64,000 nt of DNA from assembly GCA_017525035.1 (NCBI GenBank), contig JAFXTH010000004.1, positions 48,385 through 112,384 on the forward strand. The letters are read 5' to 3'. The stretch is from Bacilli bacterium. GTDB lineage: Bacteria; Bacillota_I; Bacilli_A; RF39; UBA660. The notes beneath the pieces were generated by a model, which did not search any database, had not been told where the DNA came from, and saw only the letters and a program-made list of their open reading frames with translations. Below, in pieces: positions 1-64,000 of this stretch. The position numbers and the translations under genes were made by a program. How positions within the stretch are numbered: position 1 is the first letter of the stretch; each line of letters opens with the position of its first letter.

Positions 1-3000
1 AAGAATAAATCCTCACCATCTATCTTGTTAGACATTTCTTCACTAAATATTAGCTCAATTGAATTCTTAGTTTGATGTACTTCTTTTACTTCATATTTTT
101 TAGCAAGTGATTCAAACAATTCTTCATACATATAAGTAATTACTTTTTCATCTAATTTACCGAATCTGTCTTCAAGTTCTAATTTGACTTGATCAAATTT
201 TTCTTTAGAATCAATTTCATTAATCTTCTTATGTATTTCAATTTTTAAATCAGTATCTTCAACATAAGAATCATCTATATGTGTTTCTACACTTAATAAA
301 GGTCTTTCATCTTTTACTGGTTCTTCTTCTATTTCTTCACCTTTAAGTTTTGCTACTTCTTCATTAAGTATTTTCAAATATAACTCAATTCCTATGTTAT
401 CAATAAATCCAGCTTGTTCACTTCCTAGGATATCTCCTGCTCCTCTTATTGATAAATCTCTTGTTGCAATAGAGAAACCACTACCTAGTTCAGTGAATTC
501 TTTTATTACATTTAATCTTTTAACTGCCACTTCATTTAATATCTTATTCTTGTTGTACATAAGATATGCATAAGCAATTTTATTACTTCTTCCTACTCTA
601 CCTCTTACTTGGTATAGTTGACTTAATCCAAAGTAATCTGCATTTAAAATTATTATTGTGTTAACGTTAGGTATATCTATTCCTGTTTCGATAATTGTAG
701 TACATAGCAACACATCATATTCGTGATTAATGAAATCAATCATTCTGTTTTCTAAGTCTTCTTTACTCATTTGACCGTGCGCTACAACTATTTTGGCATC
801 AGGTAATAATTTTTCTAATTCTATCTTCTTTGCTTCAATATCTTCTACTCTGTTATAAAGGATGAATGTTTGACCATTTCTAGATAATTCCTTATATACT
901 GCATCTTTAATGATATGTGAATTTTCTTCCATTACATATGTTTGTACTGGGTATCTATCTACTGGTGGTGTCTCAATTAGTGACATACTTCTTAGCCCTG
1001 TCATAGACATTTGTAATGTTCTTGGTATTGGCGTTGCAGTAAGAGTTAGAACATCAACATTTTCTTTATATTCTTTTATCTTTTCTTTATGAACTACTCC
1101 AAATCTTTGCTCTTCATCAATTATTAATAGTCCAAGATCTTTAGGTCTTATATCATTACTTAATAATCTATGTGTTCCAAAAACAACATCTACTTTTTTC
1201 TCTTCCAAATCACTTATTATTTTTTTGGTTTCTTTTGCTGTTGTGAATCTATTTAGGAGTGCAATGTTTACTGGATAGTTTTTAAATCTTTCTTTTGCAC
1301 TTTCATATTGTTGATTTGAAAGGATTGTTGTTGGGCATAAATATAAAACTTGTTTTCCATCATTAACTGCTTTAAAAATTGCTCTGAATGCTACTTCTGT
1401 TTTTCCATATCCAACATCACCGCATAGCAATCTATCCATTGGTGTAGACGATTCCATATCATCTTTTATTTGTCGCGTTACTAATAATTGATCTTTTGTT
1501 GGTGTATATTCAAATTCACTTTCAAACATTTCTTGAAGCTCATTATCTTTGCTGAATCTATATCCTTGTTTCATTTCTCTTAGAGCATATATCTTCAATA
1601 ATTTTTCAGCTATATCTTTTACTTTGTTTTTAACTCGTAGTTTTGTTTTCTCCCATTCAGTACCACCTAGTTTGTTTATCTTAGGTGCTACTCCTTCTTT
1701 TCCAGTATATTTACTTATTAGTTCAATTTTTTCAACTGGAATATATAGTTTGTCTTTTCCTTGATAAAGTATTTCTAAGTAATCTTTTAATAATGTTCCT
1801 TGATTTAGAGTTTTAATACCATTATAGACTCCTATACCATGAAGGCTGTGAACTACATAATCTCCTATTTCTAGATTATTTATATTTTTAATTTTGGCTG
1901 AATACTTAAAGCTTGTTTTGTATTTTGATTTATTAACATGCTTGTTAAATAATTCTGTTTCAGTTAATAAAATGTAATTTTGATACATAAATCCTTTGTT
2001 TAAACTTTTCCTTATTATGTTTATTCTGTTTTCAATTATATTTGTAGGATTAGTTATTAAATATTGTTCAGTTATGTATTTTGTAAAACTTTTTATTTGA
2101 AAATCTTTTAATGCAATTATGATTGTTTTACCAAGATATAAGTTATCCCTTAAATATTTATTGATTAAATCAATATTTTCATTGAAATTATCTACTTCTT
2201 TTATTGTAAAGTCGATTATGTCATTTTTAGGTAAATCCTCAATTATGTTATCAATAGTGTTGTAGTATATCACTTTATCTATTTTAACTTCATCTAGATT
2301 ATACATGTAATTATCTGTAAACTGTTTATCTCTATCCGTTCTATATTCTAGGATTTGTTCTAACATAGTTGTGAAACTTACTTCTATTTGCTTATAGTTT
2401 TTAAATACTGTTATTGGTTCTTCTAGATAATCATATAAAGAATTAATTTTACCATTAGATAATTCTTTTAAATATTTTTGATTGTTTTTTTCTGTGTCAA
2501 AATAATCATCAATTAAAAATTCAGAATTTGGATATATTTCACAGTTGCTAATTTCTTCAATTGTCTTTTGTGTATCTTCATCAAATATTCTTATTGACTC
2601 AATTTCATCCCCAAAGAATTCAATTCTATATGGATGCTCTTTGCCAATTGGGAATATATCTATTACGAATCCTCTTATACCAACTTCTCCTGTTTTTGTT
2701 ACTATTGTTTCTTGTTGGTAACCAATGGCGTTTATTTGTCTTATTAATTCTTCTCTTTCAACTTCATCACCTTTTTTTAGTTTTATTATTGAATTAATAT
2801 ATTTTTCTTTTGTTGGTAGATATCTTAAATAACCATTTAGATGTGTTATTACTATCTTTTTGCCTTTCATTAGTGTTGCATTTAATGTTTCCAATCTAGT
2901 TGTTTTTAAATCTGGGCTTATAGCAATTGATTCACTGGTTAAGAAATCATCCATTGGAAACAAATAAGTATTATTGTTATATTCAGACAAAAAAGTATTC

Positions 3001-3160
3001 AATAGATTAGCTTCATATAATGTTGAAGTTACTATTAAAATACTTTTATCTTGTGTTTCAAAAACTTTATTTATATACAACGAAAAGAATTCGTCGTTCA
3101 ATCCGACCAATCCTACTTTTTTTGAATCTTTAATTGTAACTAAGTCTTCAAATAAGTTCA
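1..3160 (-). CDS. mfd: Transcription-repair coupling factor Mfd. Only the N-terminal part is in the window; the gene runs off the left edge.
   Basis: The reverse-complement ORF starts at ATG 3160, preceded by AGGAG. The translation MNLFEDLVTIKDSKKVGLVGL...EFFGDEIESIRIFD matches the Mfd N-terminal and UvrB-like domains. It sits immediately downstream of pth, as in Bacillus. Confidence 0.8.
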
Positions 3161-3170
3161 TATTATCTCC

Positions 3171-3728
3171 TTAGTTGTTATATTTACCCATTAACCTATC
3201 AAAGTCTAAGTTTAAAAAATCTTCAAGCAATTCATCTATTGTTGGTTTCATTTTTTCAATAGTTTCTTTGTCTTCTTTAGAAAATTTTCCTAATACATAA
3301 TCTTTTGTATCAATTAATTTGTTATTAGATATACCTATCTTTAATCTTTTAAAGTCTTCTGTGTTTAGATGAAGTGCAATATTTTTAAGGCCATTATGTC
3401 CTCCGCTTGAACCTTTTGATCTTAATCTTATTCTTCCTACTTCTAGATCCAAATCATCACTTATTACTAAAATGTCGTTTATATCTATTTTGAAAAAATT
3501 AACAAACTTTCCTACTACTTCTCCAGATAAGTTCATATAAGAAAGTGGTTTTACTAATAATATTTTTTCTCCATTAATTGTTGTTTCTGCATACAATCCA
3601 TTAAATTTTTCTTTGTCAAAAGTAATATTCAATTTTTTTGCAAAAGAATCAATAAATATATATCCAGTATTATGTCTTGTGTTTTCGTATTCTTTTCCTG
3701 GGTTTCCTAGTCCTACAATTAACTTCAT
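3171..3728 (-). CDS. pth: Peptidyl-tRNA hydrolase.
   Basis: The 185-aa product begins MKLIVGLGNPGKEYENTRHNTGY, the conserved Pth N-terminus. Confidence 0.9.
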   Translation of the reverse strand: MKLIVGLGNPGKEYENTRHNTGYIFIDSFAKKLNITFDKEKFNGLYAETTINGEKILLVKPLSYMNLSGEVVGKFVNFFKIDINDILVISDDLDLEVGRIRLRSKGSSGGHNGLKNIALHLNTEDFKRLKIGISNNKLIDTKDYVLGKFSKEDKETIEKMKPTIDELLEDFLNLDFDRLMGKYNN

Positions 3729-3732
3729 ATTA

Positions 3733-4461
3733 TCATCCCCTTTCTTTAAACATATCTTTAACTACTTCAGTATAATCTCCATTTTCATTATGAGCAATAA
3801 TTGGTGGAAGAATTTTTAATCCTGGATTACCATTTTTTCTTCCTTCAATTAATACCATATTAGAATTTGTATTTTCTTTAGGATAAATTAACTGTATTCT
3901 TTTTGGTTCAATATTATTTTTCTTGAACAAATCAATTATCTCAATTAATCGATCTGTCCTATGTACCATTGCAAATACACCATTATTATTTAAATATTTT
4001 TTAGCTATAATAACTAATTCTTCTAAAGTAATTTCTTTTTCGTGTCTTGCTATAGTTTTCTGTGGTGTGTCATTAACATTTGAATTTTCATCTAATCTAA
4101 AATATGGTGGATTAGATACGATAACATCAAAAGAATTTATTTCAAAATATTTATCTAAATTTTTCATATTATCGTTAATCAATGTTATTTGATTTTCAAG
4201 TTTATTTAGTTTAACAGATTCAACTGCTAAATCGTATATTTCCTTTTGCAATTCTATTCCATATATTGGAGCTTCTGTTCTTGTTGTTAAGATTAAAGGA
4301 ATAGGCGCATTACCTGTTCCTAGGTCTAACACTTTGTTTATTCTTGTATTAATTGTAACAAAGTTTGGAAGTAAAACTGAATCAAGTGAAAAATTAAAAT
4401 ATTTATCATCTTGAACAATTTTCATTCCTTTATAGTTTAATAAATCATTTATTACTTTCAT
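3733..4461 (-). CDS. N6-adenine-specific SAM methyltransferase (TrmN6/YabB-like, tRNA1(Val) m6A37). The start codon is uncertain; alternatives are 4476 (TTG) and 4425.
   Basis: It has an LDLGTGNAPIPL SAM-binding motif and a VIVSNPPYF (NPPY) motif. It follows yaaT, as yabB does in Bacillus. Confidence 0.7.
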   Translation of the reverse strand: MKVINDLLNYKGMKIVQDDKYFNFSLDSVLLPNFVTINTRINKVLDLGTGNAPIPLILTTRTEAPIYGIELQKEIYDLAVESVKLNKLENQITLINDNMKNLDKYFEINSFDVIVSNPPYFRLDENSNVNDTPQKTIARHEKEITLEELVIIAKKYLNNNGVFAMVHRTDRLIEIIDLFKKNNIEPKRIQLIYPKENTNSNMVLIEGRKNGNPGLKILPPIIAHNENGDYTEVVKDMFKERG

Positions 4462-5245
4462 TTTTGCTATACTCAACTTCTACTTGTGTCTTATCTGGCT
4501 TTTCAATAGTAATTTTATTATTCAATACATTTAATGAAACTACCTTACCTTCAACACCATCAACTTTCATTTTTGTTCCAATACTTGGAAAATCTTTTTT
4601 TAATTCAGTGTATGTATCATCTTCATAGTTTAAGCAGCAAAGAAGTCTTCCGCATATTCCATTTATTTTTGTTGGATTTAGTGATAAATTTTGATTTTTT
4701 GCCATGTTAATTGAAACGCTGTTGAAATCATTTAGAAATGAACTACAGCATAGTATTCTACCACAAGGTCCAATACCACCAATTTCTTTTGCCTTATCTC
4801 TTACACCAACTTGTCTTAATTCAATTCTTGTTTTATATTGTCCTGCTAATTTTTTAGCAAGTTCTCTAAAATCAACTCTTTCGTCTGCTAAGAAATTAAA
4901 TACTAATTGATTTCTATCTAATGTATAACTACAATCAATAAATTTCATATCTAATTTTAAATCACTAGAAATTTTTCTTGCTTTTTCTATTGCTTCGCTG
5001 CATATTTTTTTGTTTTCTTGTGCCTTTCTAACATCTTCTTTTGTAGCAATTCTAAGTATTGGTCTTAGAGGAGTTACTATTTTAGTATCTGGAATTTGCA
5101 TTATATCTGTTACGGCAGTACAAAATTGTAGACCCCTTTCAGTTTCTACAACTAGCTTGTCTCCTTTTTTTAGATTTAATCCATTAATTGAAAAGAAATA
5201 AACTCTATTTCCTGTTTCAAAATTTATTCCTATAACATCATGCAT
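4445..5245 (-). CDS. yaaT: PSP1-domain protein YaaT (RicT-like, stage 0 sporulation protein).
   Basis: The 266-aa product has a PSP1-like sequence with Cys clusters (GPCGRILCCSSF, CGRLLCC). Its position directly after holB matches the Bacillus holB-yaaT synteny. Confidence 0.7.
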   Translation of the reverse strand: MHDVIGINFETGNRVYFFSINGLNLKKGDKLVVETERGLQFCTAVTDIMQIPDTKIVTPLRPILRIATKEDVRKAQENKKICSEAIEKARKISSDLKLDMKFIDCSYTLDRNQLVFNFLADERVDFRELAKKLAGQYKTRIELRQVGVRDKAKEIGGIGPCGRILCCSSFLNDFNSVSINMAKNQNLSLNPTKINGICGRLLCCLNYEDDTYTELKKDFPSIGTKMKVDGVEGKVVSLNVLNNKITIEKPDKTQVEVEYSKNESNK

Positions 5246-6086
5246 CTACATCAACTCCAGTCATTAATATAATTAATTTATCAATTAATAATTTTGTATT
5301 TGGATTAAATTTTAATCTCGAAATACATGTATTAATTGCATTAATTTTATTTTTAATTGTTTTAATATCATTTTTATTACTTATATATTCAATCTTATCA
5401 ATATCTGATATAAAGTAATTAACTTTTTTATTTATTTTAAATTGTATCACATCATCATATATATACAATAAATTATTTAAGAAATCTTGAATATATTTTC
5501 TATCAGAAAGTTTTTTGTAATCGATCTTATCTTGAAAGGCAATTGCGTATTCTTTGTTATCTTCTATATTTTTTATAAATTCGAACATATTTTCTATATA
5601 TTCTCTATCAACCACATTGAACTTGTCCTCGTTATTTACATATCTTAATACTTGGCATCGTGAAACAATCGTATTTATTACATTGTTTTTATTTTCAGTT
5701 GTAAGAATTGCAATAATTCCTTCTTCTGGTTCTTCTATAAATTTAAGAAGTTTGTTTGCTGATGATGCATTTAGTTTTTCAGCACCATCAATTATATATA
5801 TTCTTTTATTTCCATATATTGATTTTGTTTTTAATTTATCTTTTAATACTTCTATTTCTTCTGTTTTAATTAGATTTGTATCACTTTGTATTATTATTAA
5901 ATCGCTATTTAATTCTAATTCTTCAATTGTTTGTATATCATCAACTGATAATATTTTTCTTACTAATTCTTTAGCTAATTCTATTTTATTATTGGAGTTT
6001 GTTTCTATTAGGTATGCATGATTAATTTTATCTTTTTTAACATATTTGGAAATATATTCGTTAAATTTTGTTAAATCATTATTCAT
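5238..6086 (-). CDS. holB: DNA polymerase III delta-prime subunit.
   Basis: The 282-aa product resembles an AAA+ clamp-loader subunit (HAYLIE, RCQVL sensor region) and sits between recR/bofA and yaaT. Confidence 0.65.
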   Translation of the reverse strand: MNNDLTKFNEYISKYVKKDKINHAYLIETNSNNKIELAKELVRKILSVDDIQTIEELELNSDLIIIQSDTNLIKTEEIEVLKDKLKTKSIYGNKRIYIIDGAEKLNASSANKLLKFIEEPEEGIIAILTTENKNNVINTIVSRCQVLRYVNNEDKFNVVDREYIENMFEFIKNIEDNKEYAIAFQDKIDYKKLSDRKYIQDFLNNLLYIYDDVIQFKINKKVNYFISDIDKIEYISNKNDIKTIKNKINAINTCISRLKFNPNTKLLIDKLIILMTGVDVDA

Positions 6087-6090
6087 GCCA

Positions 6091-6282
6091 TCACCTCCAA
6101 TAAAAAATTTTTAGTATTGCTACCAACGTTGCTAACCCTGGAATGTCTAGAAATGATACGATACCTAATGTATAAAAATTAATGGGTATCATAATATTAT
6201 AAGACGTTGCCACTAAGTTATATGTATATAAAAGTATAAAAGCAAATACTATTTTTCTAATTATTTTTATTACTGTTTTCAT
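6091..6282 (-). CDS. bofA: BofA-family small membrane protein (pro-sigma-K processing inhibitor-like).
   Basis: The 63-aa, two-TM protein contains IMIPINFYTLGIVSFLDIPGLATLVAILKIF, which resembles the B. subtilis BofA core (PINLVT...GIPGIAALVVIKQF). It lies downstream of recR, as bofA does in Bacillus. Confidence 0.55.
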   Translation of the reverse strand: MKTVIKIIRKIVFAFILLYTYNLVATSYNIMIPINFYTLGIVSFLDIPGLATLVAILKIFYWR

Positions 6283-6320
6283 GAAATCACCTAATTTAAT
6301 TTATGAAAACATGTACATCT

Positions 6321-6917
6321 TTATTCTATTTCTTTTCTATCTGACAATGCTCTTTCTAGAGTCATTGAATCTATATATTCTATATCTGTTCCAATTGGAA
6401 TACCGCTTGCAATACGAGTTACTTTAATGTTCATACCTTCAATTATTTTCTTGATATACAATGCAGTTGTTTCACCTTCTATACTTGGTTTAACCGCAAT
6501 TATTATTTCATCGTATTTTTCTTTTTGAATTCTTTTTACTAATTTATCTATTCCTATATCATCTGGATCTATTCCATCTAGTGGTGATATTAATCCATCT
6601 ATTACATGATATTCTCCATTATATGATCCGACTCTTTCAAATAAGAAAATACTTTTTGGATCTTCAACAACACATAGTACTTTTTTATTTCTTAAGCTGT
6701 TGCTGCAAATATCACATACTTCTTTATCAGTTATTCCATTACATACAGAACACTTTCTTATTTTTTCTTTAGCGCTAGTAATTGAGTTTGCAAAAAAGTC
6801 TGTTTTTTCCTGATCTTCATTAAGTAAGAAAAAAGCCATTCTTTCGGCTGTTTTTTCTCCTACACCAGGAAGCAATTTAAAACTTTCTATTAAATTCTTT
6901 AAACTTTCTGGATACAT
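6321..6917 (-). CDS. recR: Recombination protein RecR.
   Basis: The 198-aa product has an N-terminal HhH (LPGVGEKTAERMAFFLL), a C4 zinc finger (CSVCNGI...CDIC) and a Toprim domain. Confidence 0.9.
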   Translation of the reverse strand: MYPESLKNLIESFKLLPGVGEKTAERMAFFLLNEDQEKTDFFANSITSAKEKIRKCSVCNGITDKEVCDICSNSLRNKKVLCVVEDPKSIFLFERVGSYNGEYHVIDGLISPLDGIDPDDIGIDKLVKRIQKEKYDEIIIAVKPSIEGETTALYIKKIIEGMNIKVTRIASGIPIGTDIEYIDSMTLERALSDRKEIE

Positions 6918-7216
6918 TAGAATAATCCTGGCATCATATTTGTGTATTTAGACATTTTTTGTTCTCTTAGTTCATCTACTTTTTGGAAAGCATTGTTTAA
7001 TGCAACCATTATCATATCTTCTAGTATTTCTAAATCATCTTTTTCAAGACTATCTTTGTTAGAAATAGTAATAGATAATACTTCTTTCTTTCCATTTACT
7101 TTTACTTTTACTAAAGAACTTTCACCTTCAAATTCTGTTTTTTCTATTTCTTCTTCTTGTTTTTGCATATCTTTTTGCATTGTTTGTGCTTGTCTCATTA
7201 AAGCTTGTATATTCAT
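6917..7216 (-). CDS. ybaB: Nucleoid-associated protein YbaB/EbfC.
   Basis: The 99-aa product is in the dnaX-ybaB-recR arrangement and has the typical C-terminal MMPGLF. Confidence 0.85.
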   Translation of the reverse strand: MNIQALMRQAQTMQKDMQKQEEEIEKTEFEGESSLVKVKVNGKKEVLSITISNKDSLEKDDLEILEDMIMVALNNAFQKVDELREQKMSKYTNMMPGLF

Positions 7217-7234
7217 ATTTATCTCCTCATCTTT

Positions 7235-8776
7235 CTATTCATCAAATAATTCTTTTGCTTTATCTTTTAAAGTTTTTTTTGTTTTTTCATTTTTTGGTTC
7301 TTCTTGATATTTGAACTTATCTTTATTGTTTTTATACTCTGCAGTATATTTTTTCCAATCATCTTCAGATAAGCATACAACCATATATTTTCCACCAAAT
7401 GTTTGATTTATTATTTTATTTACTACATCTATATCACTATTTACTTGAGTTGCAATACCATTTAATTTTGATATAAGTATTATATTTGTATCACTTGCTG
7501 CTACTGGCATAGTATCTGATGATAATAATCTTGCTATATTTCCATATTGTTCATCAAACGCTAGGTCTTTTATTTTGTCCCAATTACTTCTTATTTCAGA
7601 AATAATTGTTTTTTGTGGATTATATAATGTATTACCTACTCTTATTTCTATGATATTTTCATCTATTTTATTAGATTCAACTGGTTCTTTTATATTTTTC
7701 TTTAATTCTTCTTTTACTTCATTTGATTGTTTAAACTCTGTTTTGGTTTCTTTTATTGGTTCTTCATCTAGTAAACAATTTATTATAGTTACTTCAAATA
7801 TTATTTTTGGATTTTCTGACTTTTCCATTAAAGTAACCATTTGGTCTAATTCATTTATTAATTTACATAAAGATCTATCATATTTTTTTTCTAATACTAT
7901 TTCATCTCTTAAATATTCAATGATGTTATTAGCTAACTTTAATAAATCTATTCCTTCATTATAAAAATCATTAATTTTTACTATTAATTGTTCTATATTT
8001 TTATTTTGAAATAATGTTATAAAATCATTTAAATCTTGTTCTGAAACGTTTCCTGATATTTCTTTAATTGTGTTAGCAGTTATTGTTTTATCAGTATATG
8101 CCGCAGCTTTTTCTAATAAGCCGATAGCATCTCTTAGCCCGCCATTAGAATATTTTGATATTTCGCTTAATGCTGTATCATCAATATCTATATTTTCTTT
8201 TGTTGATATTTCTTTTAATTTTTGTGTCATTGATTGTGTATCAATCTTTCTAAATTCCAATGTTTGGCATCTTGATATTATTGTTAATGGTACTTTTTGT
8301 AGTTCTGTTGTTGCAAGTACAAAAATTGCATGTTCTGGTGGTTCTTCTAATGTTTTTAGTAATGCATTAAATGCACCAGTTGAAAGCATATGTACCTCAT
8401 CTACAATATATACTTTATATTTTAGTTCTGAAGGAACAAACGATATTTTATTTTTTAATTCTCTTATTTCGTCTACACCATTATTTGATGCTGCATCAAT
8501 TTCTATAATATCTACGCAGCCTGGTTCAATAGATATTTTGCAACTATCACATTTTTCACATGGAACACCATTTTTTGGTGATTCACAGTTAATTGTACGC
8601 GATAATATTTTAGCTATTGAAGTTTTACCTGTTCCTCTAGGTCCATAAAAAAGATACGCATGAGAAATATGATTATTTTCTATAGCATTTTTTAATATTT
8701 GTATTGTTACTTTTTGTCCTACTACTTCATCAAAGTTTTTAGGGCGATATTTTCGATATAATGCTTGAAATTTCAT
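7235..8776 (-). CDS. dnaX: DNA polymerase III tau/gamma subunit.
   Basis: Walker A GPRGTGKTS is present, as are clamp-loader motifs and a zinc module (CEKCDSCK). The start was chosen at ATG 8776 because AGGGGG lies 6 nt upstream; the track's TTG at 8794 is less likely. Confidence 0.9.
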   Translation of the reverse strand: MKFQALYRKYRPKNFDEVVGQKVTIQILKNAIENNHISHAYLFYGPRGTGKTSIAKILSRTINCESPKNGVPCEKCDSCKISIEPGCVDIIEIDAASNNGVDEIRELKNKISFVPSELKYKVYIVDEVHMLSTGAFNALLKTLEEPPEHAIFVLATTELQKVPLTIISRCQTLEFRKIDTQSMTQKLKEISTKENIDIDDTALSEISKYSNGGLRDAIGLLEKAAAYTDKTITANTIKEISGNVSEQDLNDFITLFQNKNIEQLIVKINDFYNEGIDLLKLANNIIEYLRDEIVLEKKYDRSLCKLINELDQMVTLMEKSENPKIIFEVTIINCLLDEEPIKETKTEFKQSNEVKEELKKNIKEPVESNKIDENIIEIRVGNTLYNPQKTIISEIRSNWDKIKDLAFDEQYGNIARLLSSDTMPVAASDTNIILISKLNGIATQVNSDIDVVNKIINQTFGGKYMVVCLSEDDWKKYTAEYKNNKDKFKYQEEPKNEKTKKTLKDKAKELFDE

Positions 8777-8805
8777 ATTATTCCCCCTTAACAAATATCA
8801 ATAAT

Positions 8806-8814
8806 ATTATATCA
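8806..8814 (-). promoter_or_regulatory. Candidate extended -10 element (TGaTATAAT) for dnaX.
   Basis: The minus strand reads tgaTATAAT about 30 nt upstream of the dnaX ATG, and the region further upstream is AT-rich. There is no strong -35. Confidence 0.35.
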
Positions 8815-8856
8815 TATATATACAACAAATTAGTATATTTTCTTTATATTTTTATT

Positions 8857-8874
8857 ATGTTTCACGTGAAACAT
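8857..8874. repeat. 18-bp perfect palindrome ATGTTTCACGTGAAACAT (motif A, copy 1).
   Basis: Perfect dyad symmetry read directly from the sequence. It lies about 45-65 bp upstream of the putative dnaX -10. Confidence 0.9.
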
Positions 8875-8896
8875 TATTTTTCAAAAACAGTTATAG

Positions 8897-8913
8897 TTAC
8901 ACGTGAAACATTA
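8897..8913. repeat. Motif A copy 2 (TTACACGTGAAACATTA; imperfect left arm).
   Basis: It shares CACGTGAAACATTA with copies 1, 3 and 4. Confidence 0.85.
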
Positions 8914-8928
8914 CTTTTTTTTAATAAA

Positions 8929-8950
8929 AAATATTTCCCGGGAAATATTT
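8929..8950. repeat. 22-bp perfect palindrome AAATATTTCCCGGGAAATATTT (motif B, copy 1).
   Basis: Perfect dyad read directly from the sequence. Confidence 0.9.
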
Positions 8951-8971
8951 TTGACTTTTTTTAGGCATTTT

Positions 8972-8993
8972 TATTTCCCGGGAAATATTTCCC
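8972..8993. repeat. Motif B copy 2, TATTTCCCGGGAAATATTTCCC. It holds two overlapping palindromes, TTTCCCGGGAAA and GGGAAATATTTCCC.
   Basis: Read directly from the sequence. Half-sites TTTCCC/GGGAAA alternate in both arrangements. Confidence 0.9.
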
Positions 8994-9005
8994 AAACTTT
9001 TTTAT

Positions 9006-9030
9006 TGTTACACGTGAAACATTATCCACA
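9006..9030. repeat. Motif A copy 3 fused to a consensus DnaA box (TGTTACACGTGAAACATTATCCACA).
   Basis: CACGTGAAACATTATCCACA is identical to 9630-9649, and TTATCCACA is the perfect DnaA-box consensus. It lies immediately downstream of the tadA stop codon. Confidence 0.9.
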
Positions 9031-9034
9031 ATTA

Positions 9035-9457
9035 TTATTTATTTCTAATATTGGTAAAGGCATCTTTAATTATTTTTTCACAGTTGTCTATAATAATTTT
9101 GTTGTTAATCTGTTTAGCTTCAATATTAGAATCGATAACATTATTTTTTGCACCATATACTACTTTGGATATTTTTGTTGCTTTTATTACTTCTTTGCAC
9201 ATTGGACAAGGTTCTAGTGTTGTATATAATACACAATCTAAAAGACGCCAATTATTCAATTTTATATTTGCCTTTTCAATTGCTATAATTTCTGCATGCT
9301 TCGTTATTACTTGTTTTGAATCTCTTAAATTATGTCCTTTTGATACTATTTCATTATTTCTAACAATTACTGCACCAACTGGTATTTCATTTTTATTAAA
9401 AGCTTTTAATGCTTCTTTATATGCAATATTCATAAAATAATTATCATCATTTATCAT
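9035..9457 (-). CDS. tadA: tRNA-specific adenosine deaminase TadA (CDA-fold deaminase).
   Basis: It has the HAEIIAI and PCPMC zinc motifs. The start was taken at ATG 9457, with GGAG 6 nt upstream. The 27-codon N-terminal extension in the track overlaps the SRP RNA gene and is probably not translated. Confidence 0.8.
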   Translation of the reverse strand: MINDDNYFMNIAYKEALKAFNKNEIPVGAVIVRNNEIVSKGHNLRDSKQVITKHAEIIAIEKANIKLNNWRLLDCVLYTTLEPCPMCKEVIKATKISKVVYGAKNNVIDSNIEAKQINNKIIIDNCEKIIKDAFTNIRNK

Positions 9458-9479
9458 ATGATCAACTCCAATAAAAAAT

Positions 9480-9553
9480 GATGCACATAAGCACAGACAT
9501 GTTAAGGCTGCTACATTCCTGTTCTGACCTGGTTCCACCGTACTTATTGCATC
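9480..9553 (-). ncRNA. ffs: Small (4.5S-type) signal recognition particle RNA.
   Basis: The minus strand contains ACCAGGUCAGAACAGGAAUGUAGCAGCC. This matches the universally conserved SRP RNA domain IV (E. coli 4.5S ACCAGGUCAGGUCCGGAAGGAAGCAGCC). The flanks CCAGGUCAG and AGCAGCC are identical and the GGAA tetraloop is present. The long helix is closed by GAUGCA/UGCAUC and AUAAG/CUUAU pairing. It is preceded by a TTGATT-N17-TAAAAT promoter and followed by AUUUUUUAUU. The exact ends are approximate. Confidence 0.75.
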
Positions 9554-9559
9554 AATGTA

Positions 9560-9588
9560 ATTTTACTATAAAAACGCGATATAATCAA
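9560..9588 (-). promoter_or_regulatory. Sigma-A-type promoter for ffs (and possibly tadA): -35 TTGATT (9583-9588), -10 TAAAAT (9560-9565), spacer 17.
   Basis: Read from the minus strand. The predicted transcription start (about 9553) coincides with the 5' end of the SRP RNA helix. Confidence 0.55.
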
Positions 9589-9612
9589 CAAAAAAGAGAA
9601 TTATTCATTCTC
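9588..9612 (-). terminator. Intrinsic terminator at the end of gyrA. The hairpin is GAGAAUgaauaAUUCUC and contains the gyrA UAA stop; it is followed by UUUUUUG.
   Basis: A 6-bp stem plus U-run read on the minus strand. It is AT-rich and therefore weak. Confidence 0.4.
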
Positions 9613-12204
9613 TTTTTCTTCTTCTGTTTCACGTGAAACATTATCCACAGTTTCTGTTAGTTCCACATTTTCTCCAATTTCATCAGTTTCTTCCATTTCT
9701 TCTTTCGCAATTATTGCGGTAGTAGAAACTTTTTGTTCTTCTTTTAATGAAATTAATCTTACTCCTTGAGTATTTCTACTTAATGTAGATATTTGATTAA
9801 TACTTATTCTAATAGTCATACCACTATCAGTAATAATAATTAAATCTTCATCTTCATATACTGTTCTTAATGATACTAAACATCCATTCTTATCAGTAAT
9901 ATTAAGAGTTTTAACTCCTTTGCTTCCTCTATGAGTTAATCTGTATTCATCTATTGGAGTTTTCTTACCATATCCTTTTTCAGTAACAATTAATACTTCT
10001 GCATTTGGTTCAACTACTTCTGCACCAATTACAGTCTCATCTTTTCCTAATTCTATACCTTTAACTCCAGAACTTCCTCTTCCCATTACACGAACTTCTG
10101 TTTCATTAAATCTAACTAATTTACCATTGCTTGCTCCGATGATTATTTCTTTAGTACCATCAGTCTTTCTAACTGCAATTAACTCATCATCATCCTTAAG
10201 AATTATTGCTTTTTTACCATTTGATCTAATGTTATCAAATTCTTCTCTAGCAGTTCTCTTAATTAATCCGCGTTTTGTTATGAATGTTAAGAATGATTGA
10301 TCACTTTCAGCGCTTATTGTTACAACTGAAGTAATTTTTTCTTCTTTTTCTAGTGGTAATAAGTTAACTATTGGTAATCCTTTAGCTTGTCTTGAGAATT
10401 CAGGTACTTCGTAACCTTTCATTCTATATACTTTACCTAAATTACTAAACATTAAAATATAATCATGTGTCTTCATTGATAATAGTTTTTCTGGGAAATC
10501 TTCCTCATTTGTAGACATTCCTTTAATACCAACTCCACCACGATGTTGAACTTTGAATGTATCATTAGTAATTCTCTTAATATATCCTTTATTTGTTAAT
10601 GCAATTAAGATGTTTTCTACTGGTATTAATGATTCATCTTCAATATAATCAACTGCTGTCATATCAATTGTAGTTCTTCTATCATCACTATATTTAGATT
10701 TTATTTCAAGCATTTCTTTCTTGATAATTTCTAATACTTTTTGTTCTGATGCTAGAATTGACTTCAATTCTTCTATTTCTGCAAGAAGTGCAGCAAGTTC
10801 TGCTTCAATCTTATCTCTTTCTAATCCAGTTAATCTACGTAATTTTAATTCTAGAATTGCATCTGTTTGAATTTCTGAAAGCCCAAATTTTTCCATTAAG
10901 CTTTCTTTAGCTTCAACATCAGTTTCTGCATTTCTAATAATTTTAACTACTTCATCAATATTATCAAGTGCTATCTTATAACCTTCTAAGATATGTACTC
11001 TCTTTTCATCTTTTGCAAGATCAAATCTTGTACGTCTTATAATAACTTCTTTTTGGAAGTCTATATATTTAGATATAATTGATTTTAAACTTAATGTCTT
11101 TGGAGTTAATCCATCAAGCATTAATAAGATAATTCCATAAGTAACTTGGAAATTTGTATGTTTATATAAATTATTTAATACTACTTGTGGATTAGCATCT
11201 TTCTTTAATGTAATTGTGATTTTTACTCCATCTTTTAAATCTGTATGGTAATCAGCAATTCCATCAATAGTTTTGTTATGTACAAGTTCAGCTACCTTAT
11301 TCTTTAATTCCATTGTATTAACACCATAAGGTACTTCTGTAATAACTATATTGCTATGAGAACCTTGATCTTCAATTATAGCCTTACTTCTAATAGTAAT
11401 TGTTCCTCTTCCTGTATCGTACGCTTGTTTGATACCAGAGTTACCTAAAATAAGTCCACCTGTTGGAAAATCAGGTCCTTTTATGTGTTGCATTAATCCT
11501 AAAGTGTCGATATCAGGATTATCTATGTATGCTACACATCCATCTATTACTTCACCTAAATTATGTGGTGGAATATTAGTTGCCATACCAACAGCTATTC
11601 CCATTGCACCATTTACTAATACATTTGGAAATCTTCCAGGAAGAACTCTTGGTTCTTTTCTTGTAACATCAAAGTTATCATCCATATCAACTGTATCTTT
11701 GTTGATATCTCTTAATAATTCTAGTGATATTTTAGCAAGACGTGATTCTGTATAACGCATTGCTGCTGCTCCATCACCTTCGATATTACCAAAGTTACCA
11801 TGTCCATCAATTAACATATATCTTTGGTTAAAATCTTGTGCCATTCTAACCATTGCTTCATAAATTGAAGAATCTCCATGTGGATGGTAATTACCCATAA
11901 CTTCTCCAACTGTTTTAGCACTTTTTCTGTGTGGTTTATCTGGAGTATATCCTGATTCATACATTGACCACAAAATACGTCTATGAACTGGTTTTAATCC
12001 ATCACGTAAATCAGGAAGTGCACGTGAAGCAATAACACTCATTGAATATTCCAAGAATGATGTTTTAACTTCTTCAACAATATTGTTTTCAGCTAAACTA
12101 TCTCTTTCATGAAAATATCCACCAAAATTGTTATCAACTTCTACTCTTTCAAGAGATTCATCGAATTCTTCATCTATTTGTTCTTTGTTTTCTTCGTTAT
12201 CCAT
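9601..12204 (-). CDS. gyrA: DNA gyrase subunit A.
   Basis: The 867-aa product contains [25 protein letters not shown], the active-site region (YHPHGD) and an acidic C-terminal tail. It also has an N-terminal acidic extension of about 40 aa. Confidence 0.95.
9625..9649. repeat. Motif A copy 4 plus a consensus DnaA box (TGTTTCACGTGAAACATTATCCACA), embedded in the last codons of gyrA.
   Basis: The 16-bp perfect palindrome TGTTTCACGTGAAACA is followed by TTATCCACA. On the minus strand it encodes ...TVDNVSRET... of the GyrA C-terminal tail. Confidence 0.9.
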
Positions 12205-12220
12205 TCAACTCCACTCCCTT

Positions 12221-14143
12221 CTAAATATCTAAGTTTTGAACGTATCCAGCATTTTCTTCTATGAATTTTCTTCTTGGATCTACTTCATCACCCATTAGTT
12301 TTTCAAAGATTGCATCTGCTGCTACACAGTCATCTACAGTTATTTTTCTTAATACACGCTTTTCTATGTCCATTGTAGTCTCGTTTAACTCTTCAGCGTC
12401 CATTTCACCTAATCCTTTCATACGAGCGATTTCTGCCCTGTTTCTGACGTTTTCAGGTAATGTATTTAAATAACTTTCTAGTTCTTGTTCATTTAGTACA
12501 TATTTTCTTGTTTTACCATGTTGAATTCTAAATAATGGAGGTTGTGCAGCATATATATGCCCTGCTTCAACGATTGGTTTAAAGAATCTATAGAATAATG
12601 TTAGTAATAATACTCTTATGTGTGATCCATCAACGTCGGCGTCGGTCATTATTACTATTTTGTCATATCTAAGTTTTGATAGGTCAAATTCTTCACCAAT
12701 TCCAGTACCAAATGCAGTAATTATTGTTCTAATTTCTTCATTTGATAATGCTCTATCTAATCTTGCTTTTTCAACATTTAATATTTTTCCTCTTAATGGA
12801 AGAATAGCTTGTGTCATTGAATCTCTACCTTTTTTAGCAGAACCACCTGCTGAATCTCCCTCGACTATAAAGATTTCAGATACTTTTGGATCTTTACTCT
12901 TACAATCTGATAATTTTCCAAAGAAGTTTGTTGTAGCTAAGTCACTCTTTCTTGTTATTTCTCTTGCTTTTCTTGCTGCATTTCTTGCACGACACGCTAA
13001 CATAGCTTTACTAACTATTGCACGTGCATCATCTGGATTTTCTAATAAAAATCTTTCAAATCCTTGTGCAAAAACATTATCTGCAAGTTTTCTTACTTCA
13101 GAGTTTCCAAGTCTTCCTTTTGTTTGTCCCTCAAACTGTGGATTTGGATGTTTACAAGAAATAATCATTGTTAATCCTTCTTTAACATCATCTCCAGTTA
13201 GAGGTTCATCTTTTTCTTTTAATATATTATTTTTTCTAGCATAATTGTTGATAACTCTTGTTAAGGCACGTCTTACACCTTCTTCATGAGTACCACCATC
13301 ATGAGTATTTATATTATTAACAAATGAATATATATTTTCATTGTATCCAGTGTTATACTGCATAGCAACTTCAAAGAATACTCCATCTTCTTCTCCATCT
13401 AAGTGAATAATATCTTCATGTACTGGAGTCTTACCAGTATTAATGAATTTAACATATTCACTAATACCACCTTCATATAAGAATGTTTGTCCTGTAGTAT
13501 CTTCATCATCTCTATCATCTCTTAAATTAATTGATAATCCTTTATTTAAGAATGCTAGTTCTCTTACTCTAACCATTAATGTTTCATAATTATAAATGTC
13601 AGAATCAAATATTTCAGGATCTGGTTTGAATGTTACTGTAGTACCTGTTCTATTTTTATCACATTCTCCAATTACTTTTAATGGCTCAATAGTATGCCCA
13701 CCATTTTCAAATTTCATGTAGTTAACTTTACCATCTTTGTATACTGTTACTTCTAACCATTTTGATAAAGCATTAACTACTGATGCACCAACTCCATGAA
13801 GACCTCCAGATACTTTGTATCCTCCTCCACCAAATTTACCACCAGCATGTAATACAGTATAAACTGTTTCTACTGTTGATTTTCCAGTTTTTGGGTGAAT
13901 ATCTGTTGGTATTCCACGTCCATCATCTTTAACAGTAATTGAATTATCTTTATTAATTACTATTTCAATATTATGACAAAAACCAGCTAATGCTTCATCT
14001 ATTGAATTATCTACAATTTCCCATACTAAGTGATGTAATCCTTTTACATCAGTAGTACCTATATACATTCCTGGTCTTTTTCTTACAGCTTCAAGTCCTT
14101 CTAAAACTTGTATAGAAGATGAATCATATTTTTCATTATCCAT
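12221..14143 (-). CDS. gyrB: DNA gyrase subunit B.
   Basis: The 640-aa product has the GHKL ATPase motifs ([19 protein letters not shown]), a Toprim domain ([14 protein letters not shown]) and [12 protein letters not shown]. Confidence 0.95.
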
Positions 14144-15260
14144 TTCCTTTTCCCACCTTTTCTATAATGTTACCTTTTACTACTTTGAATATTTTAGCAG
14201 AAGATAAGAAATTTTTATTAATACCTCTAGTATCATTAGTAGTAACTATTACTTGAATATCATTATTAATATATTTAATTAATTTATTTCTAGTTTTAAT
14301 ATCAAGTTCACTAAATACATCATCTAATAATATTATAGGATTTGTATTAGTCATTTCCTTAAATATATTTATTTCTGATAATTTTAAGGCAATTATTGCA
14401 ACTTTTTGTTGTCCTTCTGAACCAAATACCTTTATATCATCCTCTCCTATTAAGAATCTTAGTTCATCTCTATGAGGACCATATAAAGTCATACCATTAT
14501 CAATTTCTTTCTTTAAAGAATTCTTATATTTTTTTTCTAATCTTTCTTTTAAGTTTTCTTCATTAAAACTATCAATATCAATATTAGGTTCATATATTAT
14601 ATGAAAGTTCTTAATACCTAATATATCTTCATATATTTTAGAAACATTATCATTTAATTGATCAATAAAGTTCTTTCTTTCAATATAGATATCTATCTCC
14701 CTTTCTATTAGATTTTCGGTAAGACTATCGAGATATCTTCTATCTGGATTAGAACTATTACTTAACATTTTTAAATAATTATTTCTAATTTTAAGTATTT
14801 TATTGAATTCATTATACTTTTTAATATAATTTTTTGATAATTGAGAAAGTTCAATATTTAAGAAATTTCTTCTTTCTGCTGGTGTTCCTTGAAGAATATT
14901 AATATCTTCAGGACATACTAATATAACATTTAGATTAGTAATATAATCAGATATCTTATAAATATCATTATTATTTACTTTTACTTTCTTTACTCCATCT
15001 TTAATTTCTACAGATAGATTCTTTAAAATATTATTATCTTTAGTCTCACCTTTTACTTTAGTAGCTGTTTCATTCTTCATAACTAAGTTTGAATCAACAG
15101 TTCTATAAGATTTAGTAAGTGCTAAAAAATAAATACTTTCTAATATATTGGTTTTACCTTGAGCATTATCTCCTATAAATAAATTTATATTTTTATCAAA
15201 ATCTATTTTTAATTTTTTAATATTTCTAAAATTTACTAGATTAATTTTTCTTAAAATCAA
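14136..15260 (-). CDS. recF: DNA replication and repair protein RecF.
   Basis: The 374-aa product has Walker A GDNAQGKT and an SMC-like signature. It sits in the recF-gyrB arrangement. Confidence 0.9.
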
Positions 15261-15344
15261 GAATTTTTGTAAAAAATGCTCATATTCTCACCTTAACCTA
15301 TATTAGTATACCTATACACACAATATAATTATATCACAAATTGA

Positions 15345-15378
15345 GGTCTAAAACAAAGAAAAAAGGGAATTAATCCCT
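15345..15378 (-). terminator. Terminator-like hairpin (GGGAuuaauuCCC) that contains the ComK-like stop codon and is followed by a U-run.
   Basis: Read on the minus strand. The stem is weak (4 bp) but is flanked by A/T runs on both sides, so it may act bidirectionally. Confidence 0.3.
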
Positions 15379-15828
15379 TTTTTTTGCATTTAATCTCTTA
15401 AAAATTATTGATTCTAATTTTGATGATCGATAAATTTGATTTTCTAAAGATAATTTTGATATATCAAATATCATTTCTTTCCCATTTTTAAAGTAAATTT
15501 TAGTCTTATTATCTACTTTTTCAATTGATTTTATGCTGTTTAAATTAATCCAGCAACAATCATCTAATAATGATGACTTAATAGGAAAAAATATTAGTAC
15601 ACTACTTTCTTCTACTAATATTGGTAATTTGTAGCTGCAATCTAGTATTTTTTTAGCTCCTTCTACCCTACCCATGTAACTACTACCATAGTATTTACAA
15701 CTTTCATCCATTATTTTGTAAGCATCATTATCTAGTATTACATCATAATCTTTTTCAATAATTCTAGTTTTCCCCACATCTGTCGATATTACAGCGTAAG
15801 TATCTTCATTAATTTCATAACAATTCAT
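15370..15828 (-). CDS. comK: ComK-family protein (competence transcription factor homolog).
   Basis: The 152-aa product aligns with B. subtilis ComK across its core. CKYYGSSYMGRVEGAK aligns with CRFFGSSYAGRKAG. CCWINLNSIKSIEK aligns with CGWISHVHVKEFKA. YFKNGKEMIFDISKLSLENQIYRSSKL aligns with TFSNGKTMELPISYNSFENQVYRTAWL. Confidence 0.75.
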   Translation of the reverse strand: MNCYEINEDTYAVISTDVGKTRIIEKDYDVILDNDAYKIMDESCKYYGSSYMGRVEGAKKILDCSYKLPILVEESSVLIFFPIKSSLLDDCCWINLNSIKSIEKVDNKTKIYFKNGKEMIFDISKLSLENQIYRSSKLESIIFKRLNAKKRD

Positions 15829-15831
15829 ATA

Positions 15832-15859
15832 TATCCCCCTTTGTTTGAGGATATATTAT
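15832..15859 (-). promoter_or_regulatory. Hairpin (AUAUAUCC...GGAUAUAU) that overlaps the ribosome-binding site and start codon of the ComK-like gene.
   Basis: The minus-strand mRNA reads AUAUAUCCUCAAACAAAGGGGGAUAUAUAUG. The 3' arm includes the last Gs of the SD (AAAGGGGG) and the spacer before AUG. Confidence 0.4.
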
Positions 15860-15869
15860 CACTTTATTT

Positions 15870-15886
15870 TGTCGAAAATTGTCGAA
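15870..15886. promoter_or_regulatory. Tandem TGTCGAA repeats (15870-15876 and 15880-15886, 10-bp periodicity) matching the Spo0A 0A-box consensus, upstream of the ComK-like gene.
   Basis: The exact heptamer occurs twice. An overlapping minus-strand TATAAT lies at 15886-15891. Confidence 0.4.
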
Positions 15887-15903
15887 TTATATCGTAATAT
15901 TAA

Positions 15904-17034
15904 TTAATATGTTCTAATTGGTACTACTAATTGAAGTAATCCATCGTCTTTTGTATTTTTAATAACAATTGGTTTTACTTCTCCAACAAATGACATTTCA
16001 ACTTCTTCAGTACTTAATGCATTTAAAGCATCCATCATATATTTAGCAGAAAATGCAATAGTAATATCTTCTTTATTGTTCTTTTTAATATTCATCTTCA
16101 TTTCTGCTTTACCTTTTTCATTAGAAACTGATTTAACTGTTAATAAATCACCTTTTGTTGATAAAGATACAATATTTTTCTCTTTATCAGTTGTTAAAAT
16201 ACTTGCTTGTTCTATAACATTATATAATTGTGATAAATTTCCAGTTATAGTTAAGCTAAATTCTTCAGGTATAGATTTATTAGTTGGAGGATAATTTCCA
16301 TTAATTAATCTAGATTGAAATAATAAATCATTACTTTCAAATAAGATTTTATTGTTAAATACGTGTAATTTAACCTCTTCCTCACTAGAATCTAGTATTC
16401 TTGAAAATTCAATAATATTCTTTCCAGGAATAATTAAATTATAATTTTCTTCAACAGTTTTATCTAATCTTAAGTTCTTTCTAGCTAATCTATATGAATC
16501 TGTTGCTACACATTCAAGTAAATCACCATTAATTTTGAAGCTAATACCTGTTAACACTTCCCTTGATGTATCATTTGATGTTGCAAAAGCTGTTTCTTTA
16601 ACTATACTTAATAAATCTTTTGTTGTAATAGTTATAAAGTTTTCACTCTTCTCTAGATTAATATTTGGATAATCATTCTTATTAATAACATTTAAATCAT
16701 ATTTAATAGATTCATCATCTGTATATATAAGAACTTTAGTTTCATCAAATACTTCAATATTAATTTCTTCTGCAGGAATTACTCTTATTATTTCTACTAT
16801 ATCCTTACCATGAAGTATAACTACTCCTTCTTTTTCAACATTTATACTTTTCTTATCTATAGGTATAAATTTTTGAATAGTAATATCATTATTAGATGCA
16901 GTAAGTGTTAAGCCTTTTTTATCAAGATCAAACTTTATTCCTGCTAATGTAGGTATTAAATCTTTTGTTGCTATTGCTTTAGAAACTTTGTTAAGATTTT
17001 CTAATAATAAATCCTTTTTAATTTTTAATTTCAT
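15904..17034 (-). CDS. dnaN: DNA polymerase III beta sliding clamp.
   Basis: The 376-aa product lies immediately downstream of dnaA. It has a beta-clamp three-domain composition (MKLKIKKDLL...LQLVVPIRTY). AGAGGT is the ribosome-binding site. Confidence 0.9.
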   Translation of the reverse strand: MKLKIKKDLLLENLNKVSKAIATKDLIPTLAGIKFDLDKKGLTLTASNNDITIQKFIPIDKKSINVEKEGVVILHGKDIVEIIRVIPAEEINIEVFDETKVLIYTDDESIKYDLNVINKNDYPNINLEKSENFITITTKDLLSIVKETAFATSNDTSREVLTGISFKINGDLLECVATDSYRLARKNLRLDKTVEENYNLIIPGKNIIEFSRILDSSEEEVKLHVFNNKILFESNDLLFQSRLINGNYPPTNKSIPEEFSLTITGNLSQLYNVIEQASILTTDKEKNIVSLSTKGDLLTVKSVSNEKGKAEMKMNIKKNNKEDITIAFSAKYMMDALNALSTEEVEMSFVGEVKPIVIKNTKDDGLLQLVVPIRTY

Positions 17035-17159
17035 TTTTATTACCTCTTTCTTTTATATGATTTTCTTATTATAGGAGTGGAAAATGTTTATAACTATGTT
17101 TTAGCCTTAAATTATTGAATATTGCTTAACATTTAATCCACAATCCTGTTGATATTTTG
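17035..17159. promoter_or_regulatory. The dnaA-dnaN intergenic part of oriC, with a weak DnaA box TTAATCCACA (17134-17143) and AT-rich unwinding-element-like sequence.
   Basis: The position is typical of the second oriC half in Firmicutes. The boxes have 1-2 mismatches. Confidence 0.45.
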
Positions 17160-18542
17160 TTAATTATGTATATTTTTTTCTAGTTTATCTATCTCATCTG
17201 CTAAGCTTTTATTATTTTTTATTTCTTGTTCTATTTTCTCACAAGAATGCATAACAGTTGAATGATCTTTTCCACCAAATTCAATTCCTATTTTAGGAAA
17301 TGATTCATCAGTATGTTTTCTACATAAATACATGGCTATTTGCCTTGGAAATGCTATATTTGCATTTCTTTTCTTTGATTTTAAGTCATCAATAGATATT
17401 TTAAAGTAATCTGCTACTATCTTTTGAATTCTACTTACATCATTTTTCTCACTATATCCTGCATTTATATATTCTTTTAAAGCTTCAATTGCAAGATTTA
17501 TATCAATTTCTGCACCCATCATTGTGGAATATGCTATTAATCTTGTTAGGCTTCCAATTAAACTTCTTATATCTGTACCTATATTAGATGCCATATATTC
17601 GATGACATTATCAGGTATTTGTTTATTTATTGATTCAGCAGCTATTAATTTCTTATATATTGCTACTTTTAAATCAAAATCAGGAGGATTAATATTTACT
17701 GATAATCCCCAACTAAATCTAGTCCTAAGTCTATCTTGTAGTATATTTAAATCATTTGGAGATCTATCAGATGAAATAATAATTTGTTTTTCATCATTAT
17801 GTAATGTATTAAATGTATGGAAGAACTCTTTTTGTGATTCTTCTTTTTTTGCTAGATATTGAATATCATCTACTATTAATACATCCACATCTCTATATTT
17901 CTTTTTAAAGAAACTAATATTATCAAAATCACTTTTATTTTCATTTTTTCTAGTAATATCAATAAATTCATTAATAAATGTTTCACTAGTTATGTATAAA
18001 ACTCTTTTATTACTATGCTTTTCTATATAATTACCTATTGCATACATCAAATGAGTCTTCCCTAGCCCACTATTACCATATATAAACAGTGGATTATACA
18101 TTTTACCTGGGTTTTCTGCTACTGCAACCGCTGCAGCATGTGCAAATTTATTACTATTTCCGACTACAAAGTTTTCAAATGTATATTTTTTATTAAGATT
18201 TGATTCAAAGTTATTAGCTTCATTTTCTTCATATAAAGTATTTGCAAGGTCTTCTGTGTCTACGTTACTTAAAATTTCTTTCTCTTCTTCCTCTATATCT
18301 TCTTGTATAAGGAATTCAAGTTCAACCGTCTCCCCTATCTCTTCAATAAAACAAGAAGTTATTAAGTCTTTATATTTAGCTCTTAAGTGATCCTTATGAA
18401 GAAGCATTGGAACTATTATTTTTGCTACACCGTTATTTAAACTATATAATTTTGTATCTTGGAACCACGTTTCGAAGCTCAGAGAGCTTAACTCATTCTT
18501 GATTTTTGTTAAGATTTTTGACCATAATTCTGTGTTATTCAT
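17160..18542 (-). CDS. dnaA: Chromosomal replication initiator DnaA.
   Basis: The 460-aa product has the AAA+ motif GNSGLGKTHL and a C-terminal DNA-binding domain. It is divergent from rpmH. Confidence 0.95.
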   Translation of the reverse strand: MNNTELWSKILTKIKNELSSLSFETWFQDTKLYSLNNGVAKIIVPMLLHKDHLRAKYKDLITSCFIEEIGETVELEFLIQEDIEEEEKEILSNVDTEDLANTLYEENEANNFESNLNKKYTFENFVVGNSNKFAHAAAVAVAENPGKMYNPLFIYGNSGLGKTHLMYAIGNYIEKHSNKRVLYITSETFINEFIDITRKNENKSDFDNISFFKKKYRDVDVLIVDDIQYLAKKEESQKEFFHTFNTLHNDEKQIIISSDRSPNDLNILQDRLRTRFSWGLSVNINPPDFDLKVAIYKKLIAAESINKQIPDNVIEYMASNIGTDIRSLIGSLTRLIAYSTMMGAEIDINLAIEALKEYINAGYSEKNDVSRIQKIVADYFKISIDDLKSKKRNANIAFPRQIAMYLCRKHTDESFPKIGIEFGGKDHSTVMHSCEKIEQEIKNNKSLADEIDKLEKNIHN

Positions 18543-18893
18543 GTCATCAAGCCCCCCGCCTAATAATTACAAGAATTATTGTAGACTAAATGTTCAAAAA
18601 AGAAAAGAGAAAATCAATAAAAAAAATTATCAACAAGAATTGCACAAAGTTTTCCATAATTAATATCTTTTATTTATATATGTTATATAAGTTTTCCACA
18701 TTTTCCACAAATTTTTAGTCACATTGTGTAGAAATTTGTTTACAGATTTATCAACAATGTTGTTAATTATGTGAATAAGTTTAAAATGTTAACATATTTA
18801 TGTTGATAACTTTTTATTTTAATGATATCATTTTATTGACATTTAGAGATTTACTTTATATAATAATGTAGATTTTAGTTTGGAGGTGGAATT
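18543..18893. promoter_or_regulatory. oriC: oriC upstream region. It holds a cluster of DnaA-box-like 9-mers and an AT-rich stretch ending in the rpmH promoter.
   Basis: TTATCAACA occurs at 18628 and 18748. TTTTCCACA occurs in tandem at 18692-18700 and 18701-18709. The reverse boxes are TGTGAATAA (18770) and TGTTGATAA (18801). The region lies between divergent dnaA and rpmH. Confidence 0.7.
18836..18864 (+). promoter_or_regulatory. rpmH promoter: TTGACA (18836-18841), 17-nt spacer, TATAAT (18859-18864).
   Basis: Consensus -35 and -10 with ideal spacing, about 30 nt upstream of the rpmH GTG. Confidence 0.7.
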
Positions 18894-19013
18894 GTGAAAA
18901 GAACTTATCAACCAAATAATAGAAAAAAAGCTAAAAAACACGGTTTCTTTGCTCGTAAAAAAACAAAAGTGTTAAACAAAAGAAGAAGTAAAGGTCGTAA
19001 AAAATTAGTTTAA
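18894..19013 (+). CDS. rpmH: 50S ribosomal protein L34.
   Basis: GTG start with GGAGGTGG as the ribosome-binding site. The product [39 protein letters not shown] is the canonical L34 (39 aa). It is missed by the ORF track because it is under 60 aa. Confidence 0.95.
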
Positions 19014-19017
19014 AATT

Positions 19018-19041
19018 CCACTGTAATCAGTGGCTTTTTTG
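19018..19041 (+). terminator. Intrinsic terminator or attenuator between rpmH and rnpA (CCACTG-taat-CAGTGG followed by TTTTTTG).
   Basis: A perfect 6-bp GC-containing stem plus T-run immediately after the rpmH stop. Confidence 0.6.
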
Positions 19042-19056
19042 TTTCAAGAGGTGTAT

Positions 19057-19395
19057 ATGGATAAAATACATACAGTTAAACATAGTAGGGACTTCTCAAA
19101 TATCATTCATAATGGCAAATTTGTTAAGAATAATTTTTATGTCATATATTATAAGGATAATGGGTTAACAAATTACCGCTTTGGTATTTCTGTAAGTAAA
19201 AAACTAGGAAATTCTGTTCATAGAAATAAGTATAAAAGACAGATGCGTTTTATTATTGATAAATATAAAAAATCCTACCAAAATTCATTTGATTATATTA
19301 TAATAATTAGAGATGGGTTTATTAGTAATGATTTTACTTTAAAGGACAATAATTTTGTTTCTTTAATTGATAAAATAAATAATAATATAAGGTAA
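19057..19395 (+). CDS. rnpA: RNase P protein component.
   Basis: It lies downstream of rpmH. The product is basic (KKLGNSVHRNKYKRQMR), consistent with RnpA. The start was chosen at MDKIHTVK; the track start at 19030 is a possible alternative. Confidence 0.85.
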   Translation: MDKIHTVKHSRDFSNIIHNGKFVKNNFYVIYYKDNGLTNYRFGISVSKKLGNSVHRNKYKRQMRFIIDKYKKSYQNSFDYIIIIRDGFISNDFTLKDNNFVSLIDKINNNIR

Positions 19396-19404
19396 GGAGA
19401 AAGC

Positions 19405-20322
19405 ATGAAAAAGATCAATAAAAAATTAGTACTGCTTTTATTACTTGTATTTCTTGTAACAGGGTGTACTACTCAGTTAAAAGATGGTAATAATAAAGCA
19501 GTTCAAAATCCTACTACAGGACAAACATTAACAAAAAATATCTTATGTCAACCAGAAGATGAAGAAACAAGAGGATTATATTTAGCAAATAATATAAATA
19601 TTGAAGAAATGCCAAAATGTGAGAATTTTTCTCCAACAGATGGTGGATATGATGGTGTATGGTCTAGTTTAATTGTTAAGCCTCTTGCATGGCTAATTAT
19701 TAAGTTAGGTAGTTTAGTAAAAGATTATGGTTTAGGATTAATATTAACAAGTTTAATTATTAGATTAATTGCATTCCCATTAACAAGAAAGACAGCAATG
19801 CAATCTGAGTTAATGAAGAACGCAAAGCCAGAGCTTGATAAACTAGAAAAGAAATACGAAGGTAAAAAAGATCAAGAATCAATGATGAAGAAGTCAAATG
19901 AAATGGCTATGATTTATAGAAAATACAATATAAATCCAATAGCAGGATGTTTATTTGCACTAATACAAATTCCATTATTTATTGGTTTCTTAGAAGCTAT
20001 AAATAGGGTACCAGCAATATTTGAAGGAACTTTTGCAGGATTCCAATTAGGAACAACTCCTATGACTGGATATTCAAATGGTAATTTCATTTATTTGATA
20101 CTTACAGGAATAGTTGCAGCATCTACTTATTTCTCATTAAAGATGAATTCAGCATCTAACCCAGATAATGATCAAATGAAGATGATGGGTAGAATAATGT
20201 TCTTTATGATTTTAATAACATCAATCTTTATGACTTCAGCATTGAATATATATTGGATTACTACTAACTTATTCACAGTAGTACAAAATATATTAGTTAA
20301 AAGACAGAAAGAGAAGGTATAA
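19405..20322 (+). CDS. yidC: Membrane protein insertase YidC/SpoIIIJ (lipoprotein type).
   Basis: It has a lipobox (LVTGCTT) and multi-TM segments consistent with the YidC/Oxa1 core. It sits in the rnpA-yidC-jag arrangement. Confidence 0.85.
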   Translation: MKKINKKLVLLLLLVFLVTGCTTQLKDGNNKAVQNPTTGQTLTKNILCQPEDEETRGLYLANNINIEEMPKCENFSPTDGGYDGVWSSLIVKPLAWLIIKLGSLVKDYGLGLILTSLIIRLIAFPLTRKTAMQSELMKNAKPELDKLEKKYEGKKDQESMMKKSNEMAMIYRKYNINPIAGCLFALIQIPLFIGFLEAINRVPAIFEGTFAGFQLGTTPMTGYSNGNFIYLILTGIVAASTYFSLKMNSASNPDNDQMKMMGRIMFFMILITSIFMTSALNIYWITTNLFTVVQNILVKRQKEKV

Positions 20323-20325
20323 AAG

Positions 20326-20937
20326 ATGGAGAAGTACGTATTTTCTGGTAAGACAGAAGAAGAAGCATTAGAAGCAGCATTAAGTGAATTAAATGTTGAA
20401 AAGAAAGACATCTTATATGATGCTAAAGAACAAAAAGGTGGATTATTCAAAGGAAAGAAAGTAGAAATCTCTGTTACAAAGAAATCTGATATTAATGAAT
20501 ATATTAAGAGTGTAGTACTTAAAATAGTTACAGATATGGGATTTGATGCAAAGATTGAAACTAAAGTACGTGACGATATATTAAATTTAACAATATATAG
20601 TGATAATAATAACTTACTAATTGGTAGAGATGGAAAGAACATGAATGCTTTATCAACAATAGTAAAACAAATCATTCAAAGTGAACTTGGAATGTACTAC
20701 AAATTTAATCTAGATGTTGGAGAATATAAATTAAAACAACAAAAGAATTTAGAAAGAATGGCAAAACGAATTGCAAGAGAAGTTGCAAAAAGTAAGGTTG
20801 AAGTTAAGCTTGACCCAATGAATTCTTATGAAAGAAGAATAGTTCATAACATCTTAAACGATGATAGATATGTATACACTGAAAGTGTTGGGGAAGAACC
20901 AAACAGATGTGTAGTAATAAAAATAAGAAATGATTAA
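20326..20937 (+). CDS. jag: Jag/KhpB RNA-binding protein (KH and R3H domains).
   Basis: The 203-aa product lies downstream of yidC and has a C-terminal R3H-like region (ERRIVHNILNDD). Confidence 0.8.
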   Translation: MEKYVFSGKTEEEALEAALSELNVEKKDILYDAKEQKGGLFKGKKVEISVTKKSDINEYIKSVVLKIVTDMGFDAKIETKVRDDILNLTIYSDNNNLLIGRDGKNMNALSTIVKQIIQSELGMYYKFNLDVGEYKLKQQKNLERMAKRIAREVAKSKVEVKLDPMNSYERRIVHNILNDDRYVYTESVGEEPNRCVVIKIRND

Positions 20938-20965
20938 GGACTTATGTCCTTTTTCTTTTTTTTTA
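20937..20965 (+). terminator. Intrinsic terminator after jag (AGGAC-ttat-GTCCT plus a long T-run).
   Basis: Read directly from the sequence. Confidence 0.6.
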
Positions 20966-20975
20966 TAAATAAATG

Positions 20976-20992
20976 TGCTATAATTTCACGTG
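20976..20992 (+). promoter_or_regulatory. Extended -10 (TGcTATAAT, 20976-20984) for mnmE, followed immediately by TTTCACGTG, a half-copy of motif A.
   Basis: Read directly from the sequence. It is the only other occurrence of the motif-A core outside the tadA/dnaX region. Confidence 0.45.
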
Positions 20993-21007
20993 TTAGGAAG
21001 TGGTATC

Positions 21008-22360
21008 GTGAATGATATTATTGTTGCTATTTCAACAGCTTTAGGTAAAGGTGCAATTTCTATTGTAAGATTATCAGGTGAAGGATGTATTGATTTAGTA
21101 AATAAATGCTTTAAAGGAAAAAATTTAACTAAAGTTGATAGTCATACAATCAATTATGGTTTTATTGTTGATAATGATACAATTATCGATCAAGTTCTAA
21201 TTAGTGTTATGAAAGCACCAAAAACATACACTAGAGAGGATGTTGTCGAAATAAATTGTCATGGTGGTATTGCTGCAACTAATAAAATACTTGAATTAAT
21301 GGTATTAAATGGTGCAAGACTTGCCGAACCAGGTGAGTTTACTAAACGTGCATTTTTAAATGGAAGAATAGATTTAGTAGAAGCTGAAGCTGTAATGGAT
21401 TTGATTAATTCAAAAACAGAAAAGGCTAGAATACAGTCAGTTAACCAATTAGAAGGAAGACTAACAAGCGTAATTAGAAAATTTAGACAAGAATTACTTG
21501 AACTTCTTGCAAATGTTGAAGTTAATATAGATTATCCTGAATATGAAGATATTGAAGTTGTTACTATAGATAACATTAAAGATAGAGTAGGTGTAATGAA
21601 GAATAACCTTACTGAAATAATTAAAGAAAGTGAAAACAGAAAAATCATTAAAGATGGTATTAATGTTGCTATAGTAGGAAGACCAAATGTAGGGAAAAGT
21701 AGTATTTTAAATAAACTTCTTGGAGAAAACAAAGCAATAGTTACTGATATTGCAGGAACAACAAGAGATATAGTAGAAGGAAGTATAACATTAAATGGTA
21801 TATTGTTAAATTTTATAGATACAGCGGGAGTAAGAGATACTTTAGATGTAATAGAACAAGTAGGTGTAGAAAAAAGCTTTGAACAAATTGAAAAATCTGA
21901 TTTAGTAATACTTGTTCTTAACAACAATGAAGAAATAACTAAAGATGATGAAGTTTTAATAGATAAAGTTAAAACTAAAAAATATATTACTGTTATTAAC
22001 AAAAAAGACTTAGATAAGAAACTTGATATATCTAAATATGACTTAGAAAATGTTATATATACTGATACATTATCAGTTGATGGAATAGAATCATTAAAGA
22101 GTAAGATTATTGAACTATTTAATCTTGATGAAATAGATAATAATGTTGATATATTTACTAATACAAGACAAATAACACTTGCAAAAGAAGCATTAAATGT
22201 ACTTAGCGATGTTGAAACAGGTATTAATAATGATGTGCCAGTAGATATGGTATCTATTGATATTAAAAGAATATGGACTCTTCTTGGAGAAATTCTTGGA
22301 GAAAATTATAGTGATGAATTAATTGATCAATTATTCAGTCAGTTCTGTTTAGGAAAGTAG
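21008..22360 (+). CDS. mnmE: tRNA modification GTPase MnmE.
   Basis: The N-terminus NDIIVAISTALGKGAISIVRLSG is typical, the G-domain has GRPNVGKSS and DTAG, and the C-terminus ends in the CxGK motif (CLGK). GTG 21008 with AGGAAG upstream was preferred over the track start at 20990. Confidence 0.9.
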   Translation: MNDIIVAISTALGKGAISIVRLSGEGCIDLVNKCFKGKNLTKVDSHTINYGFIVDNDTIIDQVLISVMKAPKTYTREDVVEINCHGGIAATNKILELMVLNGARLAEPGEFTKRAFLNGRIDLVEAEAVMDLINSKTEKARIQSVNQLEGRLTSVIRKFRQELLELLANVEVNIDYPEYEDIEVVTIDNIKDRVGVMKNNLTEIIKESENRKIIKDGINVAIVGRPNVGKSSILNKLLGENKAIVTDIAGTTRDIVEGSITLNGILLNFIDTAGVRDTLDVIEQVGVEKSFEQIEKSDLVILVLNNNEEITKDDEVLIDKVKTKKYITVINKKDLDKKLDISKYDLENVIYTDTLSVDGIESLKSKIIELFNLDEIDNNVDIFTNTRQITLAKEALNVLSDVETGINNDVPVDMVSIDIKRIWTLLGEILGENYSDELIDQLFSQFCLGK

Positions 22361-22378
22361 TTACTACTTTCTTTTTTA
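22353..22378 (+). terminator. Intrinsic terminator after mnmE (GAAAGTAG-tta-CTACTTTC then TTTTTT).
   Basis: A perfect 8-bp stem overlapping the stop codon, followed by a T-run. Confidence 0.6.
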
Positions 22379-22411
22379 TGTTATACTTTTTATATTGAAA
22401 GAGGGATTAAT

Positions 22412-23500
22412 ATGAATGATGTAACTTCTTTTTTTAATAGAGAAATAAAAGAAAAAGATGCTATTTCTTTTTTAATTAATGGTAGAAAAAAGAATAATCA
22501 ATTTTATAATTATCTAACAAGAAAAATAATATCTCAATTAGAAGTTAGTTATCATTTATATCCAATTGGTCCTGCTTTGCTTGTTTATAATACTAAAAAT
22601 ATTCTCTCTCCAATATTTGAGGATAAAGATCCTTATGTGCTAAGTAAGATAGATAAACTTGATAAAGATAATAAAGATCATTTAGTATTCTCAAAAGCAT
22701 ATACAGATAAATTATCTATGCGCTGGGAATATAATATTTCTTTAGAAGAATTTAAAGAAAAAATAAGCAAATATCTAACAAAAGAGCAAAATGAGCAGGT
22801 AAAAGGACATTATAAAAATTTAAAGAAATGGATAGAAATAACTATTACAAATAAATTAAATAGCATGCCAAATATAGAAATAGAAAAACAAATATATATA
22901 AAATGTTTTGATAATTATATGAAATCAACTAATGAATTTAAAAAATATATAGAATATTTAAAAAAAGATATAATATCAAATTATAAAGTATATCAAATAA
23001 TATTCACACATGATTTCAAAAGAGCTAGATTATTGGAAATAATACACTATATAAGGGAAAAAATTATAAGTGACATGCTAATAAAATATGATAACAACTA
23101 TAGAAAATATGATCTAACCACATTAACTAATAATAAATTCTTTAAAGCAACAGTAAAACCAAATCAAATAGTTAGTAGTTTAATTGCATTAGATAATGAA
23201 TATGAATCGGCAAAGAAAATAAATAATACAGAGAAGTATATTGAAGCAGTAACTATAATTTTCCAAAAGTTTATAAAAATACATCCATATAAAGATGGAA
23301 ATGGAAGAACATCTAGATTATTACTAGATATAATGCTTTTAAATAAGGATATTTTTCCACCAATTTTATATGATACAAATTATGATAGAGCTAACTTAGA
23401 TACACCAAGCCACGAGTATACATTACATAATAATGAAAAACCAATAATAGAGTTCATTAAAAATAGAATTAAAATTACAAATAAAGAATATATAAAATAA
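22412..23500 (+). CDS. Fic/DOC-family protein (putative AMPylation/adenylyltransferase domain).
   Basis: The Fic motif HPYKDGNGRTSRLL matches the consensus HPFx(D/E)GNGR. Confidence 0.7.
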   Translation: MNDVTSFFNREIKEKDAISFLINGRKKNNQFYNYLTRKIISQLEVSYHLYPIGPALLVYNTKNILSPIFEDKDPYVLSKIDKLDKDNKDHLVFSKAYTDKLSMRWEYNISLEEFKEKISKYLTKEQNEQVKGHYKNLKKWIEITITNKLNSMPNIEIEKQIYIKCFDNYMKSTNEFKKYIEYLKKDIISNYKVYQIIFTHDFKRARLLEIIHYIREKIISDMLIKYDNNYRKYDLTTLTNNKFFKATVKPNQIVSSLIALDNEYESAKKINNTEKYIEAVTIIFQKFIKIHPYKDGNGRTSRLLLDIMLLNKDIFPPILYDTNYDRANLDTPSHEYTLHNNEKPIIEFIKNRIKITNKEYIK

Positions 23501-23594
23501 TCAAATAAATAATTGTGGTACATTGTGTAAAATGGCATAGTTTATTTGATTTTTTTATCTAAAAATAGTATTATTGTGTTTAGCGGTGGTTGAA

Positions 23595-26500
23595 ATGAAA
23601 TTATTAAACTTAGGATTAGATGTCGGTTCTACTACTGTTAAGCTAGTTGTTTTAGACAGTAAAAAGAATATATTATATAAGGAATATAGAAGACATTTTT
23701 CTGATACAAAGAAAACAATAGGAGATTTACTAGGGGAAGTTATTAAAAAGTATTCTAAAGATAAATTTACTATTACTATGACAGGAAGTGGAGCGCTTGC
23801 GCTTGCTAAGTTTTTGGATGTAAATTTTGTTCAAGAAGTAATTGCATGTAAAAATGCAATTTTTGAGTATGCAAAAGGAGTAGACGTTTGTATAGAACTT
23901 GGTGGAGAAGACGCTAAGATTATTTATTTTGATCATACTATAGAACAAAGAATGAATGGTACTTGCGCAGGAGGTACTGGATCTTTCTTGGATCAAATGG
24001 CGGTTTTATTAAATACTACTACAGAAGGACTTAATGAATATGCTAAAAAGGGTGAAACAATATATCCTATTGCATCAAGATGCGGTGTATTTGCTAAAAC
24101 AGATATTCAACCTTTATTAAATGAAGGAGCTAAAAAAGAAGATATAGCATTATCAATAATGCAAGCTGTTGTTAATCAAACGATAAGTGGACTTGCTTGT
24201 GGTAAACCAATCAAAGGTAATGTAATATTCTTAGGTGGACCATTAACATATTTATCAATGCTAAGAGAAAGATTTATAAAAACATTAAATCTTAAAGATG
24301 AAGAAATATATGCCCCAGAAGATGCTAATTTATTTGTGGCAATAGGAAGTGCTCTTGATACAGAAGAAAAGAAAGAATTTACTAATAAGGAATTAAGTAA
24401 ATTAAAAGAGAAATTAAATGAGTTCACAGAAAGTGAATCAGTAGATTTACCTGCATTATTTAAAGATGATAAAGAATATGCAAAATTTAAAAAGAGACAT
24501 TCTAAAGCATCAGTTAAAAGAAGAGATTTAGCAAAATATCATGGAGATATATTCTTAGGAATAGATGCAGGAAGCACAACCTGTAAGGTTGTTGCAATTA
24601 GCTCAAAAGGTGAACTTTTATATGAAAATTATAAGAGTAATAAAGGTACACCAGTTGATACTGTTAAAAATATGTTATTAGATTTTTATTCTAAATGTCC
24701 TAAAAACACAGTTATAAGACAATGCGGTTCTACAGGATATGGAGAGTTATTAATTAAAACAGCATTTAATTTAGACATTAGTGAAATAGAGACTATGGCT
24801 CATTTTGAAGCAGCAAGATATTTCTTAAAAGAAGTTGAAAGCATTATAGATATCGGTGGTCAAGATATGAAATATATCAAGATCAAAGATGGTTCAGTTA
24901 ATTCTATAATGCTTAATGAAGCTTGTTCGTCTGGATGTGGATCATTTATTGAGACATTAGCTAAAAGTCTTGAAATAAGCATAGATGATTTTGTTGATCT
25001 TGCCGTAAAAAGTAAAGCACCAATTGATTTAGGTAGTCGTTGTACGGTGTTTATGAATAGTAAAATTAAACAAACACAAAAAGAAGGTAGACCGCTTGGT
25101 GATATCTTTGCAGGTCTTTCTTATTCAGTAATTAGAAATGCTATTCAAAAAGTAATGAAAATAAGAGATATGGAAACTCTTGGATCTAAAATAGTTGTTC
25201 AAGGTGGTACATTCTTAAATGATGCAGTATTAAAAGCATTTGAAAATATTACAGGCAAAGAAGTAATAAGACCAGATGTAGCAGGATTAATGGGTGCTTA
25301 TGGAGTAGCATTAATCGCACTTGATAGTTATAAAAAGTATAAGGATAAAGATATAAAGAGTTCTATATTAAATGTAGACGAGATAAATAATCTAGAAATT
25401 AAAACATCTGTTGCAAGATGCCAAAGATGTGAAAACCATTGTGCTCTTACTATAAATAGATTTAATAAAAAAGCTTTTATTTCTGGTAATAGATGTGAAA
25501 GAGGTAGTGGTAACAATGGAAGTAATACAACTCTTCCAAATATGTATTCATGGAAATATGATAGACTATTTGGTTATGAACCACTAGATAATGCTCCTCG
25601 TGGAGAAATAGGAATACCAAGAGTACTTAATATGTATGAAAATTATCCATTATGGTTTACTATACTTACTAATTTAGGATTCAAAGTAGTATTATCAGAT
25701 CATTCAAATAGAAGAATTTATGAAAGCGGAATTGATTCAATACCTAGTGAATCAGTATGTTATCCAGCTAAATTAGTACATGGACATATGGTTAATTTAA
25801 TAGAGAAGGGTGTTAAAACAATTTTTTATCCATGTGTAATATTTGAGAAAGAAGAATTTAAAAACACAGATAATCATTATAACTGTCCAATAGTACAAAG
25901 TTATGGAGAATCCATAAAACTAAACTTAGAAGATTTAAAAAGTAAACACATTAAATATATAAATTCATTCTTACCTTTAGAAGAAAAAACATTAATCAAT
26001 TTATTCTTAAAACTTCCTGAATTTAAAGAATATAAATTTAATAAAAAAGAAGTTAAAGAAGCAGTACATAAAGGATTCTTAGAACAAGAAAAGTTTAAGG
26101 AAGATGTTAGAAAAAAGGGAGAGGAATTCTTAAAATACATTAATGATCATGATGAAAAAGCAATAGTACTTGCAGGAAGACCATATCACTTAGATAAGGA
26201 AGTAAATCATGGTATTGATACAATGATAAATTCTTTAGGTCTTGCTGTATTATCAGAAGATTCAATATGTCATTTAAGTAAATTAGAATCAAATTTGCGT
26301 GTAGTAAATCAATGGGAATATCATGCAAGAATATTCCATGCAGCTGATGTAGTATCACAATATGATAACATTGAACTTGTTAATCTAAACTCATTCGGAT
26401 GTGGACTTGACGCTATTATTACGGATCAGGCTGAAGAAATACTAAGATTTAACAATAAGTTATTTACTACAATAAAAATAGATGAAATAAATAATCTTGG

Positions 26501-27809
26501 AGCAGCGAAGATAAGAATTAGATCTTTGATTGCATCAATGAATAAAAGGATTGAAAGTAATAAATATTCTCCATATGAATATGAGAAGAATTATTTTAAG
26601 AAAAGTGATAAAGAACATATATTACTTCTTCCAGATATGACAGCATTCCATATGCCTTTACTTGAGTCAGTATTAAAAAGTTGTAAATATAAAGCAGTAT
26701 ATCTAAGAGAGACGACAGATAAGACTATTGAAACAGGACTTAAATATGTTAATAACGATGCATGTTATCCTGCAATAATAGTAACTGGTCAATTAATTGA
26801 GGCGTTACAAAGTGGTAAATATGATCTAGATAACACAAGTGTTATTATTACTCAAACTGGTGGAGGATGCCGTGCTACTAACTATATTGGATTAATTAGA
26901 AAAGCACTTAAAGATGCTGGTCTTGAAAAAGTTTCTATATTATCATTCAATTTAAGTGGAATGGAAAAAGAACAAGCATTCAAGATAACTCTTCCAATGG
27001 TTAATAAATTATTACAAGCGGTTGCATATGGTGATTTATTAATGAAACTTCTTTACTCAACAAGACCTTATGAAGTAAATAAAGGTGAAAGTAAGAAGTT
27101 ATATGATAAATGGAATGATATTTGTTATAAAGCAGTAACAAAGGGTAGCATTAGAGAATATAGAAAGAATGTTAAAGCGATTGTTAAAGATTTTGATAAC
27201 ATTAAGGTAAAATTAACAGATAAGCCTAAAGTTGGAATTGTTGGAGAAATCTTAATTAAGTATCATACTTTTGGGAATGATAATTTAGTTGATAAACTTG
27301 AAAAAGAAGGATCAGAAGTATGTGCTCCAGAATTAATGGGATTTGTTAAGTATTGTGCATTCGATAGTATCGCACGAGATAAATTGTTAAAGAAAAATTC
27401 ATTCTATTCATATGCTTGTAAAAAATTAATAAGCATTATTGGATTTTATGAAAAGCCAGTAAACAAAGCATTGGATAAGACAAGATTTAGAAAGACAACA
27501 GATATTTATAAATTATCTAAGAATGTTGAAGGTATTATATCTTTAGCAAACCAGACTGGTGAAGGTTGGTTCTTAACTGGTGAAATGATTGAATTTATTA
27601 AAGAAGGTATAAATAATATCGTCTGTGTTCAACCGTTCGCATGCCTTCCAAACCATATAGTGGGTAAGGCAGTTATAAAAAGAATTAGAGAACTTTACCC
27701 AAATAGTAACATAGTTGCAATAGACTATGATCCAGGTGCAAGTCATACTAATCAAGTTAACAGAATTAAGTTAATGTTAACTGTGGCAAAAGAAAAGCAA
27801 AAGAAATAG
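23595..27809 (+). CDS. Giant fusion protein with two BadF/BadG/BcrA/BcrD-type activator ATPase domains fused to a 2-hydroxyacyl-CoA-dehydratase (HgdB/D-component-like) domain. It is annotated in databases as a 'CoA-substrate-specific enzyme activase'.
   Basis: The two ATPase domains begin GLDVGSTTVKLVV and GIDAGSTTCKVVA. A Cys-rich linker follows (CQRCENHC, CERGSG), then about 700 aa of dehydratase-like sequence. The start was chosen at ATG 23595 after GGTGGT. Confidence 0.65.
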   Translation: MKLLNLGLDVGSTTVKLVVLDSKKNILYKEYRRHFSDTKKTIGDLLGEVIKKYSKDKFTITMTGSGALALAKFLDVNFVQEVIACKNAIFEYAKGVDVCIELGGEDAKIIYFDHTIEQRMNGTCAGGTGSFLDQMAVLLNTTTEGLNEYAKKGETIYPIASRCGVFAKTDIQPLLNEGAKKEDIALSIMQAVVNQTISGLACGKPIKGNVIFLGGPLTYLSMLRERFIKTLNLKDEEIYAPEDANLFVAIGSALDTEEKKEFTNKELSKLKEKLNEFTESESVDLPALFKDDKEYAKFKKRHSKASVKRRDLAKYHGDIFLGIDAGSTTCKVVAISSKGELLYENYKSNKGTPVDTVKNMLLDFYSKCPKNTVIRQCGSTGYGELLIKTAFNLDISEIETMAHFEAARYFLKEVESIIDIGGQDMKYIKIKDGSVNSIMLNEACSSGCGSFIETLAKSLEISIDDFVDLAVKSKAPIDLGSRCTVFMNSKIKQTQKEGRPLGDIFAGLSYSVIRNAIQKVMKIRDMETLGSKIVVQGGTFLNDAVLKAFENITGKEVIRPDVAGLMGAYGVALIALDSYKKYKDKDIKSSILNVDEINNLEIKTSVARCQRCENHCALTINRFNKKAFISGNRCERGSGNNGSNTTLPNMYSWKYDRLFGYEPLDNAPRGEIGIPRVLNMYENYPLWFTILTNLGFKVVLSDHSNRRIYESGIDSIPSESVCYPAKLVHGHMVNLIEKGVKTIFYPCVIFEKEEFKNTDNHYNCPIVQSYGESIKLNLEDLKSKHIKYINSFLPLEEKTLINLFLKLPEFKEYKFNKKEVKEAVHKGFLEQEKFKEDVRKKGEEFLKYINDHDEKAIVLAGRPYHLDKEVNHGIDTMINSLGLAVLSEDSICHLSKLESNLRVVNQWEYHARIFHAADVVSQYDNIELVNLNSFGCGLDAIITDQAEEILRFNNKLFTTIKIDEINNLGAAKIRIRSLIASMNKRIESNKYSPYEYEKNYFKKSDKEHILLLPDMTAFHMPLLESVLKSCKYKAVYLRETTDKTIETGLKYVNNDACYPAIIVTGQLIEALQSGKYDLDNTSVIITQTGGGCRATNYIGLIRKALKDAGLEKVSILSFNLSGMEKEQAFKITLPMVNKLLQAVAYGDLLMKLLYSTRPYEVNKGESKKLYDKWNDICYKAVTKGSIREYRKNVKAIVKDFDNIKVKLTDKPKVGIVGEILIKYHTFGNDNLVDKLEKEGSEVCAPELMGFVKYCAFDSIARDKLLKKNSFYSYACKKLISIIGFYEKPVNKALDKTRFRKTTDIYKLSKNVEGIISLANQTGEGWFLTGEMIEFIKEGINNIVCVQPFACLPNHIVGKAVIKRIRELYPNSNIVAIDYDPGASHTNQVNRIKLMLTVAKEKQKK

Positions 27810-27829
27810 AAATATTTCTTTTTTTTTAT
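27808..27829 (+). terminator. Intrinsic terminator (palindrome AGAAATATTTCT plus T9).
   Basis: Read directly from the sequence. Confidence 0.5.
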
Positions 27830-27872
27830 TATAATTTGTTATATAATACAATAGATTTTGGAAGTGATATTT

Positions 27873-29729
27873 ATGTATGACGTTATTGTAATTGGTGGAG
27901 GACACGCTGGATGTGAAGCATGCCTTGCAAGTGCTCGTTTAGGAAAAAAGACATTACTAGTAACAGGAAAAATTAAAAATATTGCAGATATGCCATGTAA
28001 TCCATCAATTGGTGGACCAGCAAAAGGTATTATTGTTAGAGAAATAGATGCCTTAGGTGGTGAAATGGGTAAAAATATAGATAAAAGTTTTCTTCAAATG
28101 AAGATGCTTAATACTAAAAAAGGTCCAGCTGTTAGAGCACTTCGTGCCCAAGCAGATAAAGTAACTTACCAAAAAGAGATGCAAGAGACTATACTTAATC
28201 AAAAAAATCTTGAAGTATTAGAAGCAATGGCAGAAGATTTAATTGTTGAAGATAATAAAATAAAAGGTGTTATTACAAGAGACGGCACAAAAATAGAAGG
28301 TAAAACAGTTATTATTACAACAGGAACTTACTTAAAAGGTATGGTTTTATATGGTGCAACTAAGATATCAAGTGGACCACATGATGAAGAACCATCTCTA
28401 CATTTAAGTGATGCATTAAAAAGAGTAGGATTTACAATAAAACGTTTAAAAACTGGTACACCACCAAGAATTAAGAAAGAAAGTATTGATTATTCAAAGG
28501 CTGTTATTCAACCAGGCGATCAAGAATTATATAATTTTTCTTTTTCCAATACACCAAATTATAATCCAGATGAACAAATACCATGTTATTTGATATATAC
28601 AACGCCAGAAACACATAAAATTATTAAAGAAAACTTAACAAAATCAAGTATGTATGGTGGTTATGTTGAAGGAGTAGGACCAAGATATTGTCCTTCAATT
28701 GAAGATAAAATAGTTAAATTTGCAGATAAGGAAAGACATCAAATATTCTTAGAGCCAGAAAGTATTTATTATGATGATATATATATTCAAGGTTTCTCAA
28801 CAAGCATGCCACATGATGTTCAAGAAAAAATGGTTCACAGTCTTCCGGGACTTGAGAATGCTGAAATAGTTAAATATGCTTATGCTATTGAATATGATGC
28901 AATAGATTCAATGCAATTAAAACCAAGCCTAGAAACAAAAATTGTAGAAAACTTATTTACTGCAGGACAAATAAATGGTACAAGCGGTTATGAAGAAGCT
29001 GCAGGTCAAGGATTAATTGCAGGAATAAATGCTGCAAGAAAACTTGATAATAAAGAACCATTAATATTAAAAAGAAATGAAGCATATATAGGTGTATTAA
29101 TAGATGACTTGGTAACCAAAGGTGTTATTGATCCATACAGATTATTAACATCACGCGCAGAATATAGATTATTATTAAGACATGATAATGCTGATATAAG
29201 ACTAATGGATTATGGTCATGACATTGGACTTATAGATTCTAAAGAATATAATAAATTTAAAAACAAATTAGAAGATATAGAAAAACTAAAAGAATTATTA
29301 AAATCAATTAAATTAACTCCTAAAGAAGATACTAATAAATATATTGAATCTTTAGGAAGTGCTAAATTACTTGATTCGATTACGCTATATGAATTATTAA
29401 AAAGACCAGAAATAGAATATGATTCAATCAAACAATATGTTAATGAAGAGTTTTCTAGTGATGTTATTGAACAAGTAGTAATAAATATTAAATATGATGG
29501 ATATATTGCTAAAGCTAATAAAGAAGCAGAAAAGATGCTAGAATATGAAAATATTAAATTAAGCGATACACTTGATTATTCAGTTATTCCTAATCTTGCT
29601 AAAGAAGCAGTACAAAAACTTAATGAAATAAAACCTATATCAATAGGGCAAGCATTAAGAATAAGTGGAGTTAATCCAGCAGATATCACAATGATATTAT
29701 TATATTTAAAGAGGAATAAGAATGAATAA
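27873..29729 (+). CDS. mnmG: tRNA uridine 5-carboxymethylaminomethyl modification enzyme MnmG (GidA).
   Basis: The product begins MYDVIVIGGGHAGCEA (FAD-binding), has the length of a full GidA, and is followed by rsmG. Confidence 0.95.
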   Translation: MYDVIVIGGGHAGCEACLASARLGKKTLLVTGKIKNIADMPCNPSIGGPAKGIIVREIDALGGEMGKNIDKSFLQMKMLNTKKGPAVRALRAQADKVTYQKEMQETILNQKNLEVLEAMAEDLIVEDNKIKGVITRDGTKIEGKTVIITTGTYLKGMVLYGATKISSGPHDEEPSLHLSDALKRVGFTIKRLKTGTPPRIKKESIDYSKAVIQPGDQELYNFSFSNTPNYNPDEQIPCYLIYTTPETHKIIKENLTKSSMYGGYVEGVGPRYCPSIEDKIVKFADKERHQIFLEPESIYYDDIYIQGFSTSMPHDVQEKMVHSLPGLENAEIVKYAYAIEYDAIDSMQLKPSLETKIVENLFTAGQINGTSGYEEAAGQGLIAGINAARKLDNKEPLILKRNEAYIGVLIDDLVTKGVIDPYRLLTSRAEYRLLLRHDNADIRLMDYGHDIGLIDSKEYNKFKNKLEDIEKLKELLKSIKLTPKEDTNKYIESLGSAKLLDSITLYELLKRPEIEYDSIKQYVNEEFSSDVIEQVVINIKYDGYIAKANKEAEKMLEYENIKLSDTLDYSVIPNLAKEAVQKLNEIKPISIGQALRISGVNPADITMILLYLKRNKNE

Positions 29730-30429
29730 AGAAGAATTTATTAAAGAAGTAGAAGCTTTAGGAATAGAAGTAGATGACAATAAATTAAATTTATTAGAAA
29801 TGTTTTATAATTTATTAATTGAATGGAATGAAAAAATTAATCTAACTACTATAACTAATCATGAAGAAGTATATTTAAAACATTTTTATGATAGTTTAAC
29901 TTTATACAAGGAAATTGACTTAGATAATGAAATTAAATTATGTGATGTAGGTAGTGGAGCTGGTTTTCCTGGAATAGTTATTAAGATATTTTTTCCAAAG
30001 GTTAAGATTACACTTATTGATTCACTACAAAAAAGAGTTAATTATCTTAATGAAATAATTAAAGAGTTAGGCTTAACAGATATAGAGGCTTTCCACTATA
30101 GAATGGAAGACTATTCAAAAGAACATACTGAAGAGTTTGATTATATTACAGCAAGAGCAGTAGCAGATTTGAGTATAATTTCTGAAGTATCAGTAAGAGC
30201 ACTTAAAATAAATGGTTCTTTAGTATTTATGAAAGCCAATTGTGATGAAGAACTTGAAAGATTTATTCCAAATGCTAAGAAGCTTGGATTAGTAATAGAT
30301 AATATTAATAAATTTCAATTACCTATTGAAAATAGTAATAGAACATTAATAAGTATTAAGAAAGTTTCTAAAACAAATAGTATATATCCAAGAAGAATAG
30401 ATATAATAAAAAAAGAATGCATTAAATAG
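29722..30429 (+). CDS. rsmG: 16S rRNA (guanine527-N7)-methyltransferase RsmG (GidB).
   Basis: The 235-aa product has the SAM methyltransferase motif DVGSGAGFPG and lies downstream of mnmG. Confidence 0.9.
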   Translation: MNKEEFIKEVEALGIEVDDNKLNLLEMFYNLLIEWNEKINLTTITNHEEVYLKHFYDSLTLYKEIDLDNEIKLCDVGSGAGFPGIVIKIFFPKVKITLIDSLQKRVNYLNEIIKELGLTDIEAFHYRMEDYSKEHTEEFDYITARAVADLSIISEVSVRALKINGSLVFMKANCDEELERFIPNAKKLGLVIDNINKFQLPIENSNRTLISIKKVSKTNSIYPRRIDIIKKECIK

Positions 30430-30481
30430 TATTCTTTTTTTTATTTATGTATTATAATCAAAATATAAAATAGGTGATGAA

Positions 30482-31807
30482 ATGAAAAATAAGAAAGAAA
30501 AAGCTTTCACGTTAATTGAATTATTGGCAGTTATTATAATCTTGGGAATACTTATGATTATAGCAATTCCAAGTGTTACTAGTTACATTTCAACATCAAG
30601 AAAAAGCGCATATATTGATACTGCTAGACAGGTTATAGCAAGTACAAGAAATTTAGTTAATAGTGGAAAATTAAGTATGTTTGATAGAAGTGCAACATAT
30701 TATATCCCAACAAGTTGTATTAAACTTGAAAATAGTAATACTCCAGTATCTCCTTATGGAGATTTTGAAAGAGCATATATAGTAGTTACTTACGAAGGGT
30801 CAAATTATAACTACTATTGGGTAAGTGTAGATGAAACAGGACAAGGAATTAGTACACTTACTAAAGTCGATGATTTGGATGAAGATTTAATTAAAACAGG
30901 ATTAAAAGGATCAGATATTGTTTTAGAAAATATTTCTGGAAAGAATCGATTAGTAGAATTCACAGCAGATTGTAAGAATACAATCAATCATGTTGATGAT
31001 GCTGGTTCAGATGCTGCAAATACAACAGATAATATTACATGGACTTATAATGATATGAGTATAAGTGTTGATGTTCATTTATCACAGTGTAACATAAGTG
31101 GCGATTATAAAATTTGTTATAATGCAACAATCGATGCTTCTAATGTTGGAGAAAATGCAACAATTAAATATTTTGAAGCTATATTTGATATTCCGCAAGG
31201 TACTGAATTAGTTCATCAAGGGTATGATCCAGATAAGTTAAAAGCAGAAATTGTTGATGGAAAATTAAAAATTATTGGAAACTCTGGACAAAATACATGG
31301 AATTTTTTAACACCAAGTAACGGATCAAGTCACTTATCAGGTGGTTTCCAAATTAAATTCCCTAAAGATGTTGATTTTGTATTACAAAATGGTAAAATTC
31401 AATATGTTGAATTAGTTAGTGGTGTTCAAGAAGGTAATTCATCAGGAGTTCAAGGCAATGCTTCTGATATGAATATTGATCTTGCAAAACTTAATATTAG
31501 ACTTGTAAGAGATAATTACTATAATAGTGGAAATGGTAAATATACTGCACAATACACTGTATATGTTAAAAACATTTCTGATTCTGATATTACTGATTGG
31601 TCATTTGTTCTTGAAGCACCAGATACTATTACTAATATATCTTCATATAACCCATTAATTTATAGTAAGAGTGGAAATGTTTATACATTTACTCCATTTG
31701 AATGGGATAATGAATATAGAACATTGTCACCAAATGAAACAGCACACTATGATAAAAAATTGGTAATAGAGACAACTGATATGAACGCTATTCCAACAAT
31801 TAGATAG
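30482..31807 (+). CDS. Large type IV pilin-like protein with a prepilin-type N-terminal domain.
   Basis: The N-terminus MKNKKEKAFTLIELLAVIIILGILMIIAIPS is a class III signal-peptide/methylation motif, with Ala instead of Gly at -1 and the conserved Glu at +5. It is followed by about 400 aa of Ser/Thr/Asn/Gly-rich, beta-rich sequence. Confidence 0.65.
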   Translation: MKNKKEKAFTLIELLAVIIILGILMIIAIPSVTSYISTSRKSAYIDTARQVIASTRNLVNSGKLSMFDRSATYYIPTSCIKLENSNTPVSPYGDFERAYIVVTYEGSNYNYYWVSVDETGQGISTLTKVDDLDEDLIKTGLKGSDIVLENISGKNRLVEFTADCKNTINHVDDAGSDAANTTDNITWTYNDMSISVDVHLSQCNISGDYKICYNATIDASNVGENATIKYFEAIFDIPQGTELVHQGYDPDKLKAEIVDGKLKIIGNSGQNTWNFLTPSNGSSHLSGGFQIKFPKDVDFVLQNGKIQYVELVSGVQEGNSSGVQGNASDMNIDLAKLNIRLVRDNYYNSGNGKYTAQYTVYVKNISDSDITDWSFVLEAPDTITNISSYNPLIYSKSGNVYTFTPFEWDNEYRTLSPNETAHYDKKLVIETTDMNAIPTIR

Positions 31808-31814
31808 AAATAAA

Positions 31815-31847
31815 AAGAAAATAATTCAATTATTTTCTTTTATTTTT
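31815..31847 (+). terminator. Intrinsic terminator after the pilin-like gene (AAGAAAATAAT-tca-ATTATTTTCTT plus T-rich tail).
   Basis: An 11-bp perfect stem read directly from the sequence. Confidence 0.55.
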
Positions 31848-31904
31848 AACTAAAATACATTATAATGTTATAGTAGGGTAGTGTAAAAAGAAGAGGGTGT
31901 TGCT

Positions 31905-33218
31905 ATGAATGACAATAATAGCGAAGTAGTATATTTATATTTGGATGATATTATTCCAAATAGATTTCAACCAAGAGAAGTATTTGATGAACAAGCATTA
32001 AAAGAATTAGCTGTATCAATCAAAGAACATGGAGTTATACAACCAATTATTGTAAGACAGGTTGAAAATAAATATGAAATTATTGCAGGAGAAAGAAGAT
32101 ATAAGGCATCAACAATGGCAGGTCTTACAAAGATACCTGCAATTGTTAAGAATTTAGATGATAAAGAAAGTTCTAAAATAGCTTTAATAGAAAATCTTCA
32201 GAGAAAAGATTTATCACCAATTGAAGAAGCAAGAACATATCAAAAGATTCTTGAAATTGAGGATAATATGACTCAAGAAGAACTTGCTGCTACTATGGGT
32301 AAAACTCAATCTTCTGTATCTAATAAATTAAGATTGTTAGCATTACCTGAAGAAGTTCAAGATGCTTTATTGAAAGATAAAATATCTGAAAGACATGCAA
32401 GAACATTATTAAACTTAGAAGATAGAAACGATCAAATAAAGATGATGGATCGAGTAATAGAAAATAAAATGACAGTAAGAGAGCTTGAAAAAGCAATTAA
32501 AGAATTTAAAGATCCTACAAGTATTGTGGAAGAAAATCAAGCTATAGATGCAGCTCCAGCGATTGTAAATGTTGATGATGCATCACTTAGTGCTAGCGAT
32601 TTAGTAAATGAAGAATCACAATCAACAGAAAGAACATTGGCGGATACATTTATGGATATTAAAAATGGAATAGACACAGAAACAAATACTGAAGCAGTTT
32701 CTGTTGAAGAACAAATAGACGCAATTGATCCAACAGAAGTAAATATAGACAAAATAAGAGAAAGTGCAGTGGACATTGGAGGAGCAAAAGTTGAAGAGGC
32801 TACAGAAGTAAGTCCTGAACCACAAATGGGATTTAAATTTGTTCCATCGTTCAGTTCAGCAGGAACAGTAACAGAACCTCCAACAACACCGGAAGTTGTG
32901 GCAGTAGAACCCGTAACAGAAGCACCTGCGCCAACTGAAGAAGTATCAGATATATCTCCTGCTTTTGAACAACCATCTCAAGACTTAGTTAATAAAGAAC
33001 CAACACTAGATGAAATAAATCAACCAGATACAATTGCAGCAGAGATTGGAAACCAACCTATAGCAATAGCAGCAGGTGGTAAAGATATATCAACAGCTAT
33101 TGAAAAAATAAAAGAAGAAGTTGATAGTTTAAAGAATGATGGCTACAACGTAATGCTTGATGAAATGGATAATAAAGACAATTATTTGATTTCAATTATT
33201 TTTAAGAAAGATGCATAG
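31905..33218 (+). CDS. noc: ParB-family nucleoid occlusion protein (Noc-like) with a long acidic/Pro/Thr-rich C-terminal extension.
   Basis: The N-terminal ParB motifs are present (IIAGERRYKAS, HTH region). It lies between rsmG and soj, the Noc position in Bacillus. Residues from about 230 to 437 are low-complexity (EPVTEAPAPTEEVSD...). Confidence 0.7.
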   Translation: MNDNNSEVVYLYLDDIIPNRFQPREVFDEQALKELAVSIKEHGVIQPIIVRQVENKYEIIAGERRYKASTMAGLTKIPAIVKNLDDKESSKIALIENLQRKDLSPIEEARTYQKILEIEDNMTQEELAATMGKTQSSVSNKLRLLALPEEVQDALLKDKISERHARTLLNLEDRNDQIKMMDRVIENKMTVRELEKAIKEFKDPTSIVEENQAIDAAPAIVNVDDASLSASDLVNEESQSTERTLADTFMDIKNGIDTETNTEAVSVEEQIDAIDPTEVNIDKIRESAVDIGGAKVEEATEVSPEPQMGFKFVPSFSSAGTVTEPPTTPEVVAVEPVTEAPAPTEEVSDISPAFEQPSQDLVNKEPTLDEINQPDTIAAEIGNQPIAIAAGGKDISTAIEKIKEEVDSLKNDGYNVMLDEMDNKDNYLISIIFKKDA

Positions 33219-33242
33219 TTTTCTTTCTTTTTTTTTCTAAAA

Positions 33243-33268
33243 AAGGATTTATTAATCCTTTATTATTT
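33243..33268 (+). terminator. Intrinsic terminator after noc (AAGGATT-tatt-AATCCTT plus T-rich).
   Basis: Read directly from the sequence. Confidence 0.5.
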
Positions 33269-33306
33269 GGTAAAATAATATAGAAGTTATTAAGAAGGTG
33301 ATGTAG

Positions 33307-34092
33307 ATGGGAAAAATGATTTCTTTAGTTAATCAAAAAGGTGGAGTTGGTAAAACTACTACTAGCATTAACTTATCTGCGTCTTTAGCTTATTTAGGTA
33401 AAAAAGTATTATTATTAGATTTAGATCCACAAGGAAATACCACTACTGGTATTGGTATGAATAAAGGTGATATAGATAGAACTATCTATGATGTATTAAC
33501 TGGAAAATGCAATATTGAAGATGCTATTATCCACACACAATACAAGAGATTGGATTTAATTCCAGCAACTGTTAACTTAAGTGGATTAGACACTGAATTT
33601 TTCGAAAAATCTAAAGAAGAACCTAACTTTGTTAAAGGAGCACAATTAAAAAATAAAATTAAATCAATTAGAGACAATTACGATTATATTATCGTTGATT
33701 GCCCACCATCACTAAGTATTATTACAATAAATGCTTTGACTGCATCAAACTCAGTTATAATACCAGTTCAATGTGAGTTCTTAGCACTTGAAGGTATTAT
33801 GCAATTATTAAATACAATTATGATGGCACAAAAACAATTAAATCCTAGTCTTGAAATTGAAGGAGTTTTACTAACAATGTTAGATTCAAGAGCAAATTTA
33901 GGATTTGAAGTAGTTGAAGAAATCAGAAAGTATTTCAAAGAAAGAGTTTATAATACAATTATTCCAAGACTTGTTAGACTTGCAGAGTCTCCATCTCATG
34001 GGAAGCCAATAATAGCATATGATCCAAAATGTAGAGCAACTGATGCTTATATAAATTTAGCGAAGGAAGTGATTGAGAGAAATGGACAATAA
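33307..34092 (+). CDS. soj: Chromosome partitioning ATPase ParA/Soj.
   Basis: The 261-aa product has the deviant Walker A NQKGGVGKTTT. Confidence 0.9.
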   Translation: MGKMISLVNQKGGVGKTTTSINLSASLAYLGKKVLLLDLDPQGNTTTGIGMNKGDIDRTIYDVLTGKCNIEDAIIHTQYKRLDLIPATVNLSGLDTEFFEKSKEEPNFVKGAQLKNKIKSIRDNYDYIIVDCPPSLSIITINALTASNSVIIPVQCEFLALEGIMQLLNTIMMAQKQLNPSLEIEGVLLTMLDSRANLGFEVVEEIRKYFKERVYNTIIPRLVRLAESPSHGKPIIAYDPKCRATDAYINLAKEVIERNGQ

Positions 34093-34966
34093 CACTTATA
34101 AAAGAAGAGCTTTAGGAAAAGGATTAGAGGAACTATTTAACAACGAACAAATTAATTTTGATCAAATTGAGGAGAAAATACTAGATTCAAGTACAAGAGA
34201 TGAAATAGTAGAATTGCCAGTTGATGAGTTAAGACCTAACCCATATCAACCTAGAAAAGTATTTGATGAAGATAAGTTAAATGAACTAGCTAATTCAATT
34301 AAAGAACATGGTATTTTTCAACCAATTATTGTTAAGAAAAGTTCAATAAAAGGTTATGAAATAATTGCCGGTGAAAGAAGAGTTAAAGCTTGTAAAATTG
34401 CTGGTATTGAAAAGATACCTGCTATAGTAAGAGATTTCACTGATGAACAAATGATGGAAATTGCATTGCTAGAAAACTTACAAAGAGAAAATTTAAACTC
34501 AATAGAAGAAGCAATGGCTTATAAAAACTTGCTTGATGCAATGAAAGTAACACAAGAAGAACTTGCTAAAAGGTTAGGTAAGAGTAGAAGTCATATTACT
34601 AACATGTTAGGACTTCTAAATCTTCCTGAAGAAGTAAAAGATATGATTGTAGAAGAGAAAATATCTATGTCTCATGCAAGAGTATTAAGTAAGATGGAAA
34701 ATAAAGAAGAAGTTATAGCACTTGCTAATAGAATTGTTAATGAAAGATTAAATGTTAGAGATATAGAAGATGTATCTAAAGATGAATCTATCAAGAAAAC
34801 ACATAAGATTAAAGTAAAACAAAACAATAAATATGAGTATATTCAAAATACAATGTGTGAAAAACTAGGTACAAAAGTTAAGATAACTTCTAATAGAATA
34901 AATATTACATTTACTAATGATAATGATCTAAATAGAATATTAGAAATATTAAATATTGGTGAATAA
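34082..34966 (+). CDS. spo0J: Chromosome partitioning protein ParB/Spo0J.
   Basis: It has ParB box motifs (IIAGERRVKACK, HTH LAKRLGKSRSHITN) and overlaps the soj stop. The start was chosen at MDNNTY; the track starts at 34073. Confidence 0.85.
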   Translation: MDNNTYKRRALGKGLEELFNNEQINFDQIEEKILDSSTRDEIVELPVDELRPNPYQPRKVFDEDKLNELANSIKEHGIFQPIIVKKSSIKGYEIIAGERRVKACKIAGIEKIPAIVRDFTDEQMMEIALLENLQRENLNSIEEAMAYKNLLDAMKVTQEELAKRLGKSRSHITNMLGLLNLPEEVKDMIVEEKISMSHARVLSKMENKEEVIALANRIVNERLNVRDIEDVSKDESIKKTHKIKVKQNNKYEYIQNTMCEKLGTKVKITSNRINITFTNDNDLNRILEILNIGE

Positions 34967-34969
34967 AAT

Positions 34970-35155
34970 ATGGATGATAAAAAAATAGAAATAGGCACAA
35001 TAGTTACTATGAAAAAAGGACATCCTTGTGGTGAGAACCTATGGGAAGTTGTAAGAGTTGGTGCAGACGTTAAACTAAAATGCACTAAATGTGGAAGAAT
35101 TATAATGATGCCTAGAATCGAATTTAATAAAAAGATTAAAAAAATTGTAAGTTAG
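34970..35155 (+). CDS. DUF951-family small protein (YyzM-like).
   Basis: The 61-aa product has paired Cys motifs (HPCG...CTKCG). Confidence 0.5.
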   Translation: MDDKKIEIGTIVTMKKGHPCGENLWEVVRVGADVKLKCTKCGRIIMMPRIEFNKKIKKIVS

Positions 35156-35163
35156 GAGCAAAT

Positions 35164-36762
35164 ATGAAAAATAGAAAAAGAATTCATTTTAAAAAATATT
35201 CATTTCATCCTATTACTGCATTTATAATAATGACTGTTTTAGTTATGATATTAAGTTTCTTTTTATCATTATTTCAAATCCAGGCTACTTACTCTAAAGT
35301 AAATGCATCTGGAGAACTTGAAAGTGTACTAGTAACAGTTCAAAATGTTTTAAATTTTGAAGGGATTAAATATTTGATTAGTAATGCTGCTAAAAACTTT
35401 GTAGCATTTACGCCACTTAGTACATTGCTAATTGGTTTAATAGGTTTATCAGTTGCCCATGCTAGTGGCCTTATTGATACATTTATTAAAAGAGGAACAT
35501 TAAAGGTAAATAATAAGAAATTAACATTTTTATTTATTTTTGTAGCAACTATTTCAAGTATTATTAATGAAGTTGGATATGTAATATTAATACCACTTTC
35601 TGCACTAGTATTCCTTGCAAATGGAAGAAACCCACTGCTTGGTATAACTGCAACATTCTGTGGTGTTGCTTTTGGCTATGGCGTAACAATATTTGCGGGA
35701 AGTGCTGAAATTAATCTTGTTCCAATAACTGAAGGTGCAGCAAGATTAGTAGATGGTGGTTTCCACGTAAGCTTATTATCAAACTTATTTGCGATAATAG
35801 CCTCTTCAGTTGTGGTATCTATTGTAGGAACATATTTAATAGAAAATGTAGTATCAAAAAAAGTTGGTAGATATCATTTAGCATCAAACGAAGATACTAG
35901 TGGAGAAACAAGAGAAATTAAAATAGAAGCTGTTGAAGAAGAACAACAAAGAAGATTAGAAGCAGAAGTAAGAGAGAAAAAAGGATTAAAATATGCTCAA
36001 ATTACTTTTATAGTATTTGCTTTACTTTTTGCTTATATGATAATACCTAATTTACCTGGAAGCGGATTACTTCTTGATATGAAAGAAAAAGCATACATTA
36101 ATCAATTATTTGGAGAGAATGCATACTTTCAAGAAGGATTTACATTCTTAATATCAATGATGTTTTTGCTTATGGGAGTTGCTTATACAATTGGTGCCAG
36201 AACAATTAAAAGTGATAAAGAACTAGTTGAAAAGGCAACTACATATTTAAAAGATGTTGGGCATTTATTTGCACTAATATTCTTTGCGTCACAATTTATA
36301 GCAATATTTAAGAAAACAAATATAGGTAATGTTATGGTTGCATTTGCATCAACAATTATAAGAAACTTACCATTCTCTGGTATTCCTTTAATTGTTACAG
36401 TAGTAATACTCATTGCGTTATCAGGATTATTTGTTACAACACAAGTATCAAAATGGACAATTCTTGCTCCATCAGTAGTACCTTTATTAATGCAAAATAA
36501 TATATCTCCGCAATTTACTCAATTCTTGTTTAGAGCTGGAGATTCAATGGCAAAAGGATTAACGCCACTTCTTGCTTATTTTGTTATTTACTTAGGATAC
36601 TTAAACATATATAATACAGAAAAGGAACCAATTACTATTAGAAGAGCGTTATCATTTGTATATCCATATGGCTTAGTAATAGGTTTAACTTGGATATTAA
36701 TATTAGTACTATTCTATATAGTTGGTATTCCAATAGGTCCTGGTGTTTCACCAGCATTATAA
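35164..36762 (+). CDS. AbgT-family transporter (p-aminobenzoyl-glutamate / MtrF-like).
   Basis: Twelve or more TM segments. VQNVLNFEGIKYLISNAAKNFVAFTPLSTLLIGLIGL and HVSLLSNLFAIIASSVVVSIVG align with E. coli AbgT conserved blocks. Confidence 0.65.
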   Translation: MKNRKRIHFKKYSFHPITAFIIMTVLVMILSFFLSLFQIQATYSKVNASGELESVLVTVQNVLNFEGIKYLISNAAKNFVAFTPLSTLLIGLIGLSVAHASGLIDTFIKRGTLKVNNKKLTFLFIFVATISSIINEVGYVILIPLSALVFLANGRNPLLGITATFCGVAFGYGVTIFAGSAEINLVPITEGAARLVDGGFHVSLLSNLFAIIASSVVVSIVGTYLIENVVSKKVGRYHLASNEDTSGETREIKIEAVEEEQQRRLEAEVREKKGLKYAQITFIVFALLFAYMIIPNLPGSGLLLDMKEKAYINQLFGENAYFQEGFTFLISMMFLLMGVAYTIGARTIKSDKELVEKATTYLKDVGHLFALIFFASQFIAIFKKTNIGNVMVAFASTIIRNLPFSGIPLIVTVVILIALSGLFVTTQVSKWTILAPSVVPLLMQNNISPQFTQFLFRAGDSMAKGLTPLLAYFVIYLGYLNIYNTEKEPITIRRALSFVYPYGLVIGLTWILILVLFYIVGIPIGPGVSPAL

Positions 36763-36774
36763 GGGGGAATTTAA

Positions 36775-37872
36775 ATGAGTTTAAAAGCAGGTATTGTAGG
36801 ACTTCCTAATGTTGGAAAATCTACTTTGTTTAATGCAATTACAAAACAAAATATTTTGGCAGCAAATTATCCATTTGCTACAATTGAACCTAACGTTGGT
36901 GTAGTTATAGTAAATGATTACAGATTAGATAGATTAACAGAGATCTATAAGCCAGCTAAGACAACTCCAACAGCATACGAATTTACTGACATTGCTGGGC
37001 TTGTTAAAGGAGCTAGTGAAGGTGAAGGTTTAGGAAACAAATTTCTATCACATATAAGAGAAGTAGATGCAATTGTAGAAGTTGTAAGATGCTTTGACGA
37101 TAGCAATATTATTCATGTTGATAGTAAGATTGATCCTGTTAATGATATTGAAGTTATTAATCTTGAATTAACTTTATCTGATTTAGAAATAGTTAATTCT
37201 AGAATAGATAAAATAAAGAAAAAAGCAGAAACTAATAGAGATAAAGAAGCTTTAGAAGAATACGAAATATTAAAGAAAGCTAAAGAAGCGCTAGAAAAAG
37301 GTACAGCTCTTAGAAGAGTAGAATTTACTAAAGATGAAAAGATATATTTCAAAAGCTTTAATCTTCTAACAATGAAACCTATTATATATATGGCTAATGT
37401 TAAAGAAGATGAATTAACAATTGAAAATGATTATGTTAAGAAAGTTAGAGAATATGCTTCTCAAGAAGGTTCTAAAGTAGTTAAGGCTTGCGCTAAAATG
37501 GAAGCTGATTTAAGTGACTTATCTGATGAAGATAAAAAGGAAATGTTAGAGTCTGTCGGTATAGAAGAAAGTGGTCTTGATCAATTAATTAAGGCAACTT
37601 ATGATTTATTGGGACTAGCTACATATTTCACTGGAGGACCAGATGAAGTAAGAGCATGGACATTTAAAAAAGGAATGAATGCTAAAGAGTGTGCCGGTAT
37701 AATTCATACTGACTTTGAAAAAGGTTTCATTAAGGCAGAAATTATGTCGTATGAAGACTTAGACAAATATGGTAGCGAATTAAAAGTAAAAGAAGCAGGT
37801 AAAACACGTCTTGAAGGTAAAGACTACCTTATGCAAGATGGAGATATTTGTTACTTCAGATTTAATGTTTAG
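36775..37872 (+). CDS. ychF: Ribosome-binding ATPase YchF (Obg-family GTPase).
   Basis: The G1 motif GIVGLPNVGKSTLFNA is present, along with a C-terminal TGS domain. Confidence 0.95.
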   Translation: MSLKAGIVGLPNVGKSTLFNAITKQNILAANYPFATIEPNVGVVIVNDYRLDRLTEIYKPAKTTPTAYEFTDIAGLVKGASEGEGLGNKFLSHIREVDAIVEVVRCFDDSNIIHVDSKIDPVNDIEVINLELTLSDLEIVNSRIDKIKKKAETNRDKEALEEYEILKKAKEALEKGTALRRVEFTKDEKIYFKSFNLLTMKPIIYMANVKEDELTIENDYVKKVREYASQEGSKVVKACAKMEADLSDLSDEDKKEMLESVGIEESGLDQLIKATYDLLGLATYFTGGPDEVRAWTFKKGMNAKECAGIIHTDFEKGFIKAEIMSYEDLDKYGSELKVKEAGKTRLEGKDYLMQDGDICYFRFNV

Positions 37873-37896
37873 AGGTTTATTTTTAAACCTCTTTTA
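37871..37896 (+). terminator. Intrinsic terminator after ychF (AGAGGTTTA-tttt-TAAACCTCT plus T-run).
   Basis: A perfect 9-bp stem read directly from the sequence. Confidence 0.65.
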
Positions 37897-37917
37897 TTGT
37901 ATAATTAATATATGTAG

Positions 37918-38619
37918 GTGATAGTAGTGAAGCCAGTAATAGGTATTATAGGAAGAGTAGAATATCCTGGAGGAACAGGAAAGATAGCAGTTAATGAAAG
38001 TGTTAGAAGAAAAGTAGTAAGACATGGGGGGAATCCATTATGTATACTATGTCCTCAGGATGTTGATTATACGAATGAAAAATACGAAGATCAAAAAGAA
38101 TTAACTGAAGAAGAAAAAGAAATGGTAATTAAACAAATAAGTCTTTGTGATGGAATATTAATGCCAGGTGGTTTTAAGTTCTTAAGATGTGAAAGATTTA
38201 TTTTAGATTATATAGTTGAAAACGATATTCCTACTCTTGGAATATGCTTAGGAATGCAGTTAATATCAAATTATAAAAAAGAAGAGATTTGGAATGAAAA
38301 GAATCCAGAAGGATTTAATCATTCAAGCCCTGATGTGGATTATGTACATTATGTTACTTTGGATAAGAATAGTAAATTATATAGCATAATTGGTAAAGAA
38401 AGATTTATGGTTAACAGTAGGCATAATTATCATGCACTTCCAACAGAGTATTGTGAGATAGTTGCAGTAAGTGATGACAATATAGTTGAAGCAATTGAAA
38501 TAAAGGACAAAACATTCCAAATCGGAGTACAATGGCACCCAGAAGATTTAGAAGACGAACAAGCTAATAAATTGTTTGATAGATTTATTGAAGAAGCTAA
38601 AAAAAATATGGTTAAATAA
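37918..38619 (+). CDS. Class I glutamine amidotransferase-like / peptidase C26 (gamma-glutamyl hydrolase-like).
   Basis: It has the nucleophile elbow GICLGMQL and the distal His-Glu (QWHPE). Confidence 0.6.
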   Translation: MIVVKPVIGIIGRVEYPGGTGKIAVNESVRRKVVRHGGNPLCILCPQDVDYTNEKYEDQKELTEEEKEMVIKQISLCDGILMPGGFKFLRCERFILDYIVENDIPTLGICLGMQLISNYKKEEIWNEKNPEGFNHSSPDVDYVHYVTLDKNSKLYSIIGKERFMVNSRHNYHALPTEYCEIVAVSDDNIVEAIEIKDKTFQIGVQWHPEDLEDEQANKLFDRFIEEAKKNMVK

Positions 38620-38636
38620 CCAAAAGGAGGATTATT

Positions 38637-39182
38637 ATGCATGTAATAATCGCAGGTACAGCTAGAAGCGGTAAAACAACACTCTCGCTTTTACTGAATG
38701 AATATGGTTATACGCATTACAAAATGGACTCTATAAAAAGAGGAATATGTGAGTCGTTTAGCCTAAAATATGATAATTGGGAAGATGTCTCTCCAATTAT
38801 ATGTAACATTATTAATAAGATTATTCAGGATAACAAGACTGATACGAATTATCAAAAAGAAAAATATTTATTTGATACGCCATTCATTTATCCTAAGGAT
38901 TTAGAAACAATAGATACTAGTGACACAATAATAATATTCTTGGGATATGCTCATATAGATGTTGATAGTGAAGTAGAACTGATAAGAAAATACGACAAAG
39001 ATTATTACTGGACTAAGCAAATTAGTGATGAGCAACTGAAAGAATGGACAATAGATAATATTGAGTATTCAAAGCATTTGGAACAAGAGTGCAAAAGGCT
39101 CGGTATTAAATACTTTGATACTTCATTTAATAGAGATGAAGTGTTAGAGGAAGCAAAAAAATATATAATAGAAAATAATTAG
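38637..39182 (+). CDS. Small P-loop NTPase / nucleoside-kinase-like protein.
   Basis: Walker A IIAGTARSGKTTLS sits at the N-terminus of the 181-aa product, a size typical of small-molecule kinases. Confidence 0.4.
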   Translation: MHVIIAGTARSGKTTLSLLLNEYGYTHYKMDSIKRGICESFSLKYDNWEDVSPIICNIINKIIQDNKTDTNYQKEKYLFDTPFIYPKDLETIDTSDTIIIFLGYAHIDVDSEVELIRKYDKDYYWTKQISDEQLKEWTIDNIEYSKHLEQECKRLGIKYFDTSFNRDEVLEEAKKYIIENN

Positions 39183-39193
39183 TAGGTGGTTTT

Positions 39194-40267
39194 ATGAATG
39201 ATTTAAAGTTAATAGTAATGGACAACATAGCAGCAGTAGGAAAAGAAGTTGATGAATTTCTTCAAGAGATGAACAAGCATGATAAGTCTTATATGATGGA
39301 ACATGTAAGAACAAGATTTAATAATGGAGAAGGAAAAATTGGGATTGATGAAACAGCAAGAGATAAAGATGTATTTATCTTAAGTGATGTAGGCAATTAC
39401 AGCATTACTTATGATATGCATGGAATGAAGGTTCCTATGGGACCTGATGAACATTTCCAAGATATTAAAAGAGCAATAAGTGCCGTTGGAGGATACGCTA
39501 AAAGAGTAACAGTAATAATGCCTTTATTATATCAATCAAGACAAGATAAAAGAAAAGGAAGAGAGTCACTTGATTGTGCAATTGCACTTCAAGAATTAGA
39601 ACGTTTAGGTGTTCAACATATTATTACTTTTGATTGTCATGAAAGAAAAGTTGCTAATGCAATACCAAATATACCATTTGAAAATTTCTATCCAACAAAT
39701 ATAATATTGGAAGAATTAATTAAAAATGAAAAAATATTTGATAACTTATTAGTAATAAGCCCAGATATGGGAGCAATGGAAAGAGCTAGATATTACGCTG
39801 ATATGTTGTCTTGTGATGTTGGTATGTTCTATAAAAGAAGAGATTTAACAAAAGTTGTTAACGGAAAGAATCCAATAGTAGAACATGCATATATGGGTGC
39901 TGATGTTAAGGATAGAAATGTAATTGTAGTAGATGATATGATTGCAAGTGGAGCATCTATGATTGAAGTTGGAGAAAAGTTAAGAGAAAAAGGCGCAAAG
40001 AAAATTTTCTTTATAACTACATTCTCATTATTCTCTGAAGGAATTGAAGTGTTTGAAGAAGCATATAATAACAAAGCATTTGATAAATTATTTACTACTA
40101 ATTTAACTTATGTACCTGAAGAATATAGTAAATATAGATGGTTACATAGGATAGATTGTTCAAAAAGAATTGCTGAAATAATAGATTACATTAATAAAGG
40201 AAAATCATTAAGAAAGATTGTTCATAGTAACGATCGAATAATAGAACTTCTTAATAAGAAAAATTAA
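39194..40267 (+). CDS. Ribose-phosphate pyrophosphokinase (PRPP synthetase) family protein, divergent.
   Basis: It aligns with B. subtilis Prs across both PRTase-like halves: LVISPDMGAMERARYYA with IVSPDHGGVTRARKLA, VIVVDDMIASGASM with AILIDDIIDTAGTI, and YQSRQDKR with YARQDRK. Confidence 0.6.
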   Translation: MNDLKLIVMDNIAAVGKEVDEFLQEMNKHDKSYMMEHVRTRFNNGEGKIGIDETARDKDVFILSDVGNYSITYDMHGMKVPMGPDEHFQDIKRAISAVGGYAKRVTVIMPLLYQSRQDKRKGRESLDCAIALQELERLGVQHIITFDCHERKVANAIPNIPFENFYPTNIILEELIKNEKIFDNLLVISPDMGAMERARYYADMLSCDVGMFYKRRDLTKVVNGKNPIVEHAYMGADVKDRNVIVVDDMIASGASMIEVGEKLREKGAKKIFFITTFSLFSEGIEVFEEAYNNKAFDKLFTTNLTYVPEEYSKYRWLHRIDCSKRIAEIIDYINKGKSLRKIVHSNDRIIELLNKKN

Positions 40268-40337
40268 TTATTAAAAAAAGTTAGTTAAACTAGCTTTTTT
40301 TTGTTATAATTAAAATAGAGAGTGAGGCTAAAGTGAT

Positions 40338-41114
40338 ATGGATAATAATCAAGTAGTTAACAATACCCCTGAAGTAAATAAACCAAAGAAAAATAATAGT
40401 ACAATGATATTAATAGCAGGTATTATATTAATAATAATAGGAGTTATATTATATTTCGCTGTATTTAATAAAGGTGGAAATAGTAACAATACAAACGAAG
40501 GAAATAGTACAAATACAAACACAAATACGAACGTAGTGGATGATGGTATTGATTATAAAGAACAAGCAGCACCAGGATCATTCGATGATATTGGAAATCA
40601 AACAACAGGAATAAAATATGGTAATGGTAAAACATCTAAAGTCGAATTCAAATACGTTGAAGATGTATTAACAGAAGTTACAATAAACGAGAAAAATGGA
40701 ATCTTTATTGAAGCTAATGAAAGTTTAGTTGGTGTATATCAAATATCTGATAGTGCAGTTTTAATAAAGAAAAATAAAGAAACAGGGAAAATAGAAGCAT
40801 ATTGTTACAAATTAGACGGTGAATTCCTAATGTTACAAGAGATTACTGTGCCAAATATGAAATATTCAAAAATGGAAGTTAATGGTAATAATATTGATTT
40901 TTACTTCACAGCACATAGTGGTAACACAATTAATTTAGAAAACAAAAAAGTAAATGCATGTAATGCAGGTGAATTAAATAACAATAATATTACAGATGAT
41001 TATGTGGTTGAAGAAGTTCTTGAAATAAATTATACAGAAGATGATTCATCATTCCACATTGATACACCACAAAGTATGTTTAAGACAGTAGCAGATCTTA
41101 AAAAGAGTTGTTAA
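40338..41114 (+). CDS. Hypothetical membrane-anchored protein with an N/T-rich linker.
   Basis: A single N-terminal TM segment is followed by GNSNNTNEGNSTNTNTNTN low complexity. Confidence 0.35.
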   Translation: MDNNQVVNNTPEVNKPKKNNSTMILIAGIILIIIGVILYFAVFNKGGNSNNTNEGNSTNTNTNTNVVDDGIDYKEQAAPGSFDDIGNQTTGIKYGNGKTSKVEFKYVEDVLTEVTINEKNGIFIEANESLVGVYQISDSAVLIKKNKETGKIEAYCYKLDGEFLMLQEITVPNMKYSKMEVNGNNIDFYFTAHSGNTINLENKKVNACNAGELNNNNITDDYVVEEVLEINYTEDDSSFHIDTPQSMFKTVADLKKSC

Positions 41115-41120
41115 AAATAA

Positions 41121-41162
41121 AAAGAAAGGACAAAAAAACTTTACAAATCCTTTCTTTTTTGT
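41121..41162 (+). terminator. Intrinsic terminator (AAAGAAAGGA...TCCTTTCTTT plus TTTTG).
   Basis: A 10-bp stem with a 17-nt loop, followed by a T-run. Confidence 0.5.
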
Positions 41163-41231
41163 TATATTACTTACGAGTATTTTAATACTCCTTGCCAGTA
41201 GTATGGCCAAAGTCCAAAAGGAGGTGTAATA

Positions 41232-41522
41232 ATGAACAAATATGAATTAACTTTTATAGTTAAACCTGATCTTGAAGAATCTCAAATAAAGAGTGTTAAC
41301 GATTCAGTTAAAGCTAAGTTAAATGAGATGAAGGCAACTGTTCTAGAAGAAAAAGAATGGGGTCAAAGAGAACTAGCTTATGAAATTAACAAATACAAAA
41401 CAGGTTATTATTTCTATTATTTAATTGAAGAAAAAGATGCAGAAGCTGTTAAAGAGTTTGATCGTGTTGCTTTAATTAATGAAAATATTATTCGTCACTT
41501 AGTAGTTAAAGTAGAAGAGTAA
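41232..41522 (+). CDS. rpsF: 30S ribosomal protein S6.
   Basis: The 96-aa product begins MNKYELTFIV and sits in the rpsF-ssb-rpsR arrangement. Confidence 0.9.
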   Translation: MNKYELTFIVKPDLEESQIKSVNDSVKAKLNEMKATVLEEKEWGQRELAYEINKYKTGYYFYYLIEEKDAEAVKEFDRVALINENIIRHLVVKVEE

Positions 41523-41536
41523 GAAAAGAGGAATAT

Positions 41537-42007
41537 ATGAATAAAGTTTGTTTAGTTGGACGTCTTACTAAAGACCCAACATGTGAATATGTTAATACAA
41601 ATAATGGGAGCGTAGCTCGTGCAAGATTTACTATCGCAGTAGATAGAGGTTTTGCATCTGGAAATCAAGATGGTAAAACAGCTGATTTTATTAGTGTTGT
41701 AGCTTGGAGAAAACAAGCAGAAAATATAACTAAATTCCAAAAGAAGGGAAATCAAATAGCTGTTGAAGGAAGACTTCAAGTAGATAGTTATACAGGAAAA
41801 GATGGAAATCAAGTATGGTCAACTTATGTAGTTGCAGATACTATTCAATTCCTAGATAGAAAAGGAGATGCACCATCAAATGCAAATTTTGAAGATGCAG
41901 ATGTTTCTCCTAGTGATTTCTCAAGCGAGTCATCAAATCAAGGTGCAAGTGTTTGGGATGCAGGTTCTAATATTGAAATTGATCCAGATGAGTTACCTTT
42001 TTATTAA
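41537..42007 (+). CDS. ssb: Single-stranded DNA-binding protein.
   Basis: It has an OB fold and an acidic C-terminal tip DPDELPFY. Confidence 0.9.
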   Translation: MNKVCLVGRLTKDPTCEYVNTNNGSVARARFTIAVDRGFASGNQDGKTADFISVVAWRKQAENITKFQKKGNQIAVEGRLQVDSYTGKDGNQVWSTYVVADTIQFLDRKGDAPSNANFEDADVSPSDFSSESSNQGASVWDAGSNIEIDPDELPFY

Positions 42008-42024
42008 GAAGGGAGATAATTTAA

Positions 42025-42240
42025 ATGGCAGAATTCTATAGAAAAAAGAAAAAAGTATGTTTTATGTGTGCTGGACACGATGTTAATTATAAAGATGTTG
42101 AAACATTAAAGAAATTTGTTAACGAAAGAGGTAAGATTTTACCTAGAAGAGTTACAGGTAACTGTGCTAAACATCAAAGACATGTAGCTAGCCAAGTAAA
42201 AATTGCAAGACAAATTGCATTATTACCATATGCTAAATAG
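42025..42240 (+). CDS. rpsR: 30S ribosomal protein S18.
   Basis: The 71-aa product lies downstream of ssb and has a basic S18-like sequence. Confidence 0.9.
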
Positions 42241-42264
42241 TATCCGTAAGGATACTTTTTTATT
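42241..42264 (+). terminator. Intrinsic terminator after rpsR (TATCC-gtaa-GGATA plus CTTTTTT).
   Basis: Read directly from the sequence. Confidence 0.6.
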
Positions 42265-42372
42265 GACAAAAAGCGTAAATTATGTGTAAATGTTACACTT
42301 TTATTGACAATTGCTTAACAAAAACTAGTCATCCTGGTTTATAATTAAAATTGATAAAGTGGGTGATGCTAG

Positions 42373-42708
42373 ATGAAAAGCGTAAAAACGAATAGTAAAA
42401 CGCACGGATATAAGCAATCTAAATTCAAAAAGAAGACATTGCGTATCCTACTTTTTGGTGTGCCTAGCTTAATTGTTATGATTTATTTCTTTACATATGC
42501 ATTTAATATGTCTTTAGAAATAGTATCAAAGTATGATGAGAAGGAAGAATTAGAGCACGATTTAAATGATCTTAAAGAGAAGGAACAAGAACTATCGACC
42601 GATGTTTTAAAACTTCAAGATCCTGAATATGTAGCAAGATATTTAAGGGAAAAATATTATTATTCAAAGAATAATGAGTATATAATAAAATTGCCAAATA
42701 AAAATTAA
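42373..42708 (+). CDS. Septum formation initiator family protein (FtsB/DivIC-like).
   Basis: A single TM segment is followed by a coiled coil and the conserved DPEYVARYLREKY segment. Confidence 0.6.
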   Translation: MKSVKTNSKTHGYKQSKFKKKTLRILLFGVPSLIVMIYFFTYAFNMSLEIVSKYDEKEELEHDLNDLKEKEQELSTDVLKLQDPEYVARYLREKYYYSKNNEYIIKLPNKN

Positions 42709-42740
42709 AGATTTAATTACAAAATTAAATCTTTTTTTGT
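42708..42740 (+). terminator. Intrinsic terminator (AAGATTTAATT-acaa-AATTAAATCTT plus TTTTTG).
   Basis: An 11-bp stem read directly from the sequence. Confidence 0.55.
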
Positions 42741-42800
42741 GGTGTTTTCCTTGATTATATTGGTTATTTATTCTAAAATATATCTTGTTGTGGTGATAAT

Positions 42801-44126
42801 ATGAAAAGGGTAAAAGAATTTTTAATTAAAGAAGTAAAAATAAAAGATAATGACACAATAGTACTTGGAAATTCAGGTGGTCCTGATTCCATGTATCTTT
42901 TAAATGTACTTTTAGATTTAAGAAAAAAACTCAACTTAAAAATAGTATGTGCACATGTTAATCACAACGTTAGGTTAGAAAGTGAAAAAGAACAAGAATT
43001 CTTAATGAATTATTGCAAAGATCATGATGTTTTGTTTGAAGTAATGAAAATAGAAAAATATGGTGATGATAATTTTCACAATCAAGCAAGAACTATTAGG
43101 TATAACTTTTTTGAAGATATTGTTAAGAAGTATGATGCAAATTACTTAATGACAGCACATCATGGTGATGATTTGATTGAGACAATACTTATGAGAATTG
43201 TAAGAGGATCAACACTAAAAGGTTATAGTGGATTTGAAAAGATTATAGATAATGGTACTTATAAAACAGTAAGACCACTTGTATTTTTAACTAAGGATTA
43301 CATAGAAAAGTATGATAAAGAGCATAACATACCATATGTAACTGATCAATCTAACTTCAAGGGAAAGTATACACGAAATAGATATAGAATGAATGTACTT
43401 CCTTTCTTAAAAGAAGAGGATTCTAAGGTAAATGAAAAGTTTTTAAAGTTTAGTGAGACTTTAGAAGACTATGATAGATTTATAAATGAAGAGATACAAA
43501 AATCAATCGATAAAGTTTATAAAAACGATATTATAGACATAAATAAATATAAAGAGTTAGATAAATTAATTCAGAAGAAAATGATTTCTAAAATCTTAGA
43601 AGAAATCTATAAAGAAGATTTAATGATTATTAACGATAAACATGTTAAATTGATTAATGATCTGTTATTGTCTAAAAGATCTAATGCTAAAGTATGCTTA
43701 CCACACAATATTGAAGTAGTTAAAGCTTATGACAAAGCTAAATTTAGTAAAGAAATTAAAGAAGTAATTGATTATAAGATTGAAATAACTAATTATACTA
43801 CACTTCCTAATGGACATAAATTAGAAGTAGTTGATGAGATTGAATCAAATAATAATGATGTTTGTAGATTAGATAGCAATGAAATTAAACTTCCACTTTA
43901 TGTTAGAACTAGAAAATATGGTGATAAGATGTATCTTAAGAAAATTAATGGAGCAAGAAAAGTTAAAGATATATTTATTGATTGTAAGACTCCAGCAAAT
44001 GAAAGAGATAGATGGCCAATTGTCGTTGATTCTGAAGACAAAATTGTTTGGATTCCAAGCATTAAAAAATCTAAATTTACAAAGTTAAAAAATGAAAAGT
44101 ATGATATAATAATTAAATATAGTTAA
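42801..44126 (+). CDS. tilS: tRNA(Ile)-lysidine synthetase.
   Basis: It has the PP-loop SGGPDS and lies immediately upstream of ftsH, as in Bacillus. Confidence 0.85.
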   Translation: MKRVKEFLIKEVKIKDNDTIVLGNSGGPDSMYLLNVLLDLRKKLNLKIVCAHVNHNVRLESEKEQEFLMNYCKDHDVLFEVMKIEKYGDDNFHNQARTIRYNFFEDIVKKYDANYLMTAHHGDDLIETILMRIVRGSTLKGYSGFEKIIDNGTYKTVRPLVFLTKDYIEKYDKEHNIPYVTDQSNFKGKYTRNRYRMNVLPFLKEEDSKVNEKFLKFSETLEDYDRFINEEIQKSIDKVYKNDIIDINKYKELDKLIQKKMISKILEEIYKEDLMIINDKHVKLINDLLLSKRSNAKVCLPHNIEVVKAYDKAKFSKEIKEVIDYKIEITNYTTLPNGHKLEVVDEIESNNNDVCRLDSNEIKLPLYVRTRKYGDKMYLKKINGARKVKDIFIDCKTPANERDRWPIVVDSEDKIVWIPSIKKSKFTKLKNEKYDIIIKYS

Positions 44127-44140
44127 AGAGGAGGCGCGTT

Positions 44141-46099
44141 ATGAATAAGAAAAATGTTAAAAGAGGTTTATTACCTTATGTATTTTTAATATTAATTATT
44201 CTTGGAGTATGGTATTTTGTAGCTTTAGGTAGTTCTAAAGTTAATGATTTAACATATGACAAGTTATTATCAGAATTAAGAGAAGGAAATGTTACTGAGG
44301 TTGTTATTACACCACATTCAAGTGAAGGTGTTTATAAAATTACTGGTAAGTTAAAAGGATATGAGGAAAGAGAATCATTTAAAGTAAAAGTTCCACTTAC
44401 TGATTCAATTATTTCACAAATGATTTCAATTGATGAGTCATTAAACTATGAACTTAATACTGAAGATGATCCAGGAAGTAGTCCAATACTTTATATCATT
44501 GTTAATGTAGTACCATTAGTTTTAATACTAGGAGTTGGTTACTGGTTCTTATCTAGGCAAATGGGTGCTGCTGGTAAATCAATGGAATTTGGTAAGAGCA
44601 AAGCAAAATTAAGTACAGATAAGAATAAAACTACATTTAAAGATGTAGCTGGATTAAAAGAAGAAAAAGAAGAAGTAAAAGAATTAATTGATTTCTTAAA
44701 AAATCCAAAGAGATTCCAAAAGTTAGGTGCTAGAATTCCTAAGGGAGTTTTATTAGTAGGACCTCCTGGAACAGGTAAAACTTTACTTGCAAAAGCAGTT
44801 GCAGGAGAAGCAAATGTTCCATTCTACTATATCAGTGGATCTGACTTTGTTGAGTTATTCGTAGGTATCGGTGCAAGCCGTGTTAGAGACATGTTTAAGG
44901 AAGCTAAACATAATGCACCATGTTTGATATTTATCGATGAAATTGATGCTGTAGGACGTCAAAGAGGTACTGGTTTAGGTGGAGGACATGATGAAAGAGA
45001 GCAAACACTTAACCAATTATTAACTGAGATGGATGGATTTGGAGCAAATGAAGGAATTATCATTATTGCTGCAACTAACCGTGCTGATGTTCTTGACCCA
45101 GCATTATTAAGACCAGGAAGATTTGATAGACAAGTAATTGTTAATTTACCTGATGTTAAAGGAAGAGAAGAAATACTAGAAGTACATGCAAGAAATAAGA
45201 TTTTAGCACCTAGTGTATCATTAAAGAACTTAGCCAAGAGAACTCCTGGATTTAGTGGAGCAGATCTTGAAAACTTATTAAACGAAGCTGCACTTTTAGC
45301 AGTTCGTGGTAACAAAGAACAAATTACAATGAAGGAAGTTGATGAAGCAACTGACCGTGTATTAATGGGACCAGCTAAGAAGAGTAAGAAATATACTGAA
45401 GCTGAAAGAAGAATGGTTGCATTCCATGAAGCAGGTCATGCTGTTATTGGACTTAAATTAACAAATGCTAGTGAAGTTCAAAAGGTTACTATTATACCTA
45501 GAGGACACGCTGGTGGATACAATATGATGGTTCCAAGAGAAGAGAAGTATACTGCTACTAAGACTGAATTATTAGAAGAGATCACTGGACTTCTTGGAGG
45601 AAGAGTATCAGAGGAATTAACTTTTGGAGAAATTTCTACTGGGGCTCATAACGATTTTGAAAAAGCTACTAAGATTGCAAGAGCTATGGTTACTGAATAC
45701 GGAATGAGTGATTTAGGACCTGTTCAACTTGAACAACAAGAAGGTGGAGTATTCTTAGGAAGAGATTATGGTAAGACACGTAACTTCTCAAATGAAGTTG
45801 CTCATGAAATAGACCTTGAAATGCGTAAGATTATTGATGAATGTTATGAAAAGGCTAAGAAGTTATTAAGCGATAATGCTGATTTAGTTAAGTTAATCGC
45901 TGAAGCACTTCTTGAATATGAAACTCTTACTAAAGAGCAAATTGATTATCTTGTTAAAAATGGAAAGATGCCTGAAGAAGAGGAAACTGAAGAAGTAGAA
46001 GTACTTGATGAAAAGGTAGATAAACCAAAAAGAACTAGAAAAGTAAAAGAAGAAAAAGAAGAAGAAGAACAAGATAGTGAAGATGAAGATGAGGATTAA
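44141..46099 (+). CDS. ftsH: ATP-dependent zinc metalloprotease FtsH.
   Basis: It has an AAA domain (GPPGTGKT) and the HEAGH zinc motif (FHEAGHAV). Confidence 0.95.
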
Positions 46100-46125
46100 G
46101 GTTTTACTTAATCCTTTTTTATGTT
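46093..46125 (+). terminator. Intrinsic terminator after ftsH (AGGATTA...TAATCCT plus TTTTT).
   Basis: Read directly from the sequence. Confidence 0.45.
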
Positions 46126-46156
46126 AAAATAATAATATAATAAGGAGGAGAATAAT

Positions 46157-46996
46157 ATGGAAGATTCAAAGAAAAAAACATCAAAAGTATGGTTAATAAT
46201 TATTGTAATTATATTGATGATTATAACTTTCTGTCTTGGCTTATTTTTAAGCAATATATTATGTAAAAAGTGTGATGATAAGAAAGATCAAGAGATAGTA
46301 GAAACAAAAAAAGAAGAATTATCTGATAAAGGTATTAAAAATGTAATGGAGCGTTTCGAAGCAATTAAGATATCATCTGATAGATTATACGAAAATGATA
46401 AGTTTGAAATATCCCAAATTAATCTAAACGAAATGCTTGTAACTGCTTTAAGTAGACAAAACATACCTAGTGTATGTGCTAATGAAGGTGATTATGTTGT
46501 GCTACTAAGTGAAATAAATGATGAACTTGAAAGATATATAGGAAAAACAGTTACAACAGATGACATTAAAAAAGTAAAAGAAGTATCTATGGGAAATCCA
46601 TATGATTACCATTATTCTATCAAAGCAACAGATAACATCAGATTTGATGTTAAGAACTTCGTGTGTGGTGGAGAATTTGATGCTGATGACTATGTATACG
46701 GAAACATTATCAAAGGCGAAAGAGTTGGAGATTATGTATATATTTATGAGAAGAAAGCATTCGGAAGTTATGATCAAAAAAGCCTTGAGAAAGATATTTT
46801 TAAAGTAAATTATTATACTGATTATAAAAAGACAGGAAAAATAGTAGAAACATTAGATTCAATGGAATTTAGAGATAAAGAAGGAAATATAAAACCTACT
46901 GCTATACCTAATTGGGATTTGTATAATACTTACAAATATACGTTTAAACTAATAGATGGAGCATATTATTTTCAATCATTTGAACTAGTAAAATAG
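46157..46996 (+). CDS. Hypothetical membrane-anchored protein.
   Basis: The 279-aa product has an N-terminal TM segment. No motif was recognised. Confidence 0.35.
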   Translation: MEDSKKKTSKVWLIIIVIILMIITFCLGLFLSNILCKKCDDKKDQEIVETKKEELSDKGIKNVMERFEAIKISSDRLYENDKFEISQINLNEMLVTALSRQNIPSVCANEGDYVVLLSEINDELERYIGKTVTTDDIKKVKEVSMGNPYDYHYSIKATDNIRFDVKNFVCGGEFDADDYVYGNIIKGERVGDYVYIYEKKAFGSYDQKSLEKDIFKVNYYTDYKKTGKIVETLDSMEFRDKEGNIKPTAIPNWDLYNTYKYTFKLIDGAYYFQSFELVK

Positions 46997-47047
46997 AATG
47001 TACGAAAGTGCATTCTTTTTTATGATATAATATTTTTGGTGAGCGAC

Positions 47048-48034
47048 ATGTGGAAAATAGGAAACGTAGAAATAAAAAATAAAGTTGTTTTAGCACCAAT
47101 GGCAGGAGTATGTAATTCTGCTTTTCGTCGTATTGTTAAAGAGATGGGATGTGGATTAATATATGCTGAAATGGTTAGTGATAAAGCAATCTTTTTTAAC
47201 AATCAAAAAACAATTGAAATGCTTTATATGACTGATGAAGAACGCCCTATTGCTCAGCAAATATTTGGTAATGATGAAGAATCATTTGTTAATGCAGCAA
47301 AATTTATTTATGAAAATATGCATCCAGATATTATAGATATAAATATGGGGTGTCCAGTTCCTAAAGTTGCAGTAAGGGCACAAGCAGGAAGTGCACTTTT
47401 AAAAAATCCAGAAAAGATAAAAAAAATAGTAACAAGTGTTGTTAATGCTGTTCCTATTCCAGTAACTGTTAAGATAAGAAGTGGATGGGATGCTAATAGT
47501 ATAAACGCAGTAGAAGTTGCTAAGATTTGTGAAGAAGCTGGAGCTAGTGCAATATGTGTTCATGGAAGAACAAGAAGCCAGGGGTATTCTGGTAAAGCAG
47601 ATTGGAATATTATTAAACAAGTTAAAGAAGCAGTTACTATTCCAGTTATCGGAAATGGTGATGTAGTAGATATCTACAGTGCCAAGAAAATGCTTGATGA
47701 AACTGGTTGTGATGCCATTATGATTGGCAGAGGTTGTCTTGGCAATCCATGGATATTTAAAGAAGTAAATGAATATATAGAAAATAACAACATAATAGAT
47801 AAACCAACACCATTAGATAGAGTAAATATGTGCTTAAAGCACTTAACTTATTTAAAAGATATTAAAGTATCTAAAGTAGCCGTTTTAGAAATAAGAAACC
47901 ATGTAGCATGGTATTTAAAAGGAATAAAAGGTTCTAATGAAATAAAAAATAAAATCTTTAAGACTAAAGATTTAGATGAAATATATGATATCTTAAATGA
48001 TTATAAAAAATATGTAGAGGAGGAATATAAATGA
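47048..48034 (+). CDS. dusB: tRNA-dihydrouridine synthase.
   Basis: It has the Dus motif LAPMAGVCNSAFR and a TIM-barrel FMN site. Start ATG 47048 follows GGTGAG. Confidence 0.85.
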   Translation: MWKIGNVEIKNKVVLAPMAGVCNSAFRRIVKEMGCGLIYAEMVSDKAIFFNNQKTIEMLYMTDEERPIAQQIFGNDEESFVNAAKFIYENMHPDIIDINMGCPVPKVAVRAQAGSALLKNPEKIKKIVTSVVNAVPIPVTVKIRSGWDANSINAVEVAKICEEAGASAICVHGRTRSQGYSGKADWNIIKQVKEAVTIPVIGNGDVVDIYSAKKMLDETGCDAIMIGRGCLGNPWIFKEVNEYIENNNIIDKPTPLDRVNMCLKHLTYLKDIKVSKVAVLEIRNHVAWYLKGIKGSNEIKNKIFKTKDLDEIYDILNDYKKYVEEEYK

Positions 48035-48609
48035 AAGCCACATCAGCATCAAGATTTGGAGCGTTTGTTATTGATGCAATAATAGTATTATTCGTATCTG
48101 GACTAATTGTAGGGTTCTTACCAACAACAAAAAAATATGATATTGCAGCAGAAAAGCAAAGCGAGCTAATCGATAAAATTTTATCAACAGAGGTAGAACT
48201 TGATAAGGCATATGATGAAATATATGAAATAAGATATGAACTGGATAAGGAGTCTATCCATATAACACTTGTAACAATTATAATTTATTTAGCATATTAT
48301 GGTACTTTTGCCTACTATAAGAATGGCCAAACTTTAGGTAAGAAATTGATGCGTATTAAGGTCGAGGCAGAGAATGACTCAAATATGACTTTTATACTCA
48401 GAACAGCGTTTATTCATGGTGAATTTACTGCATTAATATCTGTTGTCGGTGTGTTATTCTTGGATAAATCAGCTTATGCAGGATTATATGCGATATGCTC
48501 TTTGGTTAACTTTGCAATTCTTCTTATTTCAGCTATCTTTTGCATGGTAAGAGAAGATGGAAAAGGGTTACATGATTTGTTGTTTAAAACAAGCGTAATT
48601 AAAGAATAA
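48031..48609 (+). CDS. RDD-family membrane protein.
   Basis: Three TM segments and a conserved R-D/E-D region (MVREDGKGLHD). Confidence 0.5.
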   Translation: MKATSASRFGAFVIDAIIVLFVSGLIVGFLPTTKKYDIAAEKQSELIDKILSTEVELDKAYDEIYEIRYELDKESIHITLVTIIIYLAYYGTFAYYKNGQTLGKKLMRIKVEAENDSNMTFILRTAFIHGEFTALISVVGVLFLDKSAYAGLYAICSLVNFAILLISAIFCMVREDGKGLHDLLFKTSVIKE

Positions 48610-48696
48610 TTTGTTTGTGTAAGAATGATGAAATTTCTTTAAAATATTGAAATATAAGGCTTTATTGTTGTATAATTTTTTTAGAGGAGGAAAAAA

Positions 48697-50115
48697 ATGA
48701 AAAAACATAATTTGTTTAAAGTAGTTATGATAGTTTTACTTGTTTTGGTATTAGTATCTTGGTTCTTACCAGTATATAACATATCAAATGCAGGTACAGA
48801 ATTTGAATCTGGAGATAATATTCGTGTTGGATTCTTTGCTTTAATATCTTTTATTGCTATTGCATTGCAGTATTTTAGCCATATTGCTATGTATATATTG
48901 GCTATTGGAGCATTATATGGTGTTCTATATAAAGTTCCAGTTTATAGAAAACTATTAGATAAGATAGTATCAGGATTCAAAGGATACGAATTATTATTTA
49001 TGGGAATAGTAATGGCTATTGTAACAGTATTAACTTCAATGGTAGGATTATCTTTACCAATACTTGCATTTTTCCCACTTATCATATCTGTAATCTTAAT
49101 GATGGGATACGATAAAGTAACTGCAGCTATGGTAACAGTTGGATCTGTTTCTGCTGGAATGATTGGAACAGTTTTCTCAGCAAATGCAGTTTCAGGAATA
49201 TCTACTTTATTAGAAGTTCCTGCGAATACAGAAGTACTTAGCAAGATTATCTTATTATTAGTATCTTTTGCTATAGTATTCTTAAATGTATTCCTATATT
49301 CAAGAAAACATCGTAAGAAAGAAGTTGTTGTTGAGGCATATTTAGTACCTGAAGAAACAACTACAAAGAAGCCAGTATGGCCATTAGTTGTAATATTAGA
49401 TGTAGTATTAATAGTTCTAGGATTAGCATTCTTCTCTTGGGAACTATTCAATGTTACATTCTTCAAAGATATTACTAATAGTTTAATAAGTGCAGATGGT
49501 GGAAATATAACAAAAGGATTCCTAACTGCATTAAATGCACTTCTTGGTGTAAGTAGTGATGTTGAATTTGGTAAATGGACTTTGATTGAAGGTACTGCAT
49601 TACTAATACTTGCAAGTGGTTTAATTGGATTTGTTTACAGACAAAAATTTGATGAATGGCTAAAGAATATGGCAGAAGGTGCTAAAAAGGCATTAAAACC
49701 TGCTTTACTAGTTATTTTAATATATGCTGTTTTGGTATTTACTACAAACGTACCAATCTACTATACATTAACTAATTGGTTTATGTCATTAAACGGAGAA
49801 TTACATGTATTTATAATGATGATTGTTGCAATTATCTTCATAATCTTAGGTGTAGATGCTTACTATGGATTAAGAGCTGGTCAAGGTTACTTAGCATCAA
49901 TCCTTGCAGTAGATGCTTCTAAAAATGTAATTATTGCATTAATTTGGCAAGCTATGTATGGATTCACAATGTTAATATCACCAACTAGCGTAGTATTAAT
50001 GGTTTCATTAGGATATTTAAATTTATCTTATGGAAAATGGATGAAATCTATTTGGCCATTGATATTAGAATTGCTTGCAGCATCAACAATTCTTCTATAT
50101 ATATTTGCAAGATAA
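48697..50115 (+). CDS. YfcC-family (AbgT/DcuC superfamily) putative transporter.
   Basis: Polytopic membrane protein. PILAFFPLIISVILMMGYDKVTAAMVTVGSV resembles the E. coli YfcC block APLMVRLGYDSITTVLVTYIATQIG. Confidence 0.5.
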   Translation: MKKHNLFKVVMIVLLVLVLVSWFLPVYNISNAGTEFESGDNIRVGFFALISFIAIALQYFSHIAMYILAIGALYGVLYKVPVYRKLLDKIVSGFKGYELLFMGIVMAIVTVLTSMVGLSLPILAFFPLIISVILMMGYDKVTAAMVTVGSVSAGMIGTVFSANAVSGISTLLEVPANTEVLSKIILLLVSFAIVFLNVFLYSRKHRKKEVVVEAYLVPEETTTKKPVWPLVVILDVVLIVLGLAFFSWELFNVTFFKDITNSLISADGGNITKGFLTALNALLGVSSDVEFGKWTLIEGTALLILASGLIGFVYRQKFDEWLKNMAEGAKKALKPALLVILIYAVLVFTTNVPIYYTLTNWFMSLNGELHVFIMMIVAIIFIILGVDAYYGLRAGQGYLASILAVDASKNVIIALIWQAMYGFTMLISPTSVVLMVSLGYLNLSYGKWMKSIWPLILELLAASTILLYIFAR

Positions 50116-50141
50116 AGAAACTTTTAAAAGTTTCTTTTTTT
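50114..50141 (+). terminator. Intrinsic terminator (24-bp perfect palindrome AAAGAAACTTTTAAAAGTTTCTTT plus TTTTG).
   Basis: Read directly from the sequence. Confidence 0.6.
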
Positions 50142-50199
50142 GTATATTTATTGAAATCTTCCTTCATTATGTTCATAAGATTGTATGAAGGGAGATTTT

Positions 50200-52179
50200 A
50201 TGTTTTCTACTTTTACAAATGAATTAAAAAAGCATCTTTATAATGCCAAAAAAGAAATGAATGAATTAAAACATTCATATATCGGGTCTGAGCATTTTAT
50301 TCTAGCTGTGCTAAAGGATAGTAATAATCTGTCTAGAATATTAAATAATTATGGAATAACATATGATAGATTTAGAAAATCAGTAATTGATTTGGTAGGT
50401 ATTGGTAACTCTAATGAATCTTTGTTTATATATACACCTCTTTTTAAGAAGGTTTTGGAAGATGCTATACAAATTGCCAAGAATAATAATTTAGATGTTT
50501 CAATGGAAAATGTTTTTTTATCTATAATGGATGAGGCTGAAGGAGTAGCATACCGTATTTTCTGCGATTATCTAATTGATATTGATTCTTTATATGATGA
50601 AGTTGATGATTTAAATGTTTCTTTTATACCTAAGAATAGGTATATTGATGAAGTAGGAATTGATTTATGTAAGAAAGCTATCAATGATGATGTTGATCCG
50701 GTAATAGGAAGAGAGAAAGAAACAGATAGGCTAATTGAGATAATATGTCGAAGAACCAAAAGGAACCCCTTGCTAATAGGCGAAGCAGGTGTTGGCAAAA
50801 CATCTATTGTTGAAGAATTTGCAAGAAGGTTGGCTTTTAAAGAAGTCCCACAAAAACTACAAAATAAAAGGGTAGTAAGTATATCTATGGCTAGTTTGGT
50901 AGCAGGTACAAAATACCGTGGAGAATTTGAAGAGAAGGTATTAAAGATATTTGATGATTTAGAAAAAAGCGATGATGTAATTGTGTTTATTGACGAAATA
51001 CATACATTAGTCGGAGCAGGTGGTGCTGATGGAGCAATCGATGCGAGTAATATCTTGAAACCAGCTTTAGCAAGAGGAAAAGTAATTGTTATCGGTGCCA
51101 CAACAACCAAAGAATATAACAAGTATATTGAAGATGATAAGGCACTAAGTAGAAGGTTTCAAACAATAATGGTGGAAGAACCAAAAGAAAAAGAATTATT
51201 TAACATATTAAACAAATTAAAAACTAAATACGAAGAATATCATAATGTTTCAATAAGCACGTCAATTCTTAAATATATAATTAAACTGTCAAAAATATAT
51301 TTGCCATATAGAAAAGAGCCAGACAAATCTATAGATATATTAGATGAAGCTTGTTCTAAAATATCTATCGGCAAAGATAAAGAAACAATTAAAAAATCAA
51401 ATTACTTAAAAAGAATTGCTAAAATAAACATAATGAAAAGTAATATGCTGATGTTAAATAAATATGCTGAGTTAATAAAACTAAGAAACGAGGAGAGAAA
51501 ATTATTATCTAATATTAATAAAATAGATTTAAAAATTATGACTAATAATAGACGAAAAAAACTAACTAAGGAATCAATTGATGATGTTATTTCTTTAAGG
51601 AGCAATATTACATTGTATAATAGTTTGAATACCAAAAGTGTATTATCAACACTAAAAAAAGAACTTAAAGCCAGGTTTACTGGTCAAAATGATGCAATTA
51701 ATAAGTTGATTGAGCAAACAAAAGAGTATATAAATATCAACAAACATGACAAATTACTATATTTTACATTTAATGGTAATGATTGTGAGTATATGAATTC
51801 TTTTGCCAAACTATATGGAAAGATTTTACTTGATGATCGTACTACTGTAATTGACTTAGAATCATATAGATCTATTGATACTTTCATTATGAATAACAAA
51901 TCCTTGATTGAAAACTTAAAAGAATATCCACAATCTTTGTTGATATTTAATAATCTAGATAATGCTATTTATGATATTAAAGATTATATAAACAAAATTA
52001 TTAAAGATGGCAAAATAGAATTAGAAAAAGATACTGTTTATATTAATCACTTAATTGTCATAAATATAGAAAAGAAAAAAGAATCTAATTTAGGTTTTAA
52101 TAACTTTAATAAGATAGATAGTAATACTTTAAATGTAATACATTTTAATAAAGAAGAAAAAGAACATATTGTGATATAA
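50200..52179 (+). CDS. ClpC/ClpE-like AAA+ protein with an intact first ATPase domain (D1) and a degenerate, truncated second domain (D2).
   Basis: It has Clp-N-like repeats, D1 Walker A GEAGVGKTS, Walker B VIVFIDEIH and sensor-2 PDKSIDILDEA. In the D2 region the Walker A is lost (YFTFNGNDCEYMNSF where LxGPxGVGKT is expected). The C-terminal domain is missing; the product is 660 aa against about 810 for ClpC. Confidence 0.6.
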   Translation: MFSTFTNELKKHLYNAKKEMNELKHSYIGSEHFILAVLKDSNNLSRILNNYGITYDRFRKSVIDLVGIGNSNESLFIYTPLFKKVLEDAIQIAKNNNLDVSMENVFLSIMDEAEGVAYRIFCDYLIDIDSLYDEVDDLNVSFIPKNRYIDEVGIDLCKKAINDDVDPVIGREKETDRLIEIICRRTKRNPLLIGEAGVGKTSIVEEFARRLAFKEVPQKLQNKRVVSISMASLVAGTKYRGEFEEKVLKIFDDLEKSDDVIVFIDEIHTLVGAGGADGAIDASNILKPALARGKVIVIGATTTKEYNKYIEDDKALSRRFQTIMVEEPKEKELFNILNKLKTKYEEYHNVSISTSILKYIIKLSKIYLPYRKEPDKSIDILDEACSKISIGKDKETIKKSNYLKRIAKINIMKSNMLMLNKYAELIKLRNEERKLLSNINKIDLKIMTNNRRKKLTKESIDDVISLRSNITLYNSLNTKSVLSTLKKELKARFTGQNDAINKLIEQTKEYININKHDKLLYFTFNGNDCEYMNSFAKLYGKILLDDRTTVIDLESYRSIDTFIMNNKSLIENLKEYPQSLLIFNNLDNAIYDIKDYINKIIKDGKIELEKDTVYINHLIVINIEKKKESNLGFNNFNKIDSNTLNVIHFNKEEKEHIVI

Positions 52180-52199
52180 TCTTCTTAGGAGGACTTCTT

Positions 52200-53298
52200 A
52201 TGGAACTTTATGAACTACGTAAAAATATATCTGCTGCAAATGATGAAGTAGCAGACTTATGGAGGTTACTTTGACATCGATAATAAGATTGTCAAAATTA
52301 ACAACTTAGAAAAAGAAATGTCTCTTCCTAATTTTTGGGATGATCAAGAAAGAAGCTCAAGTATTATTAATGAACTTAATGATTTGAAATCCATTGTTAA
52401 AGATATAACAACACTAGATAAAGAAGTTAAAGACTTGAACACTGTTGTTGAAGATGAACTAGATGATGAAACCAGTTTGTTAATTGAAGAAGAATACAAT
52501 GATACTAATGAGAGATTAGAAAAACTTAAATTATTACTTTTATTAAGTGATGATTATGATAAAAATGATTGTATATTTGAAATACATTCTGGTGCAGGTG
52601 GAACTGAAGCTTGTGACTGGGCTAACATGATTTATCGAATGTATACAAGATGGTGTGATAAAAAAGGTTACAAGTATACGCTAATTGATTACCAAGAAGG
52701 TGATGAAGTTGGTATTAAAAGTGTATCAATAGAAGTAAAAGGTATGTATGCTTATGGATATTTAAAATGTGAGAAAGGTATTCATAGACTTGTAAGATTA
52801 TCACCTTTTGATGCTAATCATAAAAGACATACATCTTTCGCATCTGTTTTAGTAACACCAATTATTGAAGACTCAAATGATATTGTAATTAATGATAAAG
52901 ATTTAAAAATAGATGTTTATAGATCAAGTGGTAATGGTGGGCAAGGGGTAAATACTACTGATTCAGCAGTTAGAATTACCCATTTACCAACAAAGATTGT
53001 AGTAACATGCCAAAATGAAAGAAGCCAATTACAAAACAAAGAACAAGCAATGAAAATATTAAGAAATAAACTTAAGGTTCTTGAAGTAGAAAAGAAGAAT
53101 ATGGAAATGGAAGAAATAAAAGGAGAACAAATGAATATTGAGTTTGGCTCTCAAATTAGAAGTTACGTAATGCATCCATATTCAATGGTAAAAGACCATA
53201 GAACTAAATGTGAAACAAGTAATGTTTTGGGTGTTCTTGATGGCGATATAGATATGTTTATTGAATCAAAACTTAAAGATAATAACCAAAAAGAGTAG
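52200..53298 (+). CDS. prfB: Peptide chain release factor 2, with a programmed +1 ribosomal frameshift at CTT TGA C (52269-52275).
   Basis: Frame 0 reads MELYELRKNISAANDEVADLWRLL then UGA. An internal SD, GGAGG, lies 3 nt before CUU UGA C. The +1 frame continues as DIDNKIVKINNLEKEMSLPNFWDD..., contains the SPF motif (RLSPFD) and GGQ (SSGNGGQGVNTTDSAVR), and reaches the stop at 53298. Confidence 0.9.
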
Positions 53299-53319
53299 AA
53301 GAATACTCTTTTCTTTTTT
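53290..53319 (+). terminator. Intrinsic terminator after prfB (AAGAGTA-gaagaa-TACTCTT plus TTTCTTTTTTT).
   Basis: Read directly from the sequence. Confidence 0.6.
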
Positions 53320-53419
53320 TGTTTACACATAAATGACTATTTTTCTCTATTTTACTGATATTTCATAGATTTTAACTTGTATATATGTTATAATTTTACG
53401 TAGAATAGAGGTGATTTTA

Positions 53420-54121
53420 TTGGCTGAGTTAATTACATTAACAGGAGTTAATAAAAAATATAAAAATGGAGTTACTGCTATTTATGACTTAGATTTATCA
53501 ATCAAAAAAGGTGAATTCGTTTTTATTATAGGTGGGTCTGGTAGTGGTAAATCTACTCTTATAAAGATGCTTTATAGAGAAGAAAAACCTAATAAAGGTG
53601 AAATCTCTATAGGTGGTATTAATGTTGCAAAATTAAGAAATAGTAAAGTATATAAATTAAGAAGAAGATTAGGAATTGTATTCCAAGATTATAGACTTCT
53701 TCCTAAATTAACAGTTTATGAAAACGTTGCCTTTGCACTTGAAGTTATTGGTACTAAAAGTAATGAAATTAGAATTAAAACATTAAGGGCACTAGAGCTA
53801 GTTGGATTAAAAGGAAAGATAAGAAACTATCCTGATGAGTTATCTGGAGGAGAACAACAAAGAGTTGCAATAGCAAGAGCTATAGTAAATAATCCTAAAT
53901 TAATTCTTTGTGATGAGCCTACTGGAAACTTGGATCCTAAAATGAGTTTAGAAGTTGTTAAAGTACTAGAAGATATTAATAAAACTACAGGTGCTACTAT
54001 TATAATGGCAACACATGATAAAGAAATTGTTAATAAATTTAAAAAGCGTGTTGTTGCTATTAAACAAGGTAGAATTGTAAAAGATTATGAAGAAGGGAAG
54101 TACGATAATGAATCTATTTAG
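53420..54121 (+). CDS. ftsE: Cell division ATP-binding protein FtsE.
   Basis: It has ABC ATPase motifs (GGSGSGKSTL, LSGGEQQRVAIARA). A TTG start at 53420 follows AGAGGTGA; the track's GTG at 53411 is a possible alternative. Confidence 0.85.
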   Translation: MAELITLTGVNKKYKNGVTAIYDLDLSIKKGEFVFIIGGSGSGKSTLIKMLYREEKPNKGEISIGGINVAKLRNSKVYKLRRRLGIVFQDYRLLPKLTVYENVAFALEVIGTKSNEIRIKTLRALELVGLKGKIRNYPDELSGGEQQRVAIARAIVNNPKLILCDEPTGNLDPKMSLEVVKVLEDINKTTGATIIMATHDKEIVNKFKKRVVAIKQGRIVKDYEEGKYDNESI

Positions 54122-55013
54122 AATGATTAGGTATGGTGTACGTGATGCCTTTAAAAGCGTACGAAGAAATCTTTCTTTATCTCTTGCTTCTGTATCTTGT
54201 ATAAGCATTACATTAATAGTTGTTGCACTTGCACTTCTAGTAGCATTCAATGTAGAAAACTTTTCACAAAAAGCTGGAGATAACGTAACAATTGTTACAT
54301 ATTTGCAACTTGGTGCTACAGAAGATGATATAACAGCTTTTGAAACAGAGTTAAAGGGAATGGATAACATTGTTCAAGAATGGACAAAACAAACTCCAGA
54401 GGAAAGAAAACAAAGTCTTATTGAAGAAGAGGAACTACTAAGTAATATCGGATCTACAATAGAAAATCCAGAAGAAGTATTTCATTATAGATACGATTTA
54501 AAAGTAGAAGATGTAGCAAAAATTGAAGATACAAAAAATGCCCTTAAGGCACTAGATGTAGTTGATACTGCTGAATATGGTGATGATACGGTAACTCGTA
54601 TGATTGATTTATTTAATATTGCTGGTAGAGTAGCAACTATAGTAGCAGTTATATTGATAATTGTTACAGTATTCTTGATTGTTAACACAATAAAATTAAC
54701 AATTTTCTCTAGAAAAAGAGAAATATCAATAATGAGAGTTGTTGGAGCAAGCAACATGACAATAAAAAATCCATTCATAATAGAAGGGTTCTTAATTGGA
54801 TTAATGGGATCAATAGTTCCTGTGCTTGCAACAATATTTGGATATAGAGCATTCTATGATAAGTTAGATGATGGTCATTTTATGACATTTTGGTTAGAAT
54901 TCTTAAATCCAACTCCATTCATTTATTTCGTTTCATTAATCATAGTTATTATTGGTGTTACTGTAGGTATGATTGGTAGTAGTAGAGCAGTAAGGAAGTA
55001 TTTAAAAGTATGA
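54108..55013 (+). CDS. ftsX: Cell division permease FtsX.
   Basis: It has four TM segments and a large extracellular loop, and lies downstream of ftsE, overlapping it. Confidence 0.85.
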   Translation: MNLFRMIRYGVRDAFKSVRRNLSLSLASVSCISITLIVVALALLVAFNVENFSQKAGDNVTIVTYLQLGATEDDITAFETELKGMDNIVQEWTKQTPEERKQSLIEEEELLSNIGSTIENPEEVFHYRYDLKVEDVAKIEDTKNALKALDVVDTAEYGDDTVTRMIDLFNIAGRVATIVAVILIIVTVFLIVNTIKLTIFSRKREISIMRVVGASNMTIKNPFIIEGFLIGLMGSIVPVLATIFGYRAFYDKLDDGHFMTFWLEFLNPTPFIYFVSLIIVIIGVTVGMIGSSRAVRKYLKV

Positions 55014-56236
55014 TGAAGATAGCTAAGAGATTTTTAGTTGTTTCTATCATTGTGGGTTTGTTCTACTCATCATTTAGCAACGTTAATAATGTATATGCTG
55101 CAAATAATGTAACGTTAGGATACTATGAACAACAACTTGCAAATTATAAAAAGAAAGCTGAAGAGACACGAAAGGCAATTAATAAAACAGAAAGCGAGAT
55201 TAGATCTTCAGAAGGAAGAATTGAAAATTTAAAAAATGAAACTGCAACACTATCAAATGAAATTAAAAAATTAAATGAGGAAATAGAAAATTATAAAAAG
55301 AGCATTGAAGAAAAATTAAGCCAATCAAGACAAGTTTTGGAATATATGCAATTATCTAATGACAGAAATGTTTATTTGGATTATGTATTTAAAGCTGATT
55401 CAATAACAGATTTGATAAATAGAAGTTATACAATTCAAGAATTAATGGATTATAACAATAGGACTGTTGGTGAGTTAGAACAAATAATTAAAGACAATGA
55501 AAAAAGACAAGCTGAAATAGATAAGCGTAAAGAAAAAATTAAACAAACTCAAACAGAACTTGAGCATAATATTGTTTCGCTTGGTGAAGAAAAAGCCGTT
55601 CTTACTACAGGTGGTGTTGATACAGCAAGCCAAATTAAGATGTATGAAGAACTTGTTAATGCATATAAAAAGCGTGGATGTAAAACAAATGATATAATTG
55701 GTGTAGACTGTGCTGTTCAAGGTGGAACAGGAATATTCAGAAGACCAACAACTACTGGATATATTACACAAGAGCAATATTATAATAATGCTAATAGTTA
55801 TCATAGAGCAGTTGATATTGGAAGTAAAAATGGAAGAAGAGAAAAGATTTATCCGATTGCTGATGGTACAATCGTAGCAAAATATACTGATATTTATGGA
55901 GCTTTAGTTTTAGCAATAGAACACTATAATATAACAGATGGTAAATGGTATACATCTTTATACGCTCATATGAGCAGTTATGCTCCTGGATTAAAAATAG
56001 GTAACAAAGTTACAAGTAATCAATATATTGGTTATATGGGTGATACTGGATATTCATTTGGTATCCACTTACATATGGAGGTAATTCCATGTAGACTTAA
56101 TAATCCAAGTGATAGAAACTGTTATTCATTAAATGCATATTTGAATTATGCTCCAAAAGTTATAAGAAATGGATTTAATTTAAGAAAATTAATTAGTTTC
56201 CCTAAAGGATTATATAATTCATGGTATTCAAGATAG
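55010..56236 (+). CDS. Coiled-coil M23 peptidase-domain protein (EnvC/PcsB-like partner of FtsEX).
   Basis: A signal peptide is followed by a long coiled coil. The C-terminal M23 motifs are HRAVDIG and GYMGDTGYSFGIHLHMEV. Confidence 0.75.
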   Translation: MMKIAKRFLVVSIIVGLFYSSFSNVNNVYAANNVTLGYYEQQLANYKKKAEETRKAINKTESEIRSSEGRIENLKNETATLSNEIKKLNEEIENYKKSIEEKLSQSRQVLEYMQLSNDRNVYLDYVFKADSITDLINRSYTIQELMDYNNRTVGELEQIIKDNEKRQAEIDKRKEKIKQTQTELEHNIVSLGEEKAVLTTGGVDTASQIKMYEELVNAYKKRGCKTNDIIGVDCAVQGGTGIFRRPTTTGYITQEQYYNNANSYHRAVDIGSKNGRREKIYPIADGTIVAKYTDIYGALVLAIEHYNITDGKWYTSLYAHMSSYAPGLKIGNKVTSNQYIGYMGDTGYSFGIHLHMEVIPCRLNNPSDRNCYSLNAYLNYAPKVIRNGFNLRKLISFPKGLYNSWYSR

Positions 56237-56256
56237 ACGAAAGTCTATCTTTTTTG
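56234..56256 (+). terminator. Intrinsic terminator (TAGAC-gaaa-GTCTA plus TCTTTTTTG).
   Basis: Read directly from the sequence. Confidence 0.55.
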
Positions 56257-56257
56257 T

Positions 56258-56283
56258 GCAAAAAAAATAAAGCTAATTAAGCT
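56258..56283 (-). terminator. Minus-strand terminator for the 56277-56747 gene (AAAGCU-uaauu-AGCUUU plus U8). The hairpin includes the stop codon.
   Basis: Read on the minus strand. The two terminators are convergent. Confidence 0.5.
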
Positions 56284-56747
56284 TTATTTCTTGCAAATAA
56301 CATTGGTATTTTTCTTATTCTTCTTTTTGCAGGTGCTTGTGGTTTTTCTGGCATTTGTGTTTGGCTCATTGATTTTAGTTCTTCAGAATCAAGTGTTCTT
56401 GTAACTATTACAATGTCATCAGCATACCAATAATCAACTATTCCTACTGTTTTTTCACCAAGCCCTTCACGTTTACTAATAAACAAGCTAACGTCTATAG
56501 TTCTATCACTAATAGATTTTCTTGCTACTGAAGTCACTTGCTTATTACTATTCTTTAACCTAAGATTTTCTGTAATTGTCATTTCCTCATTATTTTTTTC
56601 AAATGAAGAATTTTTAAGATCATATTTTACATAATCTTTTTTTCTTACTACAGCAGATAACAATCTAAAATCTTTAGCATATCTCTTTCCTATTGCTTTA
56701 TACATTCTTTTAGCGCCTTCGCTATTTAACTCTTCTTTGGTTAACAT
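56277..56747 (-). CDS. Hypothetical protein.
   Basis: 156-aa ORF, basic at both ends. No motif was recognised. Confidence 0.35.
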   Translation of the reverse strand: MLTKEELNSEGAKRMYKAIGKRYAKDFRLLSAVVRKKDYVKYDLKNSSFEKNNEEMTITENLRLKNSNKQVTSVARKSISDRTIDVSLFISKREGLGEKTVGIVDYWYADDIVIVTRTLDSEELKSMSQTQMPEKPQAPAKRRIRKIPMLFARNKA

Positions 56748-56803
56748 AATATACCCCTCTCAGACGAAGATATATTATATTACATTTTGCTTAATTTGTC
56801 AAT

Positions 56804-58258
56804 TTAGCGAGTGAAAATGTTATTATATTCATCAAATAATGTTGTATCCAATTTGAAATTAATCTTTTTATCTTTATCTTTATATATTCTTTTAACTAAC
56901 TCTACTAGTTTGTCTTTGTTTTCTTTTTCAAAATATTTAAAAGGTATTATAGTACCATGTGTTTTATCTTTAATTTTTAATTCCTTGTATGTTGGAAGTG
57001 GTGTTACTATTACTTTTGTATTTAATGATAATGCTTCTAGAATACAATATGGCATTGCCTCACTATCACTTAACAATACAAAGTAATCAGCATCATTTAT
57101 ATATGGCATTGGATTACTAGTTCTATGTCTATATACTAATCCACCTTTGTTTGTACCTTCATTAACGTCAGTAAATACATTCCATGTGTAAGGAATTTCT
57201 AATTCATCTAAAATATTTGCTAGTATTTCAATTCTTTCAGGGCATTTAATCTTTGATGATCTTTGTGCTGAAACAAGTTTTAGATGTGGCTTAACTGCTT
57301 CATTATCAATTTTAAATGGATTTAAAACATGATCTATTTTCTTTGTTGGAAAATAACCTTCCGCTTTTTTAGCAGTTATTTTAGATACTCCTATATATTT
57401 TGAATATATATCATTCTTATAATGCGCAGAGTTTGGATAATCACTCATATTACCATGAATAAACATATAGTTTTCTTCAAGTGCAAATATGTTCTTTGGA
57501 TAATGATAATCAGAGTAAGATACTAATAATCTATCACACATATAGTTAACTGTATATGATCTTTTAACACATCGTATTCCATAACTTTCAAATGATCTAG
57601 CCATTTTAGCATTTAAACTATCATACAACATAGTTATGTCATATTTTTTAGCGAAACATCTTCCAATATTTCTTACCCAGCTTATATAACCATTGAATGT
57701 ACCGTCGCAGTTTGTACTGAAATAAATAATATTTTTATAATATTCATTTCTTTTTATGTCAGTATACATAAAGTTATGAACTAATTTTTTTCCTTTAGGA
57801 TTGTGAAAGTAAATGATATCACCTATAGCAGTTCTTTTTTCAAATTCTTTCTCGATTATTTCATTAATGCCTTTATTTGTCTTAACATTTAAGATATTAA
57901 ATAGTTTATTTCTATTAAAGATAAAACTCCAAATATATTCTTCTGCATATGGATAAATATCTTTCAACTCTTTAGGGTCTGTTAAAACTTTCATATTGTT
58001 TTTATATTCGTAATCAATAATATAGTTAATAAAACAACAATCAAAGTCTTCTTTGATTTTTTCGGTTACTTTTTCTAAATATGTTTTATCAATTCTGTCT
58101 TCTTCTTTAATAAAAGTTATATACTTACAGTGTGTTTTTTCTACTAATTCTTTAATGTTTGATCCGTCTGAGTAGATAACTTGAATATTGTCGTTTAATT
58201 TAAAATCTTGTTCTTTTCCTAAAATTACTATTACTAAATCTTTCATTGTATACTCCAC
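56804..58258 (-). CDS. Putative glycosyltransferase (two-domain; the C-terminal part is GT1/GT4-like).
   Basis: In the 484-aa product, the C-terminal EALSLNTKVIVTPLP resembles the GT-B donor-binding E-x7-E region. The N-terminal half is not assigned. Confidence 0.35.
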   Translation of the reverse strand: MEYTMKDLVIVILGKEQDFKLNDNIQVIYSDGSNIKELVEKTHCKYITFIKEEDRIDKTYLEKVTEKIKEDFDCCFINYIIDYEYKNNMKVLTDPKELKDIYPYAEEYIWSFIFNRNKLFNILNVKTNKGINEIIEKEFEKRTAIGDIIYFHNPKGKKLVHNFMYTDIKRNEYYKNIIYFSTNCDGTFNGYISWVRNIGRCFAKKYDITMLYDSLNAKMARSFESYGIRCVKRSYTVNYMCDRLLVSYSDYHYPKNIFALEENYMFIHGNMSDYPNSAHYKNDIYSKYIGVSKITAKKAEGYFPTKKIDHVLNPFKIDNEAVKPHLKLVSAQRSSKIKCPERIEILANILDELEIPYTWNVFTDVNEGTNKGGLVYRHRTSNPMPYINDADYFVLLSDSEAMPYCILEALSLNTKVIVTPLPTYKELKIKDKTHGTIIPFKYFEKENKDKLVELVKRIYKDKDKKINFKLDTTLFDEYNNIFTR

Positions 58259-58327
58259 TTATTATATTTTTAATTATAACATTAATTACTATATATATGT
58301 TAAAATATTTTTGTAATAGGAGATAAA

Positions 58328-58660
58328 ATGAGAGATTATATGAAAGAATATATTGAAAAGATTGATAAAATAATTGATGAAAAGAAAATTAATAATAAAG
58401 AAGAATTGTTAAGCGAGCATTTAGTTAAAATTCAATTCTTTCAACATGAAAGATTAATTCACTTTTTAGTTACAATGCTATTTGCAATTATGTTTTTAAT
58501 GACATTCTTGTATTCGTTAAATAACTTTAATATTGGATTAATTATATTAAACATTTTATTGTTATGTTTATTGGTACCATATATATTTCATTATTACTAT
58601 TTAGAAAATAGTGTTCAATATATGTATAAGCAGTATGATATGTTAAAAAATAGTAAATAA
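58328..58660 (+). CDS. Small hypothetical membrane protein.
   Basis: 110-aa product with 2-3 TM segments. Confidence 0.3.
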   Translation: MRDYMKEYIEKIDKIIDEKKINNKEELLSEHLVKIQFFQHERLIHFLVTMLFAIMFLMTFLYSLNNFNIGLIILNILLLCLLVPYIFHYYYLENSVQYMYKQYDMLKNSK

Positions 58661-58759
58661 TTCTAAATTAATTGTACTTTGCTGTATCCAAAGCCCGGTA
58701 TTTCTTTACTTTTTGGCCTTTTTGTGGTATAATGTTACGTAATCAAGGGGGTATAGTGT

Positions 58760-59458
58760 ATGGGAAGAAGTGAATTAATTCATTACGATGAGTCAAGAAA
58801 AGGCAAAGAATTGTTTTTTCCTGAAGGGCCTTCAAAAAAAGCTAGTGCACCAAGAAGTAAATTTTTTGAACTTGTTGGTGATCCAAGTCAAATAATTAAA
58901 GTCGGTGTTCATAATTTCAATGCTAATGAAACAATGAATATGTTAGAGCGCTTTAGCCTAGTTAGAAACAATGTTAGAATGACTAAATTACCTAATGGCT
59001 ATTTTACTGAAAAAGATGTTGTTACTGGTTCTGTAGTACCTTTTTATCCAGATACTACATCTTTATATCAAATATTAGAAACACATAATGTTGAAGAATT
59101 GCTAAAACATTATCAACGTGATGATGATCCAGTGCATAACTTATTTCTTTTCTTTGATGAAAACTTGGATAGATTAGAAGAGTTGGTAGATAATGGTTTA
59201 TATTACACAGATTTTAATCATGGTAATATTTTGTTTAGCAATAATGAATCACATTTAATAGACTTTGATCCTGGATATGTACGTACACCAAGCAAAGAAA
59301 ATTATAAAGCTGTTCTTGATTCTTATGATTTATTATTGTTTATAGCGCTTAAAAGATTTGAATTATTAGACCTATGTACTTATAAATCTAAAAATTTTAA
59401 AGCAATGAGAAAAAGACTTGAGAAAGTTGAGAATAAAGTTAGAAGAAGAATGCATTAA
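58760..59458 (+). CDS. Protein-kinase-like fold protein (Kdo/WaaP/APH-like) with Asn at the catalytic-Asp position.
   Basis: It has DFNHGNILFSNN (HxNxxxxN where kinases have HxDxxxxN) and IDFDPGY (a DFG/DFE-like metal-binding motif). Confidence 0.35.
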   Translation: MGRSELIHYDESRKGKELFFPEGPSKKASAPRSKFFELVGDPSQIIKVGVHNFNANETMNMLERFSLVRNNVRMTKLPNGYFTEKDVVTGSVVPFYPDTTSLYQILETHNVEELLKHYQRDDDPVHNLFLFFDENLDRLEELVDNGLYYTDFNHGNILFSNNESHLIDFDPGYVRTPSKENYKAVLDSYDLLLFIALKRFELLDLCTYKSKNFKAMRKRLEKVENKVRRRMH

Positions 59459-59495
59459 AGCATTCTTTTTGTTATAATTAATTTAGGGTGATGAT

Positions 59496-60110
59496 ATGGA
59501 AAAATTTTCTAAAGAAAAAATACTTGAAGTTGCAAACGAAATATTTGAAAGTTGTGATGTAGTTGCAAAACACGGAACTTGGTTTCATAAAGCTATGAGC
59601 ATAATGGAGACAGGACTTGATTATGATAAAACTACTATGGCTGGACAAGTATCTAAGGATCCGGTTAAGTTAGTTTCTTATGGGTGGAAAGAAGTACCAG
59701 CAGGTGAAGCTGCAAATGTTATTTTGGCACTTCCTAAAACATTTATTAAAAAACTAAATGGTATGAACGATGAGCAATACAAAGAGTGGCTTGCAAAGTT
59801 TCTTAATAGAGGACCAGATGCTGAAATACTTTTATATGCAGCATCAGAAAAACATAGTACGGGTATAATTGAATATAAAGGTGTAACACTTCAAGGAACA
59901 GAGAGTTGTCATCTTCCTAGAGAGTTTGTTAAAGGAAGTTTCTTTTTCTGTGACAACAAAACTTATTTTGATTTCATAAAAAATCCAGAAGAAGCTTTAG
60001 AGCATTTAACATACGTTGAAAATGAATATTTCTTTGACAATTTAACACCTGAAGAACAGGATAAATTTGTTGAAGCGTTTAGAGGTAGGGGAAGACAACC
60101 TGCAAAATAA
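59496..60110 (+). CDS. Hypothetical protein.
   Basis: 204-aa ORF with good coding statistics. No motif was recognised. Confidence 0.35.
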   Translation: MEKFSKEKILEVANEIFESCDVVAKHGTWFHKAMSIMETGLDYDKTTMAGQVSKDPVKLVSYGWKEVPAGEAANVILALPKTFIKKLNGMNDEQYKEWLAKFLNRGPDAEILLYAASEKHSTGIIEYKGVTLQGTESCHLPREFVKGSFFFCDNKTYFDFIKNPEEALEHLTYVENEYFFDNLTPEEQDKFVEAFRGRGRQPAK

Positions 60111-60172
60111 TAAATAAGTGGTATAATCTTCTAGCAATGTGTTAGAATATTTTACTAAAAGGAGTGAGAACT

Positions 60173-62125
60173 ATGTTTAAACTACATTCAAATTTTAAAC
60201 CTACTGGTGATCAGCCTAGGGCAATTGAAGAATTAACAGCGGGTATAAACGATGGTAAAAAACATCAAGTCCTTCTTGGTGTTACTGGTAGTGGTAAAAC
60301 ATTTACTATGGCTAATGTAATTGCAAATGTTAACAAACCAACATTAGTACTTGCTCATAATAAAACTTTGGCAGGACAATTATATAGTGAATTTAAAGAA
60401 TTATTTCCTGAAAATCGTGTCGAATATTTTGTATCATATTATGATTATTATCAGCCAGAAGCTTATGTACCATCTACTGACACATATATAGAAAAAGACT
60501 CATCTATCAATGATGAAATAGATGAGTTAAGACACGCTGCTGCTAGTTCCTTATTAACAAGAAAAGATACAATAGTAGTAGCATCAGTATCATGTATCTA
60601 TGGTATCGGTGAACCAGAAGAATATAAAGATAAAATGCTAACTTTGAATGTTGGAGATACAATAGACAGAGATAAAGTATTAAATAAACTTGTTGATATG
60701 TTGTATGAAAGAAATGATATAGATTTTAAACGTGGTACTTTTAGAGCAAGAGGAGATGTTTTAGAAGTAATACCAGCAAGTGAAAGAACAAATGGAATTA
60801 GAATAGAATTCTTTGGTGATGAAATAGATAGAATTAGTGAAATAGATGCCTTAACAGGAGTTGTTAAAGTAAATAAAAAGACTGTTTCTATTTTCCCAGC
60901 AAGCTTATTCGTTACAAGCGATGAAAAACTAGAAGAAGCTATGAAAAGAATTAGAAAAGAATGCGACGAAAGAGTAAAATATTTTAAAGAAAATAATAAA
61001 CTAATTGAAGCACAAAGAATTGAAGAAAGAACTAACTATGACTTAGAGATGTTATCTGAGACTGGTTTTTGTTCTGGAGTAGAAAACTATTCAAGGCATA
61101 TGGCTTTAAGAGAAGAAGGAGAAACTCCTACAACGCTAATGGACTTCTTTGGTGATGATTACTTATTAATTGTCGATGAATCTCATGTAACTCTTCCACA
61201 GGTAAGAGGTATGTATAATGGAGATAGAGCAAGAAAGATGAATCTAGTAGAGTATGGATTTAGACTTCCTAGTGCATTAGATAATAGACCATTAAGATTT
61301 GAAGAATTTGAAAATAAAATAAAACAAGCTATATATGTATCTGCTACACCAGGTGATTATGAACTTGAAAAGACAAATAATAAATTTACTGAACAAATAA
61401 TAAGACCAACAGGTTTATTAGATCCAATAATAGAAGTTAGACCATCAACAGGTCAAATAGATGACTTAGTTGGAGAAATAAAAGATAGAATTAGTAAAAA
61501 TGAAAGAGTATTGATAACAACTTTAACTATTAGGATGGCTGAAGAATTAACTAACTATTTAAAAGAATTGGATATAAAAGTAGCATATCTTCATACTGAA
61601 GTTAAAACTCTTGAAAGATTAAGAATAATAAGAGACTTACGTCTTGGTAAATATGATTGTATCGTTGGAATAAATTTATTACGTGAAGGTATTGATATTC
61701 CTGAAGTAAGTTTAATAGGTATTTTAGATGCTGATAAAGAAGGATTCCTAAGAAGCGAAAGAAGCTTAATCCAGACAATTGGTAGATGTGCAAGAAATGC
61801 AAATGGTAAATGTATTATGTATGCAGATAAAATTACTGAATCAATGGATAAAGCCATAACTGAAACCAGAAGAAGACGTGAAATACAAAATAAATATAAT
61901 GAAGACAATGGAATTGTTCCAAAAACAATTATTAAAGAAATCAGAGACTTAATAAGTAATGTTGATGAATCTAAAAAGACTAAGGATAAAGCTAAGAAAG
62001 AAACAAAACTTGACCGTGAATTAAATGTTGAAGAAATCGAAAGAGAAATGAGAGAAGCAGCAAGAAACTTAGACTTCGAAAGAGCTATGGAATTACGTGA
62101 TATTTTGTTTGAATTAAAATCATAA
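60173..62125 (+). CDS. uvrB: Excinuclease ABC subunit B.
   Basis: The N-terminus [19 protein letters not shown] is typical. Walker A GVTGSGKT, the helicase motifs and the C-terminal UVR domain ([29 protein letters not shown]) are all present. Start ATG 60173 follows AGGAG. Confidence 0.95.
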
Positions 62126-62137
62126 TATTCTTAGTAC

Positions 62138-62992
62138 ATGGTATTAAAAATGAAACGAAGATTTAAAAAAATATATGTAGAGATAACAAATAGATGTAAT
62201 TTGAAATGTTCCTTTTGTAGTAAGTTAGATCGAGAAATAAAAGAAATGTCTTTAGAAGATTTTAAAACAGTTATATCTAAGATTAAACCTTTTACTGATT
62301 ATATTTATCTACATGTTAAAGGGGAACCTTTATTACATTCTAGACTTGATGATATATTATCTATTTGTGATAAAGAAAATATTCAAGTAAATATAACTAC
62401 TAATGGAACATTATTAAAAGATAAACTAAATATTTTGTCTAGTCATGCATCTATTAGGCAGATAAATGTTTCACTACATTCAGAAAATAATTTTAAAGAT
62501 TATTTTGAAAATATATTTGATGCTTGTGATAAGTTATCTGAAAAAATTTATATAAGTTATAGAATTTGGAATCTTGATGAATTGCATTTGGATGAAAAAT
62601 CCACTACTATTGTGGATAAAATAATCAATCACTATAAGTTACCAACAAAAGTTGTTGATAAACTTAAAAAAGATAAAGATACAACAATATCTAATAACAT
62701 ATTTGTTAATAAAGATAATTTGTTTACTTGGCCTGATAGCTTTAGTAACTATGATTTAGATGGAAAGTGCTACGGACTTAATACTCATATTGGTATTTTA
62801 GTTGATGGCACAATTATTCCCTGTTGTTTAGATGGTAATGGCCAAATCAACTTAGGTAATATATTTAAAAATAACCTAGAAGATGTGTTAAACAGTAAAA
62901 AAGTTTTAGACATGATAAATGGCTTTAAAAACGGTAAATCTATCTGTCAACTTTGCAAGAATTGTAATTTTAGAAATAGATTTATTAAATAA
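62138..62992 (+). CDS. Radical SAM protein with a C-terminal Cys-rich (SPASM/twitch-like) region.
   Basis: It has CNLKCSFC (CX3CX2C) and a C-terminal CYGL...IPCCLDG...CQLCKNC cluster. Confidence 0.6.
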   Translation: MVLKMKRRFKKIYVEITNRCNLKCSFCSKLDREIKEMSLEDFKTVISKIKPFTDYIYLHVKGEPLLHSRLDDILSICDKENIQVNITTNGTLLKDKLNILSSHASIRQINVSLHSENNFKDYFENIFDACDKLSEKIYISYRIWNLDELHLDEKSTTIVDKIINHYKLPTKVVDKLKKDKDTTISNNIFVNKDNLFTWPDSFSNYDLDGKCYGLNTHIGILVDGTIIPCCLDGNGQINLGNIFKNNLEDVLNSKKVLDMINGFKNGKSICQLCKNCNFRNRFIK

Positions 62993-63020
62993 AAATAATT
63001 AAACTTGTGATATAGTATTA

Positions 63021-63902
63021 TTGGGTGAGTATATGAAAAGGGTAAAGCAATTAGTATTATTATTTGTTATTGGTATTCTTTTATTACCAACTCTTGTTAA
63101 GGCATCTAGCTTTGAAGTTGATGAAAATATGTATGTAGAAATAGATGATACATTATGGTATGTTTTCACAAGAAATAATATCGCCGATAATGAAGAATTA
63201 GAAAAATTAAATATTACATATGAATATATGAATAATTTCTTTGAAAGAAATCATGCTTATTTAGATGCAGTATTACTTTATAAAAATACAAATGATGTAT
63301 TAGAACTATCAGTTAGAAGAGTAGCTGCTGGTGGTGCAACTAATTCTAGTAATTATTCAGATGAAGAATTTTTAGATATCATTAAAGAAAATTTGACTAA
63401 TAAAAATGAAAATCCATCTGTAGTAGAAATTTATGAAAGAAATGGTTATAAATATGCATATGCAGAATATGTAGATCAAGGATACTATATTATGGATTAT
63501 TATGTAATAATCAATGGTTATAGTTATACTATTTCAACGCAAAAGGCGAAAGCATTTGATGCTGATGATAAAGCTAAGATAAAAGCAATAATTGATTCAA
63601 TATCATTTAATGTTGATACAAGTATGAAAGAACCATCAAAAGGTGGAACAGGTGAGATTGTTAAGAAAGCATTAATTGGTGGATTAATAGGTGGTGCTAT
63701 TGGTGGAGTGTCTGCTTTAATAATATCAGCAACTAAAAAGAAAAAAGTTAACAATATGAATTATAATCAAAATCAATATAATAATATGAATGGATACAAT
63801 AATAATTATTATAGTAATGGAAATACTGGCTATAATAATAATGGAAATTATTATAACAATAATAACTATTACAATAATAACAACAATAATAATCGATATT
63901 AA
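63021..63902 (+). CDS. Secreted/membrane-anchored protein with a C-terminal TM segment and an Asn/Tyr-rich low-complexity tail.
   Basis: It has a signal peptide, a Gly-zipper TM segment (LIGGLIGGAIGGVSALII) and then NYNQNQYNNMNGYNNNYYSNGNTGYNNNGNYYNNNNYYNNNNNNNRY. Confidence 0.4.
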   Translation: MGEYMKRVKQLVLLFVIGILLLPTLVKASSFEVDENMYVEIDDTLWYVFTRNNIADNEELEKLNITYEYMNNFFERNHAYLDAVLLYKNTNDVLELSVRRVAAGGATNSSNYSDEEFLDIIKENLTNKNENPSVVEIYERNGYKYAYAEYVDQGYYIMDYYVIINGYSYTISTQKAKAFDADDKAKIKAIIDSISFNVDTSMKEPSKGGTGEIVKKALIGGLIGGAIGGVSALIISATKKKKVNNMNYNQNQYNNMNGYNNNYYSNGNTGYNNNGNYYNNNNYYNNNNNNNRY

Positions 63903-63926
63903 GGCTATTAAGCCTTTTTTCTTTTG
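63901..63926 (+). terminator. Intrinsic terminator (AAGGCT-atta-AGCCTT plus TTTTTCTTTTG).
   Basis: Read directly from the sequence. Confidence 0.55.
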
Positions 63927-64000
63927 AATAATTTTAATTGTTATGATATTATATAATCGTTTATTTGAGGTGATACTATGGATGAAATAATAATTAAAGG

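Follow-up and report, generated by a model that had tools for sequence, protein, structure and literature searches.

The intergenic region between tadA and dnaX in this genome holds two families of palindromic motifs, A and B, which follow one another in the order A-A-B-B-A across 175 bp, and the question raised by the locus is what these motifs serve. A sequence-only reading took them for operator sites of one or two dimeric regulators of transcription positioned at the dnaX promoter. Comparison with published binding sites, with the genes encoded in the window (the whole 64,000-nucleotide stretch of DNA that was analysed) and with related loci leads to a different answer, which is that the array very probably constitutes an origin-proximal, centromere-like loading region with two kinds of sites for two paralogous proteins. 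The sites of the array (8857-9030) and the flanking copies are as follows.

8858-8873, no strand assigned: parS site A1, TGTTTCACGTGAAACA, with 0 mismatches to the consensus
8895-8910, no strand assigned: parS-like site A2, AGTTACACGTGAAACA, with 2 mismatches and one perfect half-site
8932-8947, no strand assigned: NBS site B1, a perfect TATTTCCCGGGAAATA within a perfect 26-bp palindrome (8927-8952)
8972-8993, no strand assigned: NBS site B2, a "1.5-site" made up of a perfect TATTTCCCGGGAAATA 16-mer (8972-8987) and an overlapping extra half-site
9006-9021, no strand assigned: parS-like site A3, TGTTACACGTGAAACA, with 1 mismatch
9022-9030, plus strand: perfect DnaA box, TTATCCACA, directly adjoining A3
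9625-9640, no strand assigned: fourth parS, perfect, within the 3' end of gyrA, where it encodes N-V-S-R-E-T
9641-9649: second perfect DnaA box, adjoining the gyrA-internal parS with the same spacing as at A3

The sites are real and lie where the sequence-only reading had placed them, in the order that it gave, and the core CACGTGAAACATTA is common to A1, A2 and A3 with no differences. Its description of the motifs as perfect palindromes holds for A1, B1 and B2 and not for A2 and A3, each of which is perfect in the half-site CACGTGAAACA. Likewise, its count of three A copies is correct for 8857-9030 and overlooks the fourth copy in gyrA. B2 includes a second, overlapping dyad, GGGAAATATTTCCC, at 8980-8993. 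The consensus DnaA box that had been described as fused to the third A copy is present, and is one of four perfect DnaA boxes in all in the 64 kb. A half-copy that had been noted at the mnmE promoter exists as a lone half-site at 20984-20992, the full 16-mer at that place having 6 mismatches. The claim that such a cluster is not due to chance is borne out by motif counts far above the shuffled expectation: the window contains 5 parS-like matches with at most 3 mismatches where 0.27 are expected, 2 copies of TTTCCCGGGAAA where 0.02 are expected, and 7 copies of TTTCACGTG where 0.16 are expected. A chance origin of the array is thus excluded.

The consensus parS is TGTTTCAC-GTGAAACA and the consensus NBS is TATTTCCC-GGGAAATA, the two differing at two positions in each half-site (Jalal et al. 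2020, PMC7383237). At the level of sequence, motif A is the consensus parS and motif B is the consensus NBS, with every letter matching. Scored against the 16-bp palindrome TGTTNCACGTGAAACA, the four parS copies in the window have 0, 2, 1 and 0 mismatches, and the 16-bp palindrome of NBS, TATTTCCCGGGAAATA, is present in two perfect copies. That the dyads are predicted protein-binding sites, as had been proposed, agrees with their identity to the published consensus sequences. The regulon motifs that had been tried earlier (TnrA, PurR, LexA, CodY, Rex, CcpA and Fur) indeed do not fit, presumably because the sites serve ParB and Noc clamps and not transcription factors.

If the array consists of parS and NBS, proteins able to read each class of site should be encoded nearby. 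The window contains just two genes for ParB-family proteins, together with a gene for a partition ATPase.

31905-33218, plus strand: Noc-like ParB paralogue of 437 aa, predicted NBS reader
33307-34092, plus strand: ParA/Soj-type partition ATPase
34073-34966, plus strand: ParB/Spo0J of 297 aa, predicted parS reader

Discrimination between parS and NBS depends on positions 173, 179, 184 and 201 in the Caulobacter numbering; ParB proteins have R173 and G201, while Noc proteins have Q173 and R201 together with a permissive lysine at 179, at 184 or at both, one lysine at either position being sufficient (PMC7383237). Alignment to solved structures gives R173/M179/N184/S201 for the 297-aa protein, which is the parS type, with no arginine at 201, and Q173/K179/A184/R201 for the 437-aa protein, which is the NBS type with alanine in place of lysine at 184. 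The best solved relative of the former is B. subtilis Spo0J (212 bits), and the best solved relatives of the latter are Noc structures (212 bits). ParB has an N-terminal LGKGL motif as well as the GERR and ENLQR CTP-binding motifs, and the Noc-like protein has the ParB-family fold with the GERR and ENLQR motifs. Q173, K179 and R201 are kept in 118 of the 120 closest Noc-like homologues (400-520 aa). Since the specificity residues match and the best solved relatives are reciprocal, the window encodes one predicted reader for each class of site, in keeping with the earlier suggestion that two motif families imply two dimeric DNA-binding proteins.

The 437-aa protein lies where a Noc would be expected, beside rsmG and upstream of parA-parB, and is nevertheless to be regarded as Noc-like and not as a canonical Noc, judged by its curated score and by its lack of a membrane helix. 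Its score against the NCBIfam Noc model (TIGR04285) is 281 bits, below the cut-off of 315, and is unchanged (281.4) when the linker is removed. Compared with Noc of Geobacillus and B. subtilis, the protein is shorter by about 24 residues at its N-terminus, and lacks both the 10-aa N-terminal amphipathic membrane-targeting helix and helix alpha2. An in-frame upstream extension of the gene is impossible, as a stop codon precedes the open reading frame with no other start codon in between, and the N-terminus is short in 60 of 60 Noc-like homologues among the matches listed. Nucleoid occlusion needs the N-terminal membrane-targeting helix of Noc (PMC8429893). Because this helix is absent, one cannot assume membrane tethering or nucleoid occlusion as in B. 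subtilis, and the activity of the Noc-like protein may differ from that of Noc given its score and its missing N-terminus. A linker of about 190 aa separates the DNA-binding domain from a Noc-like C-terminal domain, which matches positions 212-255 of the Noc profile weakly. AlphaFold predicts confident folds at residues 85-205 and 393-437, with pLDDT <50 at residues 207-273 and 292-392, and the low confidence of the predicted linker is consistent with disorder. Two conserved islands stand within the linker, NPTxVDINKIRENAVDIGG (window aa 275-292) and FKFVPSF (aa 310-316), and one may speculate that they are candidate interaction motifs.

The position of the array on the chromosome can be judged from the genes that surround it, of which those on the near side of the putative origin are listed here.

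7235-8776, minus strand: dnaX (DNA polymerase III gamma/tau; NF004046, 485 bits)
9035-9457, minus strand: tadA (tRNA adenosine deaminase)
9470-9559, minus strand: small SRP RNA gene in the gyrA-tadA interval (RF00169, 48.8 bits; gathering score 40)
9601-12204, minus strand: gyrA (identified by Pfam DNA_topoisoIV and DNA_gyraseA_C on orthologues and by tblastn)
17160-19030: dnaA (17160-18542, minus strand) and the intergenic region upstream of it, which holds clustered DnaA-box-like sites

Gene order on the minus strand is dnaA, dnaN, recF, gyrB, gyrA, SRP RNA, tadA, array, dnaX, ybaB and recR, and on the other side of the origin lie rsmG (29722-30429), a pilin-like open reading frame, the noc-like gene, parA and parB. 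The sign of the GC skew changes at about 18-19 kb, adjoining dnaA, and the region upstream of dnaA is likely, from its sequence features, to be the replication origin (oriC). About 9.7 kb separate the array from the skew switch and dnaA, which makes the array origin-proximal. A scan of the whole window against Rfam found the SRP RNA alone and no structured RNA in the array. The array was also considered as a secondary replication origin or cluster of DnaA boxes, and this was rejected: the skew switch is at about 18.5-19 kb, and DnaA boxes occur only singly, beside two of the parS sites.

Conservation of the array was assessed in two samples that differ in how they were drawn. The unbiased one consists of nine relatives selected solely as dnaX homologues (60-89% identity). 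In every one of the nine, gyrA-tadA-dnaX synteny is preserved and the tadA-dnaX gap holds a mixed parS/NBS array. The rest of the locus (about 13.5 kb) has no further sites in these nine except for one gyrA-internal parS, in L001, where this feature of the window is conserved. The "1.5-site" arrangement, GGGAAA-TATTTCCCGGGAAATA, recurs in L003 and L008. A regular tandem repeat was looked for in the window's own array and not found; the relatives differ in this respect, with regular tandem arrays of alternating sites in L005, L007, L008 (126-nt unit x5) and L009.

The second sample came from a scan of one genome per species with the pattern TTTCCCGGGAAA-N14-44-CACGTGAAAC, which returned at least 120 stretches; the pattern preselects adjacency of parS and NBS, so that the unbiased evidence is that of the nine dnaX-selected loci and of a metagenome sample of NBS described below. 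Among the matches listed, about 117 of 120 stretches are low-GC contigs (22-31% GC, one 37%), labelled as Bacilli, Erysipelotrichaceae, "Mycoplasma sp.", Tenericutes, Clostridium sp. CAG:710 and Clostridium sp. CAG:1000. The array is beside the 3' end of gyrA, tadA or dnaX in most of the low-GC matches listed. It is always just downstream of gyrA, in either the gyrA-tadA gap or the tadA-dnaX gap, the former being its place in most of the distant relatives. Identity of dnaX to that of the window falls to 35-45% among carriers of the array, and the feature is therefore old. The mixed arrangement of predicted parS and NBS sites is conserved in more than 100 species of uncultured gut Bacilli. Tandem units in relatives are 83-180 bp long and arranged head-to-tail with 92-95% unit identity, which implies recent duplication or concerted evolution. 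The largest arrays among the matches listed have 12 parS and 13 NBS in strict alternation (L084 and L127), and that of L127 is built from an 83-nt unit x13.2 at 95% identity.

Across all loci the sites fall into two discrete classes, with 480 pure parS-type 16-mers, 396 pure NBS-type 16-mers and 0 chimeras, which is the outcome predicted for two specific readers. Among relatives the parS consensus extends to A-TGTTTCACGTGAAACA-T, and NBS sites are flanked by runs of A and T. A search for 8-mer enrichment, directed at a third conserved motif inside the arrays, found nothing enriched more than about 4.5-fold, the top word being the parS flank. Some tandem units contain a purine-rich AGTGGAAAAAGA which appears to be lineage-specific. 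Centre-to-centre distances of neighbouring parS and NBS, taken once for each locus, have maxima at 25-27, 35-37 and 47-49 bp, corresponding to 2.5, 3.5 and 4.5 helical turns (Rayleigh p ~1e-9 at a period of 10.5-11 bp, a value that ignores phylogenetic relatedness). Half-integer helical spacing of this kind would fit simultaneous occupancy of neighbouring sites on opposite faces of the helix.

The 64-kb window contains no NBS outside the array. Outside arrays, 957 kb of sequence from relatives holds 33 perfect NBS, many of them at a fixed place within dnaX where they encode (I/N)ISREI in an otherwise variable stretch, and some further downstream of dnaX, so that the array is not strictly the only place for NBS in the clade. 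Metagenome contigs were scanned for perfect NBS as a proxy for a whole-genome census of these sites, and this gave 120 stretches, 56 at GC <33% and 64 of higher GC. The gyrA/tadA/dnaX/recR locus accounts for 40 of the 56 low-GC stretches and for 0 of the 64 higher-GC ones, which points to a strongly focal distribution of NBS in the clade.

It is in the light of these comparisons that the proposal of operators at dnaX has to be weighed. In its strong form the array controls the dnaX promoter, and in a weaker form bound ParB or Noc represses or insulates dnaX and tadA. The proposal draws on the location of the array between tadA and the extended -10 of dnaX (TGATATAAT, read from the sequence at 8806-8814), with the centre of A1, the site nearest to the promoter, about 55 nt upstream of this element, and on the close relatives L001, L003 and L006, where a parS precedes a conserved dnaX promoter by 50-70 nt. 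The core promoter itself is not overlapped by any site, however, and the position of the array relative to that promoter is not fixed across relatives: two genes separate the array from dnaX in L002 and L005, and in most of the distant relatives the array occupies the gyrA-tadA gap. The motif search in relatives that had been suggested earlier thus recovered arrays in every one of the nine loci, and it did not recover a constant relation to the promoter. In addition, copies are found within coding sequence (gyrA here, dnaX in relatives), the motifs are those of consensus parS and NBS, and the window has genes for the corresponding ParB and Noc paralogues. With the sites identified as parS and NBS and the array tied to the locus in relatives, operators for transcription regulators are improbable. 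A side effect of ParB/Noc occupancy on the transcription of dnaX or tadA is possible.

It is less probable again that the palindromes are not protein sites and work by forming hairpins in RNA or DNA, for instance as intrinsic terminators that act in both directions between tadA and dnaX. B1 on the gene strand gives an 11-bp stem with UUUUUUAUU after it, a single terminator-like site was predicted at 8980-8993, and runs of A and T flank NBS in relatives, but the stems are weak (-6 to -7.5 kcal/mol), barely surpass shuffled sequences (z of -0.7 to -2.5) and are nearly all A-U. Hairpins should show compensatory changes, and instead exact 16-mers of two classes only are found in more than 100 species. 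Up to 25 tandem copies would make no sense as terminators, and copies are also present inside open reading frames. B1 with its T-run may still serve as a weak terminator of tadA. That the array is a REP/MITE-like or otherwise selfish repeat, or a functionless relic of tandem duplication, is hardly credible: the 92-95% identity between units in relatives would suit it, but nothing similar occurs elsewhere in the 64-kb window, the relatives compared have a single locus per genome, conserved in position down to 35-45% dnaX identity, unit lengths vary by lineage while the two 16-mers are invariant, and the spacing is helically phased.

The most likely role of the array sites is thus to load two paralogous DNA clamps that depend on CTP. 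If this ParB/Spo0J behaves like the ParB proteins already characterised, its dimers would nucleate on the three A sites and on the gyrA-internal parS, close into CTP-bound clamps and slide onto the flanking DNA. Together with ParA and presumably SMC, ParB would then organise and segregate the origin region. The Noc-like paralogue would nucleate on the two B sites in the same manner. Interleaving of the two types of site would force both nucleoprotein complexes onto the same few kilobases beside oriC, and, with half-integer spacing, neighbouring dimers would sit on opposite sides of the DNA, which may permit full occupancy. Homology is the ground on which binding, CTP-dependent spreading and a function in partition are ascribed to the ParB/Noc-like pair.

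A more far-reaching proposal, tentative and as a whole rather doubtful, is that the Noc paralogue is a second centromere protein which co-assembles with ParB on one interleaved array. As part of the same joint proposal, the Noc paralogue of this clade may not be a dispersed membrane-tethering factor for nucleoid occlusion, NBS may first have arisen through two-base changes in duplicated parS within a tandem centromere, and the dispersal of NBS and the membrane helix of Noc may have come only later, in Bacillales.

Compared with the ParABS systems of Bacillus subtilis and Caulobacter, the locus has an identical 16-bp parS consensus, an origin-proximal location, parA-parB near rsmG, and a ParB with GERR and ENLQR CTP-binding motifs and specificity residues of the parS type. 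Intragenic copies are a further likeness, B. subtilis having a parS inside spo0J. The locus differs in that parS are packed at intervals of 34-40 bp and interleaved with the sites of a second paralogue, and in that parS of relatives form long regular tandem arrays whereas those of the model organisms are single sites across the origin region. The Noc-NBS system of B. subtilis and Staphylococcus aureus has the same NBS consensus, and the predicted reader shares with it the gene position immediately upstream of parA-parB, Q173/K179/R201, a Noc-like C-terminal domain, and Noc structures as best solved relatives. NBS are scattered over the origin-proximal chromosome in B. subtilis and S. aureus, with none near the terminus, and seem here to be concentrated in one array mixed with parS, and the Noc-like protein departs from Noc in having no membrane helix or alpha2 (about 24 residues), a low-confidence linker of about 190 aa and a score below the cut-off. 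The sopC centromere of the F plasmid consists of 12 repeats of 43 bp, each with a 16-bp inverted repeat for SopB. Iteron centromeres of this type resemble the head-to-tail repeats of 83-180 bp in relatives, which likewise hold palindromic sites. Unlike sopC, each unit has sites for two different paralogous proteins, the element lies on the chromosome and shows vertical conservation, and the window's own array has no regular tandem repeat.

The literature searched contained no description of natural mixed parS/NBS arrays, of Noc in Tenericutes or RF39-like lineages, or of the association of a mixed array with a helix-less, long-linker Noc paralogue. Each part is already known (parS, NBS, and the families of ParB and Noc), and what is new is their conserved, interleaved and often tandemly amplified arrangement. 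The interest of the locus lies in this composite arrangement and its breadth across species, and not in a new regulon. ParB and Noc are a textbook case of a duplicated DNA-binding protein with changed specificity. Accounts of that change are not known to deal with the way in which the binding sites followed it, and they usually treat the two systems as standing apart in space. The locus offers a concrete picture of how NBS could arise from parS, points to a Noc variant without a membrane helix, and provides a ready substrate for asking if a pair of CTP clamps on one DNA cooperate, obstruct each other or have no mutual effect.

The array is also a strong marker of the origin region in metagenome-assembled genomes of a poorly known gut lineage. 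Several arrays are located at contig ends, and breaks of the assemblies at this locus are explained by the arrays themselves.

Neighbouring parS and NBS sites (the predicted ParB site and the predicted site of the Noc-like ParB paralogue, respectively) are spaced periodically in the arrays of loci L001-L129, with centre distances that peak at 25-27, 35-37 and 47-49 bp. These peaks correspond to 2.5, 3.5 and 4.5 helical turns, and such half-turn spacing would make adjacent dimers face opposite sides of the DNA. Spacings within the window array are 37, 37, 40 and 34 bp. Some NBS sites are compound, as the window has an additional NBS half-site at 8980-8993 that overlaps a full NBS (GGGAAA-TATTTCCCGGGAAATA), forming a '1.5-site' that is also present in the relatives L003 and L008. 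Two NBS overlap each other in L006, and L002 carries several isolated half-sites (ATATTTCCCAAAA).

Only four perfect DnaA boxes (TTATCCACA) occur in the 64-kb window, and two of these abut parS:

9022-9030, perfect DnaA box abutting parS
9641-9649, perfect DnaA box abutting parS

The spacing between parS and the DnaA box is identical at both sites (TGTGGATAA-TGTTTCACGTG on the gene strand). Among the relatives L001-L129, a perfect DnaA box lies within 14 nt of 22 of the 536 parS sites versus about 1.5 expected by our estimate from the background rate, although the real enrichment is smaller than these counts imply because tandem copies are not independent. The tandem units of L007, L008, L009 and L127 share a purine-rich segment beside parS, AGTGGAAAAAGA(A/T)AAAA, which loosely resembles a degenerate DnaA box (TTTTCCAC) and which was not singled out by an 8-mer enrichment search over all loci. 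Many arrays are located at the extreme end of a contig (L010, L015, L027, L031, L032, L084 and others), and some are divided over two contigs of one metagenome-assembled genome, as for L015 and L031. Tandem arrays probably break short-read assemblies, and array sizes are therefore likely underestimated.

In L002 (2363-5649) and L005 (2186-5710), an insertion of two genes separates the parS/NBS array from dnaX. The pair encodes one protein of 727 or 805 aa and one of 360 aa, and Pfam gave no match for either gene in L002 or L005. The window also has a gene whose end coincides with the tadA ribosome-binding site:

9470-9559, small SRP RNA gene between gyrA and tadA

The B. subtilis counterpart, scr, is located between tadA and dnaX, the gap that holds the parS/NBS array in the window.

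NBS are also found outside the arrays. More distant relatives, whose dnaX is 35-42% identical, possess a perfect NBS at a constant position about 1050 nt inside the dnaX reading frame:

L016 3555, L022 2700, L040 1620, L060 1960, L067 4045, L110 1849 and others, dnaX-internal perfect NBS

Since the encoded (I/N)ISREI sits within an otherwise unconserved protein stretch, the sequence points to selection acting on the DNA site rather than on the protein. Additional perfect NBS are found repeatedly some 3-5 kb downstream in distant relatives, for example at L044 6147 and L068 1402, where they code for YFPGN. In some higher-GC metagenome contigs (GC 39-62%), perfect NBS and ParB/Noc-family genes share one short stretch, which suggests that NBS occur close to the noc-parAB genes themselves in other lineages:

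L136, L146, L159, L175, L196, L232, NBS on one stretch with ParB/Noc-family genes

B. subtilis is not known to carry a gene between rsmG and noc, whereas the window has an additional gene at this position:

30482-31807, 441-aa ORF between rsmG and the noc-like gene

Similarity of its product to pilin/pseudopilin models is confined to the first ~30-50 residues, where it is weak and falls below the cut-off. In the Noc-like protein (31905-33218), the linker predicted at low confidence has two conserved islands: NPTxVDINKIRENAVDIGG (aa 275-292), which includes a short predicted helix (281-287), and FKFVPSF (aa 310-316). These islands are possible interaction or membrane motifs.

Follow-up and report, generated by a model that had tools for sequence, protein, structure and literature searches.

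Consensus parS sites paired with DnaA boxes and Noc-binding sites in a compact origin-proximal hub of uncultured gut Bacilli

We describe a compact, origin-proximal hub of parS sites, Noc-binding sites (NBS) and DnaA boxes within a 64-kb stretch of DNA (the window, throughout) from an uncultured group of gut Bacilli. The hub holds two copies of an identical 20-mer, which we identify with good confidence as parts of two parS and DnaA box composites, likely to serve coupling between the initiator and the partition machinery. The parS sites themselves are ordinary; it is their tight pairing with DnaA boxes and NBS that is unusual in this group. Motif identity, the presence of cognate proteins, conservation and a specific enrichment of DnaA boxes beside parS are established below.

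Results

The 20-mer CACGTGAAACATTATCCACA occurs exactly twice in the window, at 9011-9030 and 9630-9649, both times on the plus strand, where shuffled sequences are expected to contain none. An earlier note on this DNA had reported the two identical copies and a near-identical palindrome arm before each; both observations hold, and the measured match, extended leftward, is 24 of 25 positions (TGTT[A/T]CACGTGAAACATTATCCACA), with divergence beyond. The left part of the 20-mer lies within a 16-bp palindrome, TGTT(T/A)CACGTGAAACA, and the right part is a perfect DnaA box that abuts this palindrome. Judged by motif, the palindrome is the consensus ParB site parS, and the 20-mer is the right half of parS fused to a DnaA box; the two copies are exactly alike because each joins two near-consensus sites in one and the same arrangement, and not through a mobile element. 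The palindrome noticed earlier is real, but it is present in four copies (at 8858, 8895, 9006 and 9625) rather than two.

These four parS sites all fall inside 8858-9640 of the window; two match the consensus exactly, one carries A at the N position and one has a single mismatch. Apart from the copy in the gyrA tail they are packed 34-40 bp apart, and with two exact NBS and two DnaA boxes they make up a hub at 8858-9649, 9-10 kb from oriC. In both composites of the window the box is on the oriC side of parS. The relevant features of the window are as follows.

7235..8776, minus strand: dnaX, with its ATG at 8776 and a GGGGGA ribosome-binding site before it
8858..8873: parS-1, a perfect match to the consensus (TGTTTCACGTGAAACA) that lies about 45 nt before the extended -10 of dnaX; invariant in eight strains/species
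8895..8910: parS-2, AGTTACACGTGAAACA, one mismatch to TGTTNCACGTGAAACA, core kept in the strains and in the closest species (L001)
8932..8947: NBS-1, matching the Noc-binding consensus exactly (TATTTCCCGGGAAATA), invariant in 8/8 sequences
8972..8987: NBS-2, exact consensus Noc-binding site, kept in 7/8 sequences, its L001 counterpart being a degenerate parS
9006..9021: parS-3, TGTTACACGTGAAACA, directly downstream of the tadA stop
9022..9030, plus strand: perfect DnaA box TTATCCACA, directly adjoining parS-3 (offset 0) on the side that faces oriC
9035..9466, minus strand: tadA; gene callers place the start in sister strains 9 nt later, at 9457
9470..9559, minus strand: ffs, small SRP RNA (RF00169, 48.8 bits)
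9591..9617, minus strand: putative gyrA terminator hairpin read from the sequence, with 11-nt arms, a 5-nt loop containing the stop codon, then a T-run
9601..12204, minus strand: gyrA (NF004043, 1135 bits)
9625..9640: parS-4, exact consensus, within the final gyrA codons, encoding N-V-S-R-E-T
9641..9649, plus strand: perfect DnaA box TTATCCACA, abutting parS-4 (offset 0), in gyrA, encoding V-D-N
17160..18542, minus strand: dnaA
18627..18809: oriC DnaA-box cluster of six boxes, one mismatch each, at the GC-skew switch
31905..33218, plus strand: Noc-like paralogue of ParB, its specificity residues (Q, K, A, R) of the NBS type; best PDB match Noc 7NG0, 1e-61
33307..34092, plus strand: ParA/Soj-type ATPase
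34073..34966, plus strand: ParB/Spo0J with R at the key parS-type position; best PDB match B. subtilis Spo0J 6SDK, 9e-62

The putative gyrA terminator hairpin has fewer than three G-C pairs and hence went unreported by the consensus scan. The second 20-mer copy had been placed in the acidic tail of gyrA, and it is indeed located in the last 16 codons of that gene.

The genes for ParB, ParA and the Noc-like protein adjoin rsmG, across oriC from the hub, with the Noc-like gene between rsmG and parA. ParB contains the Pfam domains ParB_N and HTH_ParB and a GKSRSH motif with R at the parS-specificity position. A second palindrome, TATTTCCCGGGAAATA, which the earlier note had overlooked, is present in two copies between the parS sites (8932 and 8972); it is the exact NBS and has no other occurrence in the 64 kb. 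The consensus sequences are TGTTTCAC-GTGAAACA for parS and TATTTCCC-GGGAAATA for NBS, and the NBS specificity residues are Q173, K179, K184 and R201 in ParB numbering, K at either position being enough (PMC7383237). The Noc-like protein has Q, K, A and R; the two residues that contact bases are both present, along with one permissive lysine of two. The N-terminal amphipathic membrane-targeting helix of B. subtilis Noc is absent from it; the protein starts with MNDNNSEVVYLYL..., in alignment with the Noc structures its residues 3-7 fall at residue 25, and the open reading frame holds no start codon further upstream. It also has a long acidic/proline-rich insert. Lacking the membrane helix, the protein may serve a purpose other than nucleoid occlusion.

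The two boxes of the 20-mers had been described as the only perfect DnaA boxes in the window; there are in fact four, against 0.96 expected (at 9022, at 9641, at 33527-33535 in parA and at 62611-62619). The accompanying statement that the oriC boxes deviate from consensus is correct, with one mismatch in all six boxes at 18627-18809, and the parS-adjacent boxes are closer to consensus than every oriC box of the window. GC skew changes sign at 18-20 kb, beside dnaA and the six-box cluster. Between 8777 and 9700 there are two boxes with at most one mismatch, 619 bp apart and one per parS, and no box cluster of the DBC or datA type. The hub was also considered as a second origin or as part of a split oriC; this was rejected on the single box per parS and on the position of the skew switch and six-box cluster at 18.6-18.8 kb.

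Across eight strains the motifs are fixed and the adjacent bases vary. In the alignment of the spacer, 10 of 89 motif columns are variable against 141 of 238 non-motif columns (p 5e-16). Alignment of gyrA 3' ends, which the earlier note had suggested as a way to detect constraint at the nucleotide level, reveals it: no motif column in the tail is variable (0/25), against 25 of 125 other columns, and identity to L001 is 100% over the final 50 nt of gyrA, compared with 64-68% over the 50 nt before them. From these alignments we conclude that the motif columns are under purifying selection.

For a wider comparison, the window was set beside 14-kb loci from 80 related species of uncultured gut Bacilli. 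Wherever contigs reach far enough, all 80 species have gyrA, tadA and dnaX in this order, ffs is detected in most, and the parS/NBS cluster lies within the spacers flanking ffs-tadA; 70 of the 81 loci (80 relatives and the window) have a parS directly downstream of gyrA. NBS are present in 64/80 relatives, and 144 of 192 NBS lie at most 300 nt from a parS, with a few elsewhere in the 64 kb and the 14-kb loci, a computed concentration of about 50-fold inside the parS cluster. Some clusters in the relatives are tandem arrays of up to 13 units, and a relative may have up to 10 parS copies. Among the loci examined, parS-4 in the gyrA tail occurs only in the window, in L201-L206 and in L001. The acidic tail of GyrA is hypervariable among relatives, so that constraint at the protein level is weak at the very place where the earlier note had called a regulatory site under protein-coding constraint unusual.

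An unbiased 6-mer test of the surroundings of parS ranked the cores of the DnaA box and of the NBS at the top. A DnaA box lies within 24 nt of 71 of 304 parS, in 23 of 70 loci, where 3.5% would be expected, and the offsets are concentrated at 0-8 nt. In the same spacers the number of boxes per kb is 8.9 next to parS, 0.64 next to NBS and 0.71 in the remainder. Boxes within 10 nt of parS are 12.5-fold enriched, in lineage-specific geometries with unrelated flanks; shared ancestry among the species inflates this and the other enrichment statistics, though at least six distinct geometries exist, which differ in side, orientation and spacing (lineages were grouped by average-linkage clustering of GyrA identities). 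At least two parS with a concordant box are found in 17/62 loci (mean of flank shuffles, 0.007), and beyond the parS and box the flanks within a locus have random-level identity. In an outgroup of 120 unrelated contigs a box is near 2 of 201 parS (1%), which is the chance level. Recognisable parS-adjacent boxes are found in only about a third of the species that have parS clusters, so coupling through them is not obligatory. The side and orientation of the box relative to oriC differ between lineages, which speaks against any one simple geometry. A role for DnaA as a one-way roadblock that shields oriC from ParB sliding was set aside as not general, since other lineages have boxes on the far side.

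Discussion

The arrangement of parS, DnaA box and NBS probably couples DnaA to the partition complex, and we infer the mechanism from what is known of the ParABS and Noc systems. ParB (34073-34966) would nucleate on the parS sites, close into CTP-dependent clamps, spread across the origin region, recruit SMC and activate ParA, while the Noc-like paralogue (31905-33218) would nucleate on the NBS in the same few hundred bp. At the ParB loading sites, DnaA on its boxes would directly touch ParB or compete with it. Actual binding at these motifs is predicted, as are the direction and purpose of an interplay between DnaA and ParB. The most likely purpose would be coupling of the initiator to the partition complex, which could take two forms: the hub may act as a high-affinity sink for DnaA, duplicated seconds after initiation, at the place where ParB would generate the ParA monomers that inhibit DnaA; or ParB loading may be gated by DnaA, as proposed for Caulobacter. 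In B. subtilis the control of DnaA by ParA is independent of parS position (PMC7614844), and proximity is thus not required in the model organism. A bolder version, which we offer tentatively, is that in these gut Bacilli with reduced genomes parS, DnaA box and NBS form a dedicated cis module, a physical link from the initiator to the places where two CTP-dependent clamps, ParB and the Noc-like paralogue, are loaded. Such a module might act as a centromere checkpoint, in which either DnaA occupancy gates ParB loading or ParB and ParA capture DnaA and inactivate it straight after initiation, and the Noc-like protein would then be a second centromere protein rather than a nucleoid-occlusion factor.

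Two readings of the repeat had been proposed before. The first, a composite site for DnaA and a palindrome-binding factor, stands in that the palindrome is a consensus parS, a ParB is encoded and the box is conserved and enriched; its second part, in which ParB and DnaA on the 25-bp composite would jointly control the ffs-tadA and dnaX promoters, we consider unlikely. The positions lend it some appeal, as parS-1 stands the same 45 nt or so from a dnaX extended -10 that is conserved, and the gyrA copy, estimated earlier at about 35 bp upstream of the ffs promoter, has its parS-4 37 nt upstream of a plausible -35 hexamer for ffs. B. subtilis DnaA is a transcription factor as well (PMC6399470; PMC3245932), and ParB is reported to affect parS-adjacent promoters in P. 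aeruginosa (PMC5521831) and competence development in S. pneumoniae (PMC4488948). These distances are not kept, however: across the relatives the cluster is found now in the gyrA-ffs spacer, now in the one between tadA and dnaX, and it comprises 1 to 13 units that extend over as much as about 1.5 kb. Furthermore, parS-4 and its box precede the putative gyrA terminator hairpin, which places them inside the gyrA transcription unit and not in the ffs promoter, the composites sit at the far ends of the cluster relative to the dnaX promoter, and the NBS have no place in such a model.

A role of the parS-adjacent 9-mer other than as a DnaA box, either as part of a longer ParB recognition sequence or as the target of some other factor, is also improbable. 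ParB sites do have an extended preference, visible here as T at +1 in 90% of parS flanks, but the 9-mer occurs in both orientations and at offsets of 0-8, a misfit for the extension of a symmetric site, and its variants TTATCCACA, TTTTCCACA and TTATCAACA are the same words that compose the oriC cluster of the window.

We give little credence to a neutral duplication or gene conversion, by which the composite would have been copied recently with the DnaA box as a functionless hitch-hiker. The 24/25 identity of the copies would fit, as would the closest species, L001, where the box at the tadA-side parS is a different one (TGTTGATAA; TTATCAACA) displaced to 7 nt away; this suggests that the exact identity arose in the lineage of the window, possibly by short-tract conversion between parS copies. 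Even so, the L001 box near that same parS has a single mismatch, and the box abutting parS-3 is kept throughout L201-L206, including the diverged L202, which retains the abutment although both flanks have changed and 13 nt have been inserted right after parS. Boxes adjacent to parS turn up repeatedly, in at least six lineages, with unrelated flanks and with differences in side, orientation and spacing, and variation in the motif columns is far below that in the columns around them.

The other earlier reading, in which ffs-tadA was once an insertion or inversion cassette and the repeats are its att-like or target-site marks, accounts for two identical direct 20-mers bracketing these genes but is highly implausible, given that the repeat is a palindromic protein-site motif in four copies here and up to 10 in relatives, that the L001 tadA-side box is different, that the bracketed segment holds just ffs and tadA, both core housekeeping genes (neighbours gyrA, dnaX, ybaB and recR), that gene order is kept as described above, that a search for a recombinase or transposase ORF from gyrA to recR found none, and that no presence/absence polymorphism of the segment was found, tadA lying between gyrA and dnaX in every sufficiently long locus.

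The preferred reading, a hub that links initiator and partition complex, has parallels in several known systems. As in the parS/Spo0J system of Firmicutes (B. subtilis, consensus TGTTNCACGTGAAACA), the sites share the identical 16-bp consensus, are origin-proximal and occur in several copies. In B. subtilis the parS sites are scattered across much of the chromosome, and a parS inside spo0J is well known. Eight parS are present in its oriC-proximal region (PMC3245932). Unlike those of B. subtilis, the sites described here are packed, interleaved with NBS and abutted by DnaA boxes. The likeness to the Noc-NBS system of B. subtilis and S. aureus, in the latter of which Noc restrains initiation (PMC5540599), lies in the exact consensus NBS and in a ParB paralogue with Q/K/R specificity residues; the differences are the concentration of NBS in the parS cluster and the missing amphipathic helix.

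DnaA boxes beside a centromere also have precedents. In Caulobacter crescentus, boxes within the parS region are bound by DnaA (Mera et al. 2014, summarised in PMC6399470), likewise a hint that the initiator has a role at the partition locus in addition to the origin; that species belongs to another phylum, however, and here a single box abuts parS at a lineage-specific 0-8 nt. The DBCs of B. subtilis, which restrain initiation synergistically with Spo0J/Soj (PMC3245932), and datA of E. coli are DnaA boxes outside but near the origin. DBCs comprise several boxes that are not joined to parS, whereas here one box lies directly beside parS, and the boxes here, in contrast to DBCs and datA, are nearer the consensus than those of oriC. 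In parS2-B/rctA of Vibrio cholerae chromosome II a partition protein and an initiator similarly meet on a short piece of centromere DNA (PMC3688505; PMC6399470), but that initiator is RctB and not DnaA, the replicon is a secondary one and ParB2 spreads into the origin itself. Our literature search, whose incomplete coverage makes absence no proof, found no descriptions of parS-adjacent DnaA boxes or of parS/NBS arrays.

How DnaA-driven initiation, ParABS segregation and the control of division by Noc are coordinated is still debated. The links known from B. subtilis are indirect, running from ParB through ParA to DnaA whatever the position of parS; the repeated evolution of a DnaA box 0-8 bp from a ParB loading site, with interleaved Noc sites, points to a direct short-range interplay. 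Judged from the 64 kb and the 14-kb loci, the textbook split between parS near the origin and NBS scattered along the chromosome probably does not hold in all Firmicutes. For annotation, the hub offers a pattern by which centromeres can be recognised in a large group of uncultured gut bacteria.

The NBS palindromes were also considered as plain terminators; their stems have at most 1-2 G-C pairs, and the consensus scan returned only one overlapping weak match. That the 16-mer is conserved exactly in 64 species while its flanks vary speaks for a protein site rather than a terminator.

A parS site and a DnaA box around ffs-tadA

The sequence CACGTGAAACATTATCCACA is present exactly, on the forward strand, at 9011-9030 and 9630-9649; these are its two copies in the window, where none is expected by chance. 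Extended leftward, the copies agree at 24 of 25 positions (TGTT[A/T]CACGTGAAACATTATCCACA) and diverge beyond. Profile and Rfam matches bear out the gene identities of the earlier note, and the second copy does lie within the final codons of gyrA. The 20-mer's left part falls within a 16-bp palindrome, TGTTTCACGTGAAACA, which agrees in every letter with the consensus parS of ParB work (PMC7383237); the right part is a perfect DnaA box, whose first base directly follows parS. All four parS of the window fall inside 8858-9640, and two copies of TATTTCCCGGGAAATA, a word that matches the consensus Noc-binding site (NBS; PMC7383237) in full and occurs nowhere else in the 64 kb, lie among them.

Genes and sites around the 20-mer
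8858, parS, exact consensus
8895, parS, one mismatch
8932 and 8972, NBS
9006, parS, A at the N position
9035-9466, minus strand, tadA
9470-9559, minus strand, ffs (Rfam RF00169)
9601-12204, minus strand, gyrA
9625, parS, exact consensus
Minus-strand genes of the region: dnaA, dnaN, recF, gyrB, gyrA, ffs, tadA, dnaX, ybaB, recR

The tadA-dnaX spacer thus reads parS, parS, NBS, NBS, parS (8858, 8895, 8932, 8972, 9006), with start-to-start spacings of 37, 37, 40 and 34 bp, or about 3.5 helical turns; parS-NBS distances in relatives are similar (27, 35-37 and 45-50 bp). The two boxes had been described as the only perfect ones in the window, which is incorrect: TTATCCACA also occurs at 33527-33535, inside the parA/soj coding sequence, and at 62611-62619, inside an ORF at 62138-62992, making four against about one expected. 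The boxes of the oriC cluster (18627-18809) do deviate from the consensus, all six by one mismatch.

Conservation across the clade

A GyrA-anchored scan yielded 80 species-level relatives (GyrA identity 70-97%), all uncultured gut Bacilli, labelled Clostridium sp. CAG:302, CAG:1193, Ca. Scybalousia, Tenericutes or Erysipelotrichaceae. The order gyrB-gyrA-ffs-tadA-dnaX-ybaB-recR is conserved among them, and their parS are confined to the gyrA-dnaX interval, in the gyrA-ffs spacer, the tadA-dnaX spacer or both, depending on subclade; this is why the window's copies flank ffs-tadA. With the window included, 70 of 81 loci carry parS (304 sites, at most 10 per locus). NBS are found in 64 of the 80 relatives, with 144 of 192 sites no more than 300 nt from a parS. 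In L066, a related uncultured bacterium with a closed chromosome of 1.31 Mb, an 83-bp unit is repeated 13.2 times in tandem in the spacer (9041-10133), each unit combining box-like AGTGGAAAA, parS-like AGTTTCACGTGAAACA and an exact NBS.

The DnaA box is linked to parS. In an unbiased comparison of 6-mers between the 25-nt regions flanking each parS and the remainder of the loci, two families of words rank highest, the DnaA-box core (TCCACA, TTCCAC, CCACAG, TGTGGA; 6- to 18-fold) and the NBS core (CCCGGG; 12-fold). Allowing up to one mismatch, a box lies within 24 nt of 71 of the 304 parS, in 23 of 70 loci (3.5% expected), nearly always 0-8 nt from the parS edge. Within the same AT-rich spacers, box density is 8.9 per kb beside parS, against 0.71 elsewhere and 0.64 beside NBS. 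The geometry is uniform inside a lineage and differs among lineages.

Arrangement of the box relative to parS
Window's group: box reads outward, offset 0-2, oriC side
Another lineage group: inverted box, offset 0-1
Other lineages: offset 4 on the far side; offset 6-7; or inverted box at offset 1-3

Outside parS and box, flank identity within a locus is at the random level (0.24-0.46), and in one relative (L018) (T)(T)GTGGAAA follows seven of eight parS despite the lack of any detectable tandem repeat. At least two parS share a concordant box in 17 of 62 loci, whereas shuffling every flank with its own composition kept gives a mean of 0.007 and a maximum of one. Among 120 unrelated metagenomic contigs with consensus parS (26-73% GC), a box lies nearby at 2 of 201 parS, the chance rate, and no NBS was found. 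The pairing is therefore a trait of this clade and not of parS generally. One of the two matches, a metagenome contig of 26% GC (L164), has boxes on both sides of parS, TGTGAATAA before and TTATCCACA after, and may come from a related low-GC lineage.

The gyrA tail and the window's own lineage

We aligned the window with six assemblies of the same or nearly the same species, found via an identical YbaB protein (L201-L206), and with the sister species (L001). All six retain every parS, both NBS and both boxes intact. This holds for the diverged L202 too, in which bases flanking the tadA-side composite have changed to its left and right and a 13-nt insertion immediately follows parS. Among the alignment columns of the tadA-dnaX spacer, variation affects 10 of the 89 that belong to motifs and 141 of the 238 that do not (p 5e-16); leaving out the sister species, the counts are 1 of 89 and 58 of 238.

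The window and the sister species agree completely over the final 50 nt of gyrA, which take in the box, parS and the stem of a putative hairpin terminator, while the preceding 50 nt are just 64-68% identical, with an indel (gyrA overall, 92%; third codon positions, 81%). In addition, the next relatives (L002-L010) have GyrA tails of unrelated acidic sequence that lack parS; the tail is therefore under little protein constraint, and it is the DNA sites that are conserved. In two of these relatives, L003 (~8550-8560) and L006 (~8535-8545), TGTGGAAAA, a TTTTCCACA box, lies at the gyrA 3' end or just past its terminator; as neither has parS in the tail, a DnaA box may have been present near the gyrA-ffs junction before parS arose there.

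At the tadA-side site of the sister species, the box TGTTGATAA has one mismatch and lies 7 nt from parS. The exact identity of the 20-mers is thus recent: in the window's lineage an older arrangement, with a box near parS, was sharpened, a change that a 7-nt indel and one substitution, or a short-tract conversion, could have produced. The window's NBS at 8972-8987 aligns with a degenerate parS (TGTTTCATGTGAAACA) of the sister species (~9215-9230), beside a 47-nt indel; as the two motifs differ at two positions per half-site, parS and NBS may interconvert in these arrays by point mutation.

Discussion

ParB dimers nucleate at parS, close as CTP-bound clamps, and slide and bridge over several kilobases; the clamps load SMC and also stimulate ATP hydrolysis by ParA. 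NBS serve as nucleation sites for Noc in the same way. The predicted sites qualify as parS, NBS and DnaA boxes in every sequence-level test. GC skew switches sign at 18-20 kb, which places oriC beside dnaA and the cluster 9-10 kb into the left replichore. With four parS and two NBS in 800 bp, 9 kb from oriC, we are highly confident that the cluster would organise the origin region and serve as its partition centre. In essence the 20-mer is an ordinary centromere site; the part that deserves pursuit is the conserved three-way arrangement of parS, DnaA box and NBS around it.

The DnaA boxes are the unusual element. Being closer to consensus than any box in oriC, they should fill at lower DnaA levels than the origin, and the composite would bring DnaA domain IV and the ParB dimer together with zero gap. 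We favour a reading in which the boxes couple DnaA to the partition complex, either as a high-affinity sink, duplicated within seconds of initiation and located exactly where ParB would turn ParA into its DnaA-inhibiting monomer, or, alternatively, with DnaA gating ParB loading. There are three precedents: DnaA-box clusters of B. subtilis act in synergy with Spo0J/Soj against over-initiation (PMC3245932), boxes in the Caulobacter parS region are bound by DnaA (PMC6399470), and Noc restrains initiation in S. aureus (PMC5540599). Some evidence, however, speaks against proximity being strictly required: parS location is irrelevant to ParA control of DnaA in B. subtilis (PMC7614844), boxes stand beside parS in just about a third of the species here, and their side and orientation differ among lineages, so we regard the DnaA step as about as likely as not. 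DnaA-box clusters and datA are groupings of several boxes, unlike the window's cluster. In an incomplete coverage of the literature, we found no published description of parS-abutting DnaA boxes or interleaved parS/NBS arrays.

The earlier note had offered two readings. The first, a composite of palindrome and DnaA box, stands in that the palindrome is parS and the adjoining box is conserved; its role as an operator of the ffs-tadA and dnaX promoters is unlikely, as site-to-promoter distances are not kept among relatives and the gyrA-tail copy is located upstream of the putative hairpin terminator of gyrA. That the 9-mer beside parS binds a factor other than DnaA is improbable, given that the same words compose the oriC cluster; its variable orientation speaks against an extended ParB site. 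Motif conservation at strain and clade level contradicts a neutral duplicate. The second reading, att-like or target-site repeats bounding a cassette, is contradicted both by gene order, which is conserved, and by the lack of any recombinase in the segment.

The cognate proteins are encoded on the opposite side of the origin from the cluster.

Cognate proteins
31905-33218, plus strand, Noc-like ParB paralogue, 437 aa, best match Noc (7NG0, 1e-61)
33307-34092, ParA
34073-34966, ParB, 297 aa, closest solved relative B. subtilis Spo0J (6SDK, 9e-62)

ParB has R at the parS-specific position. Four positions govern the switch from parS to NBS specificity, and at three of them the paralogue has Q, K and R. 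Unlike B. subtilis Noc, the paralogue lacks the N-terminal amphipathic membrane-targeting helix; it carries an acidic, proline-rich low-complexity insert of ~170 aa, then a short C-terminal domain, and so may not be a membrane-tethering nucleoid-occlusion factor.

Three further ORFs of the window stand out. One at 30482-31807 (plus strand, 441 aa), between rsmG and the noc-like gene, has a prepilin-type N-terminal methylation motif and no further family match, and another at 23574-27809 (plus strand, 1411 aa) separates mnmE and mnmG. The third, of the ComK family (15370-15828, minus strand; Pfam PF06338, 2.8e-38), separates dnaN from recF, an unusual position in an otherwise canonical dnaA-dnaN-recF-gyrB-gyrA block.

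Follow-up and report, generated by a model that had tools for sequence, protein, structure and literature searches.

Positions 9470–9559 of the minus strand carry ffs, the gene for the small, 4.5S-type signal recognition particle (SRP) RNA of an uncultured, low-GC, Bacilli-class gut bacterium. The probability of this reading is about 0.96. The gene is located between gyrA and tadA in the window, that is, the whole 64-kb stretch of DNA that was analysed, whose G+C content is 27.9%. It is a genuine yet ordinary housekeeping RNA gene, of the sort that standard annotation pipelines pick up. Since SRP RNA, which assists in the delivery of membrane proteins, is universal and the standard Rfam model exceeds its threshold here, it has little significance past its correct annotation. 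The features of the region are as follows.

9470–9559, minus strand: ffs, small (4.5S-type) SRP RNA, full extent of the RF00169 match
9560–9588, minus strand: sigma-70-type promoter TTGATT-N17-TAAAAT, predicting a start (+1) at G9553, 7 nt past the -10 hexamer
9547–9553, minus strand: 5' arm of the closing helix, GAUGCA (9553–9548), with the conserved GCAA (9550–9547), aligned with E. coli 4.5S positions 19–25
9506–9533, minus strand: domain IV (helix 8) core ACCAGGUCAGAACAGGAAUGUAGCAGCC, with symmetric and asymmetric internal loops and a GGAA cap
9480–9487, minus strand: 3' arm of the closing helix, UGCAUC (9485–9480), overlapping the conserved UGUGC (9487–9483), which corresponds to E. coli U82–C86
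9473–9478, minus strand: U6 run directly past the closing helix, forming with the SRP hairpin an intrinsic-terminator-like 3' end
9590–9615, minus strand: weak terminator-like hairpin AGAGAA-TGAATAA-TTCTCT with a T-run at the gyrA end, read from the sequence
9035–9457, minus strand: tadA (putative tRNA adenosine-34 deaminase), true coding sequence of 140 aa, with the ribosome-binding site (RBS) GGAG at 9469–9466
9458–9538, minus strand: 27-codon N-terminal extension of tadA from GTG 9538, noncoding, ffs read as protein

In a scan of the whole window with Rfam 15, RF00169 (Bacteria_small_SRP) scored 48.8 bits at 9470–9559, above its gathering score of 40, with E 1.5e-7 and a match running over model positions 1–97 of 97. 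This is the sole Rfam match above the gathering score in the 64 kb. An earlier note on this DNA had placed an SRP RNA on the minus strand between gyrA and tadA and had proposed a scan of the region with RF00169; the match, which covers the full model, bears it out. RF00169 still ranked first in a permissive scan of positions 8700–9700. Two matches to miRNA models in the tadA-dnaX spacer, whose 28 and 21 bits fall far short of the respective gathering scores, 90 and 55, were set aside as chance matches to palindromes. A clade-specific covariance model had exactly one match in the window, at 86.5 bits. The best member of the Rfam clan is RF00169 rather than RF01854, which indicates the small type without an Alu domain. 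The 181-nt region containing ffs is free of any difference on six independent contigs of the same species. Among the 26 ORFs of the window that were profiled, about half of its large ORFs, no match to ffh or ftsY was seen.

The score of 48.8 bits is modest because the terminal 5-bp helix of the model (positions 4–8 with 87–91) is deleted in the alignment of the window RNA to RF00169. The same helix is missing from all short orthologues located upstream of tadA. It is not defining for function, as minimal SRP RNAs are without it.

Read downwards from 9588, the minus strand shows TTGATT, a 17-nt spacer, TAAAAT, UACAUU, GAUGCAAUAAGUACGGUGGAACCAGGUCAGAACAGGAAUGUAGCAGCCUUAACAUGUCUGUGCUUAUGUGCAUC (9553–9480), A, UUUUUU, AUU, GGAG, an 8-nt spacer, and ATG at 9457. 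The 143-nt spacer between gyrA and tadA is thus taken up by promoter, hairpin, and RBS. The core hairpin extends from 9554 to 9479 and is about 74–76 nt long. The sequence ACCAGGTCAGAACAGGAATGTAGCAGCC lies at 9533–9506 with its GGAA tetraloop at 9519–9516. Its flanks GUCAG and AGCAGC are the same as those of E. coli ffs, so the assignment of this part to domain IV in the earlier note stands. The closing helix GAUGCA...UGCAUC is also where that note had it: the arms GATGCA (9553–9548) and TGCATC (9485–9480) are mutually complementary. GCAA and UGUGC align with the model consensus GcAa and UGUGC. The single sequence folds into one long hairpin with the GGAA loop at -25.7 kcal/mol. The z-score is only -1.99, and therefore the fold energy alone is not the evidence for the RNA. 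The fold and the promoter, each weak singly, are instead supported by comparative data.

Profiling of GTDB representatives with TadA gave two loci and one useful relative, L007; the species of the window itself seems to be missing from these representatives. This uncultured Bacilli MAG, whose TadA is 46% identical, has an RF00169 match of 52.6 bits directly upstream of tadA. An alignment of 45 TadA homologues was the query that fetched 80 metagenomic loci; Rfam was run on 40 of them, and the clade-specific covariance model on all. The SRP RNA adjoins tadA in 51 of 81 related loci, and several of the other 30 are cut by a contig end.

Covariation was analysed in a MAFFT alignment of 23 distinct orthologues with a structure of 27 pairs from RNAalifold. 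Compensatory double changes are seen in 22 of the 27 pairs. The proportion of paired cells is 93.7%, against 66.6 ± 1.4% in shuffles, and cells changed on both sides number 172, against 51. The covariation score is 0.758, against 0.228 for shuffled alignments, and none of 500 shuffles reached it. When the 3' partner was slid by 1–3 columns, the score was at most 0.112. The three pairs closing the tetraloop covary. Twenty-six columns are invariant in the 23 orthologues, including GUCAG, AGCAGC, three of the four tetraloop positions, and bases of GCAA/UGUG. The helix-8 motif is therefore kept in the orthologous loci, and the covariation proposed as a check by the earlier note is present. Among 34 distinct orthologues the tetraloop is GGAA in 29, GAAA in two, and GGGA in three. 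The last, which stands in place of a GNRA loop, is seen in the RNAs of L058, L063, and L075, all located downstream of tadA.

The E. coli 4.5S RNA (ffs, 114 nt) is likewise a single hairpin without an Alu domain. Its sequence was confirmed against 5425 genomes with the annotation "signal recognition particle sRNA small type"; the median number of ffs copies in E. coli genomes is one. The window RNA aligns with E. coli positions of about 19–90. Common to both are the GGAA tetraloop, the GUCAG/AGCAGC(C) loops, GCAA (E. coli 22–25), and UGUGC (82–86); the orthologues of the clade share with E. coli GUCAG, AGCAGC, and GNRA, plus CAA and UG. The window RNA is without the outermost helix of E. coli 4.5S (1–18 and 91–114), is about 30 nt shorter, and is much richer in A+U (38–39% GC). 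In E. coli, the 5' leader of 4.5S RNA is removed by RNase P. The window RNA probably starts at the base of the helix, and so may need no such processing of a 5' leader. The E. coli distal site includes G83, C86, and C87, which are in or beside the retained UGUGC motif; where E. coli has C87, the window RNA has an A.

In cryo-EM structures, the NG dimer of Ffh and FtsY binds the tetraloop first and then relocates to the distal site of helix 5; it is in this second position that GTP hydrolysis becomes activated (PMC5454536, PMC4737761). The window RNA should serve as the scaffold of a minimal Ffh-4.5S SRP. Its own sigma-70-type promoter would give a transcript probably beginning at G9553 and ending in the U-run past the closing helix. 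Domain IV, with its GGAA tetraloop and its symmetric and asymmetric loops, would bind the M domain of Ffh, and the tetraloop would receive the Ffh-FtsY GTPase dimer. The basal GCAA/UGUGC loop is the putative counterpart of the E. coli distal site, to which the dimer would relocate for GTPase activation.

The 4.5S-like RNAs of Mycoplasma are also minimal hairpins shorter than 85 nt, with domain IV and a short helix 5. They measure about 77 nt in M. mycoides and about 79 nt in M. pneumoniae. The likeness extends to the type of host, as both come from low-GC, wall-less or reduced organisms of the Bacilli lineage. The long genes of the window are without in-frame stops under code 11, which indicates that the organism is probably not a code-4 mycoplasma.

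The scRNA of B. subtilis (scr, about 271 nt; RF01854, Bacteria_large_SRP) shares the neighbourhood of tadA, dnaX, ybaB (yaaK), and recR near the origin. It contains an Alu domain and matures from a longer precursor, whereas the window RNA is of the small type. The gene order in B. subtilis is tadA-scr-dnaX. In the window, unlike B. subtilis, ffs is upstream of tadA, and the tadA-dnaX spacer holds parS sites instead.

Two gene orders are seen among the relatives. In 17 loci (L007, L009–L012, L014, L018, L022, L023, L028, L040, L048, L054, L059, L062, L069, and L071), the arrangement is that of the window, and a gap of 2–49 nt (169 nt in L022) separates the end of the RNA from the match to tadA. 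All relatives whose TadA is at least 54% identical and whose upstream DNA is long enough belong to this upstream type. In the other 34 loci, which are more distant, the RNA is located 0.8–1 kb past tadA (49 nt in L047). In 14 of 16 checked, this downstream-type RNA is about 45–75 nt before dnaX, giving the order tadA-(ORF)-ffs-dnaX. The position of ffs upstream of tadA, which the earlier note had contrasted with Bacillus, is thus an arrangement of the whole clade, and it is the distant relatives that keep the Bacillus-like order.

The hairpins of 31 distinct orthologues span 71–96 nt, with a median of 87 nt. The window hairpin of 76 nt is typical of the upstream class, most of which are 71–83 nt. 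The downstream-type RNAs are 93–96 nt and without a U-run; they are longer because an extra closing helix UAUGGAGAG...CUCUCCAUAGAG is retained. The architecture of the SRP RNA thus tracks the gene order, 93–96 nt before dnaX (L019, L024–L033, L035, L038, L041, L046, L051, L053, L056, L058, L063–L068, L073–L079, L083, and L087) against a shorter RNA, usually with a U-run, before tadA. The window RNA had been considered as one of the smallest SRP RNAs; it is small, but with a clade range of 71–96 nt it is not exceptional. The clade supplies natural minimal SRP RNAs of 71–83 nt, in which the tetraloop and the GCAA/UGUGC loop are kept and the outer helix is gone. Such a set could reveal the smallest RNA scaffold on which the Ffh-FtsY cycle can run.

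The -35 hexamer TTGATT is at 9588–9583 and the -10 hexamer TAAAAT at 9565–9560. Together they match the consensus at 9 of 12 positions, a match without significance of its own where DNA is so rich in A+T, as 8.4 such sites are expected and 11 were found. In 13 of the 17 upstream-type loci, however, TTGNNN-N17-TANNNT ends exactly 30–31 nt before GUCAG, although the spacers are unrelated and the background density of this pattern is 0.0027 per nt. The remaining four contain TTTACA or extended -10 variants. The promoter predicts +1 at G9553, where the closing helix begins, in agreement with the start at the 5' end of the RNA that had been proposed earlier.

The U-run noticed past the 3' end is likewise present, as T6 at 9478–9473, and a U-run follows the 3' arm in most upstream-type orthologues. 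A terminator scan of the region did not flag the ffs hairpin. The scan wants a loop of 3–8 nt, at least three G-C pairs, and a short stem, and the long hairpin is outside these limits; the 3' end rests on the conserved U-run. The primary transcript is predicted to run from G9553 to about 9471–9475, a length of 79–83 nt; as a single hairpin, the RNA is put at about 76–83 nt. The weak hairpin at the gyrA end (9590–9615) has clearer equivalents, AGAGGA..TCCTCT followed by T7, ahead of the ffs promoter in L010, L011, and L014. As read from the sequence, it may separate gyrA from the ffs promoter.

The RBS of tadA starts right past the U-run, 1–3 bases from it, which leaves no room for a separate promoter. 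Judging from this layout, tadA is probably transcribed by read-through of the ffs terminator from the ffs promoter. A candidate promoter of tadA inside the RNA, TTAACA-N16-CATCAT (9505–9478), was rejected. Both of its hexamers are parts of conserved RNA motifs, insertions make its spacing vary in L009, L011, and L014, and orthologues with a stem of the TGCACA type do not have it.

It can be speculated that the minimal SRP RNA doubles in this clade as the transcriptional gate of an essential gene, so that tadA would be expressed only via read-through of the ffs hairpin terminator. According to this scenario, ffs would have left its Bacillus-like place ahead of dnaX for one ahead of tadA. In the course of this move it would have shed the outer helix and acquired a U-run, and parS sites would have come to occupy the place it had left. 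This is tentative, and we consider it somewhat less than an even chance. If it is true, the dosage of a tRNA-editing enzyme would be coupled to the transcription of ffs and to the efficiency of its termination.

Alternatively, the hairpin could belong to the tadA/dnaX operon as a leader, attenuator, or terminator acting in cis, which would be SRP-like in sequence only and would not work as a free-standing RNA. A hairpin with a U-run just before the RBS of tadA does resemble an intrinsic terminator, and tadA has no separate promoter. A terminator, however, needs no invariant GUCAG/AGCAGC, GNRA loop, or GCAA/UGUGC, all of which are kept and largely shared with E. coli. The same RNA is found 0.8–1 kb past tadA in the 34 distant relatives, and is therefore not tied to the leader position of tadA. 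There is also no other SRP RNA candidate in the window. A mere leader is thus very improbable. The role as SRP RNA and the gating of tadA are not exclusive of each other, as the SRP RNA may control tadA transcription as well.

The stretch was also considered as protein-coding, with TadA truly extended at its N-terminus from GTG 9538 by residues that would include MEPGQNRNVAAL... Upstream of ATG 9457 this frame stays open for 35 codons and offers a GTG start, and the mechanical ORF from GTG 9538 is 167 aa long, opening with MEPGQNRNVAALTCLCLCASFFIGVDH before the body of TadA. Extended TadA proteins are found in public databases as well (P0087, P0098, P0101, P0104, and P0106). However, the TadA equivalog profile aligns only from residue 29 of the long ORF, at profile position 4, and the GGAG RBS is located 8 nt before ATG 9457. 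The upstream frame is closed by a stop 2–3 codons before the ATG in L010, L018, and L040, and in other relatives it is another frame that runs open through the RNA. The substitutions in this stretch compensate each other at the RNA level. Public gene calls do not record the 167-aa product, while they place the exact 140-aa product on 19 contigs from ENA metagenome assemblies. As we read them, some of the sample names behind these contigs suggest a ruminant gut study.

The extended database proteins all open with EPGQD.KIAAL. The sequence ...EPGQD(R/W)KIAAL... is what translation makes of the domain IV motif, and P0104 and P0106 differ from it at 1–2 positions. Since these proteins begin with the translated SRP motif, they represent the same artefact, and the coding reading is effectively refuted; its probability is next to nil. 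The earlier note was right that the extension is an artefact, as homology starts at ATG 9457 and the upstream frame is not conserved. Its wording of an annotated N-terminus is not borne out by the public gene calls for this species, in which the form on record is the 140-aa one. The mis-extension of TadA by 25–45 residues through ffs recurs in related organisms, as in the five database proteins and loci L023, L048, and L059. The translated SRP motif stands at the N-terminus of five among the 120 closest TadA relatives listed. EPGQD.KIAAL is a simple signature for cleaning tadA calls that have run through ffs.

The identity of tadA itself was examined with profiles and homologues. The best NCBIfam match is NF008113 (TadA), at 104 bits and E 6e-30, below the curated cutoff of 150. 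In 45 homologues the zinc-motif columns H54, A55, P83, C84, and C87 are invariant and E56 is kept in at least 90% (H-A-E and P-C-x-x-C). One JGI homologue is named tRNA(adenine34) deaminase, and a 99%-identical protein at NCBI is named "MAG: nucleoside deaminase [Bacilli bacterium]".

That ffs here is a decaying or redundant second copy, with the functional gene outside the window, is hardly credible. In its favour, only 64 kb of the genome was seen, and the 48.8 bits are below the 52–71 bits of many relatives. Against it, six independent assemblies agree in every base of the region, promoter and U-run are undamaged and hold their positions among the orthologues, and compensatory changes occur across the clade. 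The loss of the terminal helix, common to all upstream-type orthologues, accounts for the lower score, and the E. coli median is one ffs copy.

The ffs gene of the window is a member of the block dnaA-dnaN-recF-gyrB-gyrA-ffs-tadA-dnaX-ybaB-recR-holB. gyrA (9601–12204) scores 1135 bits against the gyrA equivalog. gyrB is at 12221–14143 on the minus strand, and the equivalent gene of a public contig contains the Pfam domains of GyrB. RecF, DnaN, and DnaA are encoded farther along the minus strand, and YbaB, RecR, HolB, RicT, and Pth in the other direction. dnaA occupies 18542–17160 of the minus strand; past a change of gene orientation at about 19 kb, yidC, jag, mnmE, and mnmG are on the plus strand. 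Seven of 38 DnaA boxes with at most one mismatch fall in the 18–20 kb bin, six of them within 18627–18801. This cluster places ffs about 9 kb from the origin.

Four parS-like palindromes TGTTTCACGTGAAACA are present at 9625–9640, 9006–9021, 8895–8910, and 8858–8873, where 0.03 are expected by chance. Two are perfect, one has one mismatch, and one has two. They fit the B. subtilis parS consensus. One lies within gyrA, near its 3' end and immediately ahead of the ffs promoter, and three are in the tadA-dnaX spacer, the place where Bacillus-like relatives have ffs. The upstream-type relatives contain 1–6 parS-like sites, mostly in the tadA-dnaX spacer; in L012, L018, L022, and L059 one such site is beside the ffs promoter.

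Perfect DnaA boxes TTATCCACA are found at 9641–9649 and 9022–9030, the only two thereabouts, and each abuts a parS site. DnaA box and parS together form a direct repeat of about 25 nt, TGTGGATAATGTTTCACGTG(A/T)AAC, at 9649–9626 and 9030–9007 of the minus strand. The two repeats flank the ffs-tadA unit and are 619 nt apart. The same composite is seen in L028 and twice in L054. From its composition, the repeat might be a module for co-binding of DnaA and ParB, or a scar left when a rearrangement carried ffs to its present place.

Between the parS sites, AT-rich nested palindromes, GGGAAATATTTCCCGGGAAATA and AAATATTTCCCGGGAAATATTT, are at 8993–8972 and 8950–8929 of the minus strand. One was flagged as terminator-like on the plus strand (8980–8993). 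They could be a bidirectional terminator or a protein-binding site.

No tRNA genes were found in the 64-kb window. In distant relatives, tRNA genes flank tadA, at 1956–2032 in L015–L017 and about 40–600 nt upstream in L025, L038, L042, L046, L047, and L050. Upstream of tadA in many distant relatives is tRNA-Arg(CCT). Immediately downstream of tadA in L015–L017 is tRNA-Arg(ACG), the substrate edited by TadA.

An ORF of the ParB/Noc family, 437 aa long, is located at 31905–33218 on the plus strand. It matches over residues 7–210 with 281 bits against a Noc cutoff of 315. The match spans only these residues and leaves out the C-terminal half of about 225 residues. ORFs at 33307–34092 and 34073–34966 come after it.

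Follow-up and report, generated by a model that had tools for sequence, protein, structure and literature searches.

In the Spo0A-activated σA promoters spoIIG and spoIIE of Bacillus subtilis, a 0A box overlaps a −35-like element that lies 21 to 22 bp from the −10 element. At pho boxes, the direct repeats bound by the response regulator PhoB stand in for the −35 element, and a fixed distance of about 10 bp separates their end from the −10 element downstream. A different kind of control was reportedly described in 1985 by Davis, Simons and Kleckner for the IS10 transposase, where in fold-back inhibition a hairpin hides the ribosome-binding site in transcripts that start externally. Among genes of the ComK family, the closest described system is comK of Bacillus subtilis. 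Its promoter, PcomK, is bound by Spo0A~P at five imperfect sites, of which three lie upstream and activate and two lie at or after the −35 and repress, and ComK boxes as well as the inputs of Rok, CodY, AbrB and DegU lie among these sites (PMC3297582). A direct action of Spo0A on B. subtilis comK was also pointed out in the initial annotation of the DNA studied here. The locus that we describe resembles PcomK in that a ComK-family gene carries Spo0A boxes in its promoter, and in B. subtilis competence, or the K-state, is tied to the level of Spo0A~P (PMC3297582). However, whereas PcomK has a normal −35/−10 promoter and sits at an unrelated chromosomal site, in our locus an extended −10 element is abutted by three boxes in phase, of which two match the consensus perfectly, all within a leader of 75 bp that has neither a −35 element nor an AT-box.

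The gene lies in the 64-kb stretch of DNA that we analyzed as a whole (the window). Its 152-aa product matched the Pfam ComK model PF06338 over positions 3 to 150 of 152 (E = 2.8e-38; score 131.5 bits, cut-off 22.3), in agreement with its initial annotation as a ComK-family gene. None of the NCBIfam models matched the product, and a comparison of the protein with solved structures gave no meaningful match. A protein search returned 342 homologues, and the database name of the exact product is ‘MAG: competence protein ComK [Bacilli bacterium]’. B. subtilis ComK is 192 aa long, and the C-terminal extension known for that protein is presumably missing from the one in the window.

Inspection of the neighborhood revealed that comK sits between dnaN and recF with a terminator of its own (Table 1). 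The gene order dnaA-dnaN-comK-recF-gyrB was found in 18 GTDB species representatives, and in a 19th relative (L025) the contig reads dnaA-dnaN-comK and then ends. The window and these 19 other species of the clade (L007 to L025) make up the 20 loci in which promoter and hairpin were compared. Relative to the window, the 19 species have ComK proteins that are 44 to 95% identical and DnaN proteins that are 54 to 97% identical; ComK identity runs parallel to DnaN and RecF identity across the loci, and 59 residues are invariant among 17 ComK orthologues, which appear to be under purifying selection across species. The placement of comK in the dnaN-recF gap, already pointed out for the window, is a conserved and vertically inherited trait of the whole clade. 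The clade consists of uncultured, small-genome Bacilli of gut and rumen; the genome has a GC content of ∼27%, with ∼13% C.

The comK terminator is the sole terminator-like site within positions 15100 to 16100, and it is kept with altered stem sequences in 19 loci (the window and L007 to L024). It is predicted to end both the transcripts of comK and any read-through from dnaA-dnaN. We found no terminator-like site between dnaN and comK. Because dnaN lacks a terminator, the dnaA-dnaN mRNA would be expected to read through comK.

Table 1. Features of the comK locus and of one further gene, in coordinates of the window; the functions of promoter, repeat and hairpin elements are predicted.
Feature	Sequence	Position	Strand	Remark
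BofA-family gene (pro-sigma-K processing regulator)		6091..6282	minus	Pfam PF07441, score 45.2 bits (cut-off 26.1)
recF		14136-15260	minus	TTG start overlapped by a short upstream ORF
recF promoter	TGTGATATAAT	~15333-15323	minus	conserved extended −10
Intrinsic terminator of comK	AAAAAAGGGATTAATTCCCTTTTTT	15359..15383	minus	overlaps the final comK codons
comK		15370..15828	minus	152-aa ORF, whole ComK domain, Pfam PF06338 match
comK ATG	ATG	15828-15826	minus	start codon
Hairpin 3′ arm	GGGGATATAT	15838-15829	minus	pairs with ATATATCCTC
Shine-Dalgarno	AAAGGGGG	15842-15835	minus	within 15829..15842
Hairpin 5′ arm	ATATATCCTC	15847..15856	minus	3′ part of the −10 hexamer and C-rich discriminator
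Extended −10	TGATAATAT	15853..15861	minus	from the 20-locus alignment; putative promoter
R3, consensus 0A box	TTCGACA	15870..15876	minus	about −30 to −24 of the predicted start
R2, consensus 0A box	TTCGACA	15880..15886	minus	about −40 to −34
R1, distal degenerate 0A-like box	TACGATA	15890..15896	minus	about −50 to −44
dnaN		15904-17034	minus	stop codon 7 nt before R1

Two heptamers 10 bp apart, start to start, had been noticed in the leader. Both are present (TGTCGAA on the plus strand, 15870-15876 and 15880-15886; TTCGACA on the gene strand), but the count has to be revised to three phased boxes. When we searched for the 17-mer TTCGACANNNTTCGACA with up to two mismatches, 0.18 occurrences were expected and 2 were found, and the second match exposed the degenerate repeat R1, which is in 10-bp phase with R2 and R3 and which in relatives often reads CGACA. 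TGTCGAA occurs in five exact copies in the 64 kb, as a tandem pair solely at the comK leader. No additional tandem arrays were found in the window, and since its only array is that of comK, there is no sign of a local regulon. Likewise, in the 12-kb loci of the relatives the arrays are at comK and merely sporadic near dnaA.

The layout of the ∼75-bp leader (three repeats, extended −10 in the absence of a −35 hexamer, C-rich stretch and GGGGG Shine-Dalgarno) is common to all 20 loci. The repeat period was 10 bp in 40 of 40 intervals, that is, in both intervals of every locus, and in an alignment anchored on these elements the distance from R3 to the TG of the extended −10 was exactly 8 nt in 20 of 20 loci. 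Spo0A makes base-specific contacts with G2, C4 and G5 of the 0A box TGTCGAA (PMC3485338). At the 40 R2 and R3 sites, the gene-strand base equivalent to C4 was G in 36 and that equivalent to G2 was C in 35, while the base equivalent to G5 was kept in 26. The best-kept bases of the repeats are those that Spo0A contacts. In a subclade of five loci (L012, L013, L016, L017 and L024) the boxes read AACGACA, so that 0A positions 6 and 7 are not conserved there. A footprinted Spo0A site consists of tandem 0A boxes 3 bp apart (PMC2731898); the comK repeats are also 3 bp apart at their 10-bp period, which fits the head-to-tail dimer spacing of such boxes. A CodY box was considered as well and set aside: by visual count AATTTTCGACAAAAT departs from AATTTTCWGAAAATT at four positions, and what is conserved is the CGACA in phase rather than a palindrome of 15 nt.

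Could a protein other than Spo0A bind these repeats? Response regulators of the OmpR/PhoB type, ComK itself and DnaA come into question. Direct repeats of TGTnnn with a period of 10 to 11 bp are typical of PhoB, PhoP and WalR, but the period at comK is invariably 10 and not 11 bp. DnaA is suggested by the position of comK in the dnaA-dnaN cluster, by the agreement of TTTTCGACA with TTATCCACA at 7 of 9 positions, and by locus L021, in which a 0A-like box adjoins DnaA-type boxes upstream of dnaA. However, where the DnaA box has its invariant C6, 36 of the 40 sites carry G and none carries C, and the DnaA boxes of the window (TTATCMACA, TTTTCCACA) are grouped at 18627-18809, upstream of dnaA, with none in the comK leader. 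We therefore rejected the idea that the repeats are DnaA boxes. As for ComK, no canonical AAAA-N5-TTTT box precedes comK in the window. An exact A4N5T4 was absent within 300 bp upstream of comK in 19 of the 20 loci, and K-box pairs numbered zero in the 64-kb window, where solely near-exact patterns were scanned. At that stringency, the paired boxes through which ComK regulates its own gene in B. subtilis were not found, and if ComK regulates its own gene in this lineage, it would have to do so through another, lineage-specific site. Late competence genes and AT-box pairs, which the initial annotation had proposed to look for, were not found in the window.

Evidence for Spo0A as the binding protein came from spo0A genes. 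On 49 AT-rich contigs of Bacilli that encode one distinct type of Spo0A, we counted 16 tandem 0A arrays in 340 kb, where 0.1 would be expected. In ∼30 of the 43 AT-rich loci scored (37 of these 43 belong to the AT-rich Bacilli Spo0A type), a sense-oriented exact TTCGACA was located at −50 to −133 of spo0A, and phased arrays also precede spo0A on contigs whose Spo0A is not of that type. Autoregulation of spo0A through 0A boxes is established (PMC12090719, PMC3485338), and Spo0A of Clostridioides difficile binds upstream of its own gene, where a consensus box lies at −75 (PMC3485338). The phased arrays at spo0A genes and the C. difficile precedent argue for Spo0A, and not for ComK or a competence-specific regulator, as the protein that reads these repeats. 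We consider it very unlikely that another protein does so, and the phase, the spacing and the arrays upstream of spo0A agree with the initial annotation of the heptamers as Spo0A boxes.

Two members of the clade carry both genes. The MAG GCA_017625395.1 contains comK locus L022 together with a Spo0A (P0163), and a scaffold of 190,372 bp (scaffold_82) encodes both ComK (P0075) and Spo0A (P0288). The C-terminal domain of the clade Spo0A aligns with that of the DNA complex 1LQ1 (E = 1e-46) and retains SRVERAIRHAIEV. A Spo0A from the window’s own contig was not among the best 120 matches in two lists of Spo0A proteins, and a tblastn comparison of the window proteins with the Spo0A loci showed no shared neighborhood. 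Sample co-occurrence of the Spo0A proteins P0204 and P0259 yielded no match with the window either. By analogy with scaffold_82, a spo0A gene of the window’s genome would be expected beside tpiA, ∼107 kb from comK toward dnaA.

The genes around comK bear on the same question. The initial annotation had described a sporulation-associated context, and the genes that it named are there: besides the BofA-family gene (Table 1), we confirmed PSP1/YaaT, YidC, Jag, two ParB proteins and ParA. Only BofA is specific to sporulation, however; spo0J, spoIIIJ, jag and yaaT are no evidence of it. Because BofA is sporulation specific, its presence argues that a sporulation program is retained in the genome. 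SpoVG and YabP, which the contig encodes a short way outside the window, are further evidence of sporulation. The pilin-like gene of the window encodes a 441-aa protein with a prepilin N terminus and has no 0A box upstream.

We then turn to the promoter itself. The putative extended −10 has its TG at 15861-15860 and its hexamer, TAATAT, at 15858-15853; across loci it reads TGnTAWWAT, with the TG present in 15 of 20. No −35 hexamer was found 16 to 18 bp upstream of it, where the sequence is CAATTT. A minus-strand TATAAT at 15886-15891, which had been noted earlier, is present in the window but not conserved in the relatives in the 20-locus alignment; we thus rejected it as the −10 element in favor of the conserved TGATAATAT. 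From the position of the latter, transcription of comK is predicted to start at about A15846, directly 3′ of the hairpin 5′ arm. R2 has its TCGACA 21 bp before the −10 hexamer, an over-long spacing typical of spoIIG and spoIIE, and the orientation of the boxes and the tandem arrangement are also the same. The comK leader differs from these promoters in its additional box at −30 to −24, within the spacer, and in its extended −10. To our knowledge, this proximal box has no counterpart in known Spo0A-activated promoters.

One potential explanation for a box in this position is repression, in which Spo0A~P bound from −50 to −24 would shut off a constitutive extended −10 promoter, so that comK would be on during growth and off at sporulation. 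One Spo0A site of B. subtilis PcomK, R1 of that promoter, overlaps the −35 and is repressive (PMC3297582), and tandem boxes over the A2c core promoter of phages Nf and phi29 repress as well (PMC2731898). The −30 to −24 box lies inside the region usually covered by polymerase. Moreover, the recF promoter of the same genome likewise combines an extended −10 with a poor −35, and since it does, the comK promoter might also fire without an activator. On the other hand, the 8-nt spacing and the helical phase are exact in all 20 loci, which suggests a stereospecific contact with polymerase, since a plain steric block would allow variable spacing. A response-regulator site of direct repeats in place of the −35, ∼10 bp before the −10, is also the classic activating layout known from PhoB. 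The likeness to a pho box would be one of mechanism only, because PhoB is a winged-helix protein whose repeats have an 11-bp period. Finally, a hairpin that silences read-through RNA (see below) would serve little purpose if growing cells produced ComK constitutively. We consider repression unlikely, and activation by Spo0A~P is the sign that we adopt below.

Folding of the leader RNA revealed a hairpin of 10 bp, including one G-U pair, with an 8-nt loop and a minimum free energy of −11.6 kcal/mol (z = −4.2 against shuffled sequences). It pairs four of the five G residues of the Shine-Dalgarno, which as GGGGG is kept in 19 of 20 loci, together with the spacer. A hairpin over the ribosome-binding site had been proposed earlier; it is present, longer than described and recurrent in relatives, a like fold being predicted for 14 or more of the 20 loci. 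What does not stand is its assignment to the mRNA of comK itself, whose predicted start comes after the 5′ arm. Since this arm lies upstream of the start, the hairpin is predicted to form solely in read-through RNA from dnaN, and there it probably keeps comK untranslated. An Rfam scan of the window found SRP RNA alone and no known leader RNA.

Is the complementarity of the two arms more than would be expected? The arm pairs of the loci outscored every one of 20,000 permutations in which arms were exchanged among loci (p < 5e-5), and the complementarity falls in the top 0.03 to 1.2% when compared with random genomic 16-mers. Some of it is simply a product of two AT-alternating stretches. An alternative is that the hairpin has no insulating role, either because it is a by-product or because transcription starts further upstream, which would turn it into a general translational brake (a thermosensor, or a target of a protein or small RNA). 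In line with this, the column-wise covariation test was mixed and strict covariation modest, pairing is weak or absent in four loci (L018, L021, L023 and L025), the stem is AU-rich at about −12 kcal/mol, and the start site is a predicted one. Against it, the complementarity of the 5′ arm to the Shine-Dalgarno arm ranks in the top 0.24% even among 837 other −10-like 16-mers of the window, and pairing recurs in loci with differing arms (L016, L017, L019, L020 and L022). A C-rich discriminator is kept in a genome with so little C: most loci have two or three C residues in the 6 nt after the hexamer, compared with none or one at 79% of other −10-like sites. In addition, the start predicted from the sole conserved −10-like element falls immediately 3′ of the arm, and the upstream TATAAT is not conserved. 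Taken together, we regard a hairpin without an insulating role as somewhat unlikely.

The reading that we favor, with moderate confidence, is that comK is gated by Spo0A~P and that read-through RNA is insulated at the level of translation. According to this model, comK, inserted at the replication origin between dnaN and recF, would form a cassette that is complete in itself and under tight control. Spo0A~P would occupy the three head-to-tail 0A boxes, one helical turn apart at about −50 to −24, as dimers arranged in tandem along a single face of the helix, and the bound protein would substitute for the −35 contact and switch comK on, as PhoB does at pho boxes and Spo0A at spoIIG and spoIIE. 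The dnaA-dnaN mRNA would continue through comK up to the comK terminator; in this RNA the −10/discriminator segment AUAUAUCCUC would pair with the Shine-Dalgarno and spacer, GGGGAUAUAU, and hide the ribosome-binding site. Transcripts from comK’s own promoter would begin after the 5′ arm, at about A15846, could not form the hairpin and would be translated. Given both the gating of the promoter and the silencing of read-through, ComK would be made solely when Spo0A~P is present. The resemblance to IS10 lies in the hairpin 5′ arm, which is located upstream of the gene’s own (here predicted) start site. The difference lies in what is shielded: a transposase in IS10, and here a chromosomal master regulator that would be protected from probable read-through of the essential dnaA-dnaN operon.

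A bolder possibility, which we put forward tentatively and think rather doubtful, is that in these bacteria the extensive competence network of Bacillus has collapsed to a two-layer switch within the replication operon, with Spo0A~P as its sole transcriptional input, the fold-back hairpin to cancel constitutive read-through from dnaA-dnaN, and a gene dose linked to oriC. In Streptococcus pneumoniae, Slager et al. are said to have found in 2014 that comCDE lies by oriC and rises in copy number under replication stress. The likeness would be a competence master switch beside oriC, although the regulator is ComCDE/ComX there and ComK here. If the collapsed switch is real, the dose of the oriC-adjacent comK would follow the initiation or stalling of replication, and competence, a K-state-like growth arrest or the scavenging of DNA would be coupled both to starvation signaling and to replication status.

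As a design, the 75-bp leader would offer two examples: a promoter made of response-regulator repeats and an extended −10 alone, and a hairpin that, by folding back, shields a master regulator from the essential operon upstream of it. For the clade, a compact link from Spo0A to comK would provide a testable wiring for DNA uptake or entry into the K-state in uncultured Bacilli, and it would indicate that in these reduced genomes the targets of Spo0A are not confined to sporulation genes.

The 152-aa product of the open reading frame at 15370-15828 (-) covers model positions 3-150 of 152 of the Pfam ComK domain PF06338 (E 2.8e-38), a near-complete match that bears out the ComK-family identity proposed in the initial annotation; no NCBIfam model matched this protein. 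An identical protein was already listed under the name 'MAG: competence protein ComK [Bacilli bacterium]' and occurs on ≥24 metagenomic contigs, of which several come from rumen-derived assemblies and the longest measures 276 kb. The window has ∼27% GC with a GC-skew switch near dnaA, and the gene order around comK is dnaA-dnaN-comK-recF-gyrB-gyrA. Is this placement of comK shared by relatives? A search using one genome per GTDB species returned 19 further comK loci (ComK identity 44-95%), including those of Clostridium sp. CAG:710 and of a circular 1.31-Mb MAG. dnaA and dnaN lie upstream of comK in all 19 relatives, and recF and gyrB lie downstream in 18/19; in L025 the contig stops inside comK. 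By this conserved order, comK in the dnaN-recF gap is a clade trait inherited vertically and not a local insertion.

Upstream of dnaA, an intergenic cluster of six DnaA-box-like 9-mers (≤1 mismatch; 18627-18809), including two adjoining TTTTCCACA copies at 18692 and 18701, is probably oriC, and one more DnaA-like box is found at 17134, between dnaA and dnaN. The usual origin-region gene order is broken between trmE and gidA by genes encoding a Fic-domain protein (22412-23500 (+)) and a BcrAD_BadFG/DUF2229 protein of ∼1,400 aa, of the 2-hydroxyacyl-CoA dehydratase activator type (23574-27809 (+)). At 31905-34966 (+), a ParA/Soj gene is flanked by two ParB-like genes (437 aa and ∼294 aa), the first unusually long compared with Noc or Spo0J. 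The sole Rfam match over the window was a small bacterial SRP RNA between gyrA and tadA (9470-9559 (-); RF00169, 48.8 bits).

Alignment of 20 comK leaders (the window and its 19 relatives) on the -10 revealed, in every leader, three copies of a (T/A)(T/A)CGACA(A) repeat at an exact 10-bp period, named R1 to R3 from distal to proximal. The initial annotation had correctly positioned two TGTCGAA heptamers, a TATAAT and a hairpin in this leader; the TATAAT (15891-15886) lies in the R1-R2 interval and lacks conservation among relatives. The tandem heptamer array is unique within the 64 kb, where 0.18 occurrences of the pattern (≤2 mismatches) are expected by chance. The proximal repeat is followed by TGnTAATAT or TGnTATTAT at exactly 8 nt in 20/20 leaders, the TG of this extended -10 is found in 15 of them, and no -35 hexamer was found at 16-18 bp in the aligned leaders. 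From the -10 to the ATG follow, in order, a C-rich stretch of 6-7 nt, a conserved CA, and AAAGGGGG. The extended -10 escaped a generic promoter scan and was identified because it is conserved across leaders. The repeats are almost certainly a functional cis-element.

Features of the comK leader and the genes that flank comK.
Feature	Position	Strand	Basis or relation
R1 TACGATA	15896-15890	-	alignment of 20 leaders
R2 TTCGACA	15886-15880	-	alignment of 20 leaders
R3 TTCGACA	15876-15870	-	alignment of 20 leaders
TG of extended -10	15861-15860	-	
-10 hexamer TAATAT	15858-15853	-	
Predicted +1	∼A15846	-	
SD	15842-15835	-	
ATG	15828	-	
dnaN	15904-17034		upstream neighbour of comK
recF	14136-15260		downstream neighbour of comK

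Which protein might bind these repeats? Read on the opposite strand, their consensus TTCGACA gives TGTCGAA, the 0A box of Spo0A. Spo0A makes base-specific contacts at G2, C4, and G5 (PMC3485338), and a footprinted Spo0A site consists of two boxes 3 bp apart (PMC2731898). Across the 40 sites of R2 and R3, the bases matching C4, G2, and G5 are kept in 36, 35, and 26 sites, respectively, in a genome of ∼27% GC. A metagenome scan for ERAIRHAIE, back-translated with an AT bias, yielded 120 loci; in 49 of these, the contig has 23-30% GC and the Spo0A it encodes belongs to a distinct type (PSHIKGY...). More than 7,900 proteins match a profile built from the PSHIKGY type, and the names of some read 'sporulation transcription factor Spo0A [Bacilli bacterium]' or '[Tenericutes bacterium]'. 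An exact, sense-orientation TTCGACA was found at -50 to -133 upstream of spo0A in ∼30 of the 43 AT-rich loci scored (37 carrying the PSHIKGY type), often within phased arrays, e.g., TTCGACAaaaTTCGACAaaa; the 49 PSHIKGY-type contigs hold 16 tandem arrays in 340 kb versus 0.1 expected. Because spo0A is a textbook autoregulated target of Spo0A (PMC12090719, PMC3485338), these arrays argue that the motif marks Spo0A sites in AT-rich lineages, with the same array grammar as at comK.

Both genes are present in MAG GCA_017625395.1 (comK locus L022 on JAGALD010000065.1 and Spo0A P0163 on JAGALD010000074.1). The single scaffold_82 of ERZ28612966 (190,372 bp) carries ComK P0075 at ∼70 kb and Spo0A P0288 at ∼177 kb, a co-occurrence free of binning doubts. 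The Spo0A of the window's own genome was not among the Spo0A matches retrieved, and co-occurrence with comK is seen in clade relatives. In an alignment of the clade Spo0A C-domain with 1LQ1, the DNA complex of B. subtilis Spo0A (E 1e-46), the stretch SRVERAIRHAIEV is unchanged. We consider it probable that Spo0A binds the comK-leader repeats.

In spo0A loci L149-L183 (e.g., L183 9166-11408 and L159 578-2924), spo0A directly follows tpiA in what looks like a gap-pgk-tpiA...gpmI glycolytic cluster, and in the comK clade it precedes a conserved 207-211-aa protein without a Pfam domain. In B. subtilis, spo0A adjoins spoIVB and recN. Upstream of dnaA in the relative L021 (3015-3045), a 0A-type box is in phase with DnaA-type boxes (TTTTCGACAAATTTCCACAAAGTTCACA). 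The arrangement is reminiscent of the replication origin, where Spo0A~P has been reported to bind 0A boxes (PMC2731898).

Would Spo0A activate or repress comK? Given binding, we favor activation, in which Spo0A at the phased boxes would contact polymerase stereospecifically. The invariant 8-nt distance and the helical phase point to such a contact, and the missing -35 likewise counts for activation. So does the TCGACA of R2, 21 bp from the -10, a spacing that resembles that of spoIIE and spoIIG, where a -35-like element at 21-22 bp is overlapped by a 0A box. The repeat layout is also like that of pho boxes, where the repeats stand in for the -35 at ∼10 bp 5' of the -10, again in line with activation. 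The only sensible purpose of the hairpin would be to keep ComK off by default, which we count on the same side. Repression from these boxes, the less likely outcome, has precedents in B. subtilis PcomK, where a Spo0A site over the -35 represses (PMC3297582), and in phage Nf, where tandem boxes over the core promoter do so (PMC2731898); on the same side, the recF promoter of the window's genome also has a weak -35 next to its extended -10.

The hairpin noted earlier at the SD is present in the minimum free energy structure, in which ATATATCCTC (15856-15847) pairs with GGGGATATAT (15838-15829) (-11.6 kcal/mol, z -4.2) and four of the five SD G residues are covered. At least 14 of the 20 loci are predicted to fold in a similar way, and pairing is weak in L018, L021, L023, and L025. 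The own arm pairs of each locus were more stable than all 20,000 between-locus arm permutations. Row-wise, the divergent-arm loci L016, L017, L019, L020, and L022 paired best with their own partner, and the column-wise test of equal-length arms gave a mixed outcome; complementarity is therefore conserved, without clean covariation. Compared with random genomic 16-mers, the pairing is within the top 0.03-1.2%, and compared with 837 other -10-like sites in the window it is within the top 0.24%. What stands out here is the C-rich discriminator, with 2-3 C in most loci versus 0-1 C at 79% of the other -10-like sites.

The 5' arm is made of the -10 and discriminator, which places it 5' of the predicted +1. 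Transcripts from comK's own promoter would be without this arm; dnaA-dnaN transcripts would run through comK, and the hairpin would keep them untranslated. No terminator was found between dnaN and comK, and one overlapping the final comK codons is kept in 19/19 loci examined with changed stem sequences. In the window (15359-15383 (-)) and its equivalents in L007-L024, the last codons (KKRD, stop) supply the stem, which varies between species with pairing kept (GGGATTAATTCCC, GAGATTAAAATCTC, GGATATAAATCC); the C-terminal peptide is thus co-constrained with the terminator. From this layout of hairpin and terminator, we infer fold-back insulation of comK as the simplest reading. Its logic is shared with IS10 fold-back inhibition, with the start site here predicted from sequence. 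Activation combined with fold-back insulation is the best single account, one that we hold at slightly better than even.

Downstream, recF is preceded by an extended -10 promoter of its own, which is highly conserved (TGTGATATAAT; window 15261-15345 (-), L007-L024 ∼6470-6600), by a strong SD (AAGGTGA), and by an upstream ORF of 8-11 codons (MSIFYKNS and stop in the window). An overlap between the stop of this ORF and the TTG/ATG start of recF suggests that the two are translationally coupled, and the ORF may be what is left of a lost yaaA-type gene.

A BofA-family gene is found in the window (6091-6282 (-)), SpoVG and YabP are encoded on the same contig just past the window's left end (L028 19921-20558), and no spoIIE is present between divIC (42373-42708) and tilS (42801-44126). 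This pattern fits the reduced sporulation gene set that, according to Field et al., is retained by the uncultured small-genome Bacilli orders RF39, ML615J-28, and part of RFN20, with spo0A explicitly reported for two RFN20 families (PMC10868615). We found no canonical ComK AT-box upstream of comK, no K-box pair anywhere in the window, and no second tandem 0A-type array in the window, including upstream of the gene for a 441-aa pilin-like protein (30482-31807 (+)). This protein has a prepilin-type N-terminal cleavage/methylation motif and an N-terminus like ComGC and GspG, and far exceeds a normal competence pilin in length; its gene stands alone between gidB and a parB-like gene, with no pilus assembly genes near.

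Spo0A acts directly on comK in B. subtilis (PMC3297582), and ComK in such MAGs is already annotated. The literature searched held no description of a clade-wide comK in the dnaN-recF gap, of a 75-bp promoter of only three phased consensus 0A boxes and an extended -10, or of a conserved read-through hairpin at comK. As far as these searches reach, the gap placement, the three-box promoter, and the read-through hairpin would be new.
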